A DNA stretch of 59,307 nt from positions 1-59,307 of the forward strand of contig JBBDWJ010000365.1 in NCBI GenBank assembly GCA_040902925.1, written 5' to 3'. The position numbers and the translations under genes are program-made. This stretch comes from Bryobacterales bacterium. GTDB taxonomy: Bacteria > Acidobacteriota > Terriglobia > Bryobacterales > UBA6623. Every line of letters starts with the position of its first letter. Within the stretch, counting starts at the first letter, position 1. Below the pieces are notes generated by a model. It searched no databases, was not told where the DNA came from, and worked only from the letters and a program-made list of their open reading frames with translations. Shown in pieces: positions 1 to 59,307 of this stretch.

Positions 1-220
1 TCACCAGGGGTATAAGCCGGTCACCAGCTTTCCTGCAGTGTACCCGCGATCGCCTTCAGAATGTGCTCCCCACCCTTGCGGGTAGGGCTCGGATCGCCTC
101 CGGCGATGGATTGGCCCCAGCGCCACGCCAAACCGAAACCAGCGCAAGATCACGACAGTATCCGACGGACCCCCTCCGCGAATCCCGCGATAATAAAACC
201 AGCTTCGGACAATGACCTGA

Positions 221-2062
221 ATGGCCTATCCCGCACATTGGGAGCAACTCAAGGAGCGGGCTGCGTCGCTGCCTGCCTCGCCCGGGGTGTATCTCTACAA
301 AGACGGCGCCGGCCGCATCATCTACGTCGGCAAGGCCAAGAGCTTGCGCGACCGCGTGCGCAGCTACTTTCTCGAGGAAAAATTCGCCGACGCCAAAACC
401 GGCAGCTTGCTTTCCGAGGCGCGCGATGTCGAGTACATCGCCGTCGCCAACGAGAAAGAAGCGCTGGCGCTGGAAAACAATCTCATCAAGCAGCGCAAGC
501 CGCGCTTCAATATTCTGCTGCGCGACGACAAGACCTATCCCTACATCAAGCTGACAAAGGAGCGCTTCCCGCGTGTTTACGTTACGCGGCGCCTCAAAAA
601 AGACGGCTCGACGTACTTCGGGCCGTATTTTCCGGCCAACCTGGCCCATCGGCTGGTGAACTTCATCCATCGCTATTTCAAGATTCCCTCGTGCCGGGTC
701 GATCTGACGCGTTTTCACCCGCGGCCGTGCCTCGAATATCACATCCACCGCTGCTGGGGTCCTTGCGTGGAAGGCCTGACGACCGACGAGAACTACGAGG
801 GCGCCGTGCAGGACGTGCGTAGGTTTCTGGACGGCCGGCAGAACGAGCTCGTCAAAGATTTGCGGTCGCGAATGCAGGCGGCATCCGACCGCACCGAATT
901 CGAGCAGGCAGCCGCGATGCGCGATTTGATCTCGACCGTCGAAGAGATGCAAGAGCGGCAGAGAATTGCCGCCGCCGAAGGCCGCGATGTCGATATTTAT
1001 GGCTTTCACGCCGAACCGCCGCTGGTTGCCGCGAACCTGTTTCACGTTCGCAACGGTAGAGTCGTCGACCGCCGCGAGTTTTTTTGGGAGGACCTCCATC
1101 AGTTCGAGCCTTCGGAGTTTCTCTCGTCGCTGATCAAGCAGATTTACCTCGACCGCGAATACGTGCCGTCGCTGATCCACGTGCCGGCCGAGTTCGAGGA
1201 TCAGGCTCTGCTCGAAGAGTTTCTGAGCGAAAAGCGCGGCCGCAAAGTTGAGATCACGATTCCGCAGCGCGGCTCGAAAAAGGCCATGCTCGACCTGGTC
1301 GTGCAAAACGCGCGCCACGCCTTCGAGCAACGATTCCGGATTCTTAAGCCGACGTCCAAACAAGTCATGGACGCGCTGACGGACGCCCTGAACCTGCCCG
1401 AATCGCCCGAGCGCATCGAGTGCTTCGATATCTCCCACATTCAAGGCAGCGACACGGTAGCTTCGATGGTGGTGTGGGAGAAGGGCAGGATGAAGAAAGC
1501 CGACTACCGCAAGTTCATCATCCGCGACGTGGCCGGCGTGGACGACTTCGCGTCGATGCGCGAAGCAGTTACCCGGCGCTATCGCCGCGTGCAGGAGGAG
1601 AAGCAGCCGATGCCGGGCCTGGTGCTTGTAGATGGGGGCATCGGGCAGCTCCATTCCGCCGCGGCCGCGCTGGAAGCGTTGGGCATCATCAATCAGCCGC
1701 TGGCCGCGATCGCCAAGCGCGAAGAAACAATTTTCGTTTTCGGGCAAGAAGACGAGCCGGTGCAGCTCGACCGCTTCTCCCCCATCCTGCACCTGGTGCA
1801 GCTCATTCGCGACGAAGCCCACCGTTTCGCAGTCAGCTTCCACCGCCAGCGCCGCGGAGCGCGGCAATTGACCACGGCGCTGCTCGAAATTCCGGGCATC
1901 GGCGAGAAGACAGCCCGCAAGCTGCTCAAGACCTTTGGAAGCATCGAGCAACTGCGACAAACCAACCTGGAAGATCTGGCCGCGGTAGTCAATCGAGCGC
2001 AAGCCGAACGGATTCAGGAATTTCTTACCCGACAACAGCAGGTGCCAGGTGTCAGGTGTTAG
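221..2062 (+). CDS. uvrC: Excinuclease ABC subunit C (UvrC)
   Basis: 613-aa ORF. N-terminal GIY-YIG motif (GVYLYKD..IIYVGKAKSLRDRVRSYF) and C-terminal helix-hairpin-helix (IPGIGEKTARKLLKTFGS). The last ~8 codons (QQQVPGVRC) read into a heptamer repeat array. Confidence 0.95.
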   Translation: MAYPAHWEQLKERAASLPASPGVYLYKDGAGRIIYVGKAKSLRDRVRSYFLEEKFADAKTGSLLSEARDVEYIAVANEKEALALENNLIKQRKPRFNILLRDDKTYPYIKLTKERFPRVYVTRRLKKDGSTYFGPYFPANLAHRLVNFIHRYFKIPSCRVDLTRFHPRPCLEYHIHRCWGPCVEGLTTDENYEGAVQDVRRFLDGRQNELVKDLRSRMQAASDRTEFEQAAAMRDLISTVEEMQERQRIAAAEGRDVDIYGFHAEPPLVAANLFHVRNGRVVDRREFFWEDLHQFEPSEFLSSLIKQIYLDREYVPSLIHVPAEFEDQALLEEFLSEKRGRKVEITIPQRGSKKAMLDLVVQNARHAFEQRFRILKPTSKQVMDALTDALNLPESPERIECFDISHIQGSDTVASMVVWEKGRMKKADYRKFIIRDVAGVDDFASMREAVTRRYRRVQEEKQPMPGLVLVDGGIGQLHSAAAALEALGIINQPLAAIAKREETIFVFGQEDEPVQLDRFSPILHLVQLIRDEAHRFAVSFHRQRRGARQLTTALLEIPGIGEKTARKLLKTFGSIEQLRQTNLEDLAAVVNRAQAERIQEFLTRQQQVPGVRC

Positions 2063-2224
2063 GTGTTAGGAGTCAGGTGCCGCGTGTCAGGGGTCAGGTG
2101 CGAGGTGCAAGGGAAGCGCCGGTATGCGAGGCATTAAGGTTGCGTCATCTCGACGGCCCGAAGCGTAGCGAAGGTACAAACACGACCCCGACACCTGACA
2201 CCCGGCACCTGAAACCTGCCCCCT
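2039..2224. repeat. Imperfect long palindrome built from 7-nt tandem units (CAGGTGY array facing an inverted GACACCT-type array)
   Basis: Ten consecutive 7-nt units (caggtgc caggtgt caggtgt taggtgt taggagt caggtgc cgcgtgt caggggt caggtgc gaggtgc) at 2039-2108. Inverted units lie at 2190-2224. The best arms, 2073-2095 and 2190-2212, are complementary at 21 of 23 positions and are separated by 94 nt. Confidence 0.65.
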
Positions 2225-2484
2225 GCCTTACTCCCCCGACCCCAGGACTGCCGGCACAAGCATCATCAGTAGGTTTCCCTAGTCCGTCTTCTGCGCAACG
2301 GGACCTACCTGTGGCCGTTTGCCCCTCAAAACATGGGCAACGCCGGTCAATTTCGACTCCTTGCGAAGCGGCGATAGTACGCCGCGTAAGGTCTACCTCC
2401 TATTTGTGCGTCCCAATCCCGCTGTGAGGCGAAAACCCGATTACCCCGCGAGTACTACCTGTACTAAGTTGAAACCTGATAACC

Positions 2485-5400
2485 GTGAACCCCACGCTCC
2501 AAATCGCCCACGGCGAGGGGCGGCGCATCGACATCTGCTTTACGAGCAGTTCCTCGGATCGGCGAGCCGCGTCGACCCATCTGGATTTTTCTCTTGGCCT
2601 GAAAGAGCAGGACGGCCTGCGCTGGTATTGGGAGGACTATCTAGAACACCCCAACCGCACGGCGCGCCAGATGGCTGCTGAGGTCGAAAGACAACTGCAG
2701 CAACTCGGCGAGCGGCTCTTCCAACGCGTCTTCAACGGCAGTGACGCGCAACAGATCTGGGCCGATGTTGCGCCCGCGTTGGCCGACACGGTGATCGAGA
2801 TTGTCGTCTCCGGCGATTCCTCGGCGACGATTCCCTGGGAGCTGTTGAGGGATCCGCTGACCGGCGCGACTCTCTCGACCAAATCGCATTCGTTCGTTCG
2901 CCGCCTTGCTTCAAAAGCTGGCAGCCACGTGGCGGATGCGAATGGGCCCGATGCGAACGAGCCCGGCGGGGGGCCGCTCCGCATTTTGTTGGTGAGCTGC
3001 CAGCCGCCGGGACCAGCCGATCCCCCCTTTCGCTCGGCCGCCCGGTTGCTCGTCAACAGCCTTGCAAGTCAGCCGCATTCGTCCCTGGTTCTCGAAGTGC
3101 TGCGCCCGCCGACCTTCGGCCAGCTCACGAGCATCTTGCTGGAAGCCGAGGCGCTCGGCGAGCCCTATCATGTGCTGCACTTCGACGGGCACGCCGTCGC
3201 CGCCGACATTGAGTTGCATGGCATTCCGGCCGAGCTTCCCCAAGGCGCGGGGCAAGTGCCTTGTACGGGAACGCTGCCCGGTCTCCACGGCTACATGGTT
3301 TTCGACTATCCCACGCGCGAACAAACCGTTCAGCTCGTCGATGGGCGCTCGATGGGCGAGCTTCTTGCGGAAGCCTGCGTTCCGACCCTGGTGCTGAATG
3401 CCTGCCAGCCTTCGCGAACGAAGGACGCGGCGGCGACGGCGGGCGGCAATGTCCGCAAGACCACGGCGCTGGCTTTTGAGTCTCTGGCGCGCGACGTTCA
3501 ATCGCAGGGCGTCAACGCCGTCGTACAGCTTCCGTATCACCTGGGGCCGGTTGCGTCGGCGCAATGGCTGGAACAGATCTACCTCGCTTTGGCGAAGGGG
3601 GATTCGGTTTCCGAGGCCGCAACCGCTGGGCGCCGCCGCCTTCAACAAGACGAGCGGCTTCAGATCAGCTACGGGCCGGTGCGCCGCGAGGATTGGCCAG
3701 CCGCGGTGGTCCACGAATACCAACCACTGCCTCTGGTGCGCAGACCTCCCGCCGAGCCGCGGCCGTCCGAGGACGACGAAGAGCCGTCGTCATCCCCCGA
3801 GGTCAACGCATCTCCGGCGGGTAAGCCAGGCGACGAGCTGCTCGATCCCGTGCTGCCTCCCCGCCCGGCGACCGGTTTCCTCGGCCGCGACGATACGATT
3901 CTGGCGATCGAGCGTGCGCTATCCGCGAAGCCACTGGTGTTGCTGCACGGCGAAGTGGGCGCCGGCAAGACAACCACCGCGGCGGAGTTTGCCCGCTGGT
4001 ACGCAGCAACGGGAGGCGTCGAAGGGCCTGTCCTTTACACGTCGTTTGAGCACTACCACCCGCTCAGCTCGCTTCTCGATCAACTGGGGACCGTGTTCCG
4101 GGCTTCGATGGAAGCGGCCGGAATCCAATGGCGGTCGATGTCGCAGGAAGACCGGCGGCAGGCGGCGCTGCAAGTGCTCGAGCAAATTCCCGTTCTGTGG
4201 ATCTGGGACTCGGTTGATGGCCTCAGTGAAAGCGGCGCGGCGTCGCCGGAATGGACTCTGGAGGAGCAACAGAAGGTCGCCGAGTTCCTGCGCCAGGCGA
4301 CGGAAACGCAGGCCAAATTTCTGCTGACCTCTCGCGGGCTGCTCCACGATTGGCTGGGTCCGTTGGCGGTGCGTATCCCGCTCGGCCCGCTGCCGTTGTG
4401 GGACGGCCTGCAACTCACGCGGGTGCTGGTCGAGCAGAAGGGTTGTTGGCCGCCTGATATCGACAGTTGGCGGCCGTTGCTCGAATTTGCAGCCGGCAAC
4501 CCGCTTACGATTCAGGCGCTGGTGACCGAGTCGCTGCGAAAGGGGCTCCGCGCGCCCGCGCAGTTCGAAGAGTTCGTGCGCGAAGTTGCCGCGCAGCCGG
4601 GTGTGCTCGCGGCGGGGGACGCCGGCTCCAGCCCGCCCGCGAATCTGGGATCTTCGCTGAGTTATCTTTTGCGCAAGACCTTCGACGAAGACGAGCGCTC
4701 GCTGCTGGCTCTGCTTCACCTGTTCCGCGGCTCCGTAAATGTTGAGTTACTGGAAAGCATGAGGGCGCAGCCGGAGGTGTGGAGCCCCAAGGACCTGACG
4801 CAGGGCGCGACACGCCGCCAGGTTCGTCCCTTCCCGCAGGCGCCGCCAGCGGCGATTCTCGATCGTGCGGCGTCTTACGGGCTGCTGCGGCGGATTGGCG
4901 ATGGCGCTTACTCGATTCACTCCGCGCTCGACCGGGCTTCGCTGCAAATTTTTGCCGAACACTTCCCGGCGGCAAAGAAACCTCGGGTCTGGAACCAAAT
5001 GGCCGACCGCGCGGCCGCCGTCGCCGCAGGCGCTCGCGCGGCCGACGATTCCCATGGCGAAACCGCTGGCCCTCCTCGGGGTCCAGCCGGCGCGGTCGTT
5101 GGAGCGCTAACAGGACTGGGCGAACACGGCAGCTTGACACCCTTCGGTCAGCACGCCCCGCCCGAGATGGGGCCCAACCTACGCGCCAGGTATGCGTACG
5201 TGCAGGCCCTCAGCCGCTTCGGAGCCGAGCGCTTCCGCCGCGTTCGCGACGGGTCCTTCGAAGCCGTCACCGAATTAGCCGCTCAGGAGCCCAACCTGCG
5301 CCACGCTTGCCGGATGGCCGGCGACGAGCAATGGTGGGGACCCGCTGCCGGAATCGCCGAGGGACTCGGCACACTCTATGAAACCGACGGACGGCTCAGC

Positions 5401-6390
5401 GAGTGGGAAGGCATGGTCGAAGGGCTCTGTGCGTTGTGCACCGATGGTTCGGGGACTACGGCCAAGTCCGGGCGCGAGCGGCTGTGGCGCACCATCACCG
5501 AGCAGAACGTGAAAATCGCGCGGCAGCGCGAGCATCTGCCCCGGGCCGAGCACCTGCAACGCCTTTGCGTCGATTGGGACCGCCGCCAGGTTGAGCCGCT
5601 ATACGACGCTGCCGCGGAAGCACCCGATCCGGCAAATGCCGGGAAGGTCCGCACGCTCGCCGAGTCGCTGTTCCACCTGAGCGGAATCCTTCGCGAGGAG
5701 GGCACGCCGGCGATCACGGTGGAGGAAGAAGCCATCGAATTGCGCGAGCGGCTGGGCGAAAAGCAACAGGCTTCGATGTGGGCGTTCGAGCTGGGCGGGA
5801 TCTACATGGAAACGCCCGCCGTGCGCAATCTGGCCCAAGCCGAGCGATGGTTGAAGCGCAGCCTCGAGCTGATCCGCGACGATGACCGCGCCGCCAAGGC
5901 GGAGTGCCTGGCTGCTCTCGGCCGCGCCGCCTGGGAGCGTTTTAATGAGGCCCGCAAGGGAAACTCCCCTGAGGCCGAACTGCGCCGCCATCTCAGCACC
6001 GACCGTCAGTACTATCAAACCGCCCTGGAACACGACCTGCCAGCGGACTGGGCCAAGCTCGCCAGCCACAACCAGCAGCTCGGCCACGTTTCCTACTCCT
6101 TGGGAGACATCGACCGCGCGCTGCCGCACTACCGCGAGTCGATCCGCTGCGACGAGCTGCACGGCAACACCTTCGGCGCCGCGCACACGCGGTTCAATCT
6201 CGCGATCGCGCTGCGCGATGTTGACCGCCTCGCCGAGGCCCGCAAGTTCGCGCGCGCCGCGCAGGAGGAGTTTGAGGATTTGGGTAGCCCCGCCAAAGGC
6301 ATGCTCGAACGCTGCGAGAAACTGATCGCGAATATCGAAGAGCGGCTGAGGGTGAAGCGGCGCGAGCGGGGCGTGTTGAACGGCGGATAA
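2485..6390 (+). CDS. CHAT (caspase-like protease) - NB-ARC/STAND P-loop NTPase - winged helix - TPR multidomain protein
   Basis: 1301-aa ORF. CHAT-type motifs: IPWELL, LRILLVSC, His motif HVLHFDGHAV (His codon 3190-3192), Cys motif LVLNACQPS (Cys codon 3403-3405). Walker A GEVGAGKTT (3949-3975), Walker B-like VLWIWDSVD, TSR motif FLLTSRG, GxP motif AAGNPLTIQAL. WH-like segment LLALLHLFRGS..LDRAASYGLLRRIGDGAYSIHSAL. The C-terminal ~400 aa are helical TPR-like repeats (e.g. LGHVSYSLGDIDRALPHYRESI, NLAIALRDVDRLAEARKFARAA). Confidence 0.85.
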   Translation: MNPTLQIAHGEGRRIDICFTSSSSDRRAASTHLDFSLGLKEQDGLRWYWEDYLEHPNRTARQMAAEVERQLQQLGERLFQRVFNGSDAQQIWADVAPALADTVIEIVVSGDSSATIPWELLRDPLTGATLSTKSHSFVRRLASKAGSHVADANGPDANEPGGGPLRILLVSCQPPGPADPPFRSAARLLVNSLASQPHSSLVLEVLRPPTFGQLTSILLEAEALGEPYHVLHFDGHAVAADIELHGIPAELPQGAGQVPCTGTLPGLHGYMVFDYPTREQTVQLVDGRSMGELLAEACVPTLVLNACQPSRTKDAAATAGGNVRKTTALAFESLARDVQSQGVNAVVQLPYHLGPVASAQWLEQIYLALAKGDSVSEAATAGRRRLQQDERLQISYGPVRREDWPAAVVHEYQPLPLVRRPPAEPRPSEDDEEPSSSPEVNASPAGKPGDELLDPVLPPRPATGFLGRDDTILAIERALSAKPLVLLHGEVGAGKTTTAAEFARWYAATGGVEGPVLYTSFEHYHPLSSLLDQLGTVFRASMEAAGIQWRSMSQEDRRQAALQVLEQIPVLWIWDSVDGLSESGAASPEWTLEEQQKVAEFLRQATETQAKFLLTSRGLLHDWLGPLAVRIPLGPLPLWDGLQLTRVLVEQKGCWPPDIDSWRPLLEFAAGNPLTIQALVTESLRKGLRAPAQFEEFVREVAAQPGVLAAGDAGSSPPANLGSSLSYLLRKTFDEDERSLLALLHLFRGSVNVELLESMRAQPEVWSPKDLTQGATRRQVRPFPQAPPAAILDRAASYGLLRRIGDGAYSIHSALDRASLQIFAEHFPAAKKPRVWNQMADRAAAVAAGARAADDSHGETAGPPRGPAGAVVGALTGLGEHGSLTPFGQHAPPEMGPNLRARYAYVQALSRFGAERFRRVRDGSFEAVTELAAQEPNLRHACRMAGDEQWWGPAAGIAEGLGTLYETDGRLSEWEGMVEGLCALCTDGSGTTAKSGRERLWRTITEQNVKIARQREHLPRAEHLQRLCVDWDRRQVEPLYDAAAEAPDPANAGKVRTLAESLFHLSGILREEGTPAITVEEEAIELRERLGEKQQASMWAFELGGIYMETPAVRNLAQAERWLKRSLELIRDDDRAAKAECLAALGRAAWERFNEARKGNSPEAELRRHLSTDRQYYQTALEHDLPADWAKLASHNQQLGHVSYSLGDIDRALPHYRESIRCDELHGNTFGAAHTRFNLAIALRDVDRLAEARKFARAAQEEFEDLGSPAKGMLERCEKLIANIEERLRVKRRERGVLNGG

Positions 6391-6418
6391 TTGCGGCGGG
6401 TACGCGTCACGGAAAGGA

Positions 6419-6829
6419 TTATCGGAAGCCGCCCCGGCGCTCCGCTACTTCTGCAAGGATTTCATCGTGAGTCAGTAGCTTGCCGCCTTTTGCCTCGTAC
6501 TCTTCGGCTAGCTCGCGTAGCTTTTCTGCCGCCATCACAACGGCAGTAGCGCGGGCGCGGACTTCGTTTTTGAGCTCTGCCTTCAAGCTCTCATCCAGAG
6601 ATTCATCCATAAGGCTGTGGAGTGCACGGCACAGGTTGTTCACTAGGTGCCGGACGTCGCGCTGCGTATAGTTGAATCTTGCTGATTTAAGATCCTGCCG
6701 GATTCCTTCAACCGAGGCGTTGCCCTCGTGCTTGGAGAGAACCTGTAGCAAGGCGTCGAATAGATCCAGATTGCCATCTATTGCACGATCCATTACGTTA
6801 TTATCCCACCCTGAAACGCGGAGTATCAT
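6419..6829 (-). CDS. Hypothetical all-helical 136-aa protein
   Basis: The ORF is visibly more AT-rich than its neighbours. Its ATG overlaps the stop of the upstream lplT-aas fusion gene (ATGA, 6826-6829); an alternative ATG lies at 6793. I recognise no domain. The C-terminus is KLLTHDEILAEVAERRGGFR. Confidence 0.5.
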   Translation of the reverse strand: MILRVSGWDNNVMDRAIDGNLDLFDALLQVLSKHEGNASVEGIRQDLKSARFNYTQRDVRHLVNNLCRALHSLMDESLDESLKAELKNEVRARATAVVMAAEKLRELAEEYEAKGGKLLTHDEILAEVAERRGGFR

Positions 6830-9800
6830 CTCGTCATCAGAGATGGTCCGTAGTTCGCCGCCATGTGACGCAACTTCTTTAGATCAAGTTTACCGCTGCC
6901 AAGAATCGGGATCTCATCGATGCAGCGAACGTTTTCCCGGCGTGGCACCCACAGCTTGGGCAACTCGCTCGCGGCGAGGCGCTTCCACAGTTCGTCAGAC
7001 GAAAAATCCGCTGAGCTGTAGAAGACAACCAGTTGTTCGCCTTTGCGGTCGTCGGGTATCGCCGTCACCGCGCACGGCGCGCCATTCAAGGCTTCGGTGG
7101 CTATCTCTTCCACGCGAATGTGCGGCACCATTTCGCCGCCGATCTTGCTGAACCGCGCCAGGCGGTCGGTGATGCGCACGAAGCCGTCTTCGTCGACCGT
7201 TGCGATGTCGCCAGTGATGTACCAGCCATCGCGAACGGCCTCGCTGGTTTTTTCCGGCTGACCGAGGTACCCCATCATGCGGTTGGGGCCTTTGACCAGC
7301 AGCATCCCTTCGCGGTTCGCGGGAAGGGCCTCGCTGCTTTCCAAACTCGCATCGAAATCTACGACGGCTTCGGGATCCACCACCTTCACTGCGACTCCGG
7401 GCAGCGGATGGCCCACGCTGCCTTCCTTCCGGCCGCTCTGCCGGATTCGCCCATCGACCACGTCGGGACGGCTCACGGAAATCACCGGGGCCATCTCGGT
7501 CGCGCCATAACCTTCCATCAACTCGATGCCGTACTTGTCGCGAAACTCGCGCGCCAAAGGCTGGCGCAGTTTTTCCGCGCCCACCAGCGCCAGCCGCAGC
7601 GTCGAGAACTGCTCGGCCGTACACTTGCGCACGTAAGCCGCGTAGAAAGTCGGCGTCGCCATCATCAGCGTGGCCCGATGGCGGGCAACTACCTCGCCGA
7701 TCGTTTTCGCGTCCATCGGATTAGCGTGATAGCAAGCTCCCACGCCCGTAGTCAGCGGTAGCCACAACGTCGCTGTGAATCCGAACGAATGGAAAAACGG
7801 CAGCACGCCCATAAAGCGGTCGCCCTTCTCTAAAGAAAAAAGCTGCCGCATCGCCTCCAGGTTCGAGATGACGTTGTGGTGCGAGAGCATGACCCCTTTG
7901 GGCTGCCCGGTGCTGCCGCTCGAAAAGATCACCGTCGCCAGAGACCGCGAATCGCCAGCGCCGCGATGGATAGCTGTGAGGGCCGGCGCCGGCAGAAGAA
8001 AAGCCGCTGCAGCGCTGGACGCCTTCTCAAACACGGTGATCTCGCGGAGCATGTCCTCCAAGAAAACCATGCCCTGCATTTCCGCAATGCCCGCCTTCTT
8101 TACAAACAGACGCGAGGTTAGGATCGTTCGGATGGAACACTGCGCGACCGCCGACTCCATCGCCTCGCGCCCGGCGGTGAAGTTCAGATTGACCGGTATC
8201 TTGCCGGCCAGTAGGGTCGAGACGTTGGCCAGCGCGCCGCCGACCGATGCCGGCAACAGCAGCCCGATCATCTTTTCGCCCTGGCACATCGAGCGGATCT
8301 TTCGCGCCACGATCAGGCTACAGGTCAGCGCCTGCCCATACGTCAGTTGCTTGCCAGTCGAGTCCGCCATCGCCAACGAACGCCAGTTATGCTTCGCCGC
8401 GCGGACGAACTGCAGGTGCAGCAAATCGTCGGGCTGCCGGCGATGGTCCGCCGCCTCCGCGCCAAGCTCCAGCACAGCCTGGCGTACTTCGCGCGCGCTC
8501 GTCGAGGAAGGCAAAGGCGATCCAAACAGCACCGTCACCCGGTTCGGCACGCCGCGCAGGCGTTTCCAAAAGGAGCGTCCCCGGGCGAAGCTGAACAGGC
8601 TGCCCCACACGCCGTCGAGGTAAACAGGAATGATCGGCACATCGAGCCCGGCAACGATTCTCTCCAGCCCGCGCTTGAACGGCAGCAGGTTGCCGGTGCG
8701 GCTGATCTCTCCCTCGGGAAAAATACACACCACGTGTCCCTCGTGAAGTTCTTTACGTGCGCGTTCGAGCGACTCCATCACGTCGGAGCGGCTGCCGGCG
8801 GCTACCGGAATGGCGTGCATGCGCCGCAGAATCGTGTTCAAGCCGCGCTTCTCGAAATACGGCCGGAAAACCATGAAACGAATCAGACGTTGAACACAGG
8901 CGCCAACCAGAAAGCCATCCACGTAGGAGACATGATTCGCCACCAGCAGCGCCGGGCCGCGCGAGGGGATGTTCTCGCGGCCCACAATCTGAATGCGATA
9001 GAGCGTGTGCGTCGCCAGCCAAAGAACGAAGCGGGCAAGATACTCGGGGACAGTCTTGAGAACGTACAGCGTCGAGACCAGCGTCAGCATGCCCAGAATG
9101 CCGATGGCCTGCGCGGCGCCCAGGCCGGCCCAATCGTGCAGCACCCAGCAGAGCGCGGCGGCCAACAACATGCCGGCCGTGTTGAGGAAATTATTGGCGG
9201 CGAAGATCCGGCCGCGCTCGCGCTCCGGGCTGCGCGCCTGCAAGAACGACTGCAGCGGGACGATGAAAAAGCCGCCCGCAAGTCCCAACAGAATCAAAGC
9301 AGCCATTGCCGGCGCAAAGGTTTCGACCTGCGAGATCCACAAGCACGAAACGCCCATGCCGAACGCCCCCAGCGGCGCCAGACCCAGCTCCACCTTGTCA
9401 CCCGACCAGCGGCCGGCGATCATGCTGCCCACGCCGATGCCTAGAGCGATGCTCGTGACGAGCAGACTCGTGCTCAAATCGCCCGCGCCGATGACGCTCT
9501 TGCCGAACAGCAGCACGCTGATCTGCAGCGCCGCGCCCAGGAACCAGAAATAGGAAACGCCGAGGACGCACAACCACAACGGCCTGTCGCCTCGCACGAG
9601 CCGCAAACCGTCGGAAACCTCCGCCCAGGGATTCAGTCGGAACGGCTTCCGCGCCCCCGACGGCGGTACCCGCATGATGCGGAAGCTCGTCAGCAGCCCG
9701 GCAACGGCGACCGCGACAAGAACCAGCCCCAGCCGCCACGTTGCGCCGCCAGACGCCGCGAAAAGCAGCCCGCCGGCCGACGTCCCCAAAATGATCGCCA

Positions 9801-10257
9801 GAAACGTGGTCATCGAGAGCATCCCGTTGCCGCGTGAAAGATCGCGCTCGGGCAGCATCTCGGGGATGATGCCGTACTTCGCCGGGCTAAAGAACGCCGA
9901 CTGCAGGGCCATCAGAAACAGCACCGCGAGCATCGCGGGGAAGCTTTGCCACACGAACGCGGCGAGCGCCAAACTCATCGCTACGATTTCGAGGGCCGAA
10001 GTCGCGATGAGCACGCTGCGCTTGCTGCATACATCGGCGAGGTGCCCGGCGTATCCGGAAAAAAGAAAAAACGGCAGCACGAACACCGCCTGCGCCAGCG
10101 AGGCATAAGTGCTGCCCTGCTCGATGCTCAGCGCCGCGTTCACCGCGACCAGGGAAACGGCCATCTTGTAGAGGTTGTCGTTGAGCGCGCCCAGAAACTG
10201 CGCCCACACGAAAGGTTGAAAACCGCGGATGCGAAACAGGTCTTTATAGTTGCCCAT
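6826..10257 (-). CDS. Fused lysophospholipid transporter (MFS, LplT-like) / acyltransferase (PlsC-like) / acyl-ACP synthetase (Aas-like AMP-binding)
   Basis: 1143-aa ORF. The N-terminal ~400 aa are polytopic and MFS-like. Central HX4D acyltransferase motif (ANHVSYVDG). C-terminal adenylate-forming motif (IFSSGSTGQPKGVMLSH), then GYGATE and a late GKLDLKKL. Confidence 0.9.
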   Translation of the reverse strand: MGNYKDLFRIRGFQPFVWAQFLGALNDNLYKMAVSLVAVNAALSIEQGSTYASLAQAVFVLPFFLFSGYAGHLADVCSKRSVLIATSALEIVAMSLALAAFVWQSFPAMLAVLFLMALQSAFFSPAKYGIIPEMLPERDLSRGNGMLSMTTFLAIILGTSAGGLLFAASGGATWRLGLVLVAVAVAGLLTSFRIMRVPPSGARKPFRLNPWAEVSDGLRLVRGDRPLWLCVLGVSYFWFLGAALQISVLLFGKSVIGAGDLSTSLLVTSIALGIGVGSMIAGRWSGDKVELGLAPLGAFGMGVSCLWISQVETFAPAMAALILLGLAGGFFIVPLQSFLQARSPERERGRIFAANNFLNTAGMLLAAALCWVLHDWAGLGAAQAIGILGMLTLVSTLYVLKTVPEYLARFVLWLATHTLYRIQIVGRENIPSRGPALLVANHVSYVDGFLVGACVQRLIRFMVFRPYFEKRGLNTILRRMHAIPVAAGSRSDVMESLERARKELHEGHVVCIFPEGEISRTGNLLPFKRGLERIVAGLDVPIIPVYLDGVWGSLFSFARGRSFWKRLRGVPNRVTVLFGSPLPSSTSAREVRQAVLELGAEAADHRRQPDDLLHLQFVRAAKHNWRSLAMADSTGKQLTYGQALTCSLIVARKIRSMCQGEKMIGLLLPASVGGALANVSTLLAGKIPVNLNFTAGREAMESAVAQCSIRTILTSRLFVKKAGIAEMQGMVFLEDMLREITVFEKASSAAAAFLLPAPALTAIHRGAGDSRSLATVIFSSGSTGQPKGVMLSHHNVISNLEAMRQLFSLEKGDRFMGVLPFFHSFGFTATLWLPLTTGVGACYHANPMDAKTIGEVVARHRATLMMATPTFYAAYVRKCTAEQFSTLRLALVGAEKLRQPLAREFRDKYGIELMEGYGATEMAPVISVSRPDVVDGRIRQSGRKEGSVGHPLPGVAVKVVDPEAVVDFDASLESSEALPANREGMLLVKGPNRMMGYLGQPEKTSEAVRDGWYITGDIATVDEDGFVRITDRLARFSKIGGEMVPHIRVEEIATEALNGAPCAVTAIPDDRKGEQLVVFYSSADFSSDELWKRLAASELPKLWVPRRENVRCIDEIPILGSGKLDLKKLRHMAANYGPSLMTR

Positions 10258-10491
10258 GTTCTTTGGAACTCTCCAGTACTCGTAGCGCCCGGTGGCCGTG
10301 TGGCTTTCCGGATTAACTTTAGAGAAAGCAGGCCTGTATCCAAATGGGCATTGCCAGATAACCGGCTTGTTGTCAATAGATTGCGATCCGATAGACCGCT
10401 TTCTTTAGATGATTTACGGCGTGACGATATACATGGGATGCTCAGCGCCTGTACGCCTACTGTACGAACGGTTAGACTCTATGTAGCGTCC

Positions 10492-12042
10492 ATGGCATTT
10501 CTTTCCAAGCCCGAACGCGCCTTCCTCGATGCCGTCTCCAAGCTGGCTTCGTGCAATCCGTTTCAGCCGCAACGGGTCGACTACGAGCGGGAAGCTTTGG
10601 GGGAAGATTTCGAATCGGACGAGGCCGTCTGGAGCATGCGGGTCGCGGATCCCGAAAAACCCAGGCCCAACACCTGGAAGATCCACGAGCGCGTCGAGTC
10701 AATGGCCGGCCCGCTACGCGAGCGCGTGTTGCGGGGAGAGGCGGCGCGTGAGCGGGACCTGATCCTTTACGAGGACGCGATCCTTTTCTTCCTCTATCAC
10801 CGCTACGTCGACCGCTTGTTCGAGAACGCCGATCCCGCGAAGAGCGCCGCCAAAAAGCCCTGGGGATTCTACGGCGACTTTCTGCGCGACTGGAATCATT
10901 ATTTCGATCTGCGGGACCGCAAGTTGCCGAGCGGCCATGAACCTGGTCACACCTTTGCCTGCTTTTCGCAGATCTCGCGGGCGTTCTTGCAGATTTTCAC
11001 GTACATCATCGGCAGCTCGCTGTCGGCGGCGCGGTTGCGGGCCGCGGTCTGGCAGTCGGTGTTCACGCACGACATCCAGAGGTACCGCCGGGTGCTCTAC
11101 GCAAACATGGGCGACTTCGCAACGCTCATCACCGGTCCTTCGGGAACGGGTAAAGAACTGGTGGCGCGGGCCATCGCTCTTTCCCGCTACTTGCCGTTCG
11201 ACGCCGGGCGGATGATGTTCCCCTCCGACGCGTCCGATTCGTTCCGCGCCATCAACCTGGCGGCCCTCTCGCCGACGCTCATCGAATCGGAGCTGTTTGG
11301 CCACCGCCGCGGGGCGTTCACTGGGGCCGTCCAAGACAGAAAAGGTTGGCTCGAAATGTGCCCGCCGTTGAGCTCGGTGTTTCTCGACGAAATCGGCGAC
11401 CTCGACGCGGCGATCCAGGTGAAGCTGCTGCGAGTCATCGAGACACGCCAGTTCCAGCCGGTTGGCGACAACTCGCCGCGTATTTTTCACGGCAAGCTGA
11501 TCGCCGCCACCAATCGCGACCTCGGAGCGCTGATGCGAAGCGGCGGTTTTCGCGAGGATTTCTATTACCGGCTGTGCTCCGACCAGATTGTCACGCCGTC
11601 GCTATGCGAGCAGCTTCGGGAATCGCCCGAAGTGCTGCGGGAGCTGATTCTGTTCATGACGCGGCGGGTCTGCGGGGCCGAGGCCGAAGCGCTTGCTGCC
11701 GAGGTCGAGGACTGGGTGAGAAAAAATCTCGGCTTGCGCTACGAGTGGCCGGGAAACTATCGCGAGCTCGAGCAATGCGTCCGCAACGTCGTGATTCGCC
11801 GTGAATACCGCCCCCCAAGCCGCGAGACCGCGCCTCCGGGAGAGGCCCTGGCCGAGGCGATGGAGCAGGGAACGATTACCGCCGATGAGTTACTCAGGCG
11901 GTATTGCACGATGGTTTACGCCGCGACCGGCAGTTATGAGGAAACCGCGCGGCGGCTCCAGATGGACCGCCGCACTGTAAAGAGCCGCGTCGACGAAGAG
12001 CAACTCGAACGGCTGAAGGAAGCGGAATCAGCCCTTGGCTGA
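10492..12042 (+). CDS. Sigma-54-dependent transcriptional activator (bEBP, Fis-type HTH) without a receiver domain
   Basis: AAA+ Walker A ITGPSGTGKELVARAI, intact GAFTGA loop (HRRGAFTGA), ESELFGH, and C-terminal HTH YEETARRLQMDRRTVKSRV. The ORF-track start at 9946 overlaps the divergent gene. The first plausible ATG is 10492 (alternative 10438). The N-terminal ~190 aa match no domain I recognise. Confidence 0.85.
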   Translation: MAFLSKPERAFLDAVSKLASCNPFQPQRVDYEREALGEDFESDEAVWSMRVADPEKPRPNTWKIHERVESMAGPLRERVLRGEAARERDLILYEDAILFFLYHRYVDRLFENADPAKSAAKKPWGFYGDFLRDWNHYFDLRDRKLPSGHEPGHTFACFSQISRAFLQIFTYIIGSSLSAARLRAAVWQSVFTHDIQRYRRVLYANMGDFATLITGPSGTGKELVARAIALSRYLPFDAGRMMFPSDASDSFRAINLAALSPTLIESELFGHRRGAFTGAVQDRKGWLEMCPPLSSVFLDEIGDLDAAIQVKLLRVIETRQFQPVGDNSPRIFHGKLIAATNRDLGALMRSGGFREDFYYRLCSDQIVTPSLCEQLRESPEVLRELILFMTRRVCGAEAEALAAEVEDWVRKNLGLRYEWPGNYRELEQCVRNVVIRREYRPPSRETAPPGEALAEAMEQGTITADELLRRYCTMVYAATGSYEETARRLQMDRRTVKSRVDEEQLERLKEAESALG

Positions 12043-12152
12043 GACGGCGGAAAGTCGTCTCCCGAATCGTCGCTACACTAGAAGCAGGACGATCAATAGC
12101 GGCGAGGTCGATCCGCTGCAAAAGATGGATTCGCCGCACGCTCCTACCCTCC

Positions 12153-13166
<1,014 letters not shown>

Positions 13167-13212
13167 CCGCCGCGAGCCAACCCGCCGTTTGAGAGAGGCG
13201 GCCTTGGAATTC

Positions 13213-13644
13213 TCAGGAATCGCGATTCGAATCCCATTTGTGCGGGTGCCGGAGTCCTTCCGGCAAATGGGTTTTTTCGTCTCCGAAAGACTCGGCGAGC
13301 TGTTCCTGGGTGAGGTCCTCGGCGGTCCGCAGATCGGCTCCTCGCAGATCCGTGCGCTCCAGGTCGACGCCAAGCAATCGAGTGCCGACCAGATTCGCCC
13401 CCTTCAGATTCGCGCCGCTCAGGTCGGCCCCATTGAGATTCGCCATGACCAGGTTGGCTTTACTGAGGTTCACGCCGGACAGGTTGGCTACCAACAATTC
13501 CGCGTGGCTCAGGTCGGCCCCGGCAAGGTTCGCGGTCTCCTGGGGGTTCTCGGCCTTCCATCGGTTCCAGGAGTCCACGTCGCTCCGAATCAGCTTCACG
13601 AGTTTTGGGTCTGCCATCGGTTCCTCGAGTCTGGGCGCCGGCAC
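13213..13644 (-). CDS. Pentapeptide repeat protein
   Basis: 143 aa with an uninterrupted A(D/N)LxG-type pentapeptide run ([63 protein letters not shown]). Confidence 0.85.
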
Positions 13645-13829
13645 GTGCCCGTCTCACCACTAGCGGGTTCGACGACGCGGCCAGCCGGGCGAATCAGCCC
13701 GAAAGGAACCATCCTACAACGCGCGGCAGGGCGCTGTCTCCGCGCGGTCCCGAAGGCCGCGATGGTGATATGATACCTGCCCGGACCGTGGTGTCCCAGC
13801 CGGACCGCAGTGTCCCAGGAGGAATCGCC

Positions 13830-14756
13830 ATGTATTCGAGACGAGACTTCGGAAAGATCGCGCTGGCCGGTCTGCCGCTGTCGGTGGCGCTGGCTAAGAT
13901 TAACTCCGAGTTCAACGGAGTGCGTATCGGCGCGCAATCCTACAGCTTTCGCGACCGGTCGCTCGACGAGGCGATTCAGGCCATGGCGGAGATCGGTATC
14001 GGCGAGTGCGAACTCTATTCAGGCCATGTGGAGCCCAGAGTGGAAAGGCCCCGCCCCCAGGGCGCTCCCGAGAAAGCGGAGAAAAAAGGCGGTGGGCCTC
14101 GCGGCGGTCCTGAAGCCGAGGCCAGGCGTCAAAAGCTGCGGCAATGGCGCTTGTCGGTGCCGCTGTCGGAGTTCGAAGCCACCCGTAAGAAATTCGACGA
14201 CGCCGGCATCACGCTGTTCGCATTCAATGTCAGTTTCCGGGATGATTTCACCGACGAGGAGATTGATCGCGGCTTCGAGATGGCGAAGGCGCTCGGCGTG
14301 AAGATCATCACGGCGTCTTCGACGTTGACAGCCGCCAAGCGGGTAGCGCCGTTCGCCGACAAGCACCGCATCACGGTCTCGATGCACGGCCACTCGAACC
14401 TGGCCAACCCGAGCGAGTTCGCCACACCCGAAAGTTTCGCCAAGGCCAACGCCATGTCGAAGTATTTTGGAATCAACCTCGACATCGGCCACTTCTTCGC
14501 CGCCGGGTTCGATCCGGTCTCCTACCTTGAGCAGCACCACGACCGCATCCAACTGCTGCACATCAAAGACCGCAAGAAAGATGACGGCCCGAATACCCCT
14601 TGGGGAGAGGGCGATACGCCCATCAAGGAAGTGCTGCAACTTCTGAAAGCGAAGAAGTACGCCATCCCCGCGAATATCGAGTACGAATACAGTGGCGAGG
14701 ACACGGTCGCGGAGGTCCGAAAGTGCCTCGAGTACTGCAAGCAAGCGCTGGCTTGA
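13830..14756 (+). CDS. Sugar phosphate isomerase/epimerase (xylose-isomerase-like TIM barrel), exported
   Basis: Start chosen at the ATG preceded by AGGAGG (13817-13822). Tat-like N-terminus [25 protein letters not shown]-barrel-like segments ([31 protein letters not shown]). Confidence 0.8.
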
Positions 14757-14787
14757 CCTTCCGATCGCCTAGCCTCTAAAGACGAGA

Positions 14788-14820
14788 CCGGAGGTCTGTC
14801 CGTTGAGGGACAGCCTCCGG
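14788..14820. terminator. Bidirectional stem-loop between convergent genes
   Basis: ccggaggtctgtcc-gttgag-ggacagcctccgg forms a 13-bp stem with one bulged T. It sits between the stop at 14756 (+) and the amt stop at 14835 (-). Confidence 0.6.
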
Positions 14821-14834
14821 CCAAACGTCGCGGC

Positions 14835-16238
14835 TTATTGCTGGCCCATCGGATCGCCGGAGTAGGCCTCCATGCCCATCTCGGAGATGTCGAGGCCGAT
14901 GGATTCCTCTTCGGCGCTGACCCGAATTCCCAGCGTCATCTTGATAACGAACCAAGCGGTGAGGGTCACGGCCAGCGTGAATCCAGCCACTGCAAAGGTT
15001 CCAATCAACTGCGCTTGCAGCGATTCGAAGCCGCCGCCGTTGAACAATCCGTTGGCGCCTCCACCGGGGGCGTCCGCGGTCGCAAACAGCCCCACGGCGA
15101 TCGTGCCCCAGATGCCGTTCGCCAGGTGCACCGACAACGCGCCGACCGGGTCGTCAATCTTGAGCTTGTCAAAGAACAGCACGGCCGGGACCACAATCAG
15201 TCCGGCGATCAAGCCGATCACGGCAGCCGAGGTGACGCTCACGAAAGCGCACGGCGCGGTGATGGCCACCAGGCCCGCGAGCGCGCCGTTGACCGTCATG
15301 CTGAAGTCCGGCTTGCCGAGCACGATCCAGGCCAGCACTGTAGCGCTCAAAATGGCCGCGCAACAGGCAAGGTTCGTGGTCATCGCCACATGGGCGATAG
15401 CGTTGGGGTCCGCCGCCATGGTGCTTCCGGGATTGAATCCGAACCACCCCAGCCAAAGAATAAGTCCACCCAGGAACACCAGGGCCATGCTGTGGCCAGG
15501 GATCGGCTGCACGCCACCACTGGGTTTGTACTTGCCGCGGCGCGGCCCCAACATCAGGATGCCCGCCAGGCCGGCCCATCCTCCGACCGCGTGTACCACC
15601 GTCGAGCCGGCAAAATCGCGAAAACCCATCCCAGCCAGCCAGCCGCCGCCCCAAATCCAGTGTCCCGTGATCGGATAGGACAAACCGACAAGCACCAGCG
15701 TGAAGACCATAAAGGACTTGTAGTGGATCCGCTCCGCGACGCAACCGGAAACGATCGTCGCGGCCGTGCCCGCGAAGACGAGCTGGAAGAAGAACTTAGC
15801 GAGTAGCGGGACGCCGGTCCAGTTCAAAGAGCCGAAGACTCCTTGATAGGCATCGGCCATGGCGGGACTATTGTCGGCGCCGCCCAGGAACCAACCATTT
15901 AGGCCGATAAACAATGTGCCGTCGCCGAACATCATTCCGAAGCCGGCCATCCAAAACGCGATCGTAGAGAGCGAGAAAACGACGAAGTTCTTGCCAAGAA
16001 TATTTGTCGCGTTCTTGGCGCGGCAAAGTCCCGCCTCAACACAGCCGAATCCGGCATTCATCCAAAAGACCAAAAACCCGGCGACCATGACCCACAATGT
16101 GTCCACCATGACCTTCAGTTCGGCCGGTGTAGGTCCTGTCGCTTCAGTGGTTTGCGCGAACGCAGTGGCGGCGAAGAGAGCCCCTAATACAACGGGAAGC
16201 GCCTTGCGTCCGTGCGCTCTGACAATCGCAGTTGCCAT
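14835..16238 (-). CDS. amt: Ammonium transporter (Amt family)
   Basis: 467-aa polytopic protein with a signal peptide. Amt-like segments DTLWVMVAGFLVFWMNAGFGCVEAG, STVVHAVGGWAGL, VHLANGIWGTIAVGLF. Confidence 0.95.
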   Translation of the reverse strand: MATAIVRAHGRKALPVVLGALFAATAFAQTTEATGPTPAELKVMVDTLWVMVAGFLVFWMNAGFGCVEAGLCRAKNATNILGKNFVVFSLSTIAFWMAGFGMMFGDGTLFIGLNGWFLGGADNSPAMADAYQGVFGSLNWTGVPLLAKFFFQLVFAGTAATIVSGCVAERIHYKSFMVFTLVLVGLSYPITGHWIWGGGWLAGMGFRDFAGSTVVHAVGGWAGLAGILMLGPRRGKYKPSGGVQPIPGHSMALVFLGGLILWLGWFGFNPGSTMAADPNAIAHVAMTTNLACCAAILSATVLAWIVLGKPDFSMTVNGALAGLVAITAPCAFVSVTSAAVIGLIAGLIVVPAVLFFDKLKIDDPVGALSVHLANGIWGTIAVGLFATADAPGGGANGLFNGGGFESLQAQLIGTFAVAGFTLAVTLTAWFVIKMTLGIRVSAEEESIGLDISEMGMEAYSGDPMGQQ

Positions 16239-16651
16239 GACGCTTTTTCTCCTGACGGTTGCTCGAAGATGATTCGGGAAAATTGCGGAGGGGATTGAGT
16301 CGTTGCACGCCCCGGCGCAATACCGACGCGACGGGGCGTAAGTACAGAAATAACAGTAGGCGGTTTCTAAGGGAAAGGCAAAATGAAAGATTTGATGCGC
16401 GCCAGAAGAATTTCCTATCTGCCAAGGCGCCCCCCGGCCGGCACCGTGTGACCCTCGGCTTAAGGGCCCAGGGTAGCGCGGGCTAACCTACCCCTTCCTT
16501 AGCCGGCGGTTAGAAGCTCGACGCAGATGACCGGGTTTCTTGGGTGCCGTGTCGCGGCCACAACTTGTGCGGCCACGCCGCGAACTGCGCTAGCGCGCAT
16601 CTCAAAGATTCACTGACCAGCAAGGACTGCGACCAAGCCATGGGACAATAA

Positions 16652-16804
16652 GTGATTGCCCATCAAAAAGCCTCGTCCGCCGAAATCGCCGAAACCGTTC
16701 GCGGGGCTATAGCGGAGTTTCGGGATGGCCGTCCGCAAGACGACGACCTGACGCTGATCTCGGTAAAGGTCCCCGGGCAGGCTCACGGCAACAAGGACAA
16801 CTGA
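16652..16804 (+). pseudogene. C-terminal remnant of a SpoIIE/PP2C-type phosphatase
   Basis: 50 codons closed upstream by an in-frame TAA (16649-16651). They read VIAHQKASSAEIAETVRGAIAEFRDGRPQDDDLTLISVKVPGQAHGNKDN*. The ..AEEI..I...F.....QDDD.TLI.VK ending is the typical C-terminus of SpoIIE-family phosphatases, and no catalytic domain lies upstream. It falls below the ORF-track length cut-off. Confidence 0.5.
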
Positions 16805-16820
16805 CGAACCCCGAAGCGCA

Positions 16821-18308
16821 ATGAGTAGCCCTGCCAGCGCCGAAGGCCAGAAGCTGGTGCTGTTGGCCGGAGCCACCGGCTACGTTGGAGGCCGGCTCAA
16901 CAAGGCACTGGAAGCCGGCGGCCGCCGCGTGCGCTGTATGGCGCGCAAAACGGAGTTCCTGCGCCCGCGGGTCGCAGCGTCCACGGAGGTCGTCCAAGGG
17001 GACGTCCTGGACGAAACATCCCTGCGCGCGGCGCTTCAAGGTGTCGGTACCGCCTACTACCTGATCCACTCGATGGGCTCGGGCGGTGATTTCCGCGAAA
17101 AGGATCGCCAGGCCGCCGAGGGATTCGCCGCCGCCGCTCACGAAGCCGGTGTGCGGCGGATCATCTATCTGGGCGGGCTGGGCAGCGACAAAGACCTTTC
17201 GAGTCACCTGGCCAGCCGCCAGGAGGTAGGCCGCATCTTGCGCGAATCAGCCGTGCCCACGATCGAGTTTCGCGCCTCGATCATCATCGGATCGGGCAGT
17301 CTGTCGTTTGAAATGATCCGCGCGCTCGTCGACAAGCTGCCGGTCATGGTCACGCCCCGCTGGGTGCGCGTGATGGCGCAGCCGATCGCCATCGAAGATA
17401 TCGTCGCCTATCTGGTCGCCGCCCTGGATATCGACCAGCACGAGAGCGCTGTGTTCGAGATCGGGGGCGCTGAGCGGGCCTCTTATCTGGACATCATGTC
17501 GGAATACGCCCGCCAGCGCGGGCTCAAGCGACTGATGATCCCGGTGCCGGTTCTCACGCCGCGACTCTCCAGCCTTTGGCTTGGTCTGGTAACTCCGCTC
17601 TACGCGCGAATCGGCCGGAAACTTATTGATAGCCTGGCCAACGAGACCGTAGTCACCGACGATTTGGCTTCTCGCGTGTTTTCGATCCGTCCGCGCGGGT
17701 TGCGGGAAGCCATCGAGCGCGCCTTGCTGCACGAAGACCTCGAATTCGACGCCACGCGCTGGTCGGACGCCGTCTCCTCTTTGGGGGAAATGCCATCCTG
17801 GGGCGGCGTGAAGTTCGGCTCGCGGCTTATCGATTCGCGATCCGTCCACGTGCCCGCCGCTCCGGAAGAATGCTTTCGGACGATTCAACAAATCGGGGGA
17901 GAGGCCGGCTGGTATTGGGGGGACTGGCTTTGGCGCTTGCGCGGCTTCCTGGATCTGTTGGCAGGCGGGGCCGGCATGCGCCGCGGCCGCCGGCACCCTC
18001 TCGAGATTTCAGCGGGAGAGACGGTCGACTTCTGGCGCGTTGAGGCTGTCGAGCCCAACCGCCTGTTGAGGCTGTACGCGGAAATGAAATTGCCGGGCAG
18101 GGCTTGGCTGCAATTCGAAGTCGATCCCGACGCTTCCGGCTCCACGATTCGCCAAACCGCCTTGTTCGACCCGCGCGGTTTTTTGGGTCTGCTCTACTGG
18201 TACACGCTATACCCTGTCCACGGCCTCATCTTTTCGGGCATGCTAAACGGCATCGCGGCAGCCACCCAGCGCCGTATCCAGGGCCAACCGAAACGGAAAA
18301 CCACATGA
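16821..18308 (+). CDS. NAD(P)-binding SDR/NmrA-like protein fused to a DUF2867-like C-terminal domain
   Basis: 495 aa. Rossmann motif LLAGATGYVGGRL at the N-terminus. The long C-terminal half resembles the DUF2867 domain commonly fused to such SDRs (call from memory of the architecture). Confidence 0.75.
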   Translation: MSSPASAEGQKLVLLAGATGYVGGRLNKALEAGGRRVRCMARKTEFLRPRVAASTEVVQGDVLDETSLRAALQGVGTAYYLIHSMGSGGDFREKDRQAAEGFAAAAHEAGVRRIIYLGGLGSDKDLSSHLASRQEVGRILRESAVPTIEFRASIIIGSGSLSFEMIRALVDKLPVMVTPRWVRVMAQPIAIEDIVAYLVAALDIDQHESAVFEIGGAERASYLDIMSEYARQRGLKRLMIPVPVLTPRLSSLWLGLVTPLYARIGRKLIDSLANETVVTDDLASRVFSIRPRGLREAIERALLHEDLEFDATRWSDAVSSLGEMPSWGGVKFGSRLIDSRSVHVPAAPEECFRTIQQIGGEAGWYWGDWLWRLRGFLDLLAGGAGMRRGRRHPLEISAGETVDFWRVEAVEPNRLLRLYAEMKLPGRAWLQFEVDPDASGSTIRQTALFDPRGFLGLLYWYTLYPVHGLIFSGMLNGIAAATQRRIQGQPKRKTT

Positions 18309-18781
18309 CTCGCTCCGCAATCGGTCTTCTCGTCTTTCTGGCGATCTGTCTGTTCACAGCCCAATTGGGCTCGATGCTCACGCGGCCCTCGATCGGAAGC
18401 TGGTACGCCGCTCTCGCCAAGCCCGCCTGGACGCCTCCCAACTGGCTGTTCGCCCCAGTCTGGACCACCTTGTACGTCCTGATGGCGGTCGCCGCCTGGC
18501 TGGTCTGGAAGAACCACGGGCTGCAAGCAGCCTCGGCTGCGATGAGCCTGTTTGGTGTGCAACTGGCCCTGAACGTTGGCTGGTCCGCGCTTTTTTTTTG
18601 GCTCCACCGGCCGGGCCTGGCGTTCGCGGAGATCGTGCTGCTCTGGGTGCTGATTCTCCTGACGATACTGGCCTTCTGGAAACTCTCTGTCACAGCCGCG
18701 TGGCTGATGATCCCTTATCTGGTTTGGGTCGCTTTCGCCGCAGCCCTCAACTTCGCCATCTGGCGAATGAACGGATTCTGA
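18305..18781 (+). CDS. tspO: TspO/MBR tryptophan-rich sensory protein
   Basis: Start at ATG 18305, overlapping the upstream stop (ATGA). 158 aa with five TM segments and Trp-rich motifs (SWYAALAKPAWTPPNWLFAPVWTTLY, LALNVGWSALFF). Confidence 0.9.
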   Translation: MTRSAIGLLVFLAICLFTAQLGSMLTRPSIGSWYAALAKPAWTPPNWLFAPVWTTLYVLMAVAAWLVWKNHGLQAASAAMSLFGVQLALNVGWSALFFWLHRPGLAFAEIVLLWVLILLTILAFWKLSVTAAWLMIPYLVWVAFAAALNFAIWRMNGF

Positions 18782-18791
18782 AGGCTTGGGA

Positions 18792-18868
18792 TGGTGGGCG
18801 CGGCAGGACTCGAACCTGCGACCTCCTGCGTGTGAAGCAGGCGCTCTAACCAACTGAGCTACGCGCCC
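18792..18868 (-). tRNA. tRNA-Val (anticodon CAC), CCA encoded
   Basis: The reverse complement folds as a canonical cloverleaf: GGGCGCG-TA-GCTC-AGTTGGTTA-GAGC-G-CCTGC-TTCACAC-GCAGG-AGGTC-GCAGG-TTCGAGT-CCTGC-CGCGCCC-A-CCA. All four stems are fully paired, and U33 and A37 flank the CAC anticodon. Confidence 0.95.
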
Positions 18869-19050
18869 CCTGGAAGGCTCCTTTTGATTCTAAACTACCG
18901 GGCCGCTCTTCTCGCAACACCCGCGCGAAGAACGCGGTCGCTAGGCGCCACGGCGGCGGCTTGCGGTCGCCCCGGCTTGCCCAGCGGCAGCGCCCCACGC
19001 TGTCTTCCGCGAACCGGTGCGGAGAAGGCTCCGACTACCGCCATACCCGG

Positions 19051-20925
19051 CTACAGACCAATCGAAATATCCACCAGATCGGAGACCGCGTTCGTGGTGA
19101 CAATCGCCACGGGAACCGCATCGCCCACAACCACGGTGCTCGGAATCGTTACGTTGATCTGGTAGAGGCCGACGCAACAAGGCGACGCGCCGGCATACAC
19201 CACCCTTCCCGCCTCGCGATCGAACTGCACTAGAACTTCGGGATCGGTCACGCGGCTGAACGGTTCCGCGGAAGGCCCCTGGGCGCCGTCAGCGATCGGC
19301 GGATTCACCTCTCCCAGCCCGGTCAGATAGATGACTACTGTTTCCCCTGGTAGGGCTGGATCTTCTGGAGTGACGTTTGAACCGTCTGCGTGAGTGATGG
19401 TGCCGAAACCGATACCATTCTCGGCTCTCGAAAAGATTCCTGGGCTGGAGTTGGCCACAGGCACCTCTACTTCATTAGAGACGTTGCCGTTGTTACTAAC
19501 AACAATGGTGGCTGTTTCGCCCGAGACCGCAAACGGCGCCTGTAAGTTGATCTGCGTAGGGGCTACGAAAAACAGCGGCGCGAGTACGCCGTTGATCGTC
19601 ACCGTCACACCGGCCAAATTCGTGGGCAGCGGAACGGTTTGAAAAGATTGCGGGGACGGCGCAAGCTGCTCTCCAAAAAGGGACAGTAGTGACCCGCCCG
19701 AGATGGGGTGGGTGGCAGGCGCAAACGACGCGCCGTTGACGATACCGAGCGGCGAGAGAAACACGCCACTGCCTGTGATATCCGGAACGCGGACGCCGAA
19801 GGCCAGCCCGTGCACTTCGCTGGCGAGGGCGACACCCGGTTCCTCGATCAGCGCCTGCACGAACGCGTTGGGGGCATTCGCGCCGGGAGCGCCGATGGCA
19901 AAATCGGTTATCGCTTCAACAACCTTTCCAGCCAGCGTACCCGTGCTGTCGGCGCGGATAACATAAGAGTTGAGCCCGCTGAAATCGATCGTGGACTGTT
20001 CCACGCGGTTCCGCTCGGCGAGCACCGCCTGGCCCGCTCCGTTGGCGTGCACCGCGCCGGTCGCTATCGCATAGCTATTCTTCTGCAGATCGGCAAAAAT
20101 CTCGGCGATCCAGTAGGTGCCATTCCAACTGGAATTGCTGGCCGAGTTGCTGAAACTCTTGATAGCGAGGAAAATTTCCCGGCCGCCCGGCTCCGTCGAA
20201 TAGCCGATGAAATAGTTTCCATCGGCGGAAACAAATACGTCGTGATTTCCCGAGAACAGGCTGGCGCTGGTGCCAAACGACGCCGTTCCCGAACCATCGG
20301 CGCTAAGCGCGTAGGTGGCGTTGGTCAGCGCCTGTGCCGATGTCGTCTCGCCGGCGTCGGCCGCGTGTCCGATGACTTGTGATCCAGGGAAGACTCCTCC
20401 GCCGTTGGGCGTCAGGCGCAGGAAAGCCGTCTTCGTGGCCGTGTCGCGCCCGTTGGGAAACCACAGGCTACCGCCGGAATACGCGCCGTTCAGCAGGGCG
20501 TTGCTGACACCGTCGGCTGGGGCCTTGATGGCTACAAACAGATCGAAAGTGCCGTCTGCCTCGGTCGACGAGCCGACCAGCGCCTCGGAGTTGATACCCA
20601 GCCGCGCGTTGAGCTGCTGTTGCTGCAGGATAGGATTCGTCAGCTCGACAAACCCGGCCGAATTCACTGAGTAGACGCCATTCCCCGCACCGGCCGTCGG
20701 TCCGCCGCTATCCACGCCCTGGCGTCCCTGAAAGCTGTAGCCGCCGGCGCCATCGAAGGTGATCGTTCCTCCCAAATTACTGCCGCTCGAGGCCTCGCCC
20801 GCCGGCGACACCGTCACAAGCAGATGGACGAAGTAATAGCGGCCGCTCAAGCTCGCATTATTGAGCTGCGCGCTCGCGAGGCCGGCTGCAACAACCAGCA
20901 GAAGCAGGGGGCGAATGAATCTCAT
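19051..20925 (-). CDS. Secreted protein with TIGR03437-like (Solibacter-type) C-terminal domain
   Basis: Start set at MRFIRPLLLLVVAAGLASAQ (signal peptide). The C-terminal ~230 aa read IVNGASFAP..GGSLLSLFGEQLAP..LPTNLAGVTVTINGVLAPLFFVAPTQINLQAPF..SSPGIFS..GETVVIYLTGLG..VVYAGASPCCVGLYQINVTIP. Confidence 0.8.
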   Translation of the reverse strand: MRFIRPLLLLVVAAGLASAQLNNASLSGRYYFVHLLVTVSPAGEASSGSNLGGTITFDGAGGYSFQGRQGVDSGGPTAGAGNGVYSVNSAGFVELTNPILQQQQLNARLGINSEALVGSSTEADGTFDLFVAIKAPADGVSNALLNGAYSGGSLWFPNGRDTATKTAFLRLTPNGGGVFPGSQVIGHAADAGETTSAQALTNATYALSADGSGTASFGTSASLFSGNHDVFVSADGNYFIGYSTEPGGREIFLAIKSFSNSASNSSWNGTYWIAEIFADLQKNSYAIATGAVHANGAGQAVLAERNRVEQSTIDFSGLNSYVIRADSTGTLAGKVVEAITDFAIGAPGANAPNAFVQALIEEPGVALASEVHGLAFGVRVPDITGSGVFLSPLGIVNGASFAPATHPISGGSLLSLFGEQLAPSPQSFQTVPLPTNLAGVTVTINGVLAPLFFVAPTQINLQAPFAVSGETATIVVSNNGNVSNEVEVPVANSSPGIFSRAENGIGFGTITHADGSNVTPEDPALPGETVVIYLTGLGEVNPPIADGAQGPSAEPFSRVTDPEVLVQFDREAGRVVYAGASPCCVGLYQINVTIPSTVVVGDAVPVAIVTTNAVSDLVDISIGL

Positions 20926-21303
20926 AGCATTGGTTTCCGTGACGAATCGTAAGAGGTTGATCGCCAATCGAGCGCGTGCCCTGAAACTCGGAGCTGCAAG
21001 CACCCGTTCAGGTACACACCGGCTCGGTTGGTAAGCGAATAACCCTGGCGGACGGACGAAGTTGCGGGCGAGGACACGAATGAAATCGGGCTTAATACGT
21101 CACCCTAGACTATAGCAGCCCAGAGCCCTCCTCGGCTTCGTGGCTCCTGGCGGCGGGCTTTTGAACCGGGCGATTCGGCGCAACTTTACGCCTGCCGCGG
21201 TGTTTTGACCTGGTAGCGCCCATCGAGCAACCCCGGTCCGTATCGGGGAACTGATCCGGATTCGATCCGCGTCAACGACGAAACCAGTCACTGGGAAAGC
21301 GTA

Positions 21304-23382
21304 ATGAGAATTCTTTTGAGGTTAGGGGTCATTCTGGGGGCAGCGGGCCTGGCATGGCTGGCGATAACACCCTCCAGCGTGCTGAGCCAAGCGCAGGCGG
21401 CCGAGCCCGACGAAGAGACGCACGATATCGGCGTGCCGCACGCCGGCTGTAGTTTTTTTGGAGCAAAGCGGGAGGACTTCCTGCGGGTCGGCCTAGGAGC
21501 CAGCCTGATGGCGATGACCGCGCGCGCGGAGCTCACCACCCTGGTCGCCGCCGCGATTCCTTCCAGCGCGCTCGTTCCCCGCAGCCGCGGCAGGGCCTTC
21601 GATAAGTTTCCGGGCCAAGGCGACTCCATCGATGATTTCATCTTCGGCGAGCTGAAGCTTCGCGGGATTCCGCCCGCCCTGCCCGCAACCGATAGCGAAT
21701 TCCTGCGGCGCGTCACGCTCGATCTGACCGGGCGCATTCCCACGCAGCAGGAAGTCATCGCCTTTCTCTCCGACGCCGACACGGAAAAGCGCGGCCGCAA
21801 GGTCTCCGAACTGCTGGCGGCATCGCAGTGGGCCGACCGCTGGGCCATGTTTTTTGGCGATCTCTATCACAACACCATCGTCACCGCGCAGGTCAATCGC
21901 TATGTCGATGGCCGTGACGCGTTTCATCTCTTCCTTCTCGAATCGCTGCGGCAGAACAAACCGTACGACCAGTTGGTGCGCGAGATGCTGGCGTCGACAG
22001 GCGCGGCCGATGGCCGCAATTATCCGGACGAGTACGCGACCTACGAGCAGTTTCAACAGATCACTAGCGACTACCAGGGCAACCCCGTAAAGCCGACCGG
22101 CGCGAGCTATATCGTCGGCGGGCTGACCACCGGCGGCCCAGTTCAAGACACTTACGACGCCCTGGCCGCCGCGACCGCGCGCGACCTGCTTGGCATCAGC
22201 CACATGGATTGCATTCTTTGCCATGACGGCCGCAACCACCTCGACGCACTGAGCGTGTGGGGCGCCGGCGCCAAACGCGCGCAGGGTTGGGGCCTGGCTG
22301 CGTTTTTTTCGCAAACGCGCCTGACGCGGCCGCGCCGCCTGCCGCCGCCCCCCGAAGGGCAACAGCCTCTGCGTCCGCAGTATTGGATTGTCGCCGGCGA
22401 CGAGCGTGGCGACTATCGCTTGAACACGACGACGGGCAACCGTCCCGCGCGGCAGCCCGCCAGCGACGCCGCGGCGGTTGTAGCGCCTCCCGCTTATCCA
22501 TTCGGAGGCGGCGGCAATGCGGGCGGAGAGTCTCATGGAGAAGCGCTCGGGCGCTTGCTCACCGCGGACAAGCAGTTCGCTCGGGCGGCGGTGAATTATG
22601 TATGGCGTGAGTTTTTCGGCCGCGGCATCGTCGAGCCGCCCGATCAGTTCGACCCGGCGCGACTTGACCCGGCGGCCCCGCCGCCCGATCCCTGGACGAT
22701 CCAACCCTCGCATCCGGCGCTGCTCGAATTCCTGGCGGGCGAGTTCATCGAACAGGGTTTCGATCTGCAATGGCTGATGAGTGAAATTGCGAACTCCAGC
22801 GCCTACCAGCTTTCCTCGAAGTACGAGGGCGTCTGGAACCCGACCTACGAAACTTATTTCGCGCGTCACCAGGTTCGCCGCTTGAGGGCTGAGGAACTGC
22901 ACGACGCGCTGCTGATTTCGGGAGGCCTGCCGGCGCAATACACGGTGTCGCCGGCCATCGGCGCCGTCACCTTCGCGATGCAATTTCCGGACGTGCAATT
23001 GGTCCCGCGGGTGCCGCGGCGGGAACAGACGGGTTTGCTCGGCGCGACGCCGTCGTTTCTCGATTCGTTTTTCCGGGGCGACCGCGACGAGACGGCGCGC
23101 AGCGGCGAAGGCAGCATCTTGCAGGCGCTCCAGTTGATGAACAGCCCTCTGGTGCTGGCGCGCGTGGATGCGCGACGCCAGGGCACGGCTCTTGCCGCGA
23201 TTGTGGAGCAGGCCGACGATGTGGCCGTTCAGCTTCTCTATCTGCGCGTGCTCAGCCGGCCGCCGACCGCCGAGGAGCTGTCGTCGGGAGTTCAGACTCT
23301 GCGCAGCGGCGAGCGTACGGCGAAGGCCGAAGATCTGATGTGGAGCCTCTACAACAAAGTGGACTTCATATTCAATTACTAG
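21304..23382 (+). CDS. DUF1549/DUF1553 domain protein (PSD1-type), exported
   Basis: Signal peptide. DUF1549-like block DDFIFGELKLRGIPPALPATDSEFLRRVTLDLTGRIPTQQEVIAFL..RWAMFFGDLY. DUF1553-like C-terminus (LQALQLMNSPLV, LYLRVLSRPPTAEEL, DLMWSLYNKVDFIFNY). Confidence 0.85.
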   Translation: MRILLRLGVILGAAGLAWLAITPSSVLSQAQAAEPDEETHDIGVPHAGCSFFGAKREDFLRVGLGASLMAMTARAELTTLVAAAIPSSALVPRSRGRAFDKFPGQGDSIDDFIFGELKLRGIPPALPATDSEFLRRVTLDLTGRIPTQQEVIAFLSDADTEKRGRKVSELLAASQWADRWAMFFGDLYHNTIVTAQVNRYVDGRDAFHLFLLESLRQNKPYDQLVREMLASTGAADGRNYPDEYATYEQFQQITSDYQGNPVKPTGASYIVGGLTTGGPVQDTYDALAAATARDLLGISHMDCILCHDGRNHLDALSVWGAGAKRAQGWGLAAFFSQTRLTRPRRLPPPPEGQQPLRPQYWIVAGDERGDYRLNTTTGNRPARQPASDAAAVVAPPAYPFGGGGNAGGESHGEALGRLLTADKQFARAAVNYVWREFFGRGIVEPPDQFDPARLDPAAPPPDPWTIQPSHPALLEFLAGEFIEQGFDLQWLMSEIANSSAYQLSSKYEGVWNPTYETYFARHQVRRLRAEELHDALLISGGLPAQYTVSPAIGAVTFAMQFPDVQLVPRVPRREQTGLLGATPSFLDSFFRGDRDETARSGEGSILQALQLMNSPLVLARVDARRQGTALAAIVEQADDVAVQLLYLRVLSRPPTAEELSSGVQTLRSGERTAKAEDLMWSLYNKVDFIFNY

Positions 23383-23400
23383 GTTTTACGCGAGGCAATC

Positions 23401-24822
23401 ATGAACGAGCGAGATCGATTCGAAAGTGTTCTGCGCAAGCGCCCTCATCCCCATGTTCCCTTCTTCCAGCGCCCGCAGTGGACGCGCCGCCGTTTCTTCC
23501 GCTCGCTGGCGGCCGGTGTCGGTGGGTACTACCTGGCCGGGCCGTGGAGCCCCGGCCTGTCAAAAGCCGCCGCGGCGGTCGAGACGAAGAACACGGCCAA
23601 GCAGGTGATCTTTCTTTTCCTCGAGGGCGCGCCGAGCGGCGTCGATACGTTCGATCTCAAAGAGACCCCGGGTGTGACGCCGGCTGACTTTGCCCCGGAA
23701 ACCATCAACGGTGTGCGGATTCCCACGGGAATTCTCGGCGGCACGGCGCAGATCTTCGACAAGGTTGCAGTCATCCGTTCGGGTTCGGCCTGGGCGCTGG
23801 CTCATCCGTTGGCGCAAACCTGGTTCCAGATCGGCCGCAACCCGACTTCGCCGCTCGGCAAGTACGCGCCGCACATCGGCAGCGTCGTGGCCATCGAAAA
23901 AGAACCCGAGAGGCGGCCGGACCAGATCTTCCCCGCGTTCATCGCGCTCAATGCCGCAAATGCTCCCGGCTCGGGATATTTGCCGGTCCAGTTCAGCCCG
24001 TTCAAGACGCAGCCCGAAGCAGGAGGGCTGGCCACAACCGAACATGCCGCCGGGGAATCTCGCTTTCGCGAGCGCTGGGATCTGCTGGCGTCGATGGACA
24101 GTGTTCTCCGCGGTCCGCAGTCGCCGCTGGGCAAGGCCGCCACCGGCATGGGTGAGCTCTACGCCAACGCGGAAAGCCTGATGTTCAACCCGCTGGTTGC
24201 CGGCGCATTCGGATTCAGTGAACAAGAGAGCGCCCGCTACGGCGGCAGCGGCTTCGGCAACGCCTGCCTGATCGCGCGCAAAATCGTCGAAGCCGATCAG
24301 GGAACGCGATTCATTCAGGTAACCCTCGGCGGCTGGGACCATCATCAAGGAATTTACGACCGCCAGGAGGTCAACGGACGCGAGGTGGGAAGCAATATCT
24401 ACGCGCAGTGCGGGCAGTTTGATCCGGCGTTCGCGGCCCTGGTCAGCGACCTCGAAGCTTCGGGGCATCTCGACGAAACGCTGATCGTAGTCTCGGGCGA
24501 GTTCGGCCGCACGGTCGGGCCGCTGACCAACGCCAACAATGGCCGCGACCACTATCTGCAGATGTTCTACGTATTCGCGGGCGGCGGCGTAAAGGGCGGC
24601 ACGGTCATCGGCGAGACGGACCCGACGGGCGCGTTCACCATCGATGCGGGCTGGTCACGGTACAGAGACGTGCGTCCGGAAGACGTCGAGGCCACCATTT
24701 ATTCGGCGCTGGGCATCAACTGGACGAAGGTGCGCGACGACGATCCGTTGGGCCGCGGCTTCGAGTACGTACCCAACTCCGATGAAGACGCCTACGGGCC
24801 GGTCGACGAGTTGTGGACATAG
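23401..24822 (+). CDS. DUF1501 domain protein (sulfatase-fold, Tat signal)
   Basis: Twin-arginine N-terminus (WTRRRFFRSLAAGVGG). DUF1501-like motifs (FLFLEGAPSGVDTFDLK, GGWDHH, SGEFGRT..NNGRDH). It lies 18 nt downstream of the DUF1549/1553 gene, the usual pairing. Confidence 0.85.
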   Translation: MNERDRFESVLRKRPHPHVPFFQRPQWTRRRFFRSLAAGVGGYYLAGPWSPGLSKAAAAVETKNTAKQVIFLFLEGAPSGVDTFDLKETPGVTPADFAPETINGVRIPTGILGGTAQIFDKVAVIRSGSAWALAHPLAQTWFQIGRNPTSPLGKYAPHIGSVVAIEKEPERRPDQIFPAFIALNAANAPGSGYLPVQFSPFKTQPEAGGLATTEHAAGESRFRERWDLLASMDSVLRGPQSPLGKAATGMGELYANAESLMFNPLVAGAFGFSEQESARYGGSGFGNACLIARKIVEADQGTRFIQVTLGGWDHHQGIYDRQEVNGREVGSNIYAQCGQFDPAFAALVSDLEASGHLDETLIVVSGEFGRTVGPLTNANNGRDHYLQMFYVFAGGGVKGGTVIGETDPTGAFTIDAGWSRYRDVRPEDVEATIYSALGINWTKVRDDDPLGRGFEYVPNSDEDAYGPVDELWT

Positions 24823-24921
24823 TGAGACAGGCAACCGTGCCTGTCCGGTCGCAACTCACTCAACCAGCCAAGTGGGACAGGCAATCTTGCCTGTCCGGTT
24901 GCAATTCACTCAACCAGCCAA
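24822..24921. repeat. Two tandem 50-bp copies, each carrying a GACAGGCA..TGCCTGTC hairpin (REP-like)
   Basis: Copy 1 is 24822-24871 and copy 2 is 24872-24921 (gtg[a/g]gacaggcaa[ccg/tct]tgcctgtccggt[c/t]gcaa[c/t]tcactcaaccagccaa). The hairpins are at 24826-24845 and 24875-24896. The array starts at the stop codon of the DUF1501 gene. Confidence 0.85.
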
Positions 24922-25039
24922 GGCTGCGCTCGGCAATCCATTTGATCGCGCGCTGACCCCACACTTGCGGGGAACGTGCTTGCGGGAACTTGCTCCTCTC
25001 CGCAGCCGGGCGAGACAATCGTATGGACCGCAAACCGCC

Positions 25040-25472
25040 ATGTGGCTGCTCATCGACGCCGACGACACGCTGTGGGAAAACAGCATCTACTTCGACCGCG
25101 CCTTCGACCAGTTCGTCGAGCTGCTGGATCACTCGCATCTGAGCGCCGCGGAGATCCGCGAAGTCCTCGACGAGATTGAGCTCGGTCGAGAAGTCAGGCC
25201 TCAACGGCTTCTTTCAGGCGTGCCGCATCGTCAAAGAGAAAAACGCTGACGCCTACCGCAACGTCGTCGTGGAGATGAAGATGGATCCGGCGGCGACCTG
25301 GATGGTGGGCAACAGCCCCAAATCCGACATCAATCCGGCGCTGGCGGCGGGCCTCGCGGCGGTGCTCGTGCCGAATGAAAATACCTGGTCGCTCGAACGC
25401 GAGGCGTTGCCGCCGCCTTCGGAGCGCTTCCGTGTGGTGGATCGCTTCACCGACCTCTGCCGGCTGTTCTAA
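25040..25472 (+). pseudogene. HAD-superfamily hydrolase disrupted by an out-of-frame internal deletion
   Basis: Frame A (from ATG 25040) gives motif I MWLLIDADDTLWEN..LDEIE. Frame B (to the stop at 25472) gives VEKSGLNGFFQACRIVKEKN..TWMVGNSPKSDINPALAAGLAAVLVP (motif III/IV region). The two halves join near 25176-25186 in different frames. The cap and motif II region appears to be missing. Confidence 0.55.
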
Positions 25473-25543
25473 GCCTCGCGGGGCGAACGCCACACGCCAC
25501 ACGCCGCGTGGCGAATACGCGAATCGTTTATACCCCACGCGAC

Positions 25544-26308
25544 CTATGGCTTGACCGCCAGGACAATCTCGACCGGCACCCACATCATTCCCACTTCCGA
25601 ATCCAGCACCTCGAAGCCGGCGGCCTCCATCGAGCGCCTGGCGAAAATCGGCCGGCAATCCAGCAGGTTGGGAAAATGGCGGTGAGTCCATTCGTAGGCG
25701 TCCACCAAAAGCTCGTGGTGACCTTCCTTGGTAACAGACGCGACTCCCAGCCGTCCTCCCCGCCGCAACACGCGCTTACATTCGCTCAGCACTGCGGGAA
25801 TGTCGGGATTGTCGAACAGCTCGAGCGTGAAGCTCAGAAACACCGCGTCGGCCGAGCCATCTTCGAGCGGTAGTTGCTCGGCGTCGGCGCAACACAGGCA
25901 GACCCGCGCGCCCAGGCCTTGAGTTTCGAGCAGATGCCGGGTCTGGCCGAGCATGCCGTCGGAAATGTCCACGGCGTAGACGCGGCCGTGATCTCCCGCC
26001 GCCTGCGCGAGACTTGCCGCCACGTTGCCGGTTCCGCAGCCGATTTCAACCAGCGTTTCCCCGGGTTTCGGCGCCAGCTTGCGAAGACATTTCTGGCGCA
26101 CCGGGCCTTCGCTGTGCTCGGCCATCAGATCATAGACCTTGCTGATCTTGTTGTAGAACGCCCGCGTTTCGGCGCGTGTGGTGAGAACTCTGGCGATGCT
26201 TTCCGCCGGCTCCGCGGGAGACGATTTGGGATCGCCGGCGGAGTTTGGGTCGGCGCCTTGCTCGGTTGCGCTCATCCTTCGATTGTAGAAAGATTCGCTG
26301 GCGCCCAT
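25544..26308 (-). CDS. Class I SAM-dependent methyltransferase
   Basis: SAM-binding motif LVEIGCGTGNVAASLA, then VYAVDISDGML and ADAVFLSFTLELF. The exact start is uncertain (alternative internal Met). Confidence 0.8.
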   Translation of the reverse strand: MGASESFYNRRMSATEQGADPNSAGDPKSSPAEPAESIARVLTTRAETRAFYNKISKVYDLMAEHSEGPVRQKCLRKLAPKPGETLVEIGCGTGNVAASLAQAAGDHGRVYAVDISDGMLGQTRHLLETQGLGARVCLCCADAEQLPLEDGSADAVFLSFTLELFDNPDIPAVLSECKRVLRRGGRLGVASVTKEGHHELLVDAYEWTHRHFPNLLDCRPIFARRSMEAAGFEVLDSEVGMMWVPVEIVLAVKP

Positions 26309-26430
26309 TGCGTCGCTGCATGGACCACTCGCCTGGGCTGGCAGTGGTTCAGCAGCGCGTGGTAAAAGGTGGAGTTAGCCGGGCGTCTGCTGCGCTGGCC
26401 GACTCATTGCACGCTGGCGAATTGGGCTTC

Positions 26431-26466
26431 GCCCGCTGACTAGCCCGCTGACTAGCCCGCTGACTA
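26431..26466. repeat. 12-bp tandem repeat x3 (gcccgctgacta)
   Basis: Three perfect consecutive copies at 26431-26442, 26443-26454 and 26455-26466. They lie in the divergent intergenic region between two methyltransferase genes. Confidence 0.85.
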
Positions 26467-26483
26467 GGGAGACACTTGGCAGG

Positions 26484-27308
26484 ATGAAGAAGGCCGGCCG
26501 AAGTTCGATTCTCACGCGCATGGGGAAAACCGAGCGCTACACCGTCTACGATCCGTTTGCCGCCGTCTACGACCGCCATTGGGGGTCGATGTTCTTCGAA
26601 GATGCGCGCCAGGGGATCCACGATATTTTCCTGCCGTTGCTGCCTCCGAAAGCGCGGCTTCTCGACCTGTGTTGTGGCACGGGACAGATGGCGCACTGGT
26701 TGACAGGTTGCGGGTTTCGCGTAACCGGTCTCGACGGTTCGAGCGAGATGATTCGCCATGCCCGCCGCAATGCGCCGCAAGCCGGGTTCATCGTCGAGGA
26801 CGCCCGGGCGTTCGATCTGCCCGGACAGTTCGATGCCGTGATTTCCCTATTCGACAGCTTGAATCACGTGCCCGACCAGGATGGCCTTCTTCAGGTCTTT
26901 TCGAACGTCCACGAAGCGCTGAGCGCCGACGGGCTGTTCTTTTTCGACATGAACATGGACGAAGGCTTTCGCTGTTCCTGGAACGAAATGTACAGCCATG
27001 TCGAGACGGATCAGGTATTCGTCACACGCGCCCGTTACGACCCCAAGGCCGGCGTCGGCAAGACGCTGGTAACACTGTTTCGGCCCAACGGCCAAGACTG
27101 GCGGCGTGAGGACCTGGAAATCGCCGAGTACTGCTACGCCGAGGAAGTTGTGAAAGCACTGTTGGCGAAAGCGGGGTTTAGCGATGTGACGGTCTACGAT
27201 GGCGCAGCGGACCTTGGCATGCCCCGCGGCGACGGGCGATTGTTTTTCCTGGCGGCGAAGGGTGAAATGAAGAAGGTCCCACCGCATACCGCGGCAGGAC
27301 CCTCTTGA
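26484..27308 (+). CDS. Class I SAM-dependent methyltransferase
   Basis: SAM-binding motif LLDLCCGTGQMAHWL, then VTGLDGSSEMI and FDAVISLFDSLNHV. An alternative start is at MGKTERY (26520). Confidence 0.8.
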   Translation: MKKAGRSSILTRMGKTERYTVYDPFAAVYDRHWGSMFFEDARQGIHDIFLPLLPPKARLLDLCCGTGQMAHWLTGCGFRVTGLDGSSEMIRHARRNAPQAGFIVEDARAFDLPGQFDAVISLFDSLNHVPDQDGLLQVFSNVHEALSADGLFFFDMNMDEGFRCSWNEMYSHVETDQVFVTRARYDPKAGVGKTLVTLFRPNGQDWRREDLEIAEYCYAEEVVKALLAKAGFSDVTVYDGAADLGMPRGDGRLFFLAAKGEMKKVPPHTAAGPS

Positions 27309-27330
27309 TAGTCGTCGCTGTGCTTTGAAA

Positions 27331-27350
27331 CACAGGCAGGATTACCTGTG
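27331..27350. terminator. Stem-loop between convergent genes (same ACAGG..CCTGT flavour as the REP-like hairpins)
   Basis: cacagg-caggatta-cctgtg, between the stop at 27308 (+) and the ftsH stop at 27355 (-). Confidence 0.45.
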
Positions 27351-27354
27351 CCAG

Positions 27355-29265
<1,911 letters not shown>

Positions 29266-29333
29266 AGGGGTGCTAACCTCCGGCCCGCCGCGCTCAGTTG
29301 CCTAAGGGGGCCTCTAATCTATAGACGCCGTAT

Positions 29334-30833
29334 CTAAGGGAAGATTTCCAGGTTTTTGTCTTTCTCGGACCAAAAAGCTGTGATCTCCAGGACCGTACGG
29401 CTGTCCGCATCGGCGGCGTACTGCTCGGCCGGGCCGAATTCGTGCGCCCACACCACCACGTCTTGGGCCTCTGGGATACCGTCGGCAAGCGAAAAGCCGG
29501 GGCGCTGCCGTCCGGATGCGGGAGCAGTAATGACCGGCCAGCACGAGCGGTCCCACGCCGCGATTCTGCCTTCCTGGAACAGAGACTTGAGCTTTTTTTG
29601 CCCCTTGCGACCCCAGGGTTGGTAGCGGTCTCCCGGCTGCCAGATCCGTAAGCTCAAAGGCTTCGGCAGCCTTTCCCAGTCGAGCGCTTGTTGTCGCTTT
29701 CCATTATAACCCTCTTTATTATCGGCCCGGCCCGAAATTGTCTGAGCCGCCTCCCGCAGACTCAGCCGTACCTGGCAGCCGCTTCCGGGCACGGAAAACG
29801 TCCCGGGAGGCTGCAAGCAAACCGTGCCGATCGCCGGCACTGGTTCAGGGCCTGCATCCGGCTTCACTAAACGGAGCCGATTGAAGGAACGGCGCGCCTC
29901 CAGCCCCGGCAGATCCAGCTTGCCGCCACCGCGTTCCGAAGCCGCCAAAGAGCGCAGCGCCTCGACATGGCCGAAGTCCACCGCGGACAGATCGCCGCGA
30001 ACCCGCTCGATCGCGACGCGCAGCAACCGCCGCTGTACAGCCACCGGTAATTCAGCCAACGCCCTGGCCTCCAGCTCGGTGGCTTGGCCGTCTTCCTTGA
30101 TGTAGCGGCTGGCCAGGTCGGCCATGATGCCGCTCCAATAGTCTTCTTCGGCCTGAGCCCACTGCGCCATATTCGCCAAAGTCTCGGGCAGCCTGGGATT
30201 CCAGCCCTGGCAAAGACTCGGGAGCAGCTCGTGGCGGATACGGTTGCGGGCAAACGCTGTCTGTTCGTTCGTTGAGTCCACCCGCCAACTCCAACCCCGC
30301 CGGCGCAAGTAAGCGAGAACGTCGCTCCGCGAGACTTCCAGCAAGGGCCGGACAAAGCCGGGCTCGACAACCGGCCGAATACCCGATAGCCCGGCCGTCC
30401 CGGAGCCGCGGAGCAATCGGAATAGTACCGTCTCGGCCTGGTCGGAGCGCGTGTGACCCGTGGCGATTTTCGCCGACTGCCCGCCAACAATCAATTCGGT
30501 AAACCACTGATATCGGAGGCGGCGTGCGGTTTGCTCGAGATTCTCCGCGGCCCTACGGGCTTCGGCCGCAACGTCCACCCGGTGGGAGAAATACCTTAGA
30601 TTGAGGCGTTTGGCCAGGCCGGCCACGAACTGCTCGTCAGCGTCGGCCTCGGTGCCCCGCAGCAAGTGGTTGAGGTGAACCACGGCCAGCTCGACGCCCA
30701 ATCGCGGCGCCAGCTCGGTCAGGCAACCCAGCAGCGCGACCGAATCCGCGCCGCCCGAGACCGCCACGCCGACGAGGTCGCCCGGCGAAAGCATGCCGTA
30801 TCGCGAAATCGTGGCTGCCACCCGGCGAAGCAC
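29334..30833 (-). CDS. tilS: tRNA(Ile)-lysidine synthase TilS
   Basis: PP-loop motif VAVSGGADSVALL and typical downstream blocks (ATGHTRSDQAETVLFRLLRGSG). The track ORF extends to 31058, but that extension only translates a palindromic repeat (..KAKCKRQKAK..). I chose GTG 30833 (VLRRVAATISRYGML..), so the exact start is uncertain. The gene lies upstream of ftsH, as in many bacteria. Confidence 0.85.
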   Translation of the reverse strand: MLRRVAATISRYGMLSPGDLVGVAVSGGADSVALLGCLTELAPRLGVELAVVHLNHLLRGTEADADEQFVAGLAKRLNLRYFSHRVDVAAEARRAAENLEQTARRLRYQWFTELIVGGQSAKIATGHTRSDQAETVLFRLLRGSGTAGLSGIRPVVEPGFVRPLLEVSRSDVLAYLRRRGWSWRVDSTNEQTAFARNRIRHELLPSLCQGWNPRLPETLANMAQWAQAEEDYWSGIMADLASRYIKEDGQATELEARALAELPVAVQRRLLRVAIERVRGDLSAVDFGHVEALRSLAASERGGGKLDLPGLEARRSFNRLRLVKPDAGPEPVPAIGTVCLQPPGTFSVPGSGCQVRLSLREAAQTISGRADNKEGYNGKRQQALDWERLPKPLSLRIWQPGDRYQPWGRKGQKKLKSLFQEGRIAAWDRSCWPVITAPASGRQRPGFSLADGIPEAQDVVVWAHEFGPAEQYAADADSRTVLEITAFWSEKDKNLEIFP

Positions 30834-30906
30834 GCTGTCATTGTAGCGCCGGCCGCTGGGGTGGCCGGCACCAGCCGCAAGCTCCACCACCGCGAGCGCT
30901 ACTTTC

Positions 30907-31067
30907 GCCTTTTGCCTTTTGCACTTTGCCTTTTGCCTTGTTTTTCTTGCCTTGCGTTCTTTCACGGTTCCGCGAAGACGCGGAAGCGCGATCCGAAGAC
31001 CAGGAACAGAAGACCAGGAAAAGGCAAGGAGGAAGGCAAGGCAAAAGGCAAAGTGCAAAAGGCAAAA
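30907..31067. repeat. Long palindrome built from 7-nt tandem units (GCCTTTT array / inverted GGCAAAA array)
   Basis: Perfect 31-nt inverted arms at 30910-30940 (ttttgccttttgcactttgccttttgccttg) and 31037-31067, separated by 96 nt. The left side is a run of 7-nt units (gcctttt gcctttt gcacttt gcctttt gccttgt ..) from 30907. There is an inner hairpin ttccgcg-aaga-cgcggaa at 30968-30985. The element lies 30 nt downstream of the fabV stop. Confidence 0.8.
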
Positions 31068-31097
31068 CCGGTGGTGGGTAGCGGCGGCCGCCGACGT

Positions 31098-32291
31098 TTA
31101 GAGAAACCGCTCGGTCTCAGTGGGCTGCTCGTAGTCCACACCATCCACTTCAAATCCGAAAAGATTATTGAAGTCGAGGCGGAATCCAGCCAGATCGGAA
31201 ATTTCTTCGAGGTTTTCGCTGCTCGCCTGCTCCCAGAGCGCCATCACGGCGCTCTGCACATCGTCCCGCAGCTCGAGGTCGTCGAGCCGGATCAGCCCCT
31301 GCTCGTCGGTTGCGGGAGTCGTGCCGTCGGCCAGGTGTTCGAAGGCAAGCCGCCGCATCTGCTCAATGCATCCTTCGTGCAGCCCTTTTTCCTTCATCAC
31401 GCGAAACAGCAGGCTGACGTAGAGCGGAATCATCGGAATCGCCGCCGAAGCCTGCGTGACGACGGCCTTGTTGACCGAAACCAGGGCTCCGCCGCCCAGT
31501 TTTGAGCGCAGCGCCTTATCGAGGCGGGCCGCGGTGGCCGCAAGATGCTTTTTCGCTTCCCCAATCGTGCCGTCGCGGTATACCGGCCAGGTGACCTGCG
31601 GGCCGATGTAGCTGTAGGCCAGTGTGCGTGCGCCTTCCGCCAGCAGGTTTTCCTCCAGCAGCAGATCGATCCACCACTGCCAGTCTTCGCCGCCCATGAC
31701 GGCAACCGTTTCCTCGACCTCCTGCGGCGTGGCCGGCTCCACGGTGACGTCCCCGACGACACGTGTCGACAGGTCCACCGTCTTGCCCGTATACGAACGC
31801 CCGATGGGTTTGAGCGCGGATTGATAGGTTCGGCCGTTGCGAGGGTTGATGCGGCGGGGCGACGCCAGGCTGTAAATGACCAGATCGACCTTGCCGAGAT
31901 CGTTGCGCAGCCGCGCCACGGTCTCGCGCTTCACGTCGTCGGAGAAGGCGTCGCCGTTGACCGAGCTGGCGTACAACCCATCCTGCCGGGCACGCTCATG
32001 AAAGGCGGCGCTGTTGTAGAACCCAGCGGATGCGGTCTTTTTGCCATCCGGAGGCCTCTCGAAGAACACCCCGAGCGTCTTGGCGCCGAATCCCCACGCA
32101 GCGGCGACCCGTGTCGCTAGGCCATATCCGGTCGAAGCGCCGACGACCAGCACGTTTTGCGGACCGCTCAGCGCGGCGGGGCGGTCCACCGACATCGCTT
32201 GAATCTGGCGCTCAACCATCGCGGCGCAGCCGTCGGGGTGAGCGTTGATGCAAATGAATCCGCGGGAGCGTTGTTTGACGAGTTCGGTCAT
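31098..32291 (-). CDS. fabV: Enoyl-[acyl-carrier-protein] reductase FabV (trans-2-enoyl-CoA reductase family)
   Basis: 397 aa, collinear with FabV as I recall it: RGFICINAHPDGC, VLVVGASTGYGLA, VIYSLASPRR, VMGGEDWQWW, SYIGPQVTWPVY, GEAKKHL, LRLDDLELRDDVQ. Confidence 0.93.
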   Translation of the reverse strand: MTELVKQRSRGFICINAHPDGCAAMVERQIQAMSVDRPAALSGPQNVLVVGASTGYGLATRVAAAWGFGAKTLGVFFERPPDGKKTASAGFYNSAAFHERARQDGLYASSVNGDAFSDDVKRETVARLRNDLGKVDLVIYSLASPRRINPRNGRTYQSALKPIGRSYTGKTVDLSTRVVGDVTVEPATPQEVEETVAVMGGEDWQWWIDLLLEENLLAEGARTLAYSYIGPQVTWPVYRDGTIGEAKKHLAATAARLDKALRSKLGGGALVSVNKAVVTQASAAIPMIPLYVSLLFRVMKEKGLHEGCIEQMRRLAFEHLADGTTPATDEQGLIRLDDLELRDDVQSAVMALWEQASSENLEEISDLAGFRLDFNNLFGFEVDGVDYEQPTETERFL

Positions 32292-32364
32292 GAATTGGTT
32301 CGTTGCGCCCCTGGGCAGGCTGGAACACCGGCTCAGCGCAAGTGTCGTTCGCCCGCTTGCCGAG

Positions 32365-33150
32365 CTATGCGTGCGTCAGAAAGTCCATCCGGCCGCCGTC
32401 GACAGACAGGAACTGGCCGGTCATAAACCCCGATTCCTCGGAAGCCAAAAAGGTTATCACGTTAGCGATATCGTCGGGTTGCCCGGCGCGGGCCAGCATG
32501 GACTTGGAAGCGGCGTTCTGGGTCATCTGCTGGATCTCCCCGGGGTTCATGCCAGCCGACACCATGTCGGTGACCGTCAGGCCGGGCAGCACGGCGTTGG
32601 CCGTAATCCCGGCGTGCCCCAGCTCCAGCGCGAAGCGCTTGGTGAGAATCAGCACGGCGGCCTTGGTGGCCGCGTAAAGCGTGGTTCCGGAAAACCCCGT
32701 TCCGAGCGCCGCAATCGACGACAAGTTGATGATCCGTCCGTATTTACGCTCGATCATCGCAGGCGCGACGGCGGCTGTGACATGCAGGATTCCCTTGACA
32801 TTCACCTCCCACATTTGGTCAAATTCCTTGGTTTCATAGGCCAACAGATCGCCGCGAAAAAGCAGGCCGGCGTTGTTGACCAGGATATCAATCGGTCCGA
32901 GTTCGGCCTGGGCGGCGGCCGTCATTTTTTTGACTGCGGCAGGGCTTGTGACATCGGCCTGCAGTGCGGCGGCGCGTCCCCCCATCTGCCGGATCTGTTC
33001 CACCACGTTGTGGGCTGCATCGGCGCGTGAATGGTAGTTCACGCCCACGGCCGCGCCTTGTGCCGCAAGCTGAAGAGCGGTGGCGCGACCGATGCCGCGT
33101 GAAGCGCCCGTGACCAAGGCCGTGCGTCCTTGGAGTCGAAACATACCCAT
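32365..33150 (-). CDS. SDR-family oxidoreductase (FabG-like)
   Basis: Start at an ATG preceded by GGAGGA (alternative 33144). TGxxxGIG motif (ALVTGASRGIGRA), NNAG, and YxxxK (YAATKAAV). Confidence 0.85.
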   Translation of the reverse strand: MGMFRLQGRTALVTGASRGIGRATALQLAAQGAAVGVNYHSRADAAHNVVEQIRQMGGRAAALQADVTSPAAVKKMTAAAQAELGPIDILVNNAGLLFRGDLLAYETKEFDQMWEVNVKGILHVTAAVAPAMIERKYGRIINLSSIAALGTGFSGTTLYAATKAAVLILTKRFALELGHAGITANAVLPGLTVTDMVSAGMNPGEIQQMTQNAASKSMLARAGQPDDIANVITFLASEESGFMTGQFLSVDGGRMDFLTHA

Positions 33151-33451
33151 GGGGTCCTCCGGTTCAACATTGTAGTGCGTACGGCGGAGGGATTTCGTGC
33201 AGCCGGGCGATTGAGTTTCCCAGCGTCTTGTGGAACCCGCGCGAACGAATGAATAGTAAGATAGGCCGATTGAGAAAGAAATCGCTAGAGTCGTATTGCC
33301 GGTCCGAAGTTCCATCGATCAAGAGATGGGGACTGGCACACATTTCGAACTAGGTCGTTCGATTTAGAATTCCGCACAAATTCCTGCAAGACAGAACGAA
33401 TTTGGACCGCCAGGACCCGGGCAAGTCCTCCGGAAGCCTACGATAAGATCC

Positions 33452-33493
33452 AGCAGCGTTTGTGTCGCCTGAGCAGCGTTTGTGTCGCCTGAG
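33452..33493. repeat. 20-bp tandem direct repeat (about 2.1 copies of agcagcgtttgtgtcgcctg)
   Basis: Units at 33452-33471 and 33472-33491 are identical, followed by two further matching bases. The repeat ends about 25 nt upstream of the phosphorylase start codon. Confidence 0.8.
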
Positions 33494-33516
33494 TAGATCG
33501 TGGAGAAACGACCGTT

Positions 33517-35289
33517 ATGAGTAGCGAGGCCGAGGGTACGAGCCAGAGCGCCGCGAGCAGTGAGCCGGCGCTGCGCTCGCCCAGAGTGGCGTACTTCAGC
33601 ATGGAGGTCGCCCTGGATCCCGAAATCCCCACCTACAGCGGGGGTTTGGGCGTGTTGGCTGGCGACACTTTGCGGTCGGCAGCCGATCTGGGCGTACCAA
33701 TGGTGGGCGTCAGCCTGCTCCACCGCAAAGGATACTTCAACCAGAAGCTCGACCCGCAGGGCAACCAGACCGAGGAACCGGTCGAGTGGGACCCCGAGCA
33801 ACTGCTGCAAGTCATGGAACCGCTCGTCACGGTGTCCCTCGAAGGCAGGCCCGTACACCTGCGCTGCTGGCGGTACCTCATCTACGGCATCAATGGCCAG
33901 GTCGTGCCGGTCTACTTGCTGGACAGCAAGGTCAGCACCAACAGCGAATGGGACCAATCGTTGACGGACCACCTCTACGGCGGCGACGAGCGTTACCGGC
34001 TGTGCCAGGAAATGCTGCTCGGCATGGGCGGCGTGCAGATACTGGAAAGCCTGCGCCATACGAACATCGCGACGTTTCACATGAACGAGGGCCATTCAGC
34101 CCTGCTGGTGTTGCGGCTGGTCGAGCGGCAGATGGCGCAAAGCGGCAATAAGTTTCCGTCGAGCAAAGACCTGATGGTCGTGCGCCGGCATTGTGTCTTC
34201 ACGACGCATACGCCCGTGCCGGCGGGTCACGACGAGTTTTCGGGGAACCTCGTCCGCCAGGTGCTCGGCGAAGAGCGAAGCGTGCTGCTGTTCTCGACAG
34301 GGTTCACGGGTCTCGACCACCTCAACATGACCCACCTGGCGCTGCACCACTCCAACTACGTCAATGGCGTCGCGATGCGGCACGGCGAAGTTTCGCGCGG
34401 CATGTTTCCCAAATACCGCATCCGGGCGCTCACCAACGGCGTCCACGCGGCGACTTGGGCTGCTCCCTCGATGCGCGAGCTGTTCGACCGCGAGATCCCG
34501 GAATGGCGTCACGACAACGTCTACTTGCGGTACGCCATCGACATTCCGCTGGCGGACGTCCGGGCGGCGCATATGCGCGCCAAACGAGCCCTACTGCGGG
34601 CCGTCGAAGCCTCCTGCGGCGTCACGCTCGATGAGAACGTTCTCACCATCGGTTTCGCGCGGCGGGCCACCGGTTACAAGCGAGCCGATTTATTCCTTTC
34701 CGACCAGGAGCGCCTGAAGCGGATTACCTTGAGCGCCGGCCCGCTGCAAGTGATCTACGGCGGCAAAGCGCATCCCAAAGACGAAGGCGGCAAGGCGAAA
34801 ATCCGCCGCATCTTCCGGGCGGCGAGCGCGCTCGGGCACAGCGTCAAGGTCGTCTACGTCGAAAACTACGACTGGTCGTGGGGCGCTTTGATTTGCAGCG
34901 GCTGCGACCTGTGGTTGAACACGCCCATCAAGACGCGCGAGGCCTCCGGCACCAGCGGCATGAAAGCAGCCCTAAACGGCGTGCCCAGCCTCAGCGTGCT
35001 CGACGGCTGGTGGGTCGAAGGGCATTTGGAAAGCCTCACGGGCTGGTCGATTGACGGCAAAGACGACGATGAGGACGCCGAGGCCGAGTCGCTCTATGAC
35101 AAGCTCGAAAAAGTGATCATGCCGCTCTACTACAAAGATACCGACGGATACGCGCAGGTCATGCGCACCGCTGTCGCGCTCAACGGCTCGTTCTTCAACA
35201 CCCAGCGCATGCTGCTGCAGTACATCTTTAACGCCTATTCACAGAACGGCAAACATTGGCAGGACGTTCTATCGGCGGGCGGCCAATAG
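33517..35289 (+). CDS. glgP: Alpha-glucan (glycogen/maltodextrin) phosphorylase, GT35 short form
   Basis: 590 aa. VAYFSMEVAL..IPTYSGGLGVLAGDTLRSAADLGVPMVGVSLLHRKGYF, and the PLP-lysine region EASGTSGMKAALNGV. Confidence 0.9.
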   Translation: MSSEAEGTSQSAASSEPALRSPRVAYFSMEVALDPEIPTYSGGLGVLAGDTLRSAADLGVPMVGVSLLHRKGYFNQKLDPQGNQTEEPVEWDPEQLLQVMEPLVTVSLEGRPVHLRCWRYLIYGINGQVVPVYLLDSKVSTNSEWDQSLTDHLYGGDERYRLCQEMLLGMGGVQILESLRHTNIATFHMNEGHSALLVLRLVERQMAQSGNKFPSSKDLMVVRRHCVFTTHTPVPAGHDEFSGNLVRQVLGEERSVLLFSTGFTGLDHLNMTHLALHHSNYVNGVAMRHGEVSRGMFPKYRIRALTNGVHAATWAAPSMRELFDREIPEWRHDNVYLRYAIDIPLADVRAAHMRAKRALLRAVEASCGVTLDENVLTIGFARRATGYKRADLFLSDQERLKRITLSAGPLQVIYGGKAHPKDEGGKAKIRRIFRAASALGHSVKVVYVENYDWSWGALICSGCDLWLNTPIKTREASGTSGMKAALNGVPSLSVLDGWWVEGHLESLTGWSIDGKDDDEDAEAESLYDKLEKVIMPLYYKDTDGYAQVMRTAVALNGSFFNTQRMLLQYIFNAYSQNGKHWQDVLSAGGQ

Positions 35290-35365
35290 GCCGCGAGCGC
35301 CGGATCGTTTGTTGCCTGCACGGCGAAGGTCCGCATCTCAACCAATCAACGGATAACCGCCGCCA

Positions 35366-36040
35366 TCAAAACTGCAGCCGTTTTTTGAACAAGAACAACA
35401 GATTCTGAATACCATCGCGCCAGGGATTGAGCTTGATCTCCCCCATCCGCGATGTATACATGACGGGGATCTCATCAAAGCGGATCCGCGGGTGCTTGAT
35501 AGCCTCGACTTTGATCTCCTCGGAAAAAGCCATGCCGTCGGAGTCGAGCCGGATACTCTCCAGGATCGAGCGCCGGAACACCCACATGCCCGACTGCGAG
35601 TCGCGCACCCACCGGAAAAACAGCAGCGACATCGTGATCGAGAGAATGAGATTGCCGACATGGTGCTTGAAGCTCATTGCCGCGCGGTCACGCACCGGGA
35701 AGCGCGAGGCGTTCAGGAAATCAACCGACAGATGCAGGAACGCTTCGAGCAGGTAAGAGATCGCGTCCACCGGATAGGAGTGGTCGCCGTCCAGCGTGAC
35801 GATGATGTCGCTTGTGGCGTGGCCAAAACCCTTCTTGTAGGCCCGCCCGTAGCCGCGGACGTCTTCGCGGATGACCTTGGCGCCCTTCGCGCGAGCAATG
35901 TCGGCCGTGCGGTCGGTCGAGCCGTTATCGACGACGATCACTTCGTCGACGTAATCCGGCATGCGCGAGAGCACTTCCTCGACGCCCTGCTCTTCGTTCA
36001 GGCAAGGAATGATGGCGGTGATGCTGAGTCCCTTGTACAT
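35366..36040 (-). CDS. Family 2 glycosyltransferase (polyprenyl-phosphate sugar transferase-like)
   Basis: 224 aa. ITAIIPCLNEE, VIVVDNGSTDRTADIA, TLDGDHSYP. Confidence 0.85.
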   Translation of the reverse strand: MYKGLSITAIIPCLNEEQGVEEVLSRMPDYVDEVIVVDNGSTDRTADIARAKGAKVIREDVRGYGRAYKKGFGHATSDIIVTLDGDHSYPVDAISYLLEAFLHLSVDFLNASRFPVRDRAAMSFKHHVGNLILSITMSLLFFRWVRDSQSGMWVFRRSILESIRLDSDGMAFSEEIKVEAIKHPRIRFDEIPVMYTSRMGEIKLNPWRDGIQNLLFLFKKRLQF

Positions 36041-36311
36041 CGGTTAGACGAGCAGGAACAGGCGCTATCGCCTGTCCTTCGCCGCGAAAACAGCGAGGCC
36101 CTGGGAAAGGTTTAGGGGCGAGACGCGTAAACCTGCCTGTTGCCTTCGCACCCAGGCGAGCGCCGCGCGCAAAGGCAATCACCGATAGTACTCCAACGAG
36201 GGGCAGGGTTTCATCCGACCGGACCGTCGCGCGGTTGGCCGCGCGGGCACGGTTGCCATGCACCACAACTCGTCGTGAAATATGCGGGCGAGACGGGGGC
36301 TCGGCGAGCGC

Positions 36312-37697
36312 TTAAGGGCGGTTCGGTGCGCGCACGCGCTTGACCAGCTCCACGGCCTTGCCGAGAATCGTCGCTTCAATTGCGGGCGCCCAAGGGCCGG
36401 GCTGTCCGTAATAAACCTGCGAGCGATCGGCTTCGTAGCCGCCTTCGGATAGAATTTCCTTGGTCGGGATATACGCGAAAACGTCGTTGGCGTACGCAAC
36501 GGGCCAGGTTGACTCCTCGCCCAATCGCTCCTTGAGCTGAAGGGCGTAGCCGACAACGACTTCACCGGCCAGCGCCACCAACGTCACCGTGCCGCCTAGT
36601 TGCACGGCTTGTAAGGGATAGGAATAGTCCGTTGGAATGCGGCCGCCACTCGCGAGCAGCTCCAAATGCTCGGCGGCGTGACGGCGTACAAAGCGGTTCG
36701 GGTCTTTTGCGCGGGCTTCGAACTCGCCGCGGGATGGCGCCGGCGCCAAGGGGATCGGGAAGCGGATCAATTCGGCGCGAAGGTCGCCGTCAACACTCCG
36801 GCCGTCGCTGCTCATGACGCCCGCGACAGCCGCCGCTAACTCCTCGCCGTGCTGCTCGACATGCGCCATCTCGCCGCGCGGTTCCGGATTGGCGTCCGCG
36901 CCGCAGCCCATCATGAAAAGCGCCACAACGCCGGGCTGGGCGCTTTCAACCCGCCGCTGCGCCTCGCCGGCATAGTCCCCGTGAAATTCGTAATGGTTTC
37001 CGGTCAGGGTCGTATTGTGGCAGGCGTAGCTGAATAGCACTGCGATCGGCTTACCGTCCATCGAACTCACCCGCAGCACGGGGACGTCGTGATCCACGGG
37101 ACCTTTCGGATTCATTGCCAGTTTGACGCCATCCGGAGTCTGCTGCCGCCGGTTCATGGCAAAGCCCGCCTGCCCGCGGTGAAACGTCAGACGCGACGGC
37201 GCAAGATTCGCTATCGCCTTTCCGATGACTTCAACCACTTGCTCCTGTAAGTACTGCGTGTAGTCCTCCACGGCCTTGGACTGCTCCGGCGTGAAGTCAT
37301 ACATCACCCGCAGCGAATTACCCAGCGTAGGGCCGGTGTGCGTATGCGACGAGCTGAGCACGAGCCGCTCGCGAGGCAACTCGAAACGTTCGCGGGCCTG
37401 ACAGGCGATCGCTTCCGACACGCCGTTCACGAAACCGATCAAATCGCTGGTGACGATGACGACGCGCGACCCGCTGGGATCTTCTATCGCCAGCGCCTTG
37501 GCGTGCAGCTCTTGAGCGACGCCCTGCGAGGGCTTGTCGCGGTTGCCGTAACCAGCCATCCAAACCGGCATTTGCGGCGTGATCGAAACCACCGCCGCGC
37601 CAGCCTTCCACTGCTGCCCCTGCAGACCGGCGGCGGCTGCGAGGAAAATCAGGGCCAGATTTCGTATTCGTTCCCGATGCATAAGCATCGCCATCAT
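36312..37697 (-). CDS. Neutral/alkaline ceramidase N-terminal-domain family protein, exported
   Basis: Signal peptide (LALIFLAAAAGLQG). Family-typical opening WKAGAAVVSITPQMPVWMAGYGNRDKPSQGVAQELHAKALAIED..VVIVTSDLIGF. Confidence 0.75.
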   Translation of the reverse strand: MMAMLMHRERIRNLALIFLAAAAGLQGQQWKAGAAVVSITPQMPVWMAGYGNRDKPSQGVAQELHAKALAIEDPSGSRVVIVTSDLIGFVNGVSEAIACQARERFELPRERLVLSSSHTHTGPTLGNSLRVMYDFTPEQSKAVEDYTQYLQEQVVEVIGKAIANLAPSRLTFHRGQAGFAMNRRQQTPDGVKLAMNPKGPVDHDVPVLRVSSMDGKPIAVLFSYACHNTTLTGNHYEFHGDYAGEAQRRVESAQPGVVALFMMGCGADANPEPRGEMAHVEQHGEELAAAVAGVMSSDGRSVDGDLRAELIRFPIPLAPAPSRGEFEARAKDPNRFVRRHAAEHLELLASGGRIPTDYSYPLQAVQLGGTVTLVALAGEVVVGYALQLKERLGEESTWPVAYANDVFAYIPTKEILSEGGYEADRSQVYYGQPGPWAPAIEATILGKAVELVKRVRAPNRP

Positions 37698-37907
37698 ACA
37701 CCCGCTGCGCCAGCGGCGGCTTACGCGGCTTATTTAAACCCGGCCCGGCCAACGTCTTACGGCGCCCCTAGCCCGCTGCTGTTCCGAGGTTTGCCGGCCA
37801 GCGGCGCTTTGTTGACACCCCTGGAAAGTGGTTCCTAGAATGAGATTTGCGCGGGCTTGGGCCGGGTCCTACGTAAATCGCTCTCGGCCCAAGGCTTACG
37901 ATCTACA

Positions 37908-38267
37908 ATGGACAAGAGCAGCCGAGCGCGATACAAGAAAAAGCTGGAGCAGGAGCAGGCCGACCTGCAAGCGCTGCTTGTTCGCACCAAGGACGCCGGG
38001 CGGAACGCTGACGAGCTTGGCCCCGAGGACGCTGCGGAAAAGGCCGCCAACTCCTACAACAAGGAGCTCCTCTTCCGGCAGGGCGATAATGAGCGTAGCC
38101 ATCTTCATCTTGTCGAAGAGGCTTTGAACCGGGTTGGGTCGCGAGATTTTGGGTCATGCCAATCGTGCGGCGATCCGATCGACAAGAAGCGGTTGGATGC
38201 GGTGCCGTGGGCGCCATTCTGCCGCTCTTGTCAGGAAGAGGAAGAGCGCAACAATCACGGCGAATAG
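37908..38267 (+). CDS. DksA/TraR-family C4 zinc-finger protein
   Basis: Start at ATG 37908 (MDKSSRARYKK). Coiled-coil N-terminus and CQSCGDPIDKKRLDAVPWAPFCRSC (Cx2Cx17Cx2C). Confidence 0.8.
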   Translation: MDKSSRARYKKKLEQEQADLQALLVRTKDAGRNADELGPEDAAEKAANSYNKELLFRQGDNERSHLHLVEEALNRVGSRDFGSCQSCGDPIDKKRLDAVPWAPFCRSCQEEEERNNHGE

Positions 38268-38426
38268 TACGGCGCGATGATGTGACAGACAGCGAGGTGG
38301 GCTTTCCCTAGTAGCAGGAGCAGTTCACTTACCTCGAAAGCTCTTACGGCCAGACGGGCCCCCGGCCTGGCTGGCGCGCTCTTTACCGCCTTTTTTCCCG
38401 ACGAATGCCGCCTCTGCGAACGCCCC

Positions 38427-39092
38427 TTGGAGGGGTTTACCAGAGCGCCGGTTTGCCCCGATTGCCTCGGTTCGCTCGTCGCTGACGACCCCTCCCGATC
38501 CTGTTCGCGTTGCGGCCAGGCTGTAGAGACCGCTAACCCCAACGGCTGCAGCTTCTGCCGCACGTCTCCGCCTCCCTTCGATGCGGCGGGCTCGTTCGGC
38601 GTGTATCAGGGCAATTTGCGCCGCCTGATCCATTTGCTCAAATACGAGAAGATGCTGCCGCTTGCGCAACCGCTCGCGGGACGCATGGCGTCGCAGCTTC
38701 CCCGTTTCGGGACCATTGATTTCATCGTTCCCGTGCCGCTTTATTGGACCCGAAAGTGGCTGCGCGGGTTTAATCAGTCCGCTTTGCTTGCGAAATTGCT
38801 TGCCGCGCGGAGCGGAGCCGGCTATCGCCCTCGCGCACTTCGCCGCACACGCCGTACCGCGGTGCAGGCCGGCCTTTCCGACTCCGCGCGTATCCACAAC
38901 GTGCGCGGCGCTTTTGCCGCCCGGGCCGCGGGTCTCGAGGGGCGGCGCATCCTGCTCGTCGATGATGTGATGACGACCGGCGCAACGCTCGCCGCGGCCG
39001 CGGCGGCGCTCAAGCAAGCCGGGGTTTCGTATGTCGGGGCGTTCACGCTCGCGCGAGCCGTGCGCCAGAGCCGTTTGGGGGCGTCTTCATGA
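38427..39092 (+). CDS. comF: ComF-family phosphoribosyltransferase-like protein
   Basis: PRTase motif [14 protein letters not shown], zinc-knuckle [13 protein letters not shown], and [10 protein letters not shown]. The family-typical first CxxC ([13 protein letters not shown]) lies upstream of the first canonical start (TTG 38427), in the same frame, which is open back to 38286. The real start is therefore unresolved. Confidence 0.75.
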
Positions 39093-39114
39093 GGGTGTCG
39101 CAAGTGGTGTCACG

Positions 39115-39642
39115 ATGGTGAACGGCAGCGTATTGCGGAACCCGGTGCCCGTGCTCAACGCGAGTTACGAGCCGATCCACGTGTGTGTCGTGCGGCGGGC
39201 TCTTGTGCTTGTGCTCAAGGGGGTCGCTTCGGCCGAGGAACTGGCCGCGGCGCACATTCACTCGGCGTCGCAGGCTATTTCCGTGCCCTCGGTCATCCGG
39301 CTGCTCGAGTACCGCCGAATACCGCGCCAGACTCGCTCGCTGTCGCGCAAGAACATTTTGTTGCGCGACCGCCATACCTGCCAGTACTGCCGCCAGATCT
39401 TTTCGCCTATCGAGTTGACCCTCGACCACGTTATTCCGCGCTCCCGGGGCGGCAAGAGCACCTGGGAAAATCTGGTCACCTGCTGCCGCCGCTGCAACAA
39501 CTGCAAGGGCGACCGGCTGCCCGAGGAAGCCCACATGCTTCTGCAGCGCCGGCCCCGGCCTTTCAGCCTGCACACCAGCCGCAGCCTGATGCGGCAGTTA
39601 GGAAGCTACCAGGAAACTTGGCGCAAATATCTTTTTTATTAG
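39115..39642 (+). CDS. HNH endonuclease family protein (small conserved McrA-like type)
   Basis: Start at ATG 39115 ([20 protein letters not shown]). HNH core [43 protein letters not shown]. Confidence 0.85.
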
Positions 39643-39720
39643 AGAATCGGGTATAGGCGTCGATTCCCGCCCTCCACGGTTTCAGGGTTCGCTGCTGCTT
39701 GCGCTACGGGCATGCGATAG

Positions 39721-41583
39721 GTGCTGATGCAGTTCTCCTTTCGCAAATCGAACGTAACCATCACGCGGGAGCGATTGGTCCCTCGACCGGCTGACCCGGC
39801 GGTTCCCACATTCAGCACGCCGTCGAGCGGCGAGCGTAGCCGCGGGGGCCCCTTCGTTGTTTCTCTGGGTCTCCACGTTTTTCTGGCCGGGTCGGTTTTT
39901 CTGGAGAATTACCTGCGGCCGCCGCTCGAGTTGCAGGTGGACTCGGTCGAGCAGTTGCTAGCCGACGACCGCTACGAGTTGACGTGGCCGGTTCGTCCCT
40001 CGGACCTTCCGCCGGTCGAGCCGGTAGAAACGCCCAAAGCCGAGACGCAACAGCCGCAAGGCGACGGTGCGCCGCCGCGTTTCCAACTGCCGCAGCAGGT
40101 GGTAGCCAACGCTCCCGACGCCGCCAGCAGCCGCCAAATGATTTGGGACCAGGCGCCCCAGGTCGAGCTGACCAAAGACGTCCCCGCGCCCAACTTCGTC
40201 GAGCCACCGCGCCCTCAGGTCCAACGGCTACGCTTCGAGCTTGCGGAGGCGCAGCTCCTGGCTCCCGCTCGCCCGGCGCTGGCCGCCGAAAGGGCCCCGG
40301 CGGTGGAAACGTCAGCGCGGTCGAGCTCGCTCGAAGCGATCGGCAAAAGTCCGCCGCTGCGTTACTGGACGCCGGAGACCGAGCCCGCCGCTCCCGAGCG
40401 CCGCGCCTTGGCTCCCGAGACGGCCCCGGAAATCGAAGCCGGACCAGCCCAGGCCCTCGACCTGGACCAGATCCAGCGACAGGCCCGGCTGCGCTATTGG
40501 ACTCCCGAGCAGAAAGCCGCCGAACCCTCAAAACAGGCGCTGGCGGCCGAGAAGGCGCCTGCGATCGCCGCGGCGCCGACAGGGGGCGTCGATGTCGGCC
40601 AGTTCCAGCGCTTGTCGCGGCTTCGCTACCAACAGGCGGAAGCATCGCAAGGGGATGGCGCTGCTCCCCAACCCCGGGCCCTGGAGGCCCCGGAAGGCGC
40701 TCCGGCGCTTCCAATCAACACTGGGCAATCGGCGTCTCGAGGCGGCGCGGATGAGCTGGTCCAGCAGCAGACGCTCGCCGCTCTGGGATCGATCGAGCCA
40801 CCGGCAGCCGGCCGGGCCGTGGTTGGCGTGGATCCGGTTCAGGACGCAAGCGCCGTGGTTCCGCGCGGCGAGCGGGGTGGAAACTTTACGGCCGGACCCG
40901 ACGGCGGCGCCAGCAGCTCCACGGGGGCAGGAAACGGCTCAGTCGAGGGTGACGCGGGCGCCGGCGGGGCGGTTGCGGCGGTTCGTATCCCCAACCTTTC
41001 CGTGACGCCTGCTTCTCCGGGCGCAGCGATAGGTCTCTCCGACAAGCGCCCTCCCGAGCGCGGCACGCCCGAAATCGAGCGCGAGGCGCTGCTGAGTCAG
41101 TTCCGCAACGCCAAACTTTCGCCGCTGCCAGGGGTAGGCGTGGTCGCGAAGGAAGGGCCTCCTGACCCGGAGTTTCCCTTCCCCGGACGCGCCGTCTACA
41201 CCTTGGCGGTGAACATGCCCAACGTCAACAGCTATTCGGGCAGTTGGATCATGGAGTTCGCCGAAGTGAAGAAGGGGGAAGCGATCGACGGCAATTTGCA
41301 GCCGCCCTCCCCGCGATTTAAGGTCGACCCTGTTTACACGCGCGCCGCGATCGACGAACGAGTCGAAGGCGACGTCGTGTTGCACGCCGTGATTCGCAGC
41401 GACGGGCTGGTCGGCCACATTCAGGTCATCAAGAAACTCGACGAACGGCTCGATGAGAGCGCCAAGGCCGCCTTGTCGAAATGGCGCTTCCAGCCCGCGA
41501 CCAAGAATGGAGTGCCGATCGATATCGAAACGGTCGTGCGTATTCCCTTCCGCCTGACTCCTCGATACGACAAAAGACGCTGA
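39721..41583 (+). CDS. TonB-family energy transducer with a long Pro/Ala-rich repeat spacer
   Basis: One N-terminal TM (FVVSLGLHVFLAGSVFL). Extended P/A/E-rich region with four ~43-44-codon repeats. TonB C-terminal domain (PVYTRAAIDERVEGDVVLHAVIRSDGLVGHIQVIKKLDERLDESAKAALSKWRFQPATKNGVPI). Confidence 0.8.
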   Translation: MLMQFSFRKSNVTITRERLVPRPADPAVPTFSTPSSGERSRGGPFVVSLGLHVFLAGSVFLENYLRPPLELQVDSVEQLLADDRYELTWPVRPSDLPPVEPVETPKAETQQPQGDGAPPRFQLPQQVVANAPDAASSRQMIWDQAPQVELTKDVPAPNFVEPPRPQVQRLRFELAEAQLLAPARPALAAERAPAVETSARSSSLEAIGKSPPLRYWTPETEPAAPERRALAPETAPEIEAGPAQALDLDQIQRQARLRYWTPEQKAAEPSKQALAAEKAPAIAAAPTGGVDVGQFQRLSRLRYQQAEASQGDGAAPQPRALEAPEGAPALPINTGQSASRGGADELVQQQTLAALGSIEPPAAGRAVVGVDPVQDASAVVPRGERGGNFTAGPDGGASSSTGAGNGSVEGDAGAGGAVAAVRIPNLSVTPASPGAAIGLSDKRPPERGTPEIEREALLSQFRNAKLSPLPGVGVVAKEGPPDPEFPFPGRAVYTLAVNMPNVNSYSGSWIMEFAEVKKGEAIDGNLQPPSPRFKVDPVYTRAAIDERVEGDVVLHAVIRSDGLVGHIQVIKKLDERLDESAKAALSKWRFQPATKNGVPIDIETVVRIPFRLTPRYDKRR

Positions 41584-41724
41584 GGCTTGCGGCCTGCTGG
41601 GTCTGGCCCTGCTCAGTGTGGCTCTGCTGAGTATGGTTCTTGATGTTGGGGCAAGGCGCAGGATGAGGTCCCGAACCGATTGCGATCGCCTCGCAGCGCC
41701 TGAACAAACAGACCGCGTGCCGGG

Positions 41725-42834
41725 CTACTCGATCCAGCCGCCGCCGATAACCAAATCGTCTTGGTAAAAGACGGCCGCCTGGCCTGGCGTGACTGCCGGC
41801 TGGCGCTCGTCGAACTCGACCTCGACTCGCTGAGGCTCGGCGGTGGGCCGCACGACGGCTGGCGCGGGCCGAAACTGATGGCGGATTTTGGCTTGAACTC
41901 GCAGCGGCTCTCGAAGCCCGGCAATGGAAATCCAATTCACTTGGCCCGCATGGAACCGCTTGCGGAGTAATTCTTCGCGCGGGCCGACGACAACGCGGCG
42001 ATCCGCGGGCTGGATCTCGACAACATACATCGGGCTGCCGACGGCGATACCAAGCCCGCGCCGCTGGCCGATCGTGTAGTGATGAATGCCGGCGTGCTCG
42101 CCAAGCACCCGGCCTTCCGTGGTGACGATGTCGCCGCTTGGCTGTTCGCCGCGGGAGCCCTGTTGATCGAGATAAGACTCCACAAAGCGTGCGTAGTCGC
42201 CGTTGGGAACGAAGCAGATCTCGTGGCTTTCGGGCTTTTGCGCCACCGGGATGTTCAACTCTTGCGCCAGCGCGCGCACTTCCGACTTGAGCATCTCTCC
42301 GAGCGGAAACGACGATCGCTCGAGCTGCGGCTGCGTCAGCCCAAACAGAAAATAGCTTTGGTCGCGGCTCTCATCGACGCCCTTCCGCAGCAGGTAGCGT
42401 CCGCCGGCGGCGTCATGTTCGATTCGCGCGTAGTGGCCCGTTGCGATGCGGTCAGCTCCAACCTGGCGCGCAACATCGAGAAACTGGTCGAACTTGATGA
42501 AGTTGTTGCAGAGCGTGCACGGGATGGGCGTCTTTCCCGAAACATAGTCGCGAACGAAAGGCTCCACCACTTCCTTCTCGAAGCGGTCCTCGAAATTCAA
42601 CACGTAGTAGGGAATGCCCAGAGCGTTAGCTACGTGGCGCGCATCGTACACGTCATCGAGCGAGCAGCAGCGCCCCGTCGCGCCGCCAGATGGAATCAGC
42701 TCGGGCATGCGCTGCTGATTCCAGAGCTGCATCGTCATGCCGACGATGGGCTGGCCGCGGCGATGCAGCAGGCCGGCAGCCGTCGAGCTGTCGACGCCGC
42801 CGCTCATGGCCACTGCGATGAGATCATTCGGCAT
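41725..42834 (-). CDS. mnmA: tRNA 2-thiouridine(34) synthase MnmA
   Basis: Start at MPNDLIAVAMSGGVDSS (PP-loop). CCSLDD, IATGHYAR, KDQSYFL-type block (RDQSYFLFGL). Confidence 0.93.
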   Translation of the reverse strand: MPNDLIAVAMSGGVDSSTAAGLLHRRGQPIVGMTMQLWNQQRMPELIPSGGATGRCCSLDDVYDARHVANALGIPYYVLNFEDRFEKEVVEPFVRDYVSGKTPIPCTLCNNFIKFDQFLDVARQVGADRIATGHYARIEHDAAGGRYLLRKGVDESRDQSYFLFGLTQPQLERSSFPLGEMLKSEVRALAQELNIPVAQKPESHEICFVPNGDYARFVESYLDQQGSRGEQPSGDIVTTEGRVLGEHAGIHHYTIGQRRGLGIAVGSPMYVVEIQPADRRVVVGPREELLRKRFHAGQVNWISIAGLREPLRVQAKIRHQFRPAPAVVRPTAEPQRVEVEFDERQPAVTPGQAAVFYQDDLVIGGGWIE

Positions 42835-42930
42835 GGTTGAATCTGTCAGTTGGGTGCGCAGCCACCTGAGGCCGAGCGGTTTCAACGAGGCTGCAAAAGC
42901 TGCTGCCTGGACCGGGCAGCAGGCCGTCGG

Positions 42931-44088
42931 CTAGCGCGTCGCCGCGGGAGAGAGACTCCTCAAGTGCCCAACGACCGCGGGAATGGCTTCGAGCAAAGCG
43001 TCCACCGCGTCTGGAGTGGTCTGTTTCCCCAAAGAAAACCGCAAAGTGGACTTGGCGCGTTCGGCCGACAGCCCGACCGCCGTCAGCACATGCGATGGCC
43101 GGACGGCGCCGCTCGAACAGGCCGCGCCGCTCGATACCGCGAAGCCGCGCAAATCCAGCGCAATGAGCAGCGCTTCTCCTTCCACGTGGTCAAAACGGAT
43201 GCTCGTGGTGTTCGGCACTCGCGGCGAGCCGCCGTTGACGCTCGCCTGATCGACGCGTTCCAGGATGCCGCGCTCCAGGCGGTCGCGGAGGGCGGAAAGG
43301 CGAGTGCCCTCTGTCTCCAGGCAGTGGGCTGCGAGCTCGGCGGACGCGCCGAGTCCGACGATGCCCGCCACATTTTCCGTCCCAGGGCGCTGGCCGCGCT
43401 CGTGCGAGCCGCCGAACTGGATCGGTTCGAACTCCACGCCCTTGCGGAAATACATCGCCCCGGCGCCTTTGGGCCCGTAGATTTTGTGGCTGCTCAAGCT
43501 GAAGAAATCGACTCCCAGGTCATCGACGTTGGTCGGGATCTTCCCCGCGCTCTGCACCCCGTCGGTATGGAACACCGCACCGGCCTCGCGGGCGATCCGC
43601 GAAATCTCGGCCAGCGGCTGCACGGTGCCGAGCTCATTGTTCGCGTGCATGATGCTGATGAGCACCGTGCCGGGCCGCAAGGCGGCGCGAACATCGTCGG
43701 GAGAAACGACTCCCGACGAGCCCACTTTGACGTAGCTGACCTCGACGCCTTCCTTTTCGAGCGCCTGGCAGGTGTTGAGCACGGCAGGGTGCTCAATCGT
43801 GCTCGTAATGACGTGCTTGCCGCTCCTGGAGGACGCGCGAACCGTCCCCAGGATGGCGATGTTGTCGGATTCCGTGCCGCCGCTAGTGAACAGAATCTCG
43901 CGGGGGCGGCAATGCAGCAGCGCGGCAACCTGCTGCCGCGCGCGCTCGACCAGAGTGCGCGCCGACTGCCCGAAGTGGTGGATGCTCGAGGCGTTACCGT
44001 AGGTCTCGCGGAAACACGGCAGCATCGCCGTCAGTACCTCTTCGGCTACCGGCGTGGTCGCATTGTGATCGAAGTAGTAGCGTTGCAT
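42931..44088 (-). CDS. Cysteine desulfurase (NifS/IscS class V aminotransferase)
   Basis: 385 aa. YFDHNATTP, PLP-lysine region FSLSSHKIYGPKGAGA, active-site loop SSGAACSSG. It lies immediately upstream of mnmA, a sulfur-relay pairing. Confidence 0.93.
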   Translation of the reverse strand: MQRYYFDHNATTPVAEEVLTAMLPCFRETYGNASSIHHFGQSARTLVERARQQVAALLHCRPREILFTSGGTESDNIAILGTVRASSRSGKHVITSTIEHPAVLNTCQALEKEGVEVSYVKVGSSGVVSPDDVRAALRPGTVLISIMHANNELGTVQPLAEISRIAREAGAVFHTDGVQSAGKIPTNVDDLGVDFFSLSSHKIYGPKGAGAMYFRKGVEFEPIQFGGSHERGQRPGTENVAGIVGLGASAELAAHCLETEGTRLSALRDRLERGILERVDQASVNGGSPRVPNTTSIRFDHVEGEALLIALDLRGFAVSSGAACSSGAVRPSHVLTAVGLSAERAKSTLRFSLGKQTTPDAVDALLEAIPAVVGHLRSLSPAATR

Positions 44089-44117
44089 CAGCGGCCCGTG
44101 ACAGTATTGATTATATC

Positions 44118-44906
44118 GTGGGGCCCGGGATCATCACGCTGACAACCGACTTTGGCTTGGCCGATCACTATGTCGGGGTGATGAAAGGGGTGATCGCCAC
44201 GATTCATCCCTCGGTCCAAACAATCGATATCTCTCACGCTGTACGGCCGCATTGCGTGCCCGAAGGCGCCTTCTGCATCGCGCAGACATACCTTTTTTTT
44301 CCGCCCGGCAGCGTTCACCTTGTCGTGGTCGACCCCGGGGTAGGCAGTTCGCGCAGGGCGATCGCCGCGCAGGCGGCGGGCCAATACTTCGTCGCCCCCG
44401 ACAACGGCGTCCTCTCCCAAGTTTTCGAACGCGAAAGCGCCGTCATCCGCGAAATCGATGTCGAGCGCTACGAGCGAAAGCCGGTCAGCCGCACGTTCCA
44501 CGGCCGGGACATTTTCGCGCCCGTCAGCGCCCGGTTATCCAGCGGCACGCCGTTCGAAGAGATTGGCGCGGCGATTCACGACGCCGTGCTGCTGCCTGCG
44601 ACGGCGCCGGTGAAGGTCGATGGCGGCCACTGGCGCGGCTGCGTCTTAAACGTTGACCGGTTCGGTAATATCGTCACTAGTTTTAGGCGGGGATGGCTGG
44701 CCGGCCGCACTGAGGGATTCTCTATGGCCGTAGGGAAGATCGAAGCGCGGCGGCTCGTGGAAAACTACGCTCGCTCCCTCGGCGAGGAGCCGTTCTTGAT
44801 TGAAGGCAGCTCCGGATATTTGGAGCTATCCATCAATCGCCACTCCGCGGCTGCGCGGGCCGGCGTCAAGATCGGCTCCCCAGCCGAATTCTGGGAGAGC
44901 AAATAG
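44118..44906 (+). CDS. SAM hydrolase / SAM-dependent halogenase-family protein (DUF62)
   Basis: GTG start. IITLTTDFGLADHYVGVMKGVI, VVVDPGVGS, APDNGVL, FHGRDIFAP. Confidence 0.85.
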   Translation: MGPGIITLTTDFGLADHYVGVMKGVIATIHPSVQTIDISHAVRPHCVPEGAFCIAQTYLFFPPGSVHLVVVDPGVGSSRRAIAAQAAGQYFVAPDNGVLSQVFERESAVIREIDVERYERKPVSRTFHGRDIFAPVSARLSSGTPFEEIGAAIHDAVLLPATAPVKVDGGHWRGCVLNVDRFGNIVTSFRRGWLAGRTEGFSMAVGKIEARRLVENYARSLGEEPFLIEGSSGYLELSINRHSAAARAGVKIGSPAEFWESK

Positions 44907-45064
44907 AGCTGTCAGCGGAAGTTCTTGCCAAGGATTCCCGCTGCCCTGTCGAAAGAACTGGACCACGAGCCTCATGCAAAGAGGGCGATCACCCAAGGCG
45001 AACCTTCCCGAGCCCATACCGGGCCGGGAAGGTTCTCCTTCGGGTTTTCGAATGATTTCCGCTG

Positions 45065-45799
45065 TTAGGCCTGCGAAGTCCGCCGCTTGCGAACGATGGC
45101 GCCCAACGCCAACAGGCCAGTACCGAACAGGATGACAGTGCCGGGCTCGGGGATTTCAGTACCCGTCGTCCAGCTCAAATTGTCGATACCCGTTCCGATA
45201 TCCGGCGTGCTGAAAGTTACGCGCGCCGTGCGAATCGGGAGACCGCCGCCGCCGAGGTCGGTCAGCGTGAACACGAATCCGTCAGCCTGCACGGCGAGCA
45301 AGTCAAAAGTGGCGGTTCCGACCGCTGGTCCCGTCCAGTCGAGACTAGAGTACGTTTCCAGTGTCACTGTAGCTAACGGCGCCGCTCCACCGTCGCCGCG
45401 GTAGTCGAGCACATCCACGCTCAGATCGGTGAGACCGACGTTGAACGAGAAGAAGTAGTCAAGCGCGAGAACCGGCCCGACCGGTTCGTCGGTAAGAAAC
45501 CCGCTGTCGGATCCGCCTGAAGCGAAGTCGCGCGAGTCGCCGACCTGGAAGGCCGTCGTCGTGAGGTCCGCCGAGTCCGGCTCAGCGCCATAGGCATCGC
45601 CAAGCTCCACGCCGGGTACACAGGGAGGACAGACTAGGGCGTTGTCGCCGGTGTAGAAGCTTACCGTCACCCCGGAGTCGCTGGCAGAGTTGTAGGCGAC
45701 GCCGGATGCAGCGTCGTCAAAATCGATCATTCCCGCCGTCAGCCCGCCAACTGACATCACGAGAGCAACAGCTAAGAGCAGCTTGGTTGGTCGGTGCAT
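45065..45799 (-). CDS. PEP-CTERM sorting-domain secreted protein
   Basis: Start at MHRPTKLLLAVALVMSVGG (signal peptide). C-terminus EIPEPGTVILFGTGLLALGAIVRKRR is a PEP motif, TM segment and basic tail. Confidence 0.8.
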   Translation of the reverse strand: MHRPTKLLLAVALVMSVGGLTAGMIDFDDAASGVAYNSASDSGVTVSFYTGDNALVCPPCVPGVELGDAYGAEPDSADLTTTAFQVGDSRDFASGGSDSGFLTDEPVGPVLALDYFFSFNVGLTDLSVDVLDYRGDGGAAPLATVTLETYSSLDWTGPAVGTATFDLLAVQADGFVFTLTDLGGGGLPIRTARVTFSTPDIGTGIDNLSWTTGTEIPEPGTVILFGTGLLALGAIVRKRRTSQA

Positions 45800-46495
45800 A
45801 GAACAGTCCTTTCGCAGACAAGAATCCCTGGCTTTCGTGATAGAGCAATCCGCAGACCAAAGCAAAGTCCGGTCCGCACGTATTCTAGAATGCTACAACG
45901 TTGCCCAAAACTTCGCAAGCAATGACATTTCTTCGCCAAGGCGATCCGGGCTTATCAATACAGGACTCATAAGTCTCCCGCTGTATGCCGTTGTATGGGA
46001 TATAAGCGACCCCAAGTTGGGACTTGGGACATACAGTACCCTAAAATACATTCTGGAGCCGGAAAACGCCTCAAATGGTCTCTGGCGGGCACTGGTAGTT
46101 CTTGCAAGTGTCACGAAAAATTTACCTGGTCCAAAATAGTACTAGGATGAAATAGTGGCTGGAAGGAACGAAGGTTCTAGTCCCCGGGGCGGTCAAAGCG
46201 CTGTCACCTGCTCCATTCGACACCCTTCGAAAGGTCGTGTTCAGGGCGTCGGCCGCAACCGTGCCGGCGAATCCGCCCGGGGGGTATCGACGCGGAAGGA
46301 AGATCATTCCCCGCCCCAAAGTCGCGAAGAAACAACCCGCGTTTGCGAAAGAGTTTGTGAAAGAATTGGGCTGTGGGCCCGCGACTTCCGCGGCTGCTGC
46401 CGGCGGGCGCCCGACTAAGCCGCCAGGCTAATCGAACGACGGCCCAAACACCCGGCCCGCAACCGTTTCCTGGCGCTCCCGTCTCAACCACGCCC

Positions 46496-49400
46496 ATGAT
46501 CGGACGCACGCTATCCGGCTACGAGATCATCGAGCAGCTTGGCGAGGGGAGCATGGGCGTTGTCTACAAGGCACGCGACCTGCAGCTCGACCGCCTGGTG
46601 GCTTTGAAGGTCCTGCACCGCCGCTTGGCCTCCTCGACCGAATTCGTGGCCCGTTTCGAGCGGGAAGCCAAGGCGATTTCGGCTCTCAACCACCCCAACA
46701 TCGCGACCATCTATGGCGTCGGGCAGGCGGAAGGCCTGCGCTTCCTGATCCTGGAATACCTGCCCGGCGGAACGTTGCGGGCGAAGATCGAAGGGCGCGC
46801 CGACGGCGGCAAACTGCCGGTCTTGGAGGTCGTCGATAGCGCGCTGCAAATCGCCGAGGGACTCGGCCATGCCCACCGGCGCGGCGTCGTGCATCGCGAT
46901 ATCAAGACCGACAACGTGATGCTCAGCGAGGAGGGAGTTCTCAAGGTCACCGACTTCGGTGTAGCAAAAATCGACATGGACCTTGGCCTCACCGAGGAGG
47001 GCAGCTTAGTGGGGACCATGGCCTACATGTCACCCGAGCAGGTGCAGGGCATGCAGGTCGATTTTCGCAGCGACATCTACTCGTTCGGAGTCGTTGTTTA
47101 CGAGCTGGCGACGGGCCAATTGCCGTTCCCGAATTTCCACAGCGCGGCCTTGATCTACGACATCGTCAACTCGCCGCCGCCGCCGATCGCCCAGTTCCGC
47201 CACGACATCCCGGCGTCGCTGGAGCGGATTCTAGGGGCCTGCCTGCGGAAGGAGCCCGAGCAGAGACCCGCCTCCATGGCCGACTTGGCGGGGGCCCTGG
47301 AAGCCTTATGGAACGAGCTGCGCACCGCGACCACGACCAGCCGGCATGACCTCGCCCGCGCCGCCGGCGAGCCGGGCGAACTTGCCGCGGGACGCACCTT
47401 GGGCCACTACCGGCTCGAGAACAAAATCGGCGAGGGAGGCATGGGCGTCGTCTATCGGGCCCGCGATACGCGCCTGGACCGGGCCGTGGCGCTCAAGGTT
47501 CTCAGCGCTCAAGCGGTGGCCAACACGCAGCGCAAGAAACGGTTCGTGCAAGAGGCGAAAGCCGCTTCCGCGCTGAACCATCCCAACATCGTCACCATCC
47601 ACGACATCAGCGAGAGCGGCGGTTTCAACTACATCGCGATGGAATACATCGCGGGCAAGACGTTGGACCGCACCATAACCGGCGGCGGTCTGCCGTTGGC
47701 CGAATCTCTCCGCTATGCCGTGCAGATCGCCGACGCCCTGACGATGGCGCACGGCTCGGGAATCGTGCACCGCGACATCAAGCCCGCCAACGTGATGATC
47801 ACGCCCGATGGGCTGGTGAAGCTGCTCGATTTCGGACTGGCCAAGCTCACCGAGCTCGCCGGCAATCTGTCGGCTTCCGATGCCGCTGAAGGATCGGCCC
47901 AGCCGCCCCATACCGAAGAAGGCGTCATCCTCGGCACCGTGGCGTACATGTCGCCGGAGCAGGCAGAAGGCAAACCGGTCGACGCTCGCTCGGACATCTT
48001 TTCGTTTGGCTCACTGCTGTACGAGATGGTCACGGGGCGGCGGGCTTTCCAGGGCGAATCGAAGATCTCGGTTTTGGCGGCCATCCTGCACCATGACCCG
48101 CCCAGTGTGAGGGAAATCGCCGGCGGAGTGCCCGCCGAAGTGGAGCGCATCATCCTGCGCTGCCTTCGCAAAGACCCCAATCGCCGCGGCCAGCATATGG
48201 CCGACATCAAGGTGGCGCTGCAGGAAGTCCTGGACGAATGGAATTCGACCCGAACCTCGGTGGTGAGCCGCTCGGGGTTGCCGCCGGTAGTCGAGAGCCG
48301 GCCAGGCTGGCGGGGTCCGGCGCTGGGCTTTCTGGCCGGCGCGCTTCTGATTGCGCTTGTGGCATGGCTCTGGCGGCCTCAAAACGACTCCGGCCGAGGC
48401 GCAGCCGGGATTCTCTCGCCCGACGCGGCGGAGTTGATGCTCACGCGCATGACCGGATCAGACACCCTGGGAGTTTCACCCGCCTGGTCTCCCGACGGCG
48501 TGTGGATCTGCTACGCCTCCGGCCGCGCCGGCAACCTCGATCTTTGGAAGCGCCCGCTGCTGGGCGGAGACGAGGTGCAACTGACCTCGACGCCGCAAGC
48601 CGAGACGCAGCCGGCCTGGGCGCCCGACGGGCGGGCGATCGCCTTTTCGGTTCGCGGCCGCGACGGCGGCATCTTCCTGATCCCCGCCGAGGGCGGCCAG
48701 CCCGTCCGTGTCAGTGAATTTGGCGCCAATCCGGCGTGGTCCCCGGATGGGCAAACGCTGGCGTTCGACTGGAACGGCGGGGTGTATCTCGTCCCCTACA
48801 CCGGCGGCGAGCCGCGCCTGCTGACCGCCGGAACCAGCGCCACCCCGCACACGGCTTGGTCGCCCGACGGTTCCCGCGTCGTCTTCTGGAACCGAACGCA
48901 GGGGGACCTGTTGGCGCTGGATATCGGCGGAGGAGAGGCAACGCCGCTGGGGCTGATTCCGGCGGGCGAAGAAGTTGCCGGGCTCGCGTGGTCCGCCGAC
49001 GGGCGCTGGCTGGTGTTCAGCCGCGGCTCATTCGGCGGCAACAAGGATTTGTGGCGTGTGGAGGTTGATCCGGGGTCGGGCAAGCCGCTGGGGCAGCCGG
49101 TGCGACTCACGTTATCCTCCACGGACGACGTGCAGTGCCGCATCTCCGCCGATGGGCTGAAAATCGCGTACACAGCGCAGCAAGTCGAGCGGCACCTGTG
49201 GAGTTTTTCGCTCAACCCCGAAACCGGTCTGGTTCGCGGAGAGCCAGAGCGAATCACAATGGTCGGCGAGCGAAACTACTACCCGGCCGTCTCGCCCGAC
49301 GGGCAGTCGCTGCTATGGACCTCGCAGAACGCCGGGCAGGGCATGATCTATCACAAGCGGCTGGGGGAAGCCGAAGAGCGCAAGCTGACCGGGGAGCGAG

Positions 49401-50071
49401 GCCGGGGCATCCGTGAAGTCGGCGCCAGCTTTGGGCCGGATGGCCAGCAGATCGTCTATTCGTCGACCGTGGGCGGGTCTTACCAGCTTTGGCGCATGCC
49501 TTCGCTCAGCACCGTTGCGCTGCAGTTGACTCGCACGCAGCAGCCGGATCGCGATACGCAAACCGCCTGGTCGCCGGATGGCGCGAAGGTTGCCTTCTAC
49601 TCGAACCGCGGCGGTTCATGGGACATCTGGACGATATCTCCGAGCGGCGGCGCACCGCAGCAGCTCACCAATTGGGAGAGCAACGAGGTTTACCCCGCTT
49701 GGTCGCCGGACTCGACGCAGCTTGCCTTCCTCACCAACCGCGACGGCAACCCCGACCTCTGGGTCCTCGACATGCGCACGAACGAGCCGCGGCCCTATGT
49801 TCAACACCCCGCCGAGGAGGGTCCCGGGGCATGGTCTCCCGACGGCCGCTGGTTCTACTTCAGCTCCAATCGCAGCGGTGAGTTCAACATCTGGAAAATG
49901 CCGGCGGCGGGGGGTGAGCCGCAACAGGTAACCACCTTCGAGGGCAGCGACGTAAATCTGCCGGAAACCGCTCTGTTTACAAAATTCGCAATTACCGCTA
50001 CGCGCCTGATCGTTCCGTTGGAGACCCGTGAAGCGGGCGTCTATGTGCTGGAGACCTTCGCGAAACAGTAG
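46496..50071 (+). CDS. Membrane Ser/Thr protein kinase with two tandem Hanks-type kinase domains and an extracytoplasmic TolB-like PD40 beta-propeller
   Basis: Start at MIGRTLSGYEI. KD1: LGEGSMGVVYKA, VALKV, HRDIKTDNVML, DFGVAK, YMSPEQ. KD2 (from ~47407): IGEGGMGVVYRA, VALKV, HRDIKPANVMI, DFGLAK, YMSPEQ. TM ALGFLAGALLIALVAWLW (~48319-48375). Then at least 8 PD40-like repeats (PAWSPDG, PAWAPDG, TAWSPDG, LAWSADG, PAVSPDG, ...). Confidence 0.9.
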   Translation: MIGRTLSGYEIIEQLGEGSMGVVYKARDLQLDRLVALKVLHRRLASSTEFVARFEREAKAISALNHPNIATIYGVGQAEGLRFLILEYLPGGTLRAKIEGRADGGKLPVLEVVDSALQIAEGLGHAHRRGVVHRDIKTDNVMLSEEGVLKVTDFGVAKIDMDLGLTEEGSLVGTMAYMSPEQVQGMQVDFRSDIYSFGVVVYELATGQLPFPNFHSAALIYDIVNSPPPPIAQFRHDIPASLERILGACLRKEPEQRPASMADLAGALEALWNELRTATTTSRHDLARAAGEPGELAAGRTLGHYRLENKIGEGGMGVVYRARDTRLDRAVALKVLSAQAVANTQRKKRFVQEAKAASALNHPNIVTIHDISESGGFNYIAMEYIAGKTLDRTITGGGLPLAESLRYAVQIADALTMAHGSGIVHRDIKPANVMITPDGLVKLLDFGLAKLTELAGNLSASDAAEGSAQPPHTEEGVILGTVAYMSPEQAEGKPVDARSDIFSFGSLLYEMVTGRRAFQGESKISVLAAILHHDPPSVREIAGGVPAEVERIILRCLRKDPNRRGQHMADIKVALQEVLDEWNSTRTSVVSRSGLPPVVESRPGWRGPALGFLAGALLIALVAWLWRPQNDSGRGAAGILSPDAAELMLTRMTGSDTLGVSPAWSPDGVWICYASGRAGNLDLWKRPLLGGDEVQLTSTPQAETQPAWAPDGRAIAFSVRGRDGGIFLIPAEGGQPVRVSEFGANPAWSPDGQTLAFDWNGGVYLVPYTGGEPRLLTAGTSATPHTAWSPDGSRVVFWNRTQGDLLALDIGGGEATPLGLIPAGEEVAGLAWSADGRWLVFSRGSFGGNKDLWRVEVDPGSGKPLGQPVRLTLSSTDDVQCRISADGLKIAYTAQQVERHLWSFSLNPETGLVRGEPERITMVGERNYYPAVSPDGQSLLWTSQNAGQGMIYHKRLGEAEERKLTGERGRGIREVGASFGPDGQQIVYSSTVGGSYQLWRMPSLSTVALQLTRTQQPDRDTQTAWSPDGAKVAFYSNRGGSWDIWTISPSGGAPQQLTNWESNEVYPAWSPDSTQLAFLTNRDGNPDLWVLDMRTNEPRPYVQHPAEEGPGAWSPDGRWFYFSSNRSGEFNIWKMPAAGGEPQQVTTFEGSDVNLPETALFTKFAITATRLIVPLETREAGVYVLETFAKQ

Positions 50072-50077
50072 CCTGGC

Positions 50078-50905
50078 TCAAAGCTTGTAGGCCTCCACCG
50101 CGGTCTCTCCAAGGATTCTTTGCTGCTCGGCTTGGGTAAGCTCAGCAATTCGCTTCTTCACGACTTCGACCCAACGCCCATAGGGGCACGCCACCAGGCA
50201 CACGGGCCAGTCTGAACCGAACATCACACGCTTGGGTCCGAAGGCCGAGATCACCGTGTCGATGTAGGGGCCCAGCTCTTGTTCAGTCCAGTTCTGGTAA
50301 TCCGCCTCGGTGACCATTCCCGAAAGCTTGCAGTAGACGTTGGGGCGATGCGCCAATTGGACGATGTTGGTCTGCCATGGCGACAGATAACCGTCTTTGA
50401 TGCGCGGCTTGGCGATGTGGTCGAGCACGAATACCTGATCGGGATGCCGGTCGACGAACTGCAGCGTTTGGGGAAGGTGGCGCTCGAAGATCAGGATGTC
50501 GTAGACCAGCCCGAGATCCTTCAACAGCGCAATGCCGCGGTTGAAATCAGCGCGCAGCATGTAGCGGTCATCCGCCTCGCCTTGCAGCACGTGGCGCACC
50601 GCTTTCGCCTTGGGCTGGGCCGCAAATTCCTCCAACACGCCTTGGACGCCGCCATCGATGAGCGGGACCCAGCCGACCACTCCCTTGATGAAATCGTGCT
50701 GCCGCGCGAAATCGAGCAGAAAGCGGTTCTCTTCGAGTGTTTGCCGCGCCTGCACCGAAACGACGCCGTCGATTCCAGCCGCCCGTATTTCCTTCTCGAG
50801 ATCAGCGGGCAGAAAATCGCGGCGGATGACCTTCATCGCGTCGTCGATCCAGCCGTATTCCGCGGTGCCGTACTTCCAAAAGTGATGGTGCGAGTCGATG
50901 GTCAT
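50078..50905 (-). CDS. Amidohydrolase-2 family protein (sugar lactonase-like)
   Basis: 275 aa. [12 protein letters not shown] opening, [15 protein letters not shown]. Confidence 0.85.
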
Positions 50906-50965
50906 GTCAGGTCCAGTGTAGCTGGGCGTCGATTCGAAGAGTGACCGTAGCCAGAACGCAGAATA

Positions 50966-51898
50966 TCAGCCGGAGTTCTCCGGCCGCCCGGTCGCCCAAA
51001 CCTTGTTCTTTACCGCCTCGGTCAGCGTCTGGATTTTCCGCAGCAGCCCCGGCGGGATCGCGGTTTCCATGGCGAGCAAATTCTGTTCGACTTGGCGCTG
51101 CGTCGACATGCCGATCAAGGTGCTCGCCGCGTAGGGGTAGTCGAGGCAGAAACGCAGGGCGACGTCCGCAATCCGCGCGCCGCTTTCCCGGCAGACCGCC
51201 GCCACCCTACGGCCGGCTTCCTTCACTTCCGCCGAGGCCGGGTGCCATTCGGGAGCGCCTTCGTCGGTGAGGATTCGCAGGTGCAGCGGTGAGGCGTTGA
51301 TCAATCCGACGTCTTGCTGCTGGCAGAAGGGCCGCAGAATCTCGTCCAGGTCGTTGACCAGCAGGTTGTAGCGCGCGTACGAGAGGATCGCATCGACCGG
51401 CGCTTGCGACGCCACGTCCCGCAGCATTTTCGGTGGAAAGCCCGTGATCCCCACGTAACGCGCCTTGCCGCTGCGCTGTACCTCGCGCACGGCGGGGATC
51501 GTCTCCTCGACAATCTGCCGGCGGTCGCCAAATTCGATGTCGTGAATGTGCAGCAGGTCGACGTAGCCGGTCTTCAGACGGCGTAGCGATGCGTCGACGT
51601 CCGATTTCACGCGCCCGGCGGAGAAGTCGAAACCATCGACGTCATAGCGGCAGCACTTCGTTGCCAGGATGACCTTGTCGCGGCGTCCTTCGAGCGCCTT
51701 GCCGAGCCTTTCCTCAGCGAGCGTGCGGCCGTAGTAAGGCGCGACATCGAAAAAAGTAATGCCGTGGTCCACGGCGAAGTGAACGGCGCGCTCGCCTTCG
51801 GCAACGTCGATTTCACCGAACTCGTTGCCTAGAGGCGAAGCGCCGAAGCCGAGCACCGAAATTTCGAGGTCCGTCTTGCCGAGCTTGCGGTATTCCAT
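50966..51898 (-). CDS. Aldo/keto reductase
   Basis: Start at MEYRKLGKTDLEISVLGFGASPLG. FFDVAPYYG, ILATK, DLLHIHD. Confidence 0.9.
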   Translation of the reverse strand: MEYRKLGKTDLEISVLGFGASPLGNEFGEIDVAEGERAVHFAVDHGITFFDVAPYYGRTLAEERLGKALEGRRDKVILATKCCRYDVDGFDFSAGRVKSDVDASLRRLKTGYVDLLHIHDIEFGDRRQIVEETIPAVREVQRSGKARYVGITGFPPKMLRDVASQAPVDAILSYARYNLLVNDLDEILRPFCQQQDVGLINASPLHLRILTDEGAPEWHPASAEVKEAGRRVAAVCRESGARIADVALRFCLDYPYAASTLIGMSTQRQVEQNLLAMETAIPPGLLRKIQTLTEAVKNKVWATGRPENSG

Positions 51899-51923
51899 GC
51901 GCGTTTCCACGATAGCGAGGAAT

Positions 51924-52715
51924 CTACGTGGTTCGCGACTCAGCGCGCCGCTCAAACACAATCTGGCGCAGCGTCCAGACGATCTCCGACTCGCTGCCTG
52001 CCCCGCCCGCGAGGCTATCGAGCTCCGCCCCTAGCTTGCCGATCGAATCGTCGCCGTAAGTCTCGCGGATGAATGGCCTGTCTTTCCAATTCGGCACATT
52101 CATGGAGAACATCGTCGCGGCGTCCCGGTTCGATACCGGCAAACGGCGCGTGCGGCTGTGCAGCCGCCGCAGTAATGGTCCCTCGCCGAGTTTGTCGAGT
52201 ACCGGCCCCACATAGAGTTCCGTCTTCTGGCTCCTCAACATCGAATCCACGATGCTCAGATAGCGGGCGAAAGCGGGGTGAGTCGTGTCGATGGCTTCGA
52301 CTTCTTCGACTACCAGCAACCCACCTGTGGCGAGCTGTGTCGCCCAGCTATCCAGACAAAGGCGCGGATCGGGCAGGTGCGAGAGCAGGTAGCGGCAAAA
52401 GATCAGCTCCGACGGCCCCTCGGGAAATGGGGTCACCAGCACGTCATGGCGGTGGAACCGCAAGCGAGCGTCGGACTGCTCGCGGGCCATCCCGAGAAAC
52501 CGCTCGGAAGTATCCAACCCGGCGACATGGTCGCAGCCCAAGACTTCGGCAAGCAGCCGCGTCGTGAACCCCGGACCACAGCCCAGATCAACCGCCATTC
52601 GCGTCCGTGACGGACGAACCCGTTGCAACAGCTCGCGCGTTGTGGTTTCGAAGACGCGGGCAACGACTTCGAGGCGGCGCGCGGCGAGGTCCTGATCACC
52701 AAACTGGTATTGCAT
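51924..52715 (-). CDS. Class I SAM-dependent methyltransferase
   Basis: 263 aa. SAM motif AVDLGCGPGFTTRLLA and acidic loop VAGLDTSERFL. Confidence 0.75.
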   Translation of the reverse strand: MQYQFGDQDLAARRLEVVARVFETTTRELLQRVRPSRTRMAVDLGCGPGFTTRLLAEVLGCDHVAGLDTSERFLGMAREQSDARLRFHRHDVLVTPFPEGPSELIFCRYLLSHLPDPRLCLDSWATQLATGGLLVVEEVEAIDTTHPAFARYLSIVDSMLRSQKTELYVGPVLDKLGEGPLLRRLHSRTRRLPVSNRDAATMFSMNVPNWKDRPFIRETYGDDSIGKLGAELDSLAGGAGSESEIVWTLRQIVFERRAESRTT

Positions 52716-52825
52716 GGGAAACGCGATGAATGGGTTGCTGGGCGCCCTTAACTACATCTGAAACACAGACAATATGTCGCTGTCCGCAGCCCTGGTATCC
52801 ACAAACGACGGGCTGCGGCGCGACG

Positions 52826-54385
52826 CTACAACGGCCGGCTGTGCCCCTGCTGCTTGTATTTTTCCAGGAGATCTTTGAGCCGCGCCACAACCTCGGGGTG
52901 CTCGTTGTAGAGATTGTTTTGCTCGCCGACGTCCTGCGTCATGTCGTAGAGCTGCCCGGGCGGATCATCCGGCGCGGGTTGCCAGGCGCCGTAATTTCCG
53001 GAGCCAGGCCCTTGGCCGTCGATGAACTTCCACGGTCCCTGACGGATCAGGAACATGCCGTCGGCCGAATGCAAGATCGTAGCCTCGCGCAGCGGCCCTT
53101 CGAGATCCCGGCCGAGCAGTACCGGCAGAATGCTGTAACTGTCTTCGGCGGCATCGCTCGGCAGCGTCTTCGCGACGATGGCCGCGGCGGTGGCGGTCAG
53201 GTCGGTTAAGCAGACCGTTTCGTCAGCAACGACACCCGGCCGCACCTTTGAGGGCCAGCGCGCAATGAAGGGAACCCTGTGCCCGCCTTCCCAGGTGTCG
53301 CGCTTTCGCCCGCGCAGCATCTCGTGGTTCGAGTAGTGGCCGAACTGCTCGATGTGCTCAGGTTTCCAATCCGACCCGTTATCGCTAGTAACGATGAGGA
53401 GCGTGTTTTCGGCGAGGTGGTGGCGGTCGAGAGCGTCCATTATCCTGCCGATCATCTGATCCACAAGCACCGTGAAATCGCCATACTTGCCGGCGCCGCT
53501 TTTGCCTTCCACGTCCGGAGTCGGCATCCACGGCGTGTGCGGCGCGGGTAGCGCGAAATAGAGGAAGAACGGCTGCCCGGAAGAGGCGGCCGCGTGGTCG
53601 TCGATAAATCCGACGGCTTTACCGGTCAAGTGCGGCAGCACGTCGAGGAAATCGAAGCTCGGCGATTTCTCGCCCTCCCGCCAAAAAACGCCGCCATCGC
53701 GAATGCCTTCGGTGCGAGCATCGGCTAACTCCGTGGTGCGGTCGTTTTCGAGATAGACATAAGGGGCCATGTCGAGCGACGCGGGAATACCGTAGAAGTA
53801 ATCGAACCCGAGCGTTGCGGGACCGTTCCCAACCGGCTGGCTGTAATCGACCTCCAGGCCTTCGGGCTTGGCGAAGCTCGCAGATTCCAGCATCGGGTTG
53901 TACTGCGGCTTCTGCTTGGTGGCCCAGTCCACGCCTAAGTGCCATTTACCCACGCCCGCGGTGCGGTATCCGTTGCGCTGAAGCAGCGACGCAACGGTCA
54001 TGCGGCCGGGCTCGATCAGGCTCGGCGAATACCCGGAAAGAACGCCGCTCTTGAGGCGGCTGCGCCAGGCGTAGCGGCCGGTGAGAACGCCGTAACGCGT
54101 CGGGGTACAGACCGCCGAAGGCGAATGCGCGTCGGTGAAGCGCATGCCCTGGGACGCCAGCCGGTCCATGTTGGGCGTCGGAATCTTCGATTCGCTGTTG
54201 TAGCACTGCGGGTCGCCGTAGCCCATGTCGTCGGCCATCAGGAAGATGATGTTGGGCCGCGAGTCTTCGCCCGACTCGCCAGGCCCGCCGCTGCAACCCG
54301 CGAACGCCAACCCGGCCGCGCCGAGCCCGATCGCGCAAAGAAAGTTTCGCCGGTCGCAATTGCCGCTCATCAATAAACCTCGCAA
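52826..54385 (-). CDS. Arylsulfatase-family (formylglycine-dependent) sulfatase, exported or lipoprotein
   Basis: N-terminus RRNFLCAIGLGAAGLAFAGC, IIFLMADDMGYGD, sulfatase signature CTPTRYGVLTGRY. An alternative start is at 54370. Confidence 0.9.
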   Translation of the reverse strand: MRGLLMSGNCDRRNFLCAIGLGAAGLAFAGCSGGPGESGEDSRPNIIFLMADDMGYGDPQCYNSESKIPTPNMDRLASQGMRFTDAHSPSAVCTPTRYGVLTGRYAWRSRLKSGVLSGYSPSLIEPGRMTVASLLQRNGYRTAGVGKWHLGVDWATKQKPQYNPMLESASFAKPEGLEVDYSQPVGNGPATLGFDYFYGIPASLDMAPYVYLENDRTTELADARTEGIRDGGVFWREGEKSPSFDFLDVLPHLTGKAVGFIDDHAAASSGQPFFLYFALPAPHTPWMPTPDVEGKSGAGKYGDFTVLVDQMIGRIMDALDRHHLAENTLLIVTSDNGSDWKPEHIEQFGHYSNHEMLRGRKRDTWEGGHRVPFIARWPSKVRPGVVADETVCLTDLTATAAAIVAKTLPSDAAEDSYSILPVLLGRDLEGPLREATILHSADGMFLIRQGPWKFIDGQGPGSGNYGAWQPAPDDPPGQLYDMTQDVGEQNNLYNEHPEVVARLKDLLEKYKQQGHSRPL

Positions 54386-55267
54386 ACCTCGTGCATCGTC
54401 GGACTCTCAGGCCGCAATTGTAACAGCCGGTTGCGGGCCCCCCGGAGCTCTACTTTTGACTGCGGCCTATGAAGGGCGGGTGGACAACCGATTGTCGTGC
54501 GGGTGAGCGCGGCAGCGGCGGCACAGTAAGGGCTTGGCGGCAGAAACGGTTTGGCGCCACGACTTGCCTTGGCGGCGTCAGTGACGGCTTGGCGCTGTGA
54601 CAGGTTGGCTACGCTGTGACGGGTGCGGCGCATTCGCCGGTGGAACTTTCAGTTGAGGAACGTCTTAGTCGTCTTAGCGGAGCCGGATGTGCCGTTTGGT
54701 GATCGCGAGATAGTGCGGGCGGGAAAGGTAGAAGTAACTTGCGCGCGCAGACGGGACCTAGCCGGAAACACTGAGGGCGGCCACTCACTTCTTCGATTGA
54801 CTCCCGGCTCGTTCCGACTTTGGGATTTTGCATCCCGTTGCTGGTCGATAATACCCAACTAATTCTCGTGAATCAAAGTCAGTTTTCCACCCGATTGCGA
54901 CGGATAAGTCGCGGACTCAAAAACCTTCTTCGGTCCAGTAGGTGGCGTCAATCGGTTCGTTCGTGGCCGCCCTGTAAACTAGGCAGCTTCAGCAAAGGCC
55001 CTCCTTTTGTTAGGTTGCCCGTAACCTTCTTCTTTCGAAGAGGTTAGAGGCCAACAACCAGGTCCATACCGGCTGTCTCTATCCCTAGTAAACACCCATT
55101 CGATTCGCTTGTCAAGATACATTCCGGACCCTCAAACAGCCGGCTGTGAGAAACGGCTCAACGCCTATAACGGGAAGGGATTAGAGAACGCTCAGAAGCA
55201 AAAAGCGGTCGAAATAACATCCGGCTTTGCGGCCACAAAACCAGGCGCCATGAAGCATGTCGTCGGC

Positions 55268-55308
55268 GCGGGCCACGCTCTGACCGCGGGCCACGCTCTG
55301 ACCGCGGG
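55268..55308. repeat. 18-bp tandem repeat (about 2.3 copies of gcgggccacgctctgacc)
   Basis: Units at 55268-55285 and 55286-55303 are identical, followed by 5 further matching bases. The repeat lies directly 3' of the Memo-like gene's stop (55320-55322). Confidence 0.8.
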
Positions 55309-55319
55309 GCACTGGCTGT

Positions 55320-56543
55320 CTAATCCGCGTGGCGGAACTCGACGCCGGCGAAGCTGACGACCGACTGCTGATCGATGTTCCATTGCTCGTAGAGCAGCAC
55401 TTCCCCCCGCACGTTTTCAGCGGCGCGAAGAAAAGTGTAGATCGGCGAGTAGCCGCACCAGCGCAGGTCGTCGTGTTTGGGGTGAACAAGCTCGAAAAAG
55501 CCCTCCGCGTCGCCTTCGCAGATGCGATCGAGGCGCGCTTCGTCCCGCGTGCGCACCTCCGCGAGCGGACCCTGTTCCGCCGTGGCCGTAAAGGCGTCGC
55601 CGTAGCGGCGGCCGATGTGCGCCATGTCGACACCAAGCACCCAAACGAGCTTGTCGCCGAGCTTGGACGCCATTTCGCCCAGCGCGTCGAGGAACCGCCG
55701 CACGCTCTCGTTGCGCTCCGGAGGCTTCCCCGTTAGCAAGCTCTCGACCAGCGGGCCGCACAGGATTGGCACGGCTTTCAGGTCCGGCTTGCCGAGCGCG
55801 TGTTGGAGAAAAATGCACTGAAACTCGATGGAGTGCTCGGTGGCATGACAATAGTCCTCCATCACGACCGCATCAGGCGCGGCGGATGCCAACCCGTCAA
55901 CGAGCGCGCGGTCGGTCTGGACGGCACCAAAGGGGGTCAGATACGGCTTGCGCGTTAGGCCGAACTTCTCTGGCTGCCCGTAGTGCGACGTGCCCAGAAT
56001 CACGAAAGTGTGGTCGGCATAGCTGGGGTTGAGGCGCCGGTAGGCAGCGGCGTAGCTACGAAAACCGCCTTCCGGGCTGACGTGCGGCGCGGCCAGGGCC
56101 ACCAGCGAGTCCAGCGATGCCGACTCCGGGTCGGCGCCGTACTGACTGAGCCTGACCCGCAACGGTTCGGCCTCGGCGGGATAGCCGCTCTCGGCGTGAG
56201 CAGGCTGCCGCGCTTCGGCGTCCGCGAATTCGTGCTGCTTGCGGTCGCGCATCTCGAAGAAGCGCTCCGATTCCAGAAACCCGTTCTGATCGAGCGCATT
56301 CATCAGGTTGCGGGCAATCTCGGAAGTCTGCAGGTCCCCAGTCAGCTGCGTCAGGCGGGCGCGAAGGTCCAGTTCCGTGTGCTGGCCATCGAACAGCATC
56401 AACATCTGCGCTAGTAGCGGAGGAATGATCGCTACCGCATCGCTGTACTGAAACGGATCGCGGATCAACAGCCCCGGCCGATCGGGCACCGGCGAGGGCA
56501 TGATGTCGAGTTCGCGCCGCAGTCGATATAGGGTCTGGGCCAT
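55320..56543 (-). CDS. MEMO1-family protein (AmmeMemoRadiSam system protein B-like) with ~115-aa N-terminal extension
   Basis: Start at MAQTLYRL (ATG 56543). Memo core: AESGYPAEAEPL, LAAPHVSPEGG, FVILGTSHYG, HSIEFQCIFLQH, VPILCG, VDMAHIG. The N-terminal extension reads LDIMPSPVPDRPGLLIRDPF..LAQMLMLFDGQHTELDLRARLTQL..IARNLMNALDQNGFLE. Confidence 0.8.
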   Translation of the reverse strand: MAQTLYRLRRELDIMPSPVPDRPGLLIRDPFQYSDAVAIIPPLLAQMLMLFDGQHTELDLRARLTQLTGDLQTSEIARNLMNALDQNGFLESERFFEMRDRKQHEFADAEARQPAHAESGYPAEAEPLRVRLSQYGADPESASLDSLVALAAPHVSPEGGFRSYAAAYRRLNPSYADHTFVILGTSHYGQPEKFGLTRKPYLTPFGAVQTDRALVDGLASAAPDAVVMEDYCHATEHSIEFQCIFLQHALGKPDLKAVPILCGPLVESLLTGKPPERNESVRRFLDALGEMASKLGDKLVWVLGVDMAHIGRRYGDAFTATAEQGPLAEVRTRDEARLDRICEGDAEGFFELVHPKHDDLRWCGYSPIYTFLRAAENVRGEVLLYEQWNIDQQSVVSFAGVEFRHAD

Positions 56544-56734
56544 CGAAAATATCCTAGCGTGCCGGGTCCGGCAAAGGCCCCTTTTTGGCTGGCCCATTCA
56601 GGCCGGTAGCGTCCTATAATACAGTCAAGGCCCCTTCGGGAAGTTCCAAAACAGCGGGGCCCCTCTATTAGCACGCCTGGCCGCTCGCCAGGCCGCCAGA
56701 CAACGGTAACTTTTCCTTATGGGATTAACCCTCT

Positions 56735-57205
56735 ATGCCTCTTGAAATCACCCAGAAGCTTGCGGACGAGATCAAAGCTCTCGAACATGAACTCCACCAT
56801 GAACTCCCGAAAGAAATTCAGACCGCCCGTGAGTTAGGCGATCTAAGCGAGAATGCCGAATACTCGGCCGCCAAAGAACGGCAGGACTTGGTGGGAGCGC
56901 GTATTGCCCAGCTCAAGAGACGGCTGGCGGATTTGGCCATGGTGGATCTCACCAAGATCCGCAAGGACGCCATAGGGCTGGGATCGCGGGTCCTCGTCTA
57001 CGATGTGAACCAGGAGCGCGAAGTCGAGTATCACCTGGTAACAACTGAGGACTCCGATGTGCCTAACGGCAAGATTTCAACAACCTCTCCGATCGGCCGT
57101 TCCCTGATGGGGAAAAAACCGGGCGACGTCGCAACAGTCCGTTCGCCGGGCGGAGAGCGCGAGTTGGAAATCGTGAAGCTCACCACGATTCATGATCAGG
57201 CGTAG
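56735..57205 (+). CDS. greA: Transcription elongation factor GreA
   Basis: 156 aa. Coiled-coil N-terminus with ARELGDLSENAEYSAAKERQ. C-terminal FKBP-like domain (ISTTSPIGRSLMGKKPGD). Confidence 0.93.
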   Translation: MPLEITQKLADEIKALEHELHHELPKEIQTARELGDLSENAEYSAAKERQDLVGARIAQLKRRLADLAMVDLTKIRKDAIGLGSRVLVYDVNQEREVEYHLVTTEDSDVPNGKISTTSPIGRSLMGKKPGDVATVRSPGGERELEIVKLTTIHDQA

Positions 57206-57219
57206 GTAAGGTAGAAAGC

Positions 57220-57912
57220 ATGGGAATTACGCGGGCCATTGGAGCCGGCGCTGGTCATGTGCTCAGGGCCCTGGTGTGGGTCCTGACGCTGACTCGCGTT
57301 CACCCGAACGTGTTGACATCCATCGGCCTCGGCATCAATGCCGTGGCGGCGTGGATGCTCGCGCGGGGTGAGTTCCTTTACGCGGGACTGATTGTATTGT
57401 GCGGGGCGATCTTCGACCTCGTGGACGGCCCGGTGGCGCGCCAAAGCAATCGCGTCACGCGGTTCGGCGGTTTTTTGGATTCGGTGCTCGACCGCTACTC
57501 GGATCTGATTCTGCTGATGGGCTTGCTGGTCTACTACGCCAGCATCAACCGGTTCTTTTATATCGTCCTGACAGCGGTCGCGATGACCGGATCAGTGCTG
57601 GTGAGCTATACGCGTGCGCGTGCGGAAAATTGCATTCCCAAGTGCAAGGTCGGGTTTCTGGAACGGCCCGAGCGGATCGTGCTGATCATCATCGGGGCGC
57701 TTTCCAACCACATGGCTCCTGTGTTGTGGGTGCTGGCGGTGCTGTCCAACGTCACCGTGATCCACCGCATCATCTATACCTTCCGGGAAACCAGGGCCAT
57801 CGATCACCTTCCGATCGAGAGCGACGCCCCGGCGCCGAACGCCGAGCCCCCCAAAGCCAAGGGAGCTAACGCCGGCGGCGGAAAACTGCGGGAAGGCTTC
57901 GGCTCAGCCTGA
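57220..57912 (+). CDS. CDP-alcohol phosphatidyltransferase family protein
   Basis: Signature D-x2-DG-x2-AR-x8-G-x3-D-x3-D in FDLVDGPVARQSNRVTRFGGFLDSVLDRYSD. Multiple TM segments. Confidence 0.85.
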   Translation: MGITRAIGAGAGHVLRALVWVLTLTRVHPNVLTSIGLGINAVAAWMLARGEFLYAGLIVLCGAIFDLVDGPVARQSNRVTRFGGFLDSVLDRYSDLILLMGLLVYYASINRFFYIVLTAVAMTGSVLVSYTRARAENCIPKCKVGFLERPERIVLIIIGALSNHMAPVLWVLAVLSNVTVIHRIIYTFRETRAIDHLPIESDAPAPNAEPPKAKGANAGGGKLREGFGSA

Positions 57913-57918
57913 AGCGGC

Positions 57919-58071
57919 CTACGAAATGCACGTATCCGCAGCGAGTTTTTCGTAAGCACGGAGAAGTTTCCGACCAAATCGGTTGCGCGCGTCGAATCTC
58001 GTTGACACGAGTGCAGCTTTATCCTCGGGGCGAGTGCCGGCAAGTCGGCTCTCATCCGCCACGAAGTTCAT
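57919..58071 (-). CDS. 50-codon mini-ORF, possible decayed DUF5615-like (PIN-like toxin) partner of DUF433
   Basis: Not in the ORF track (under 60 aa). Its ATG overlaps the DUF433 stop (ATGA at 58068-58071). It translates to MNFVADESRLAGTRPEDKAALVSTRFDARNRFGRKLLRAYEKLAADTCIS. The MxF(L/V)ADE opening resembles DUF5615 proteins, which normally follow DUF433 but are about twice this length. Confidence 0.35.
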   Translation of the reverse strand: MNFVADESRLAGTRPEDKAALVSTRFDARNRFGRKLLRAYEKLAADTCIS

Positions 58072-58301
58072 CCAGCCGCTTCCGTGACCGGATAGATCAC
58101 GTCCGACCTCAGAGCCATTGCCGCGAAGGCCAACGCCGCACGGACCCCCGCCTCGGTCAGGCGCGGGTGAGCGGAGATGATCTGGTCGATGCTCTCTCCG
58201 GCGGCAAGTTTCTCTAGAATTAACTCCACCGTGACTCGGGTCCCAGCCACCACAGGCTTACCCATCATGACAGCAGGATTGGACGTGATGATGGAGTTCA
58301 T
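58068..58301 (-). CDS. DUF433 domain protein (antitoxin-like HTH)
   Basis: 77 aa. DUF433-typical NPAVMMGKPVVAGTRVTVELILEKLAAGESIDQIISAHPRLTEAGVRAAL. Confidence 0.85.
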   Translation of the reverse strand: MNSIITSNPAVMMGKPVVAGTRVTVELILEKLAAGESIDQIISAHPRLTEAGVRAALAFAAMALRSDVIYPVTEAAG

Positions 58302-58481
58302 TTCGTCTCCGTGTTATGGATTGTCGACCGGCAGCGGCAACAACCAGCCGGGCTGCTACTGGTGCCTCGTCACGCTACCACGCTTAGTATATTTCAGCGG
58401 CGACTGGGCTTGAACCAATAGGTTTGGAGGCGATATACGGCCAGGTCGTGGAACCGCACGAACCGCGAGACGAATCCGCGG

Positions 58482-58859
58482 CTATCCCTCCAGAATGACT
58501 TGCGCGATGGCGTTTTCGCTGGTGTGCGACAGCGACACGTGCGCGGCGCGGCAACCGAGCCCAGCGGCGATTTCGGCCGCTTTGCCATGTAAACGCAGCG
58601 TTGGCCGGCCACTGTCTTGGCGCACGATTTCGACGTCTACCCAGCGCACTCCGTGATCCCAGCCGGTCCCGAGCGCTTTCATGGCGGCCTCTTTGGCGGC
58701 GAACCGAGCCGCGTAGCTCTCCGCGCGGCGCATGCGTCCTTCGACGTAGGCGATTTCGCCAACGGTAAAAATGCGCTCCAGGAAGCGCTTTCCGTGGCGT
58801 TCAATGGCGGCGCGGATGCGGTCCACGCGTTCGAGGTCCACACCCGTTCCTACGATCAT
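58482..58859 (-). CDS. acpS: Holo-[acyl-carrier-protein] synthase AcpS
   Basis: 125 aa. MIVGTGVDLERVDRI.., FAAKEAAMKALG, HVSLSHT. Confidence 0.93.
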   Translation of the reverse strand: MIVGTGVDLERVDRIRAAIERHGKRFLERIFTVGEIAYVEGRMRRAESYAARFAAKEAAMKALGTGWDHGVRWVDVEIVRQDSGRPTLRLHGKAAEIAAGLGCRAAHVSLSHTSENAIAQVILEG

Positions 58860-59275
58860 CAGAGGTCTTTGCCCGCGGAGGAGATGGTCAGCCGGCCGTG
58901 TTTGACGCCCTTGGTACTGATCAACGTGTTGGCGATCTGGTGGACGCGCTGCGCCTGTCCCTTGACGATCAGGACCTCCAGGCAGTTGTCGTGGTCCAGA
59001 TGCACGTGGAGAGTTGAGACGATCGATTCGTGGTGGTCATGCTGCAGGTCCATCAGCTTATCGGCGAGCATGCGGACGTGATGGTCGTATACCAAGGTCA
59101 CCGAGCCGATGACTTCGTGCTCGGGCGATTTCCAGGATTCTTCGACTAACTCGTTGCGAATCATGTCGCGAAAGGCTTCGGAGCGGTTCTCATAGCCGCG
59201 GCGGGCGATCAGGGCGTCGAATTTCTCGAGTAGGTCTTCGTCAATTGCCACCCCGATACGGGCAAGGGTACTCAT
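58859..59275 (-). CDS. nikR: Nickel-responsive regulator NikR (ribbon-helix-helix + ACT-like metal-binding domain)
   Basis: 138 aa. RHH N-terminus RIGVAIDEDLLEKFDALIARRGYENRSEAFRDMIR. C-terminal VTLVYDHH..LQHDHHESIVSTLHVHLDHDNCLEVLIVKG carries the His/Cys nickel ligand pattern. Its stop overlaps the acpS start by 1 nt (TGATG). Confidence 0.9.
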   Translation of the reverse strand: MSTLARIGVAIDEDLLEKFDALIARRGYENRSEAFRDMIRNELVEESWKSPEHEVIGSVTLVYDHHVRMLADKLMDLQHDHHESIVSTLHVHLDHDNCLEVLIVKGQAQRVHQIANTLISTKGVKHGRLTISSAGKDL

Positions 59276-59307
59276 GACATGAAGAGTAGCCGAGCCAGGG
59301 GATGGCC

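Follow-up and report, generated by a model that had tools for sequence, protein, structure and literature searches.

What is the function of a single gene that fuses a caspase-like protease to an NTPase switch and a repeat sensor, and that lies among bacterial housekeeping genes? This question is raised by a locus from a Bryobacterales bacterium (Acidobacteriota), and the window considered here is the whole 59,307-nucleotide stretch of contig JBBDWJ010000365.1 (assembly GCA_040902925.1). In the ORF list of the window, the gene occupies 2485..6390 on the forward strand, begins with GTG and encodes 1301 residues, and the N-terminus of its product matches that of full-length homologues. It is a single-gene unit at this locus. 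A preliminary description of the DNA, made by reading the sequence, had called the same ORF, and every motif that it quoted is found where it was placed. The features of the locus are as follows.

221..2062, + strand: uvrC, neighbour
2039-2226, strand not given: CAGGTGY heptad array with inverted partner, flank feature
2428..2474, + strand: clade-conserved 5′ leader just upstream of the GTG start, with palindrome AGTAC-N5-GTACT at 2451-2465
2485..6390, + strand: CHAT-STAND-TPR gene, 1301 aa, GTG start
2485..2784, + strand: N-terminal module, aa 1-100, three β-strands plus helices, conserved R46-W47-Y48-x-E50
2785..3720, + strand: CHAT protease domain (clan CD, caspase-like), aa 101-412, from Pfam PF12770 and Foldseek
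3721..3849, + strand: Pro/acidic linker, aa 413-455, predicted disordered from pLDDT, composition and low conservation
3850..4404, + strand: STAND nucleotide-binding domain, aa 456-640, from invariant motifs, profiles and Foldseek
4405..4974, + strand: helical (ARC-like) domain and winged-helix region, aa 641-830, from the invariant GNP and predicted model
4975..5172, + strand: clade-specific Ala/Gly-rich insertion, aa 831-896, predicted disordered from pLDDT and clade comparison
5173..6369, + strand: TPR-like α-solenoid, aa 897-1295, 18 helices, presumed sensor, from Pfam TPR_12, predicted model and Foldseek
6419..6829, − strand: 136-aa gene, low GC3, no family match, neighbour
6826..10257, − strand: MFS-acyltransferase-AMP-binding fusion, neighbour

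The order of CHAT protease, linker, STAND NTPase and TPR repeats that was first proposed is supported by Pfam, Foldseek and motif conservation, and this layout also bears out the logic of an N-terminal effector, a STAND switch and a C-terminal sensor. The protein starts with a module of 100 residues that is modelled at pLDDT ~76-98 across ten blocks and contains R46, W47, Y48 and E50, which are invariant among 27 family sequences. The protease domain follows. Pfam CHAT (PF12770) scores 31.4 bits over aa 103-398, above its gathering score of 24, and the AF2 model of the region (pLDDT 82, pTM 0.86) retrieves SAVED-CHAT, DdvA, separase and Csx29 in Foldseek at probability 1.00 (8tl0, 8rot, 5fby, 8eey, 9hma). 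The next matches are CED-3 (4m9r), caspase-7 and MALT1, and 3h1p is also matched. A sequence-profile search from the CHAT region did not reach the CHAT proteins in the PDB. The claim of a CHAT-type module is confirmed by the Pfam score and the predicted model, which give aa 101-412 a CHAT/separase/caspase (caspase-hemoglobinase) fold. Both motifs of the putative catalytic dyad are intact, as had been described: HFDGHA at aa 232-237, in which CAC at 3190-3192 encodes H236, and LVLNACQPS at aa 302-310, in which TGC at 3403-3405 encodes C307. In the predicted model, H236-A237 comes after strand 230-240 and A306-C307 after strand 301-306, so that by strand order H236 and C307 appear to sit at the canonical clan-CD positions.

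The central part of the protein, aa 456-830, contains the full set of STAND elements: a GR-x-E/D motif (R468-D469), Walker A (GEVGAGKTT, 3949-3975, K495), Walker B (VLWIWDSVD, 4192-4218, D575), a sensor-1 arginine (LLTSRG, 4321-4338, R617), a GxP helical domain (GNPLTIQAL, 4495-4521, of which G671-N672-P673 spans 4495-4503) and a winged helix. Family alignments show R468-D469, G492/G494/K495, D575, R617 and G671-N672-P673 to be invariant, and K495 and D575 are retained in 78/78 sequences of an independent set. In the model of aa 641-830, a helical bundle is followed by an α/β element whose strands lie at aa 750-752, 801-805 and 808-811. The STAND-TPR model (pLDDT 88.7) is closest in Foldseek to PH0952, Apaf-1 and CED-4, with 3sfz and 1z6t among the matches. 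PH0952 (6mfv) is the best overall structural match for the NTPase plus TPR region (E 5.8e-10), with sequence similarity confined to the P-loop, and the Apaf-1 alignment covers ~389 columns at 16-19% identity. In a whole-protein Pfam search, AAA_16, nSTAND3, NACHT and NPHP3_N score below threshold. Among 14 relatives, AAA_16 matches 14, nSTAND3 13 and NACHT 8, while NB-ARC (PF00931) weakly matches 3 and does not match the window protein even at E<=1. The domain had been introduced as a STAND/NB-ARC NTPase. Motifs and fold uphold the first half of that name; the NB-ARC family label is rejected, and the likeness to Apaf-1 and CED-4 is structural only.

The remaining regions connect these domains or form the presumed sensor. 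The linker had been described as acidic and proline-rich, and of the 48 residues at aa 413-460, 13 are indeed Pro and 10 are Asp/Glu. Its pLDDT falls below 50 at aa 434-450, and its conservation (0.19-0.58) is the lowest among the regions common to the family. The Ala/Gly-rich insertion at aa 831-896 is restricted to the window clade, where identity is 0.79 as against 0.15-0.18 beyond the clade, and has pLDDT below 50 at aa 854-886. About 400 residues of TPR-like repeats had been recognised by eye, and these are now delimited as 18 helices over aa 897-1295, where TPR_12 passes the Pfam threshold. Profile matches of this region are CTPR, OGT and LGN, Foldseek of the solenoid returns LGN/Pins and CTPR, and pLDDT is mostly 90-98.

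The family to which this protein belongs is large. It comprises 705 clusters at 50% identity (E<=1e-30), and most of the best 150 matches share a co-linear CHAT-NTPase fusion over aa ~10-830, a stretch that includes the N-terminal module. Members labelled Gammaproteobacteria, Planctomycetota, Chloroflexota and Acidobacteriota are 58-65% identical to one another over ~1190 aa, and the window protein is only ~39% identical to these. The neighbours of one main-clade member (L017) include a Type I R-M system and a large serine recombinase, and prophages contain or border two further members (L018 and L019). The family is thus horizontally spread and is occasionally found on prophages or integrative elements, and relatives occur on only 3 of 2.9 million viral contigs. 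Locus L015 has toxin-antitoxin (TA) modules directly beside the gene, and L013 and L003/L004 have them at a distance of 8-9 kb. The contexts of the window, L001, L002, L014 and L016 are ordinary.

A comparison with catalogued systems and their partner genes yields no match for the gene. The initial characterisation as an Avs-like candidate finds no support in PADLOC v2, whose library lacks Avs5-24 and the 2026 clade list: no Avs/AVAST or bNACHT model matches the window protein or 26 relatives. The EACC1-caspase or Avs12-type two-gene arrangement is rejected here, as the 422-nt upstream region contains no plausible small ORF and no upstream co-oriented neighbour recurs among 90 loci with 767 ORFs. 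Craspase (type III-E) and SAVED-CHAT are likewise rejected, since the protein has no SAVED or Cas domain and the window has no CRISPR array or cas gene. No latent effector (MBL, α/β-hydrolase, Pepco or gasdermin) adjoins the gene, which is flanked by uvrC, the 136-aa ORF and the fusion. Some sublineages encode co-transcribed, uncharacterised partners of ~305 aa (10 of 62 informative loci) or ~220 aa (5 loci), and these are missing from the whole window.

The reading preferred here, to which we give somewhat better than even odds, is that the gene encodes an NLR/apoptosome-like sensor-effector in which ligand binding to the TPRs leads to NTP-dependent oligomerisation and protease activation, probably in defence against phage or in other conflict. 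At rest, the protein would be a closed monomer with bound nucleotide, its CHAT protease held inactive by the TPR solenoid and the NTPase. A protein ligand on the solenoid, most likely a conserved phage or invader protein and less likely an endogenous stress signal, would open the switch. The STAND module would then exchange or bind NTP through K495, D575 and R617 and oligomerise, and the CHAT domains so brought together might be activated by proximity, as in caspase-9/Apaf-1, CED-3/CED-4 and SAVED-CHAT filaments. The H236/C307 dyad could subsequently cleave targets in trans. Since no substrate gene is linked at the locus, proteins of the host or the invader would be cleaved, and the infected cell would be expected to stop growing or to die. 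The analysis shows the domain folds, the intact and conserved catalytic and NTPase motifs, the lack of a partner gene at this locus and the horizontal spread of the family; the ligand, oligomerisation, proximity activation, substrates and defence phenotype are inferred.

The evidence that suggests a defence role for the window gene is circumstantial: the invariant motifs, cross-phylum identity, prophage and R-M carriage, nearby TA modules, empty syntenic slots and a precedent in KrAvs12. It has been reported that KrAvs12 of Ktedonobacter racemifer, a caspase-like protease fused to STAND, cleaves EACC1 and defends by proteolysis, and that defence is also provided by a caspase-like protease to which no effector is linked (PMC12642450). 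In addition, TPR-sensor Avs proteins are activated by binding phage proteins (PMC13581612). A bolder version of the defence reading, which we entertain only tentatively, is that the family is an undescribed, widespread Avs-type lineage that kills by effector-independent cleavage of some conserved protein of host or phage. The ~305-aa and ~220-aa partners would then be new protease-activated death effectors, and the window clade a chromosomally fixed, tightly regulated version with a palindromic leader.

The most serious alternative, which we regard as rather unlikely, is a domesticated signalling protease of identical mechanism. Such a protein would respond to an endogenous cue (stress, nutrient status or envelope damage) and cleave a host regulator, as does the CHAT-containing anti-sigma factor DdvA, which is one of the best structural matches. 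By composition the window copy looks native, and it is syntenic and surrounded by housekeeping genes. Its GC3 is 0.765, as compared with a mean of 0.766 ± 0.040 for the window, which indicates native base composition and agrees with the earlier remark that the gene resembles its neighbours. The window is ordinary chromosome, with uvrC, icd, amt, FtsH and TilS, and no defence genes are seen in it. The gene had been placed between housekeeping genes with no mobile-element signatures beside it. The neighbours uvrC and the fusion are confirmed, and the flanks do have features of their own: the heptad array at 2039-2226, the leader at ~2428-2474 and the low-GC3 gene at 6419..6829. Compared with the close homologue loci L001, L002 and L020, the upstream intergenic region is 83-96% identical over 52-106 nt, and the ~47-nt leader core is nearly invariant across these loci, whose encoded proteins are only 74-76% identical. 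The motif is unique in the window (0 matches expected), and AGTAC-N5-GTACT occurs in just 3 of 99 fetched loci, namely these three. The leader has no Rfam match; it is a candidate operator, promoter or leader element, and its clade-specific conservation suggests long-standing host regulation.

Synteny bears on both sides of this alternative. Four clade members are syntenic, and relatives at 73-75% identity keep the slot beside the pair formed by the fusion and a sigma-54 activator. However, the gene is absent beside this conserved pair in the Terriglobia loci L005 and L006, and from all 7 of the acidobacterial or allied anchor loci fetched. On the proposed test by synteny, the gene is syntenic in the closest relatives and the slot is empty in more distant Acidobacteriota. 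The TPR region is evenly conserved rather than hypervariable, which implies a conserved ligand. A signalling role is also in keeping with the absence of a PADLOC match in 27 family members and with a Nature 2026 survey in which 391 of 589 STAND clades were not defence-associated. The native setting, synteny, leader, even TPRs and PADLOC result all count against defence, as do the rarity on viral contigs and the loss of dyad residues described below, and the original caveat of a non-defence role stands. On the other hand, no regulator or substrate gene is linked, and the cross-phylum identity and carriage on prophage or R-M elements are hard to reconcile with a housekeeping role of the family. 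At the family level, cross-phylum identity, mobile carriage and the empty slot in more distant Acidobacteriota favour a mobile conflict gene.

It is improbable that the CHAT domain is non-catalytic or decaying, in which case it would be a peptide-binding or oligomerisation scaffold in a dominant-negative or decoy-type STAND protein, with a residual dyad in the window clade. Overall, the dyad residues are kept in 83-100% of relatives: H236 in 78/94 of the closest family members and 74/78 of the independent set, and C307 in 84/94 and 78/78, respectively. One or both are lost in 18 of the 94 closest members, the nearest outgroups of the window clade included, so part of the family can do without catalysis. 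In these outgroups residue 236 is Tyr, Ser, Cys or Val, and in seven sequences (P0011-P0014, P0017, P0019, P0021) C307 is also replaced by Ala or Thr while all NTPase motifs are retained. The window clade moreover has His-Ala instead of the usual His-Gly, and in some conflict systems caspase domains are commonly inactive, as are ~70% of those in vWA effector positions (PMC7159879). Nevertheless, H236 and C307 are both present in all aligned window-clade members that cover the domain (P0001-P0005, L001, L002, L020) despite 24-27% protein divergence, and the strand-His-Ala and strand-Ala-Cys surroundings are intact. A MalT/AfsR-type transcription regulator is highly improbable: bacterial STAND-TPR proteins are often transcription factors and PF17874 (TPR_MalT) is listed for many homologues, but Pfam and NCBIfam show no DNA-binding domain and no MalT, LuxR or BTAD match, and the N-terminus has a protease fold by Foldseek.

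The sensor-effector reading matters because fused caspase-like protease-STAND proteins are the closest prokaryotic analogue of the apoptosome. KrAvs12 is the only one studied so far, and it needs a linked pore-former. The present family is large and mostly stand-alone, and it is common in soil phyla to which defence-system catalogues give poor coverage. It could thus reveal the substrates of a caspase-like protease that has no dedicated effector encoded with it. Its dyad-intact members, dyad-degenerate members and partner-bearing sublineages form a natural control series, and the window gene offers a well-defined candidate for which the mutants (H236A, C307A, K495A) are clear.

Among known systems, the protein resembles the KrAvs12 or EACC1-caspase type (PMC12642450, PMC7159879), which has an N-terminal caspase-like cysteine protease, STAND and a repeat sensor, and proteolysis as output with a required catalytic Cys. 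Since KrAvs12 has been characterised (PMC12642450), caspase-like protease-STAND proteins are no longer merely catalogued, as the preliminary description had it. By published description, Avs12 systems differ in needing the upstream-encoded EACC1 pore-former as substrate, which the window locus lacks. Avs1-4 and later Avs families (PMC13581612) also join effector, STAND and TPR-like sensor in one polypeptide and spread horizontally, but their effectors are nuclease, SIR2 or trypsin instead of CHAT, the window locus lies outside a defence island, and no Avs structure is among the 50 Foldseek matches listed for the STAND-TPR model. The CHAT fold is common to SAVED-CHAT (8tl0), Craspase TPR-CHAT/Csx29 (8eey, 7y85), DdvA (8rot) and separase, which are activated by oligomerisation or partner binding; their triggers differ (cyclic oligonucleotides, a CRISPR effector, membrane signalling and securin, respectively), and none has a STAND NTPase. 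PH0952 (6mfv), an archaeal STAND protein with a TPR sensor, is alike in NTPase and TPR but has no protease effector. The Apaf-1/CED-4 apoptosome shares the NTPase fold and the proposed logic of a caspase-type protease activated on a STAND oligomer, whereas Apaf-1 senses with a WD40 β-propeller instead of TPRs and the window protein lacks a CARD and Pfam NB-ARC. [quoted passage not shown]

The preliminary description reported a 1301-aa open reading frame at 2485..6390 that joins a CHAT protease, a STAND NTPase, and a TPR solenoid in one chain. This frame is real, all of the motifs quoted for it are found at the positions listed here, and the order of effector, switch, and sensor that was read from the architecture is right.

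Features of the CHAT-STAND-TPR locus
221..2062, plus strand: uvrC, neighbor of the CHAT-STAND-TPR gene
2485..6390, plus strand: CHAT-STAND-TPR gene, GTG start, 1301 aa
3190-3192, plus strand: H236 codon, in the CHAT His motif HFDGHA (aa 232-237)
3403-3405, plus strand: C307 codon, in the CHAT Cys motif LVLNACQPS
3949-3975, plus strand: Walker A motif GEVGAGKTT, with K495
4192-4218, plus strand: VLWIWDSVD
4321-4338, plus strand: LLTSRG
4495-4521, plus strand: GNPLTIQAL
6419-6829, minus strand: 136-aa ORF, convergent with the CHAT-STAND-TPR gene
6826..10257, minus strand: MFS-acyltransferase-AMP-binding fusion gene, neighbor of the CHAT-STAND-TPR gene

Beyond this locus, the 59-kb window consists of ordinary chromosomal DNA. 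It has icd, amt, FtsH, TilS, a PSCyt2/PSD1-DUF1501 pair, a sulfatase, a double Ser/Thr kinase that carries PD40 repeats, and one tRNA gene; no CRISPR array was found in it. The best relatives of the anchor gene are from Acidobacteriota (Bryobacterales at 63%, then Terriglobia and Vicinamibacteria). The kinase (46373-50071, plus strand, 1232 aa) combines two Ser/Thr protein-kinase domains with a PD40/WD40-like beta-propeller at its C-terminus, and is another large multidomain signaling protein unrelated to the CHAT-STAND-TPR gene. Two repeats were also observed, a pentapeptide-repeat-like coding repeat of 15/30-nt periodicity at 13354-13533 and, placed intergenically after the DUF1501 gene, a 50-nt tandem duplication at 24821-24920, which is in perfect register at 90% identity and has an inverted repeat inside.

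The N-terminal module is a CHAT-type protease domain, as had been proposed. Pfam CHAT (PF12770) matches aa 103-398 with 31.4 bits, above its gathering score of 24, and TPR_12 likewise exceeds its Pfam threshold. The best PDB matches of an AlphaFold2 model of aa 1-470, made from a 94-sequence alignment (pLDDT 82, pTM 0.86), are the SAVED-CHAT filament 8tl0, the anti-sigma factor DdvA, separase, and the Craspase component Csx29, all of which are CHAT-fold proteases with a match probability of 1.00, and the next are CED-3, caspase-7, and MALT1. In the model, a strand at aa 230-240 leads to H236-A237 and a strand at aa 301-306 leads to A306-C307, a predicted topology that corresponds to the clan-CD arrangement of strand-His-Gly followed by strand-Ala-Cys. 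Because the CHAT-region profile (A4) reached no CHAT protein in the PDB by sequence, with P-loop similarity at most, the assignment of H236 and C307 as the dyad rests on motif context, topology, and conservation.

The NTPase-region profile (A5) found nothing in the PDB beyond P-loop similarity, and the whole-protein profile was dominated by TPR matches. Since the region profiles gave no closer PDB relative, a fold search was used instead for both the CHAT and the NTPase parts. The model of aa 451-1301 is confident (pLDDT 88.7) and contains, in order, a P-loop alpha/beta domain, a helical domain with the invariant G671-N672-P673, a winged-helix-like alpha/beta element, a disordered insertion unique to the window clade (the window protein and its close relatives), and a TPR-like solenoid of 18 helices (aa 897-1295). 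Its top fold match is the archaeal STAND-TPR protein PH0952 (6mfv, E 5.8e-10), followed by Apaf-1 (16-19% identity), CED-4, and PAB2304, then by TPR proteins and ORC/Cdc6; none of the 50 fold matches listed is a structure described as Avs or NACHT. Judged by sequence, the NTPase forms a separate lineage. The earlier label of NB-ARC family member is inaccurate, because Pfam NB-ARC does not match the window protein and matches only 3 of 14 relatives, whereas nSTAND3 matches 13 and NACHT 8 (AAA_16 matches all 14). The Walker B D-[NS]-V-[DE] and the LLTSR sensor-1 are as like NACHT signatures as NB-ARC ones. The accurate label is “STAND with an Apaf-1/CED-4-like fold.”

A word-indexed search gave 437 relatives. 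An exhaustive HMMER search of 1.84 billion representatives, with aa 1-1200 of the 1301-aa protein as the query, gave 3112 matches at E<=1e-3, of which 705 reach E<=1e-30. The majority of the top 150 matches align in one co-linear stretch over query positions ~10-830 (N-module, CHAT, NTPase, and winged helix), from which the CHAT-NTPase fusion is judged to be old and stable. The protein is conserved to a fairly even degree over its length, without hypervariability in the TPRs, and the NTPase motifs are invariant across the aligned family members; synonymous sites are saturated at 73-76% protein identity. Some very long relatives (P0121, 2696 aa; P0167, 2570 aa; P0216, 2185 aa) have 2-5 separate matching stretches or a match far from the N-terminus, suggestive of a CHAT-STAND unit that has been tandemly duplicated or carries extra fused modules.

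Evidence from the wider family points to a mobile conflict gene. Identity over ~1190 aa is 58-65% among members labeled Competibacteraceae, Phycisphaerae, Herpetosiphonaceae, Thermoanaerobaculia, and Terriglobia, whereas the acidobacterial window protein has only ~39% identity to all of them; this pattern indicates horizontal transfer, although the taxon labels are those of MAGs. Three relatives are on IMG/VR contigs. A main-clade member with an intact dyad (L017, 381-9380) adjoins a large serine recombinase and a Type I R-M system, another homolog (L018) lies within a prophage between a NinB-domain gene and Bro-N/DUF2213 genes, and a distant member (L019) lies between a recombinase fragment and tail-lysozyme/baseplate genes. 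Toxin-antitoxin modules directly adjoin the homolog in L015 and are 8-9 kb away in L013 and L003/L004. Several other chromosomal contexts are ordinary.

The most likely mechanism, to which we give slightly better than an even chance, is ligand-triggered proteolysis. A ligand would bind the TPR solenoid and relieve autoinhibition, the STAND module would bind NTP and oligomerize, clustering would activate the CHAT domains, unlinked host or invader proteins would be cut, and this cleavage would stop the growth of the infected cell. The analysis shows the folds, the motifs, the constraint on them, and the mobility of the family; we infer the ligand, oligomerization, substrates, and phenotype from the parallel with Apaf-1/CED-4, SAVED-CHAT filaments, and Avs proteins. 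The defense role suggested in the preliminary description is plausible but unproven for the window copy.

The window copy itself looks resident. Its GC3 of 0.765, against a window mean of 0.766 +/- 0.040, agrees with the earlier statement that its base composition is like that of its neighbors. The block formed by the CHAT-STAND gene, the convergent fusion gene, and a divergent sigma-54 activator gene is kept in two close relatives (L001 and L002), where the flanking genes are ~80% identical to those of the window and the CHAT gene 73-75%. In more distant Terriglobia (L005 and L006), the pair of fusion and sigma-54 activator genes is present and the CHAT gene is absent, and no CHAT gene was found within 10 kb in seven acidobacterial or allied anchor loci. 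From this synteny and these absences, it follows that the gene is variably present at order or class depth and fixed in the genus- or family-level window clade.

This resident, syntenic, housekeeping context favors the main rival explanation, in which the same machinery responds to an endogenous signal. So does a clade-specific leader of ~47 nt (2428-2474) directly upstream of the CHAT-STAND start codon, which contains the palindrome AGTAC-N5-GTACT (2451-2465). The leader hardly varies among the window, L001, L002, and a third close relative (L020), in contrast to the proteins, which are only 74-76% identical; the window alone has an 8-nt insertion between leader and GTG. The leader was not found in the other 96 loci, and an Rfam search of the upstream region including it gave no match. 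We consider an endogenous signal somewhat unlikely.

Two further elements flank the gene. About 9-10 tandem CAGGTGY heptads in the 2039-2226 region overlap the uvrC stop codon (2060-2062), and ~5 more heptads form an inverted partner array at 2187-2226, 80-130 nt from them. Folding of the region gives a long, imperfect hairpin (dG -88.6 kcal/mol, z -2.5), and it contains all 9 near-matches of the 59-kb window (0.87 expected); none was found in 16 other loci compared. The region is a candidate uvrC terminator, REP-like element, or boundary scar. Downstream, the 136-aa ORF and the upstream fusion gene overlap in an ATGA, which joins the ATG of the former to the stop codon of the latter; the GC3 of the ORF is 0.584 against the window mean. 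It has no Pfam family; a 46% identical homolog occupies the same position in L020 (a 5.4-kb contig, where only a short AMP-binding-like match follows) and is absent from L001 and L002, the latter holding an unrelated 265-aa low-GC3 ORF in this slot. The slot is variable, and the 136-aa ORF in it is a real gene that evolves fast.

The catalytic dyad is not universal in the family. Among the 94 closest relatives, H236 is present in 78 and C307 in 84, with one or both missing in 18; in an independent set of 78 full-length proteins, H236 is kept in 74 and C307, K495, and D575 in all 78. Dyad-degenerate sister lineages (P0008-P0021, P0024/31/41/69; L003, L021, L023) have Tyr, Ser, Cys, or Val at position 236, some with Ala, Thr, or Ser at 307, and keep all of the NTPase motifs. 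They look like naturally occurring pseudo-proteases built on the same architecture, and are also the nearest outgroups of the window clade. Their existence lends some weight to a reading of the CHAT domain as a scaffold or pseudoprotease, but the window protein and the close relatives covering the domain (P0001-P0005, L001, L002, L020) keep both H236 and C307, which makes this reading quite improbable here. A MalT-like regulator was rejected because Pfam and NCBIfam gave no DNA-binding domain.

Most homolog loci are stand-alone, and recurrent partners are confined to sublineages. The small ORFs beside homologs in the first eight loci are mutually unrelated, and only the clustering of 767 neighboring ORFs from 90 loci revealed the recurrent partners.

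Recurrent partners of CHAT-STAND homologs
L041, L042, L049, L051, L065, L078, L084, L085, L092, L099; same strand, immediately downstream: ~305-aa protein
L030, L032, L059, L062, L071; downstream: ~220-aa protein
L047, L064, L086, L087, L095, L098 (4-6 loci); divergent, upstream: MarR-like winged-helix protein (~104 aa) and likely membrane protein (~226 aa)

The ~305-aa protein is found in 10 of 62 informative loci, with copies 49-71% identical, and its gene begins 6-131 nt after the homolog, with slight overlap in two ORF calls. The N-terminal sequence is WFDDLPVLGxLP, the C-terminal one IPYNY..SRY. The protein is well conserved, has no relative in Pfam, PADLOC, or (by profile search) the PDB, and is a candidate protease substrate or effector. 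The window encodes none of these partners at any position. Of most use as leads are the sublineages that carry partners and those with a degenerate dyad.

PADLOC gave no informative match for the window protein, 27 relatives, or the partner proteins. The claim that the configuration is uncharacterized needs correcting, since KrAvs12, described in a 2025 preprint, is a caspase-like protease fused to STAND, which cleaves an EACC1 pore-former encoded upstream when a phage tail connector protein is present (PMC12642450). According to that preprint, a caspase-like protease confers Cys-dependent protection on E. coli even when no effector is linked to it (PMC12642450). The kind is therefore known and partly characterized, although the CHAT-STAND-TPR family itself is not. 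In contrast to KrAvs12, no EACC1-like small upstream gene recurs in this family among the 767 ORFs of the 90 loci. Kaur et al. 2020 (PMC7159879) listed caspase-STAND fusions, and a 2026 survey of 589 STAND clades describes bacterial Apaf-1 orthologs with N-terminal caspase-like proteases and WD40 sensors (PMC13581612), whereas the window protein carries a TPR-like solenoid.
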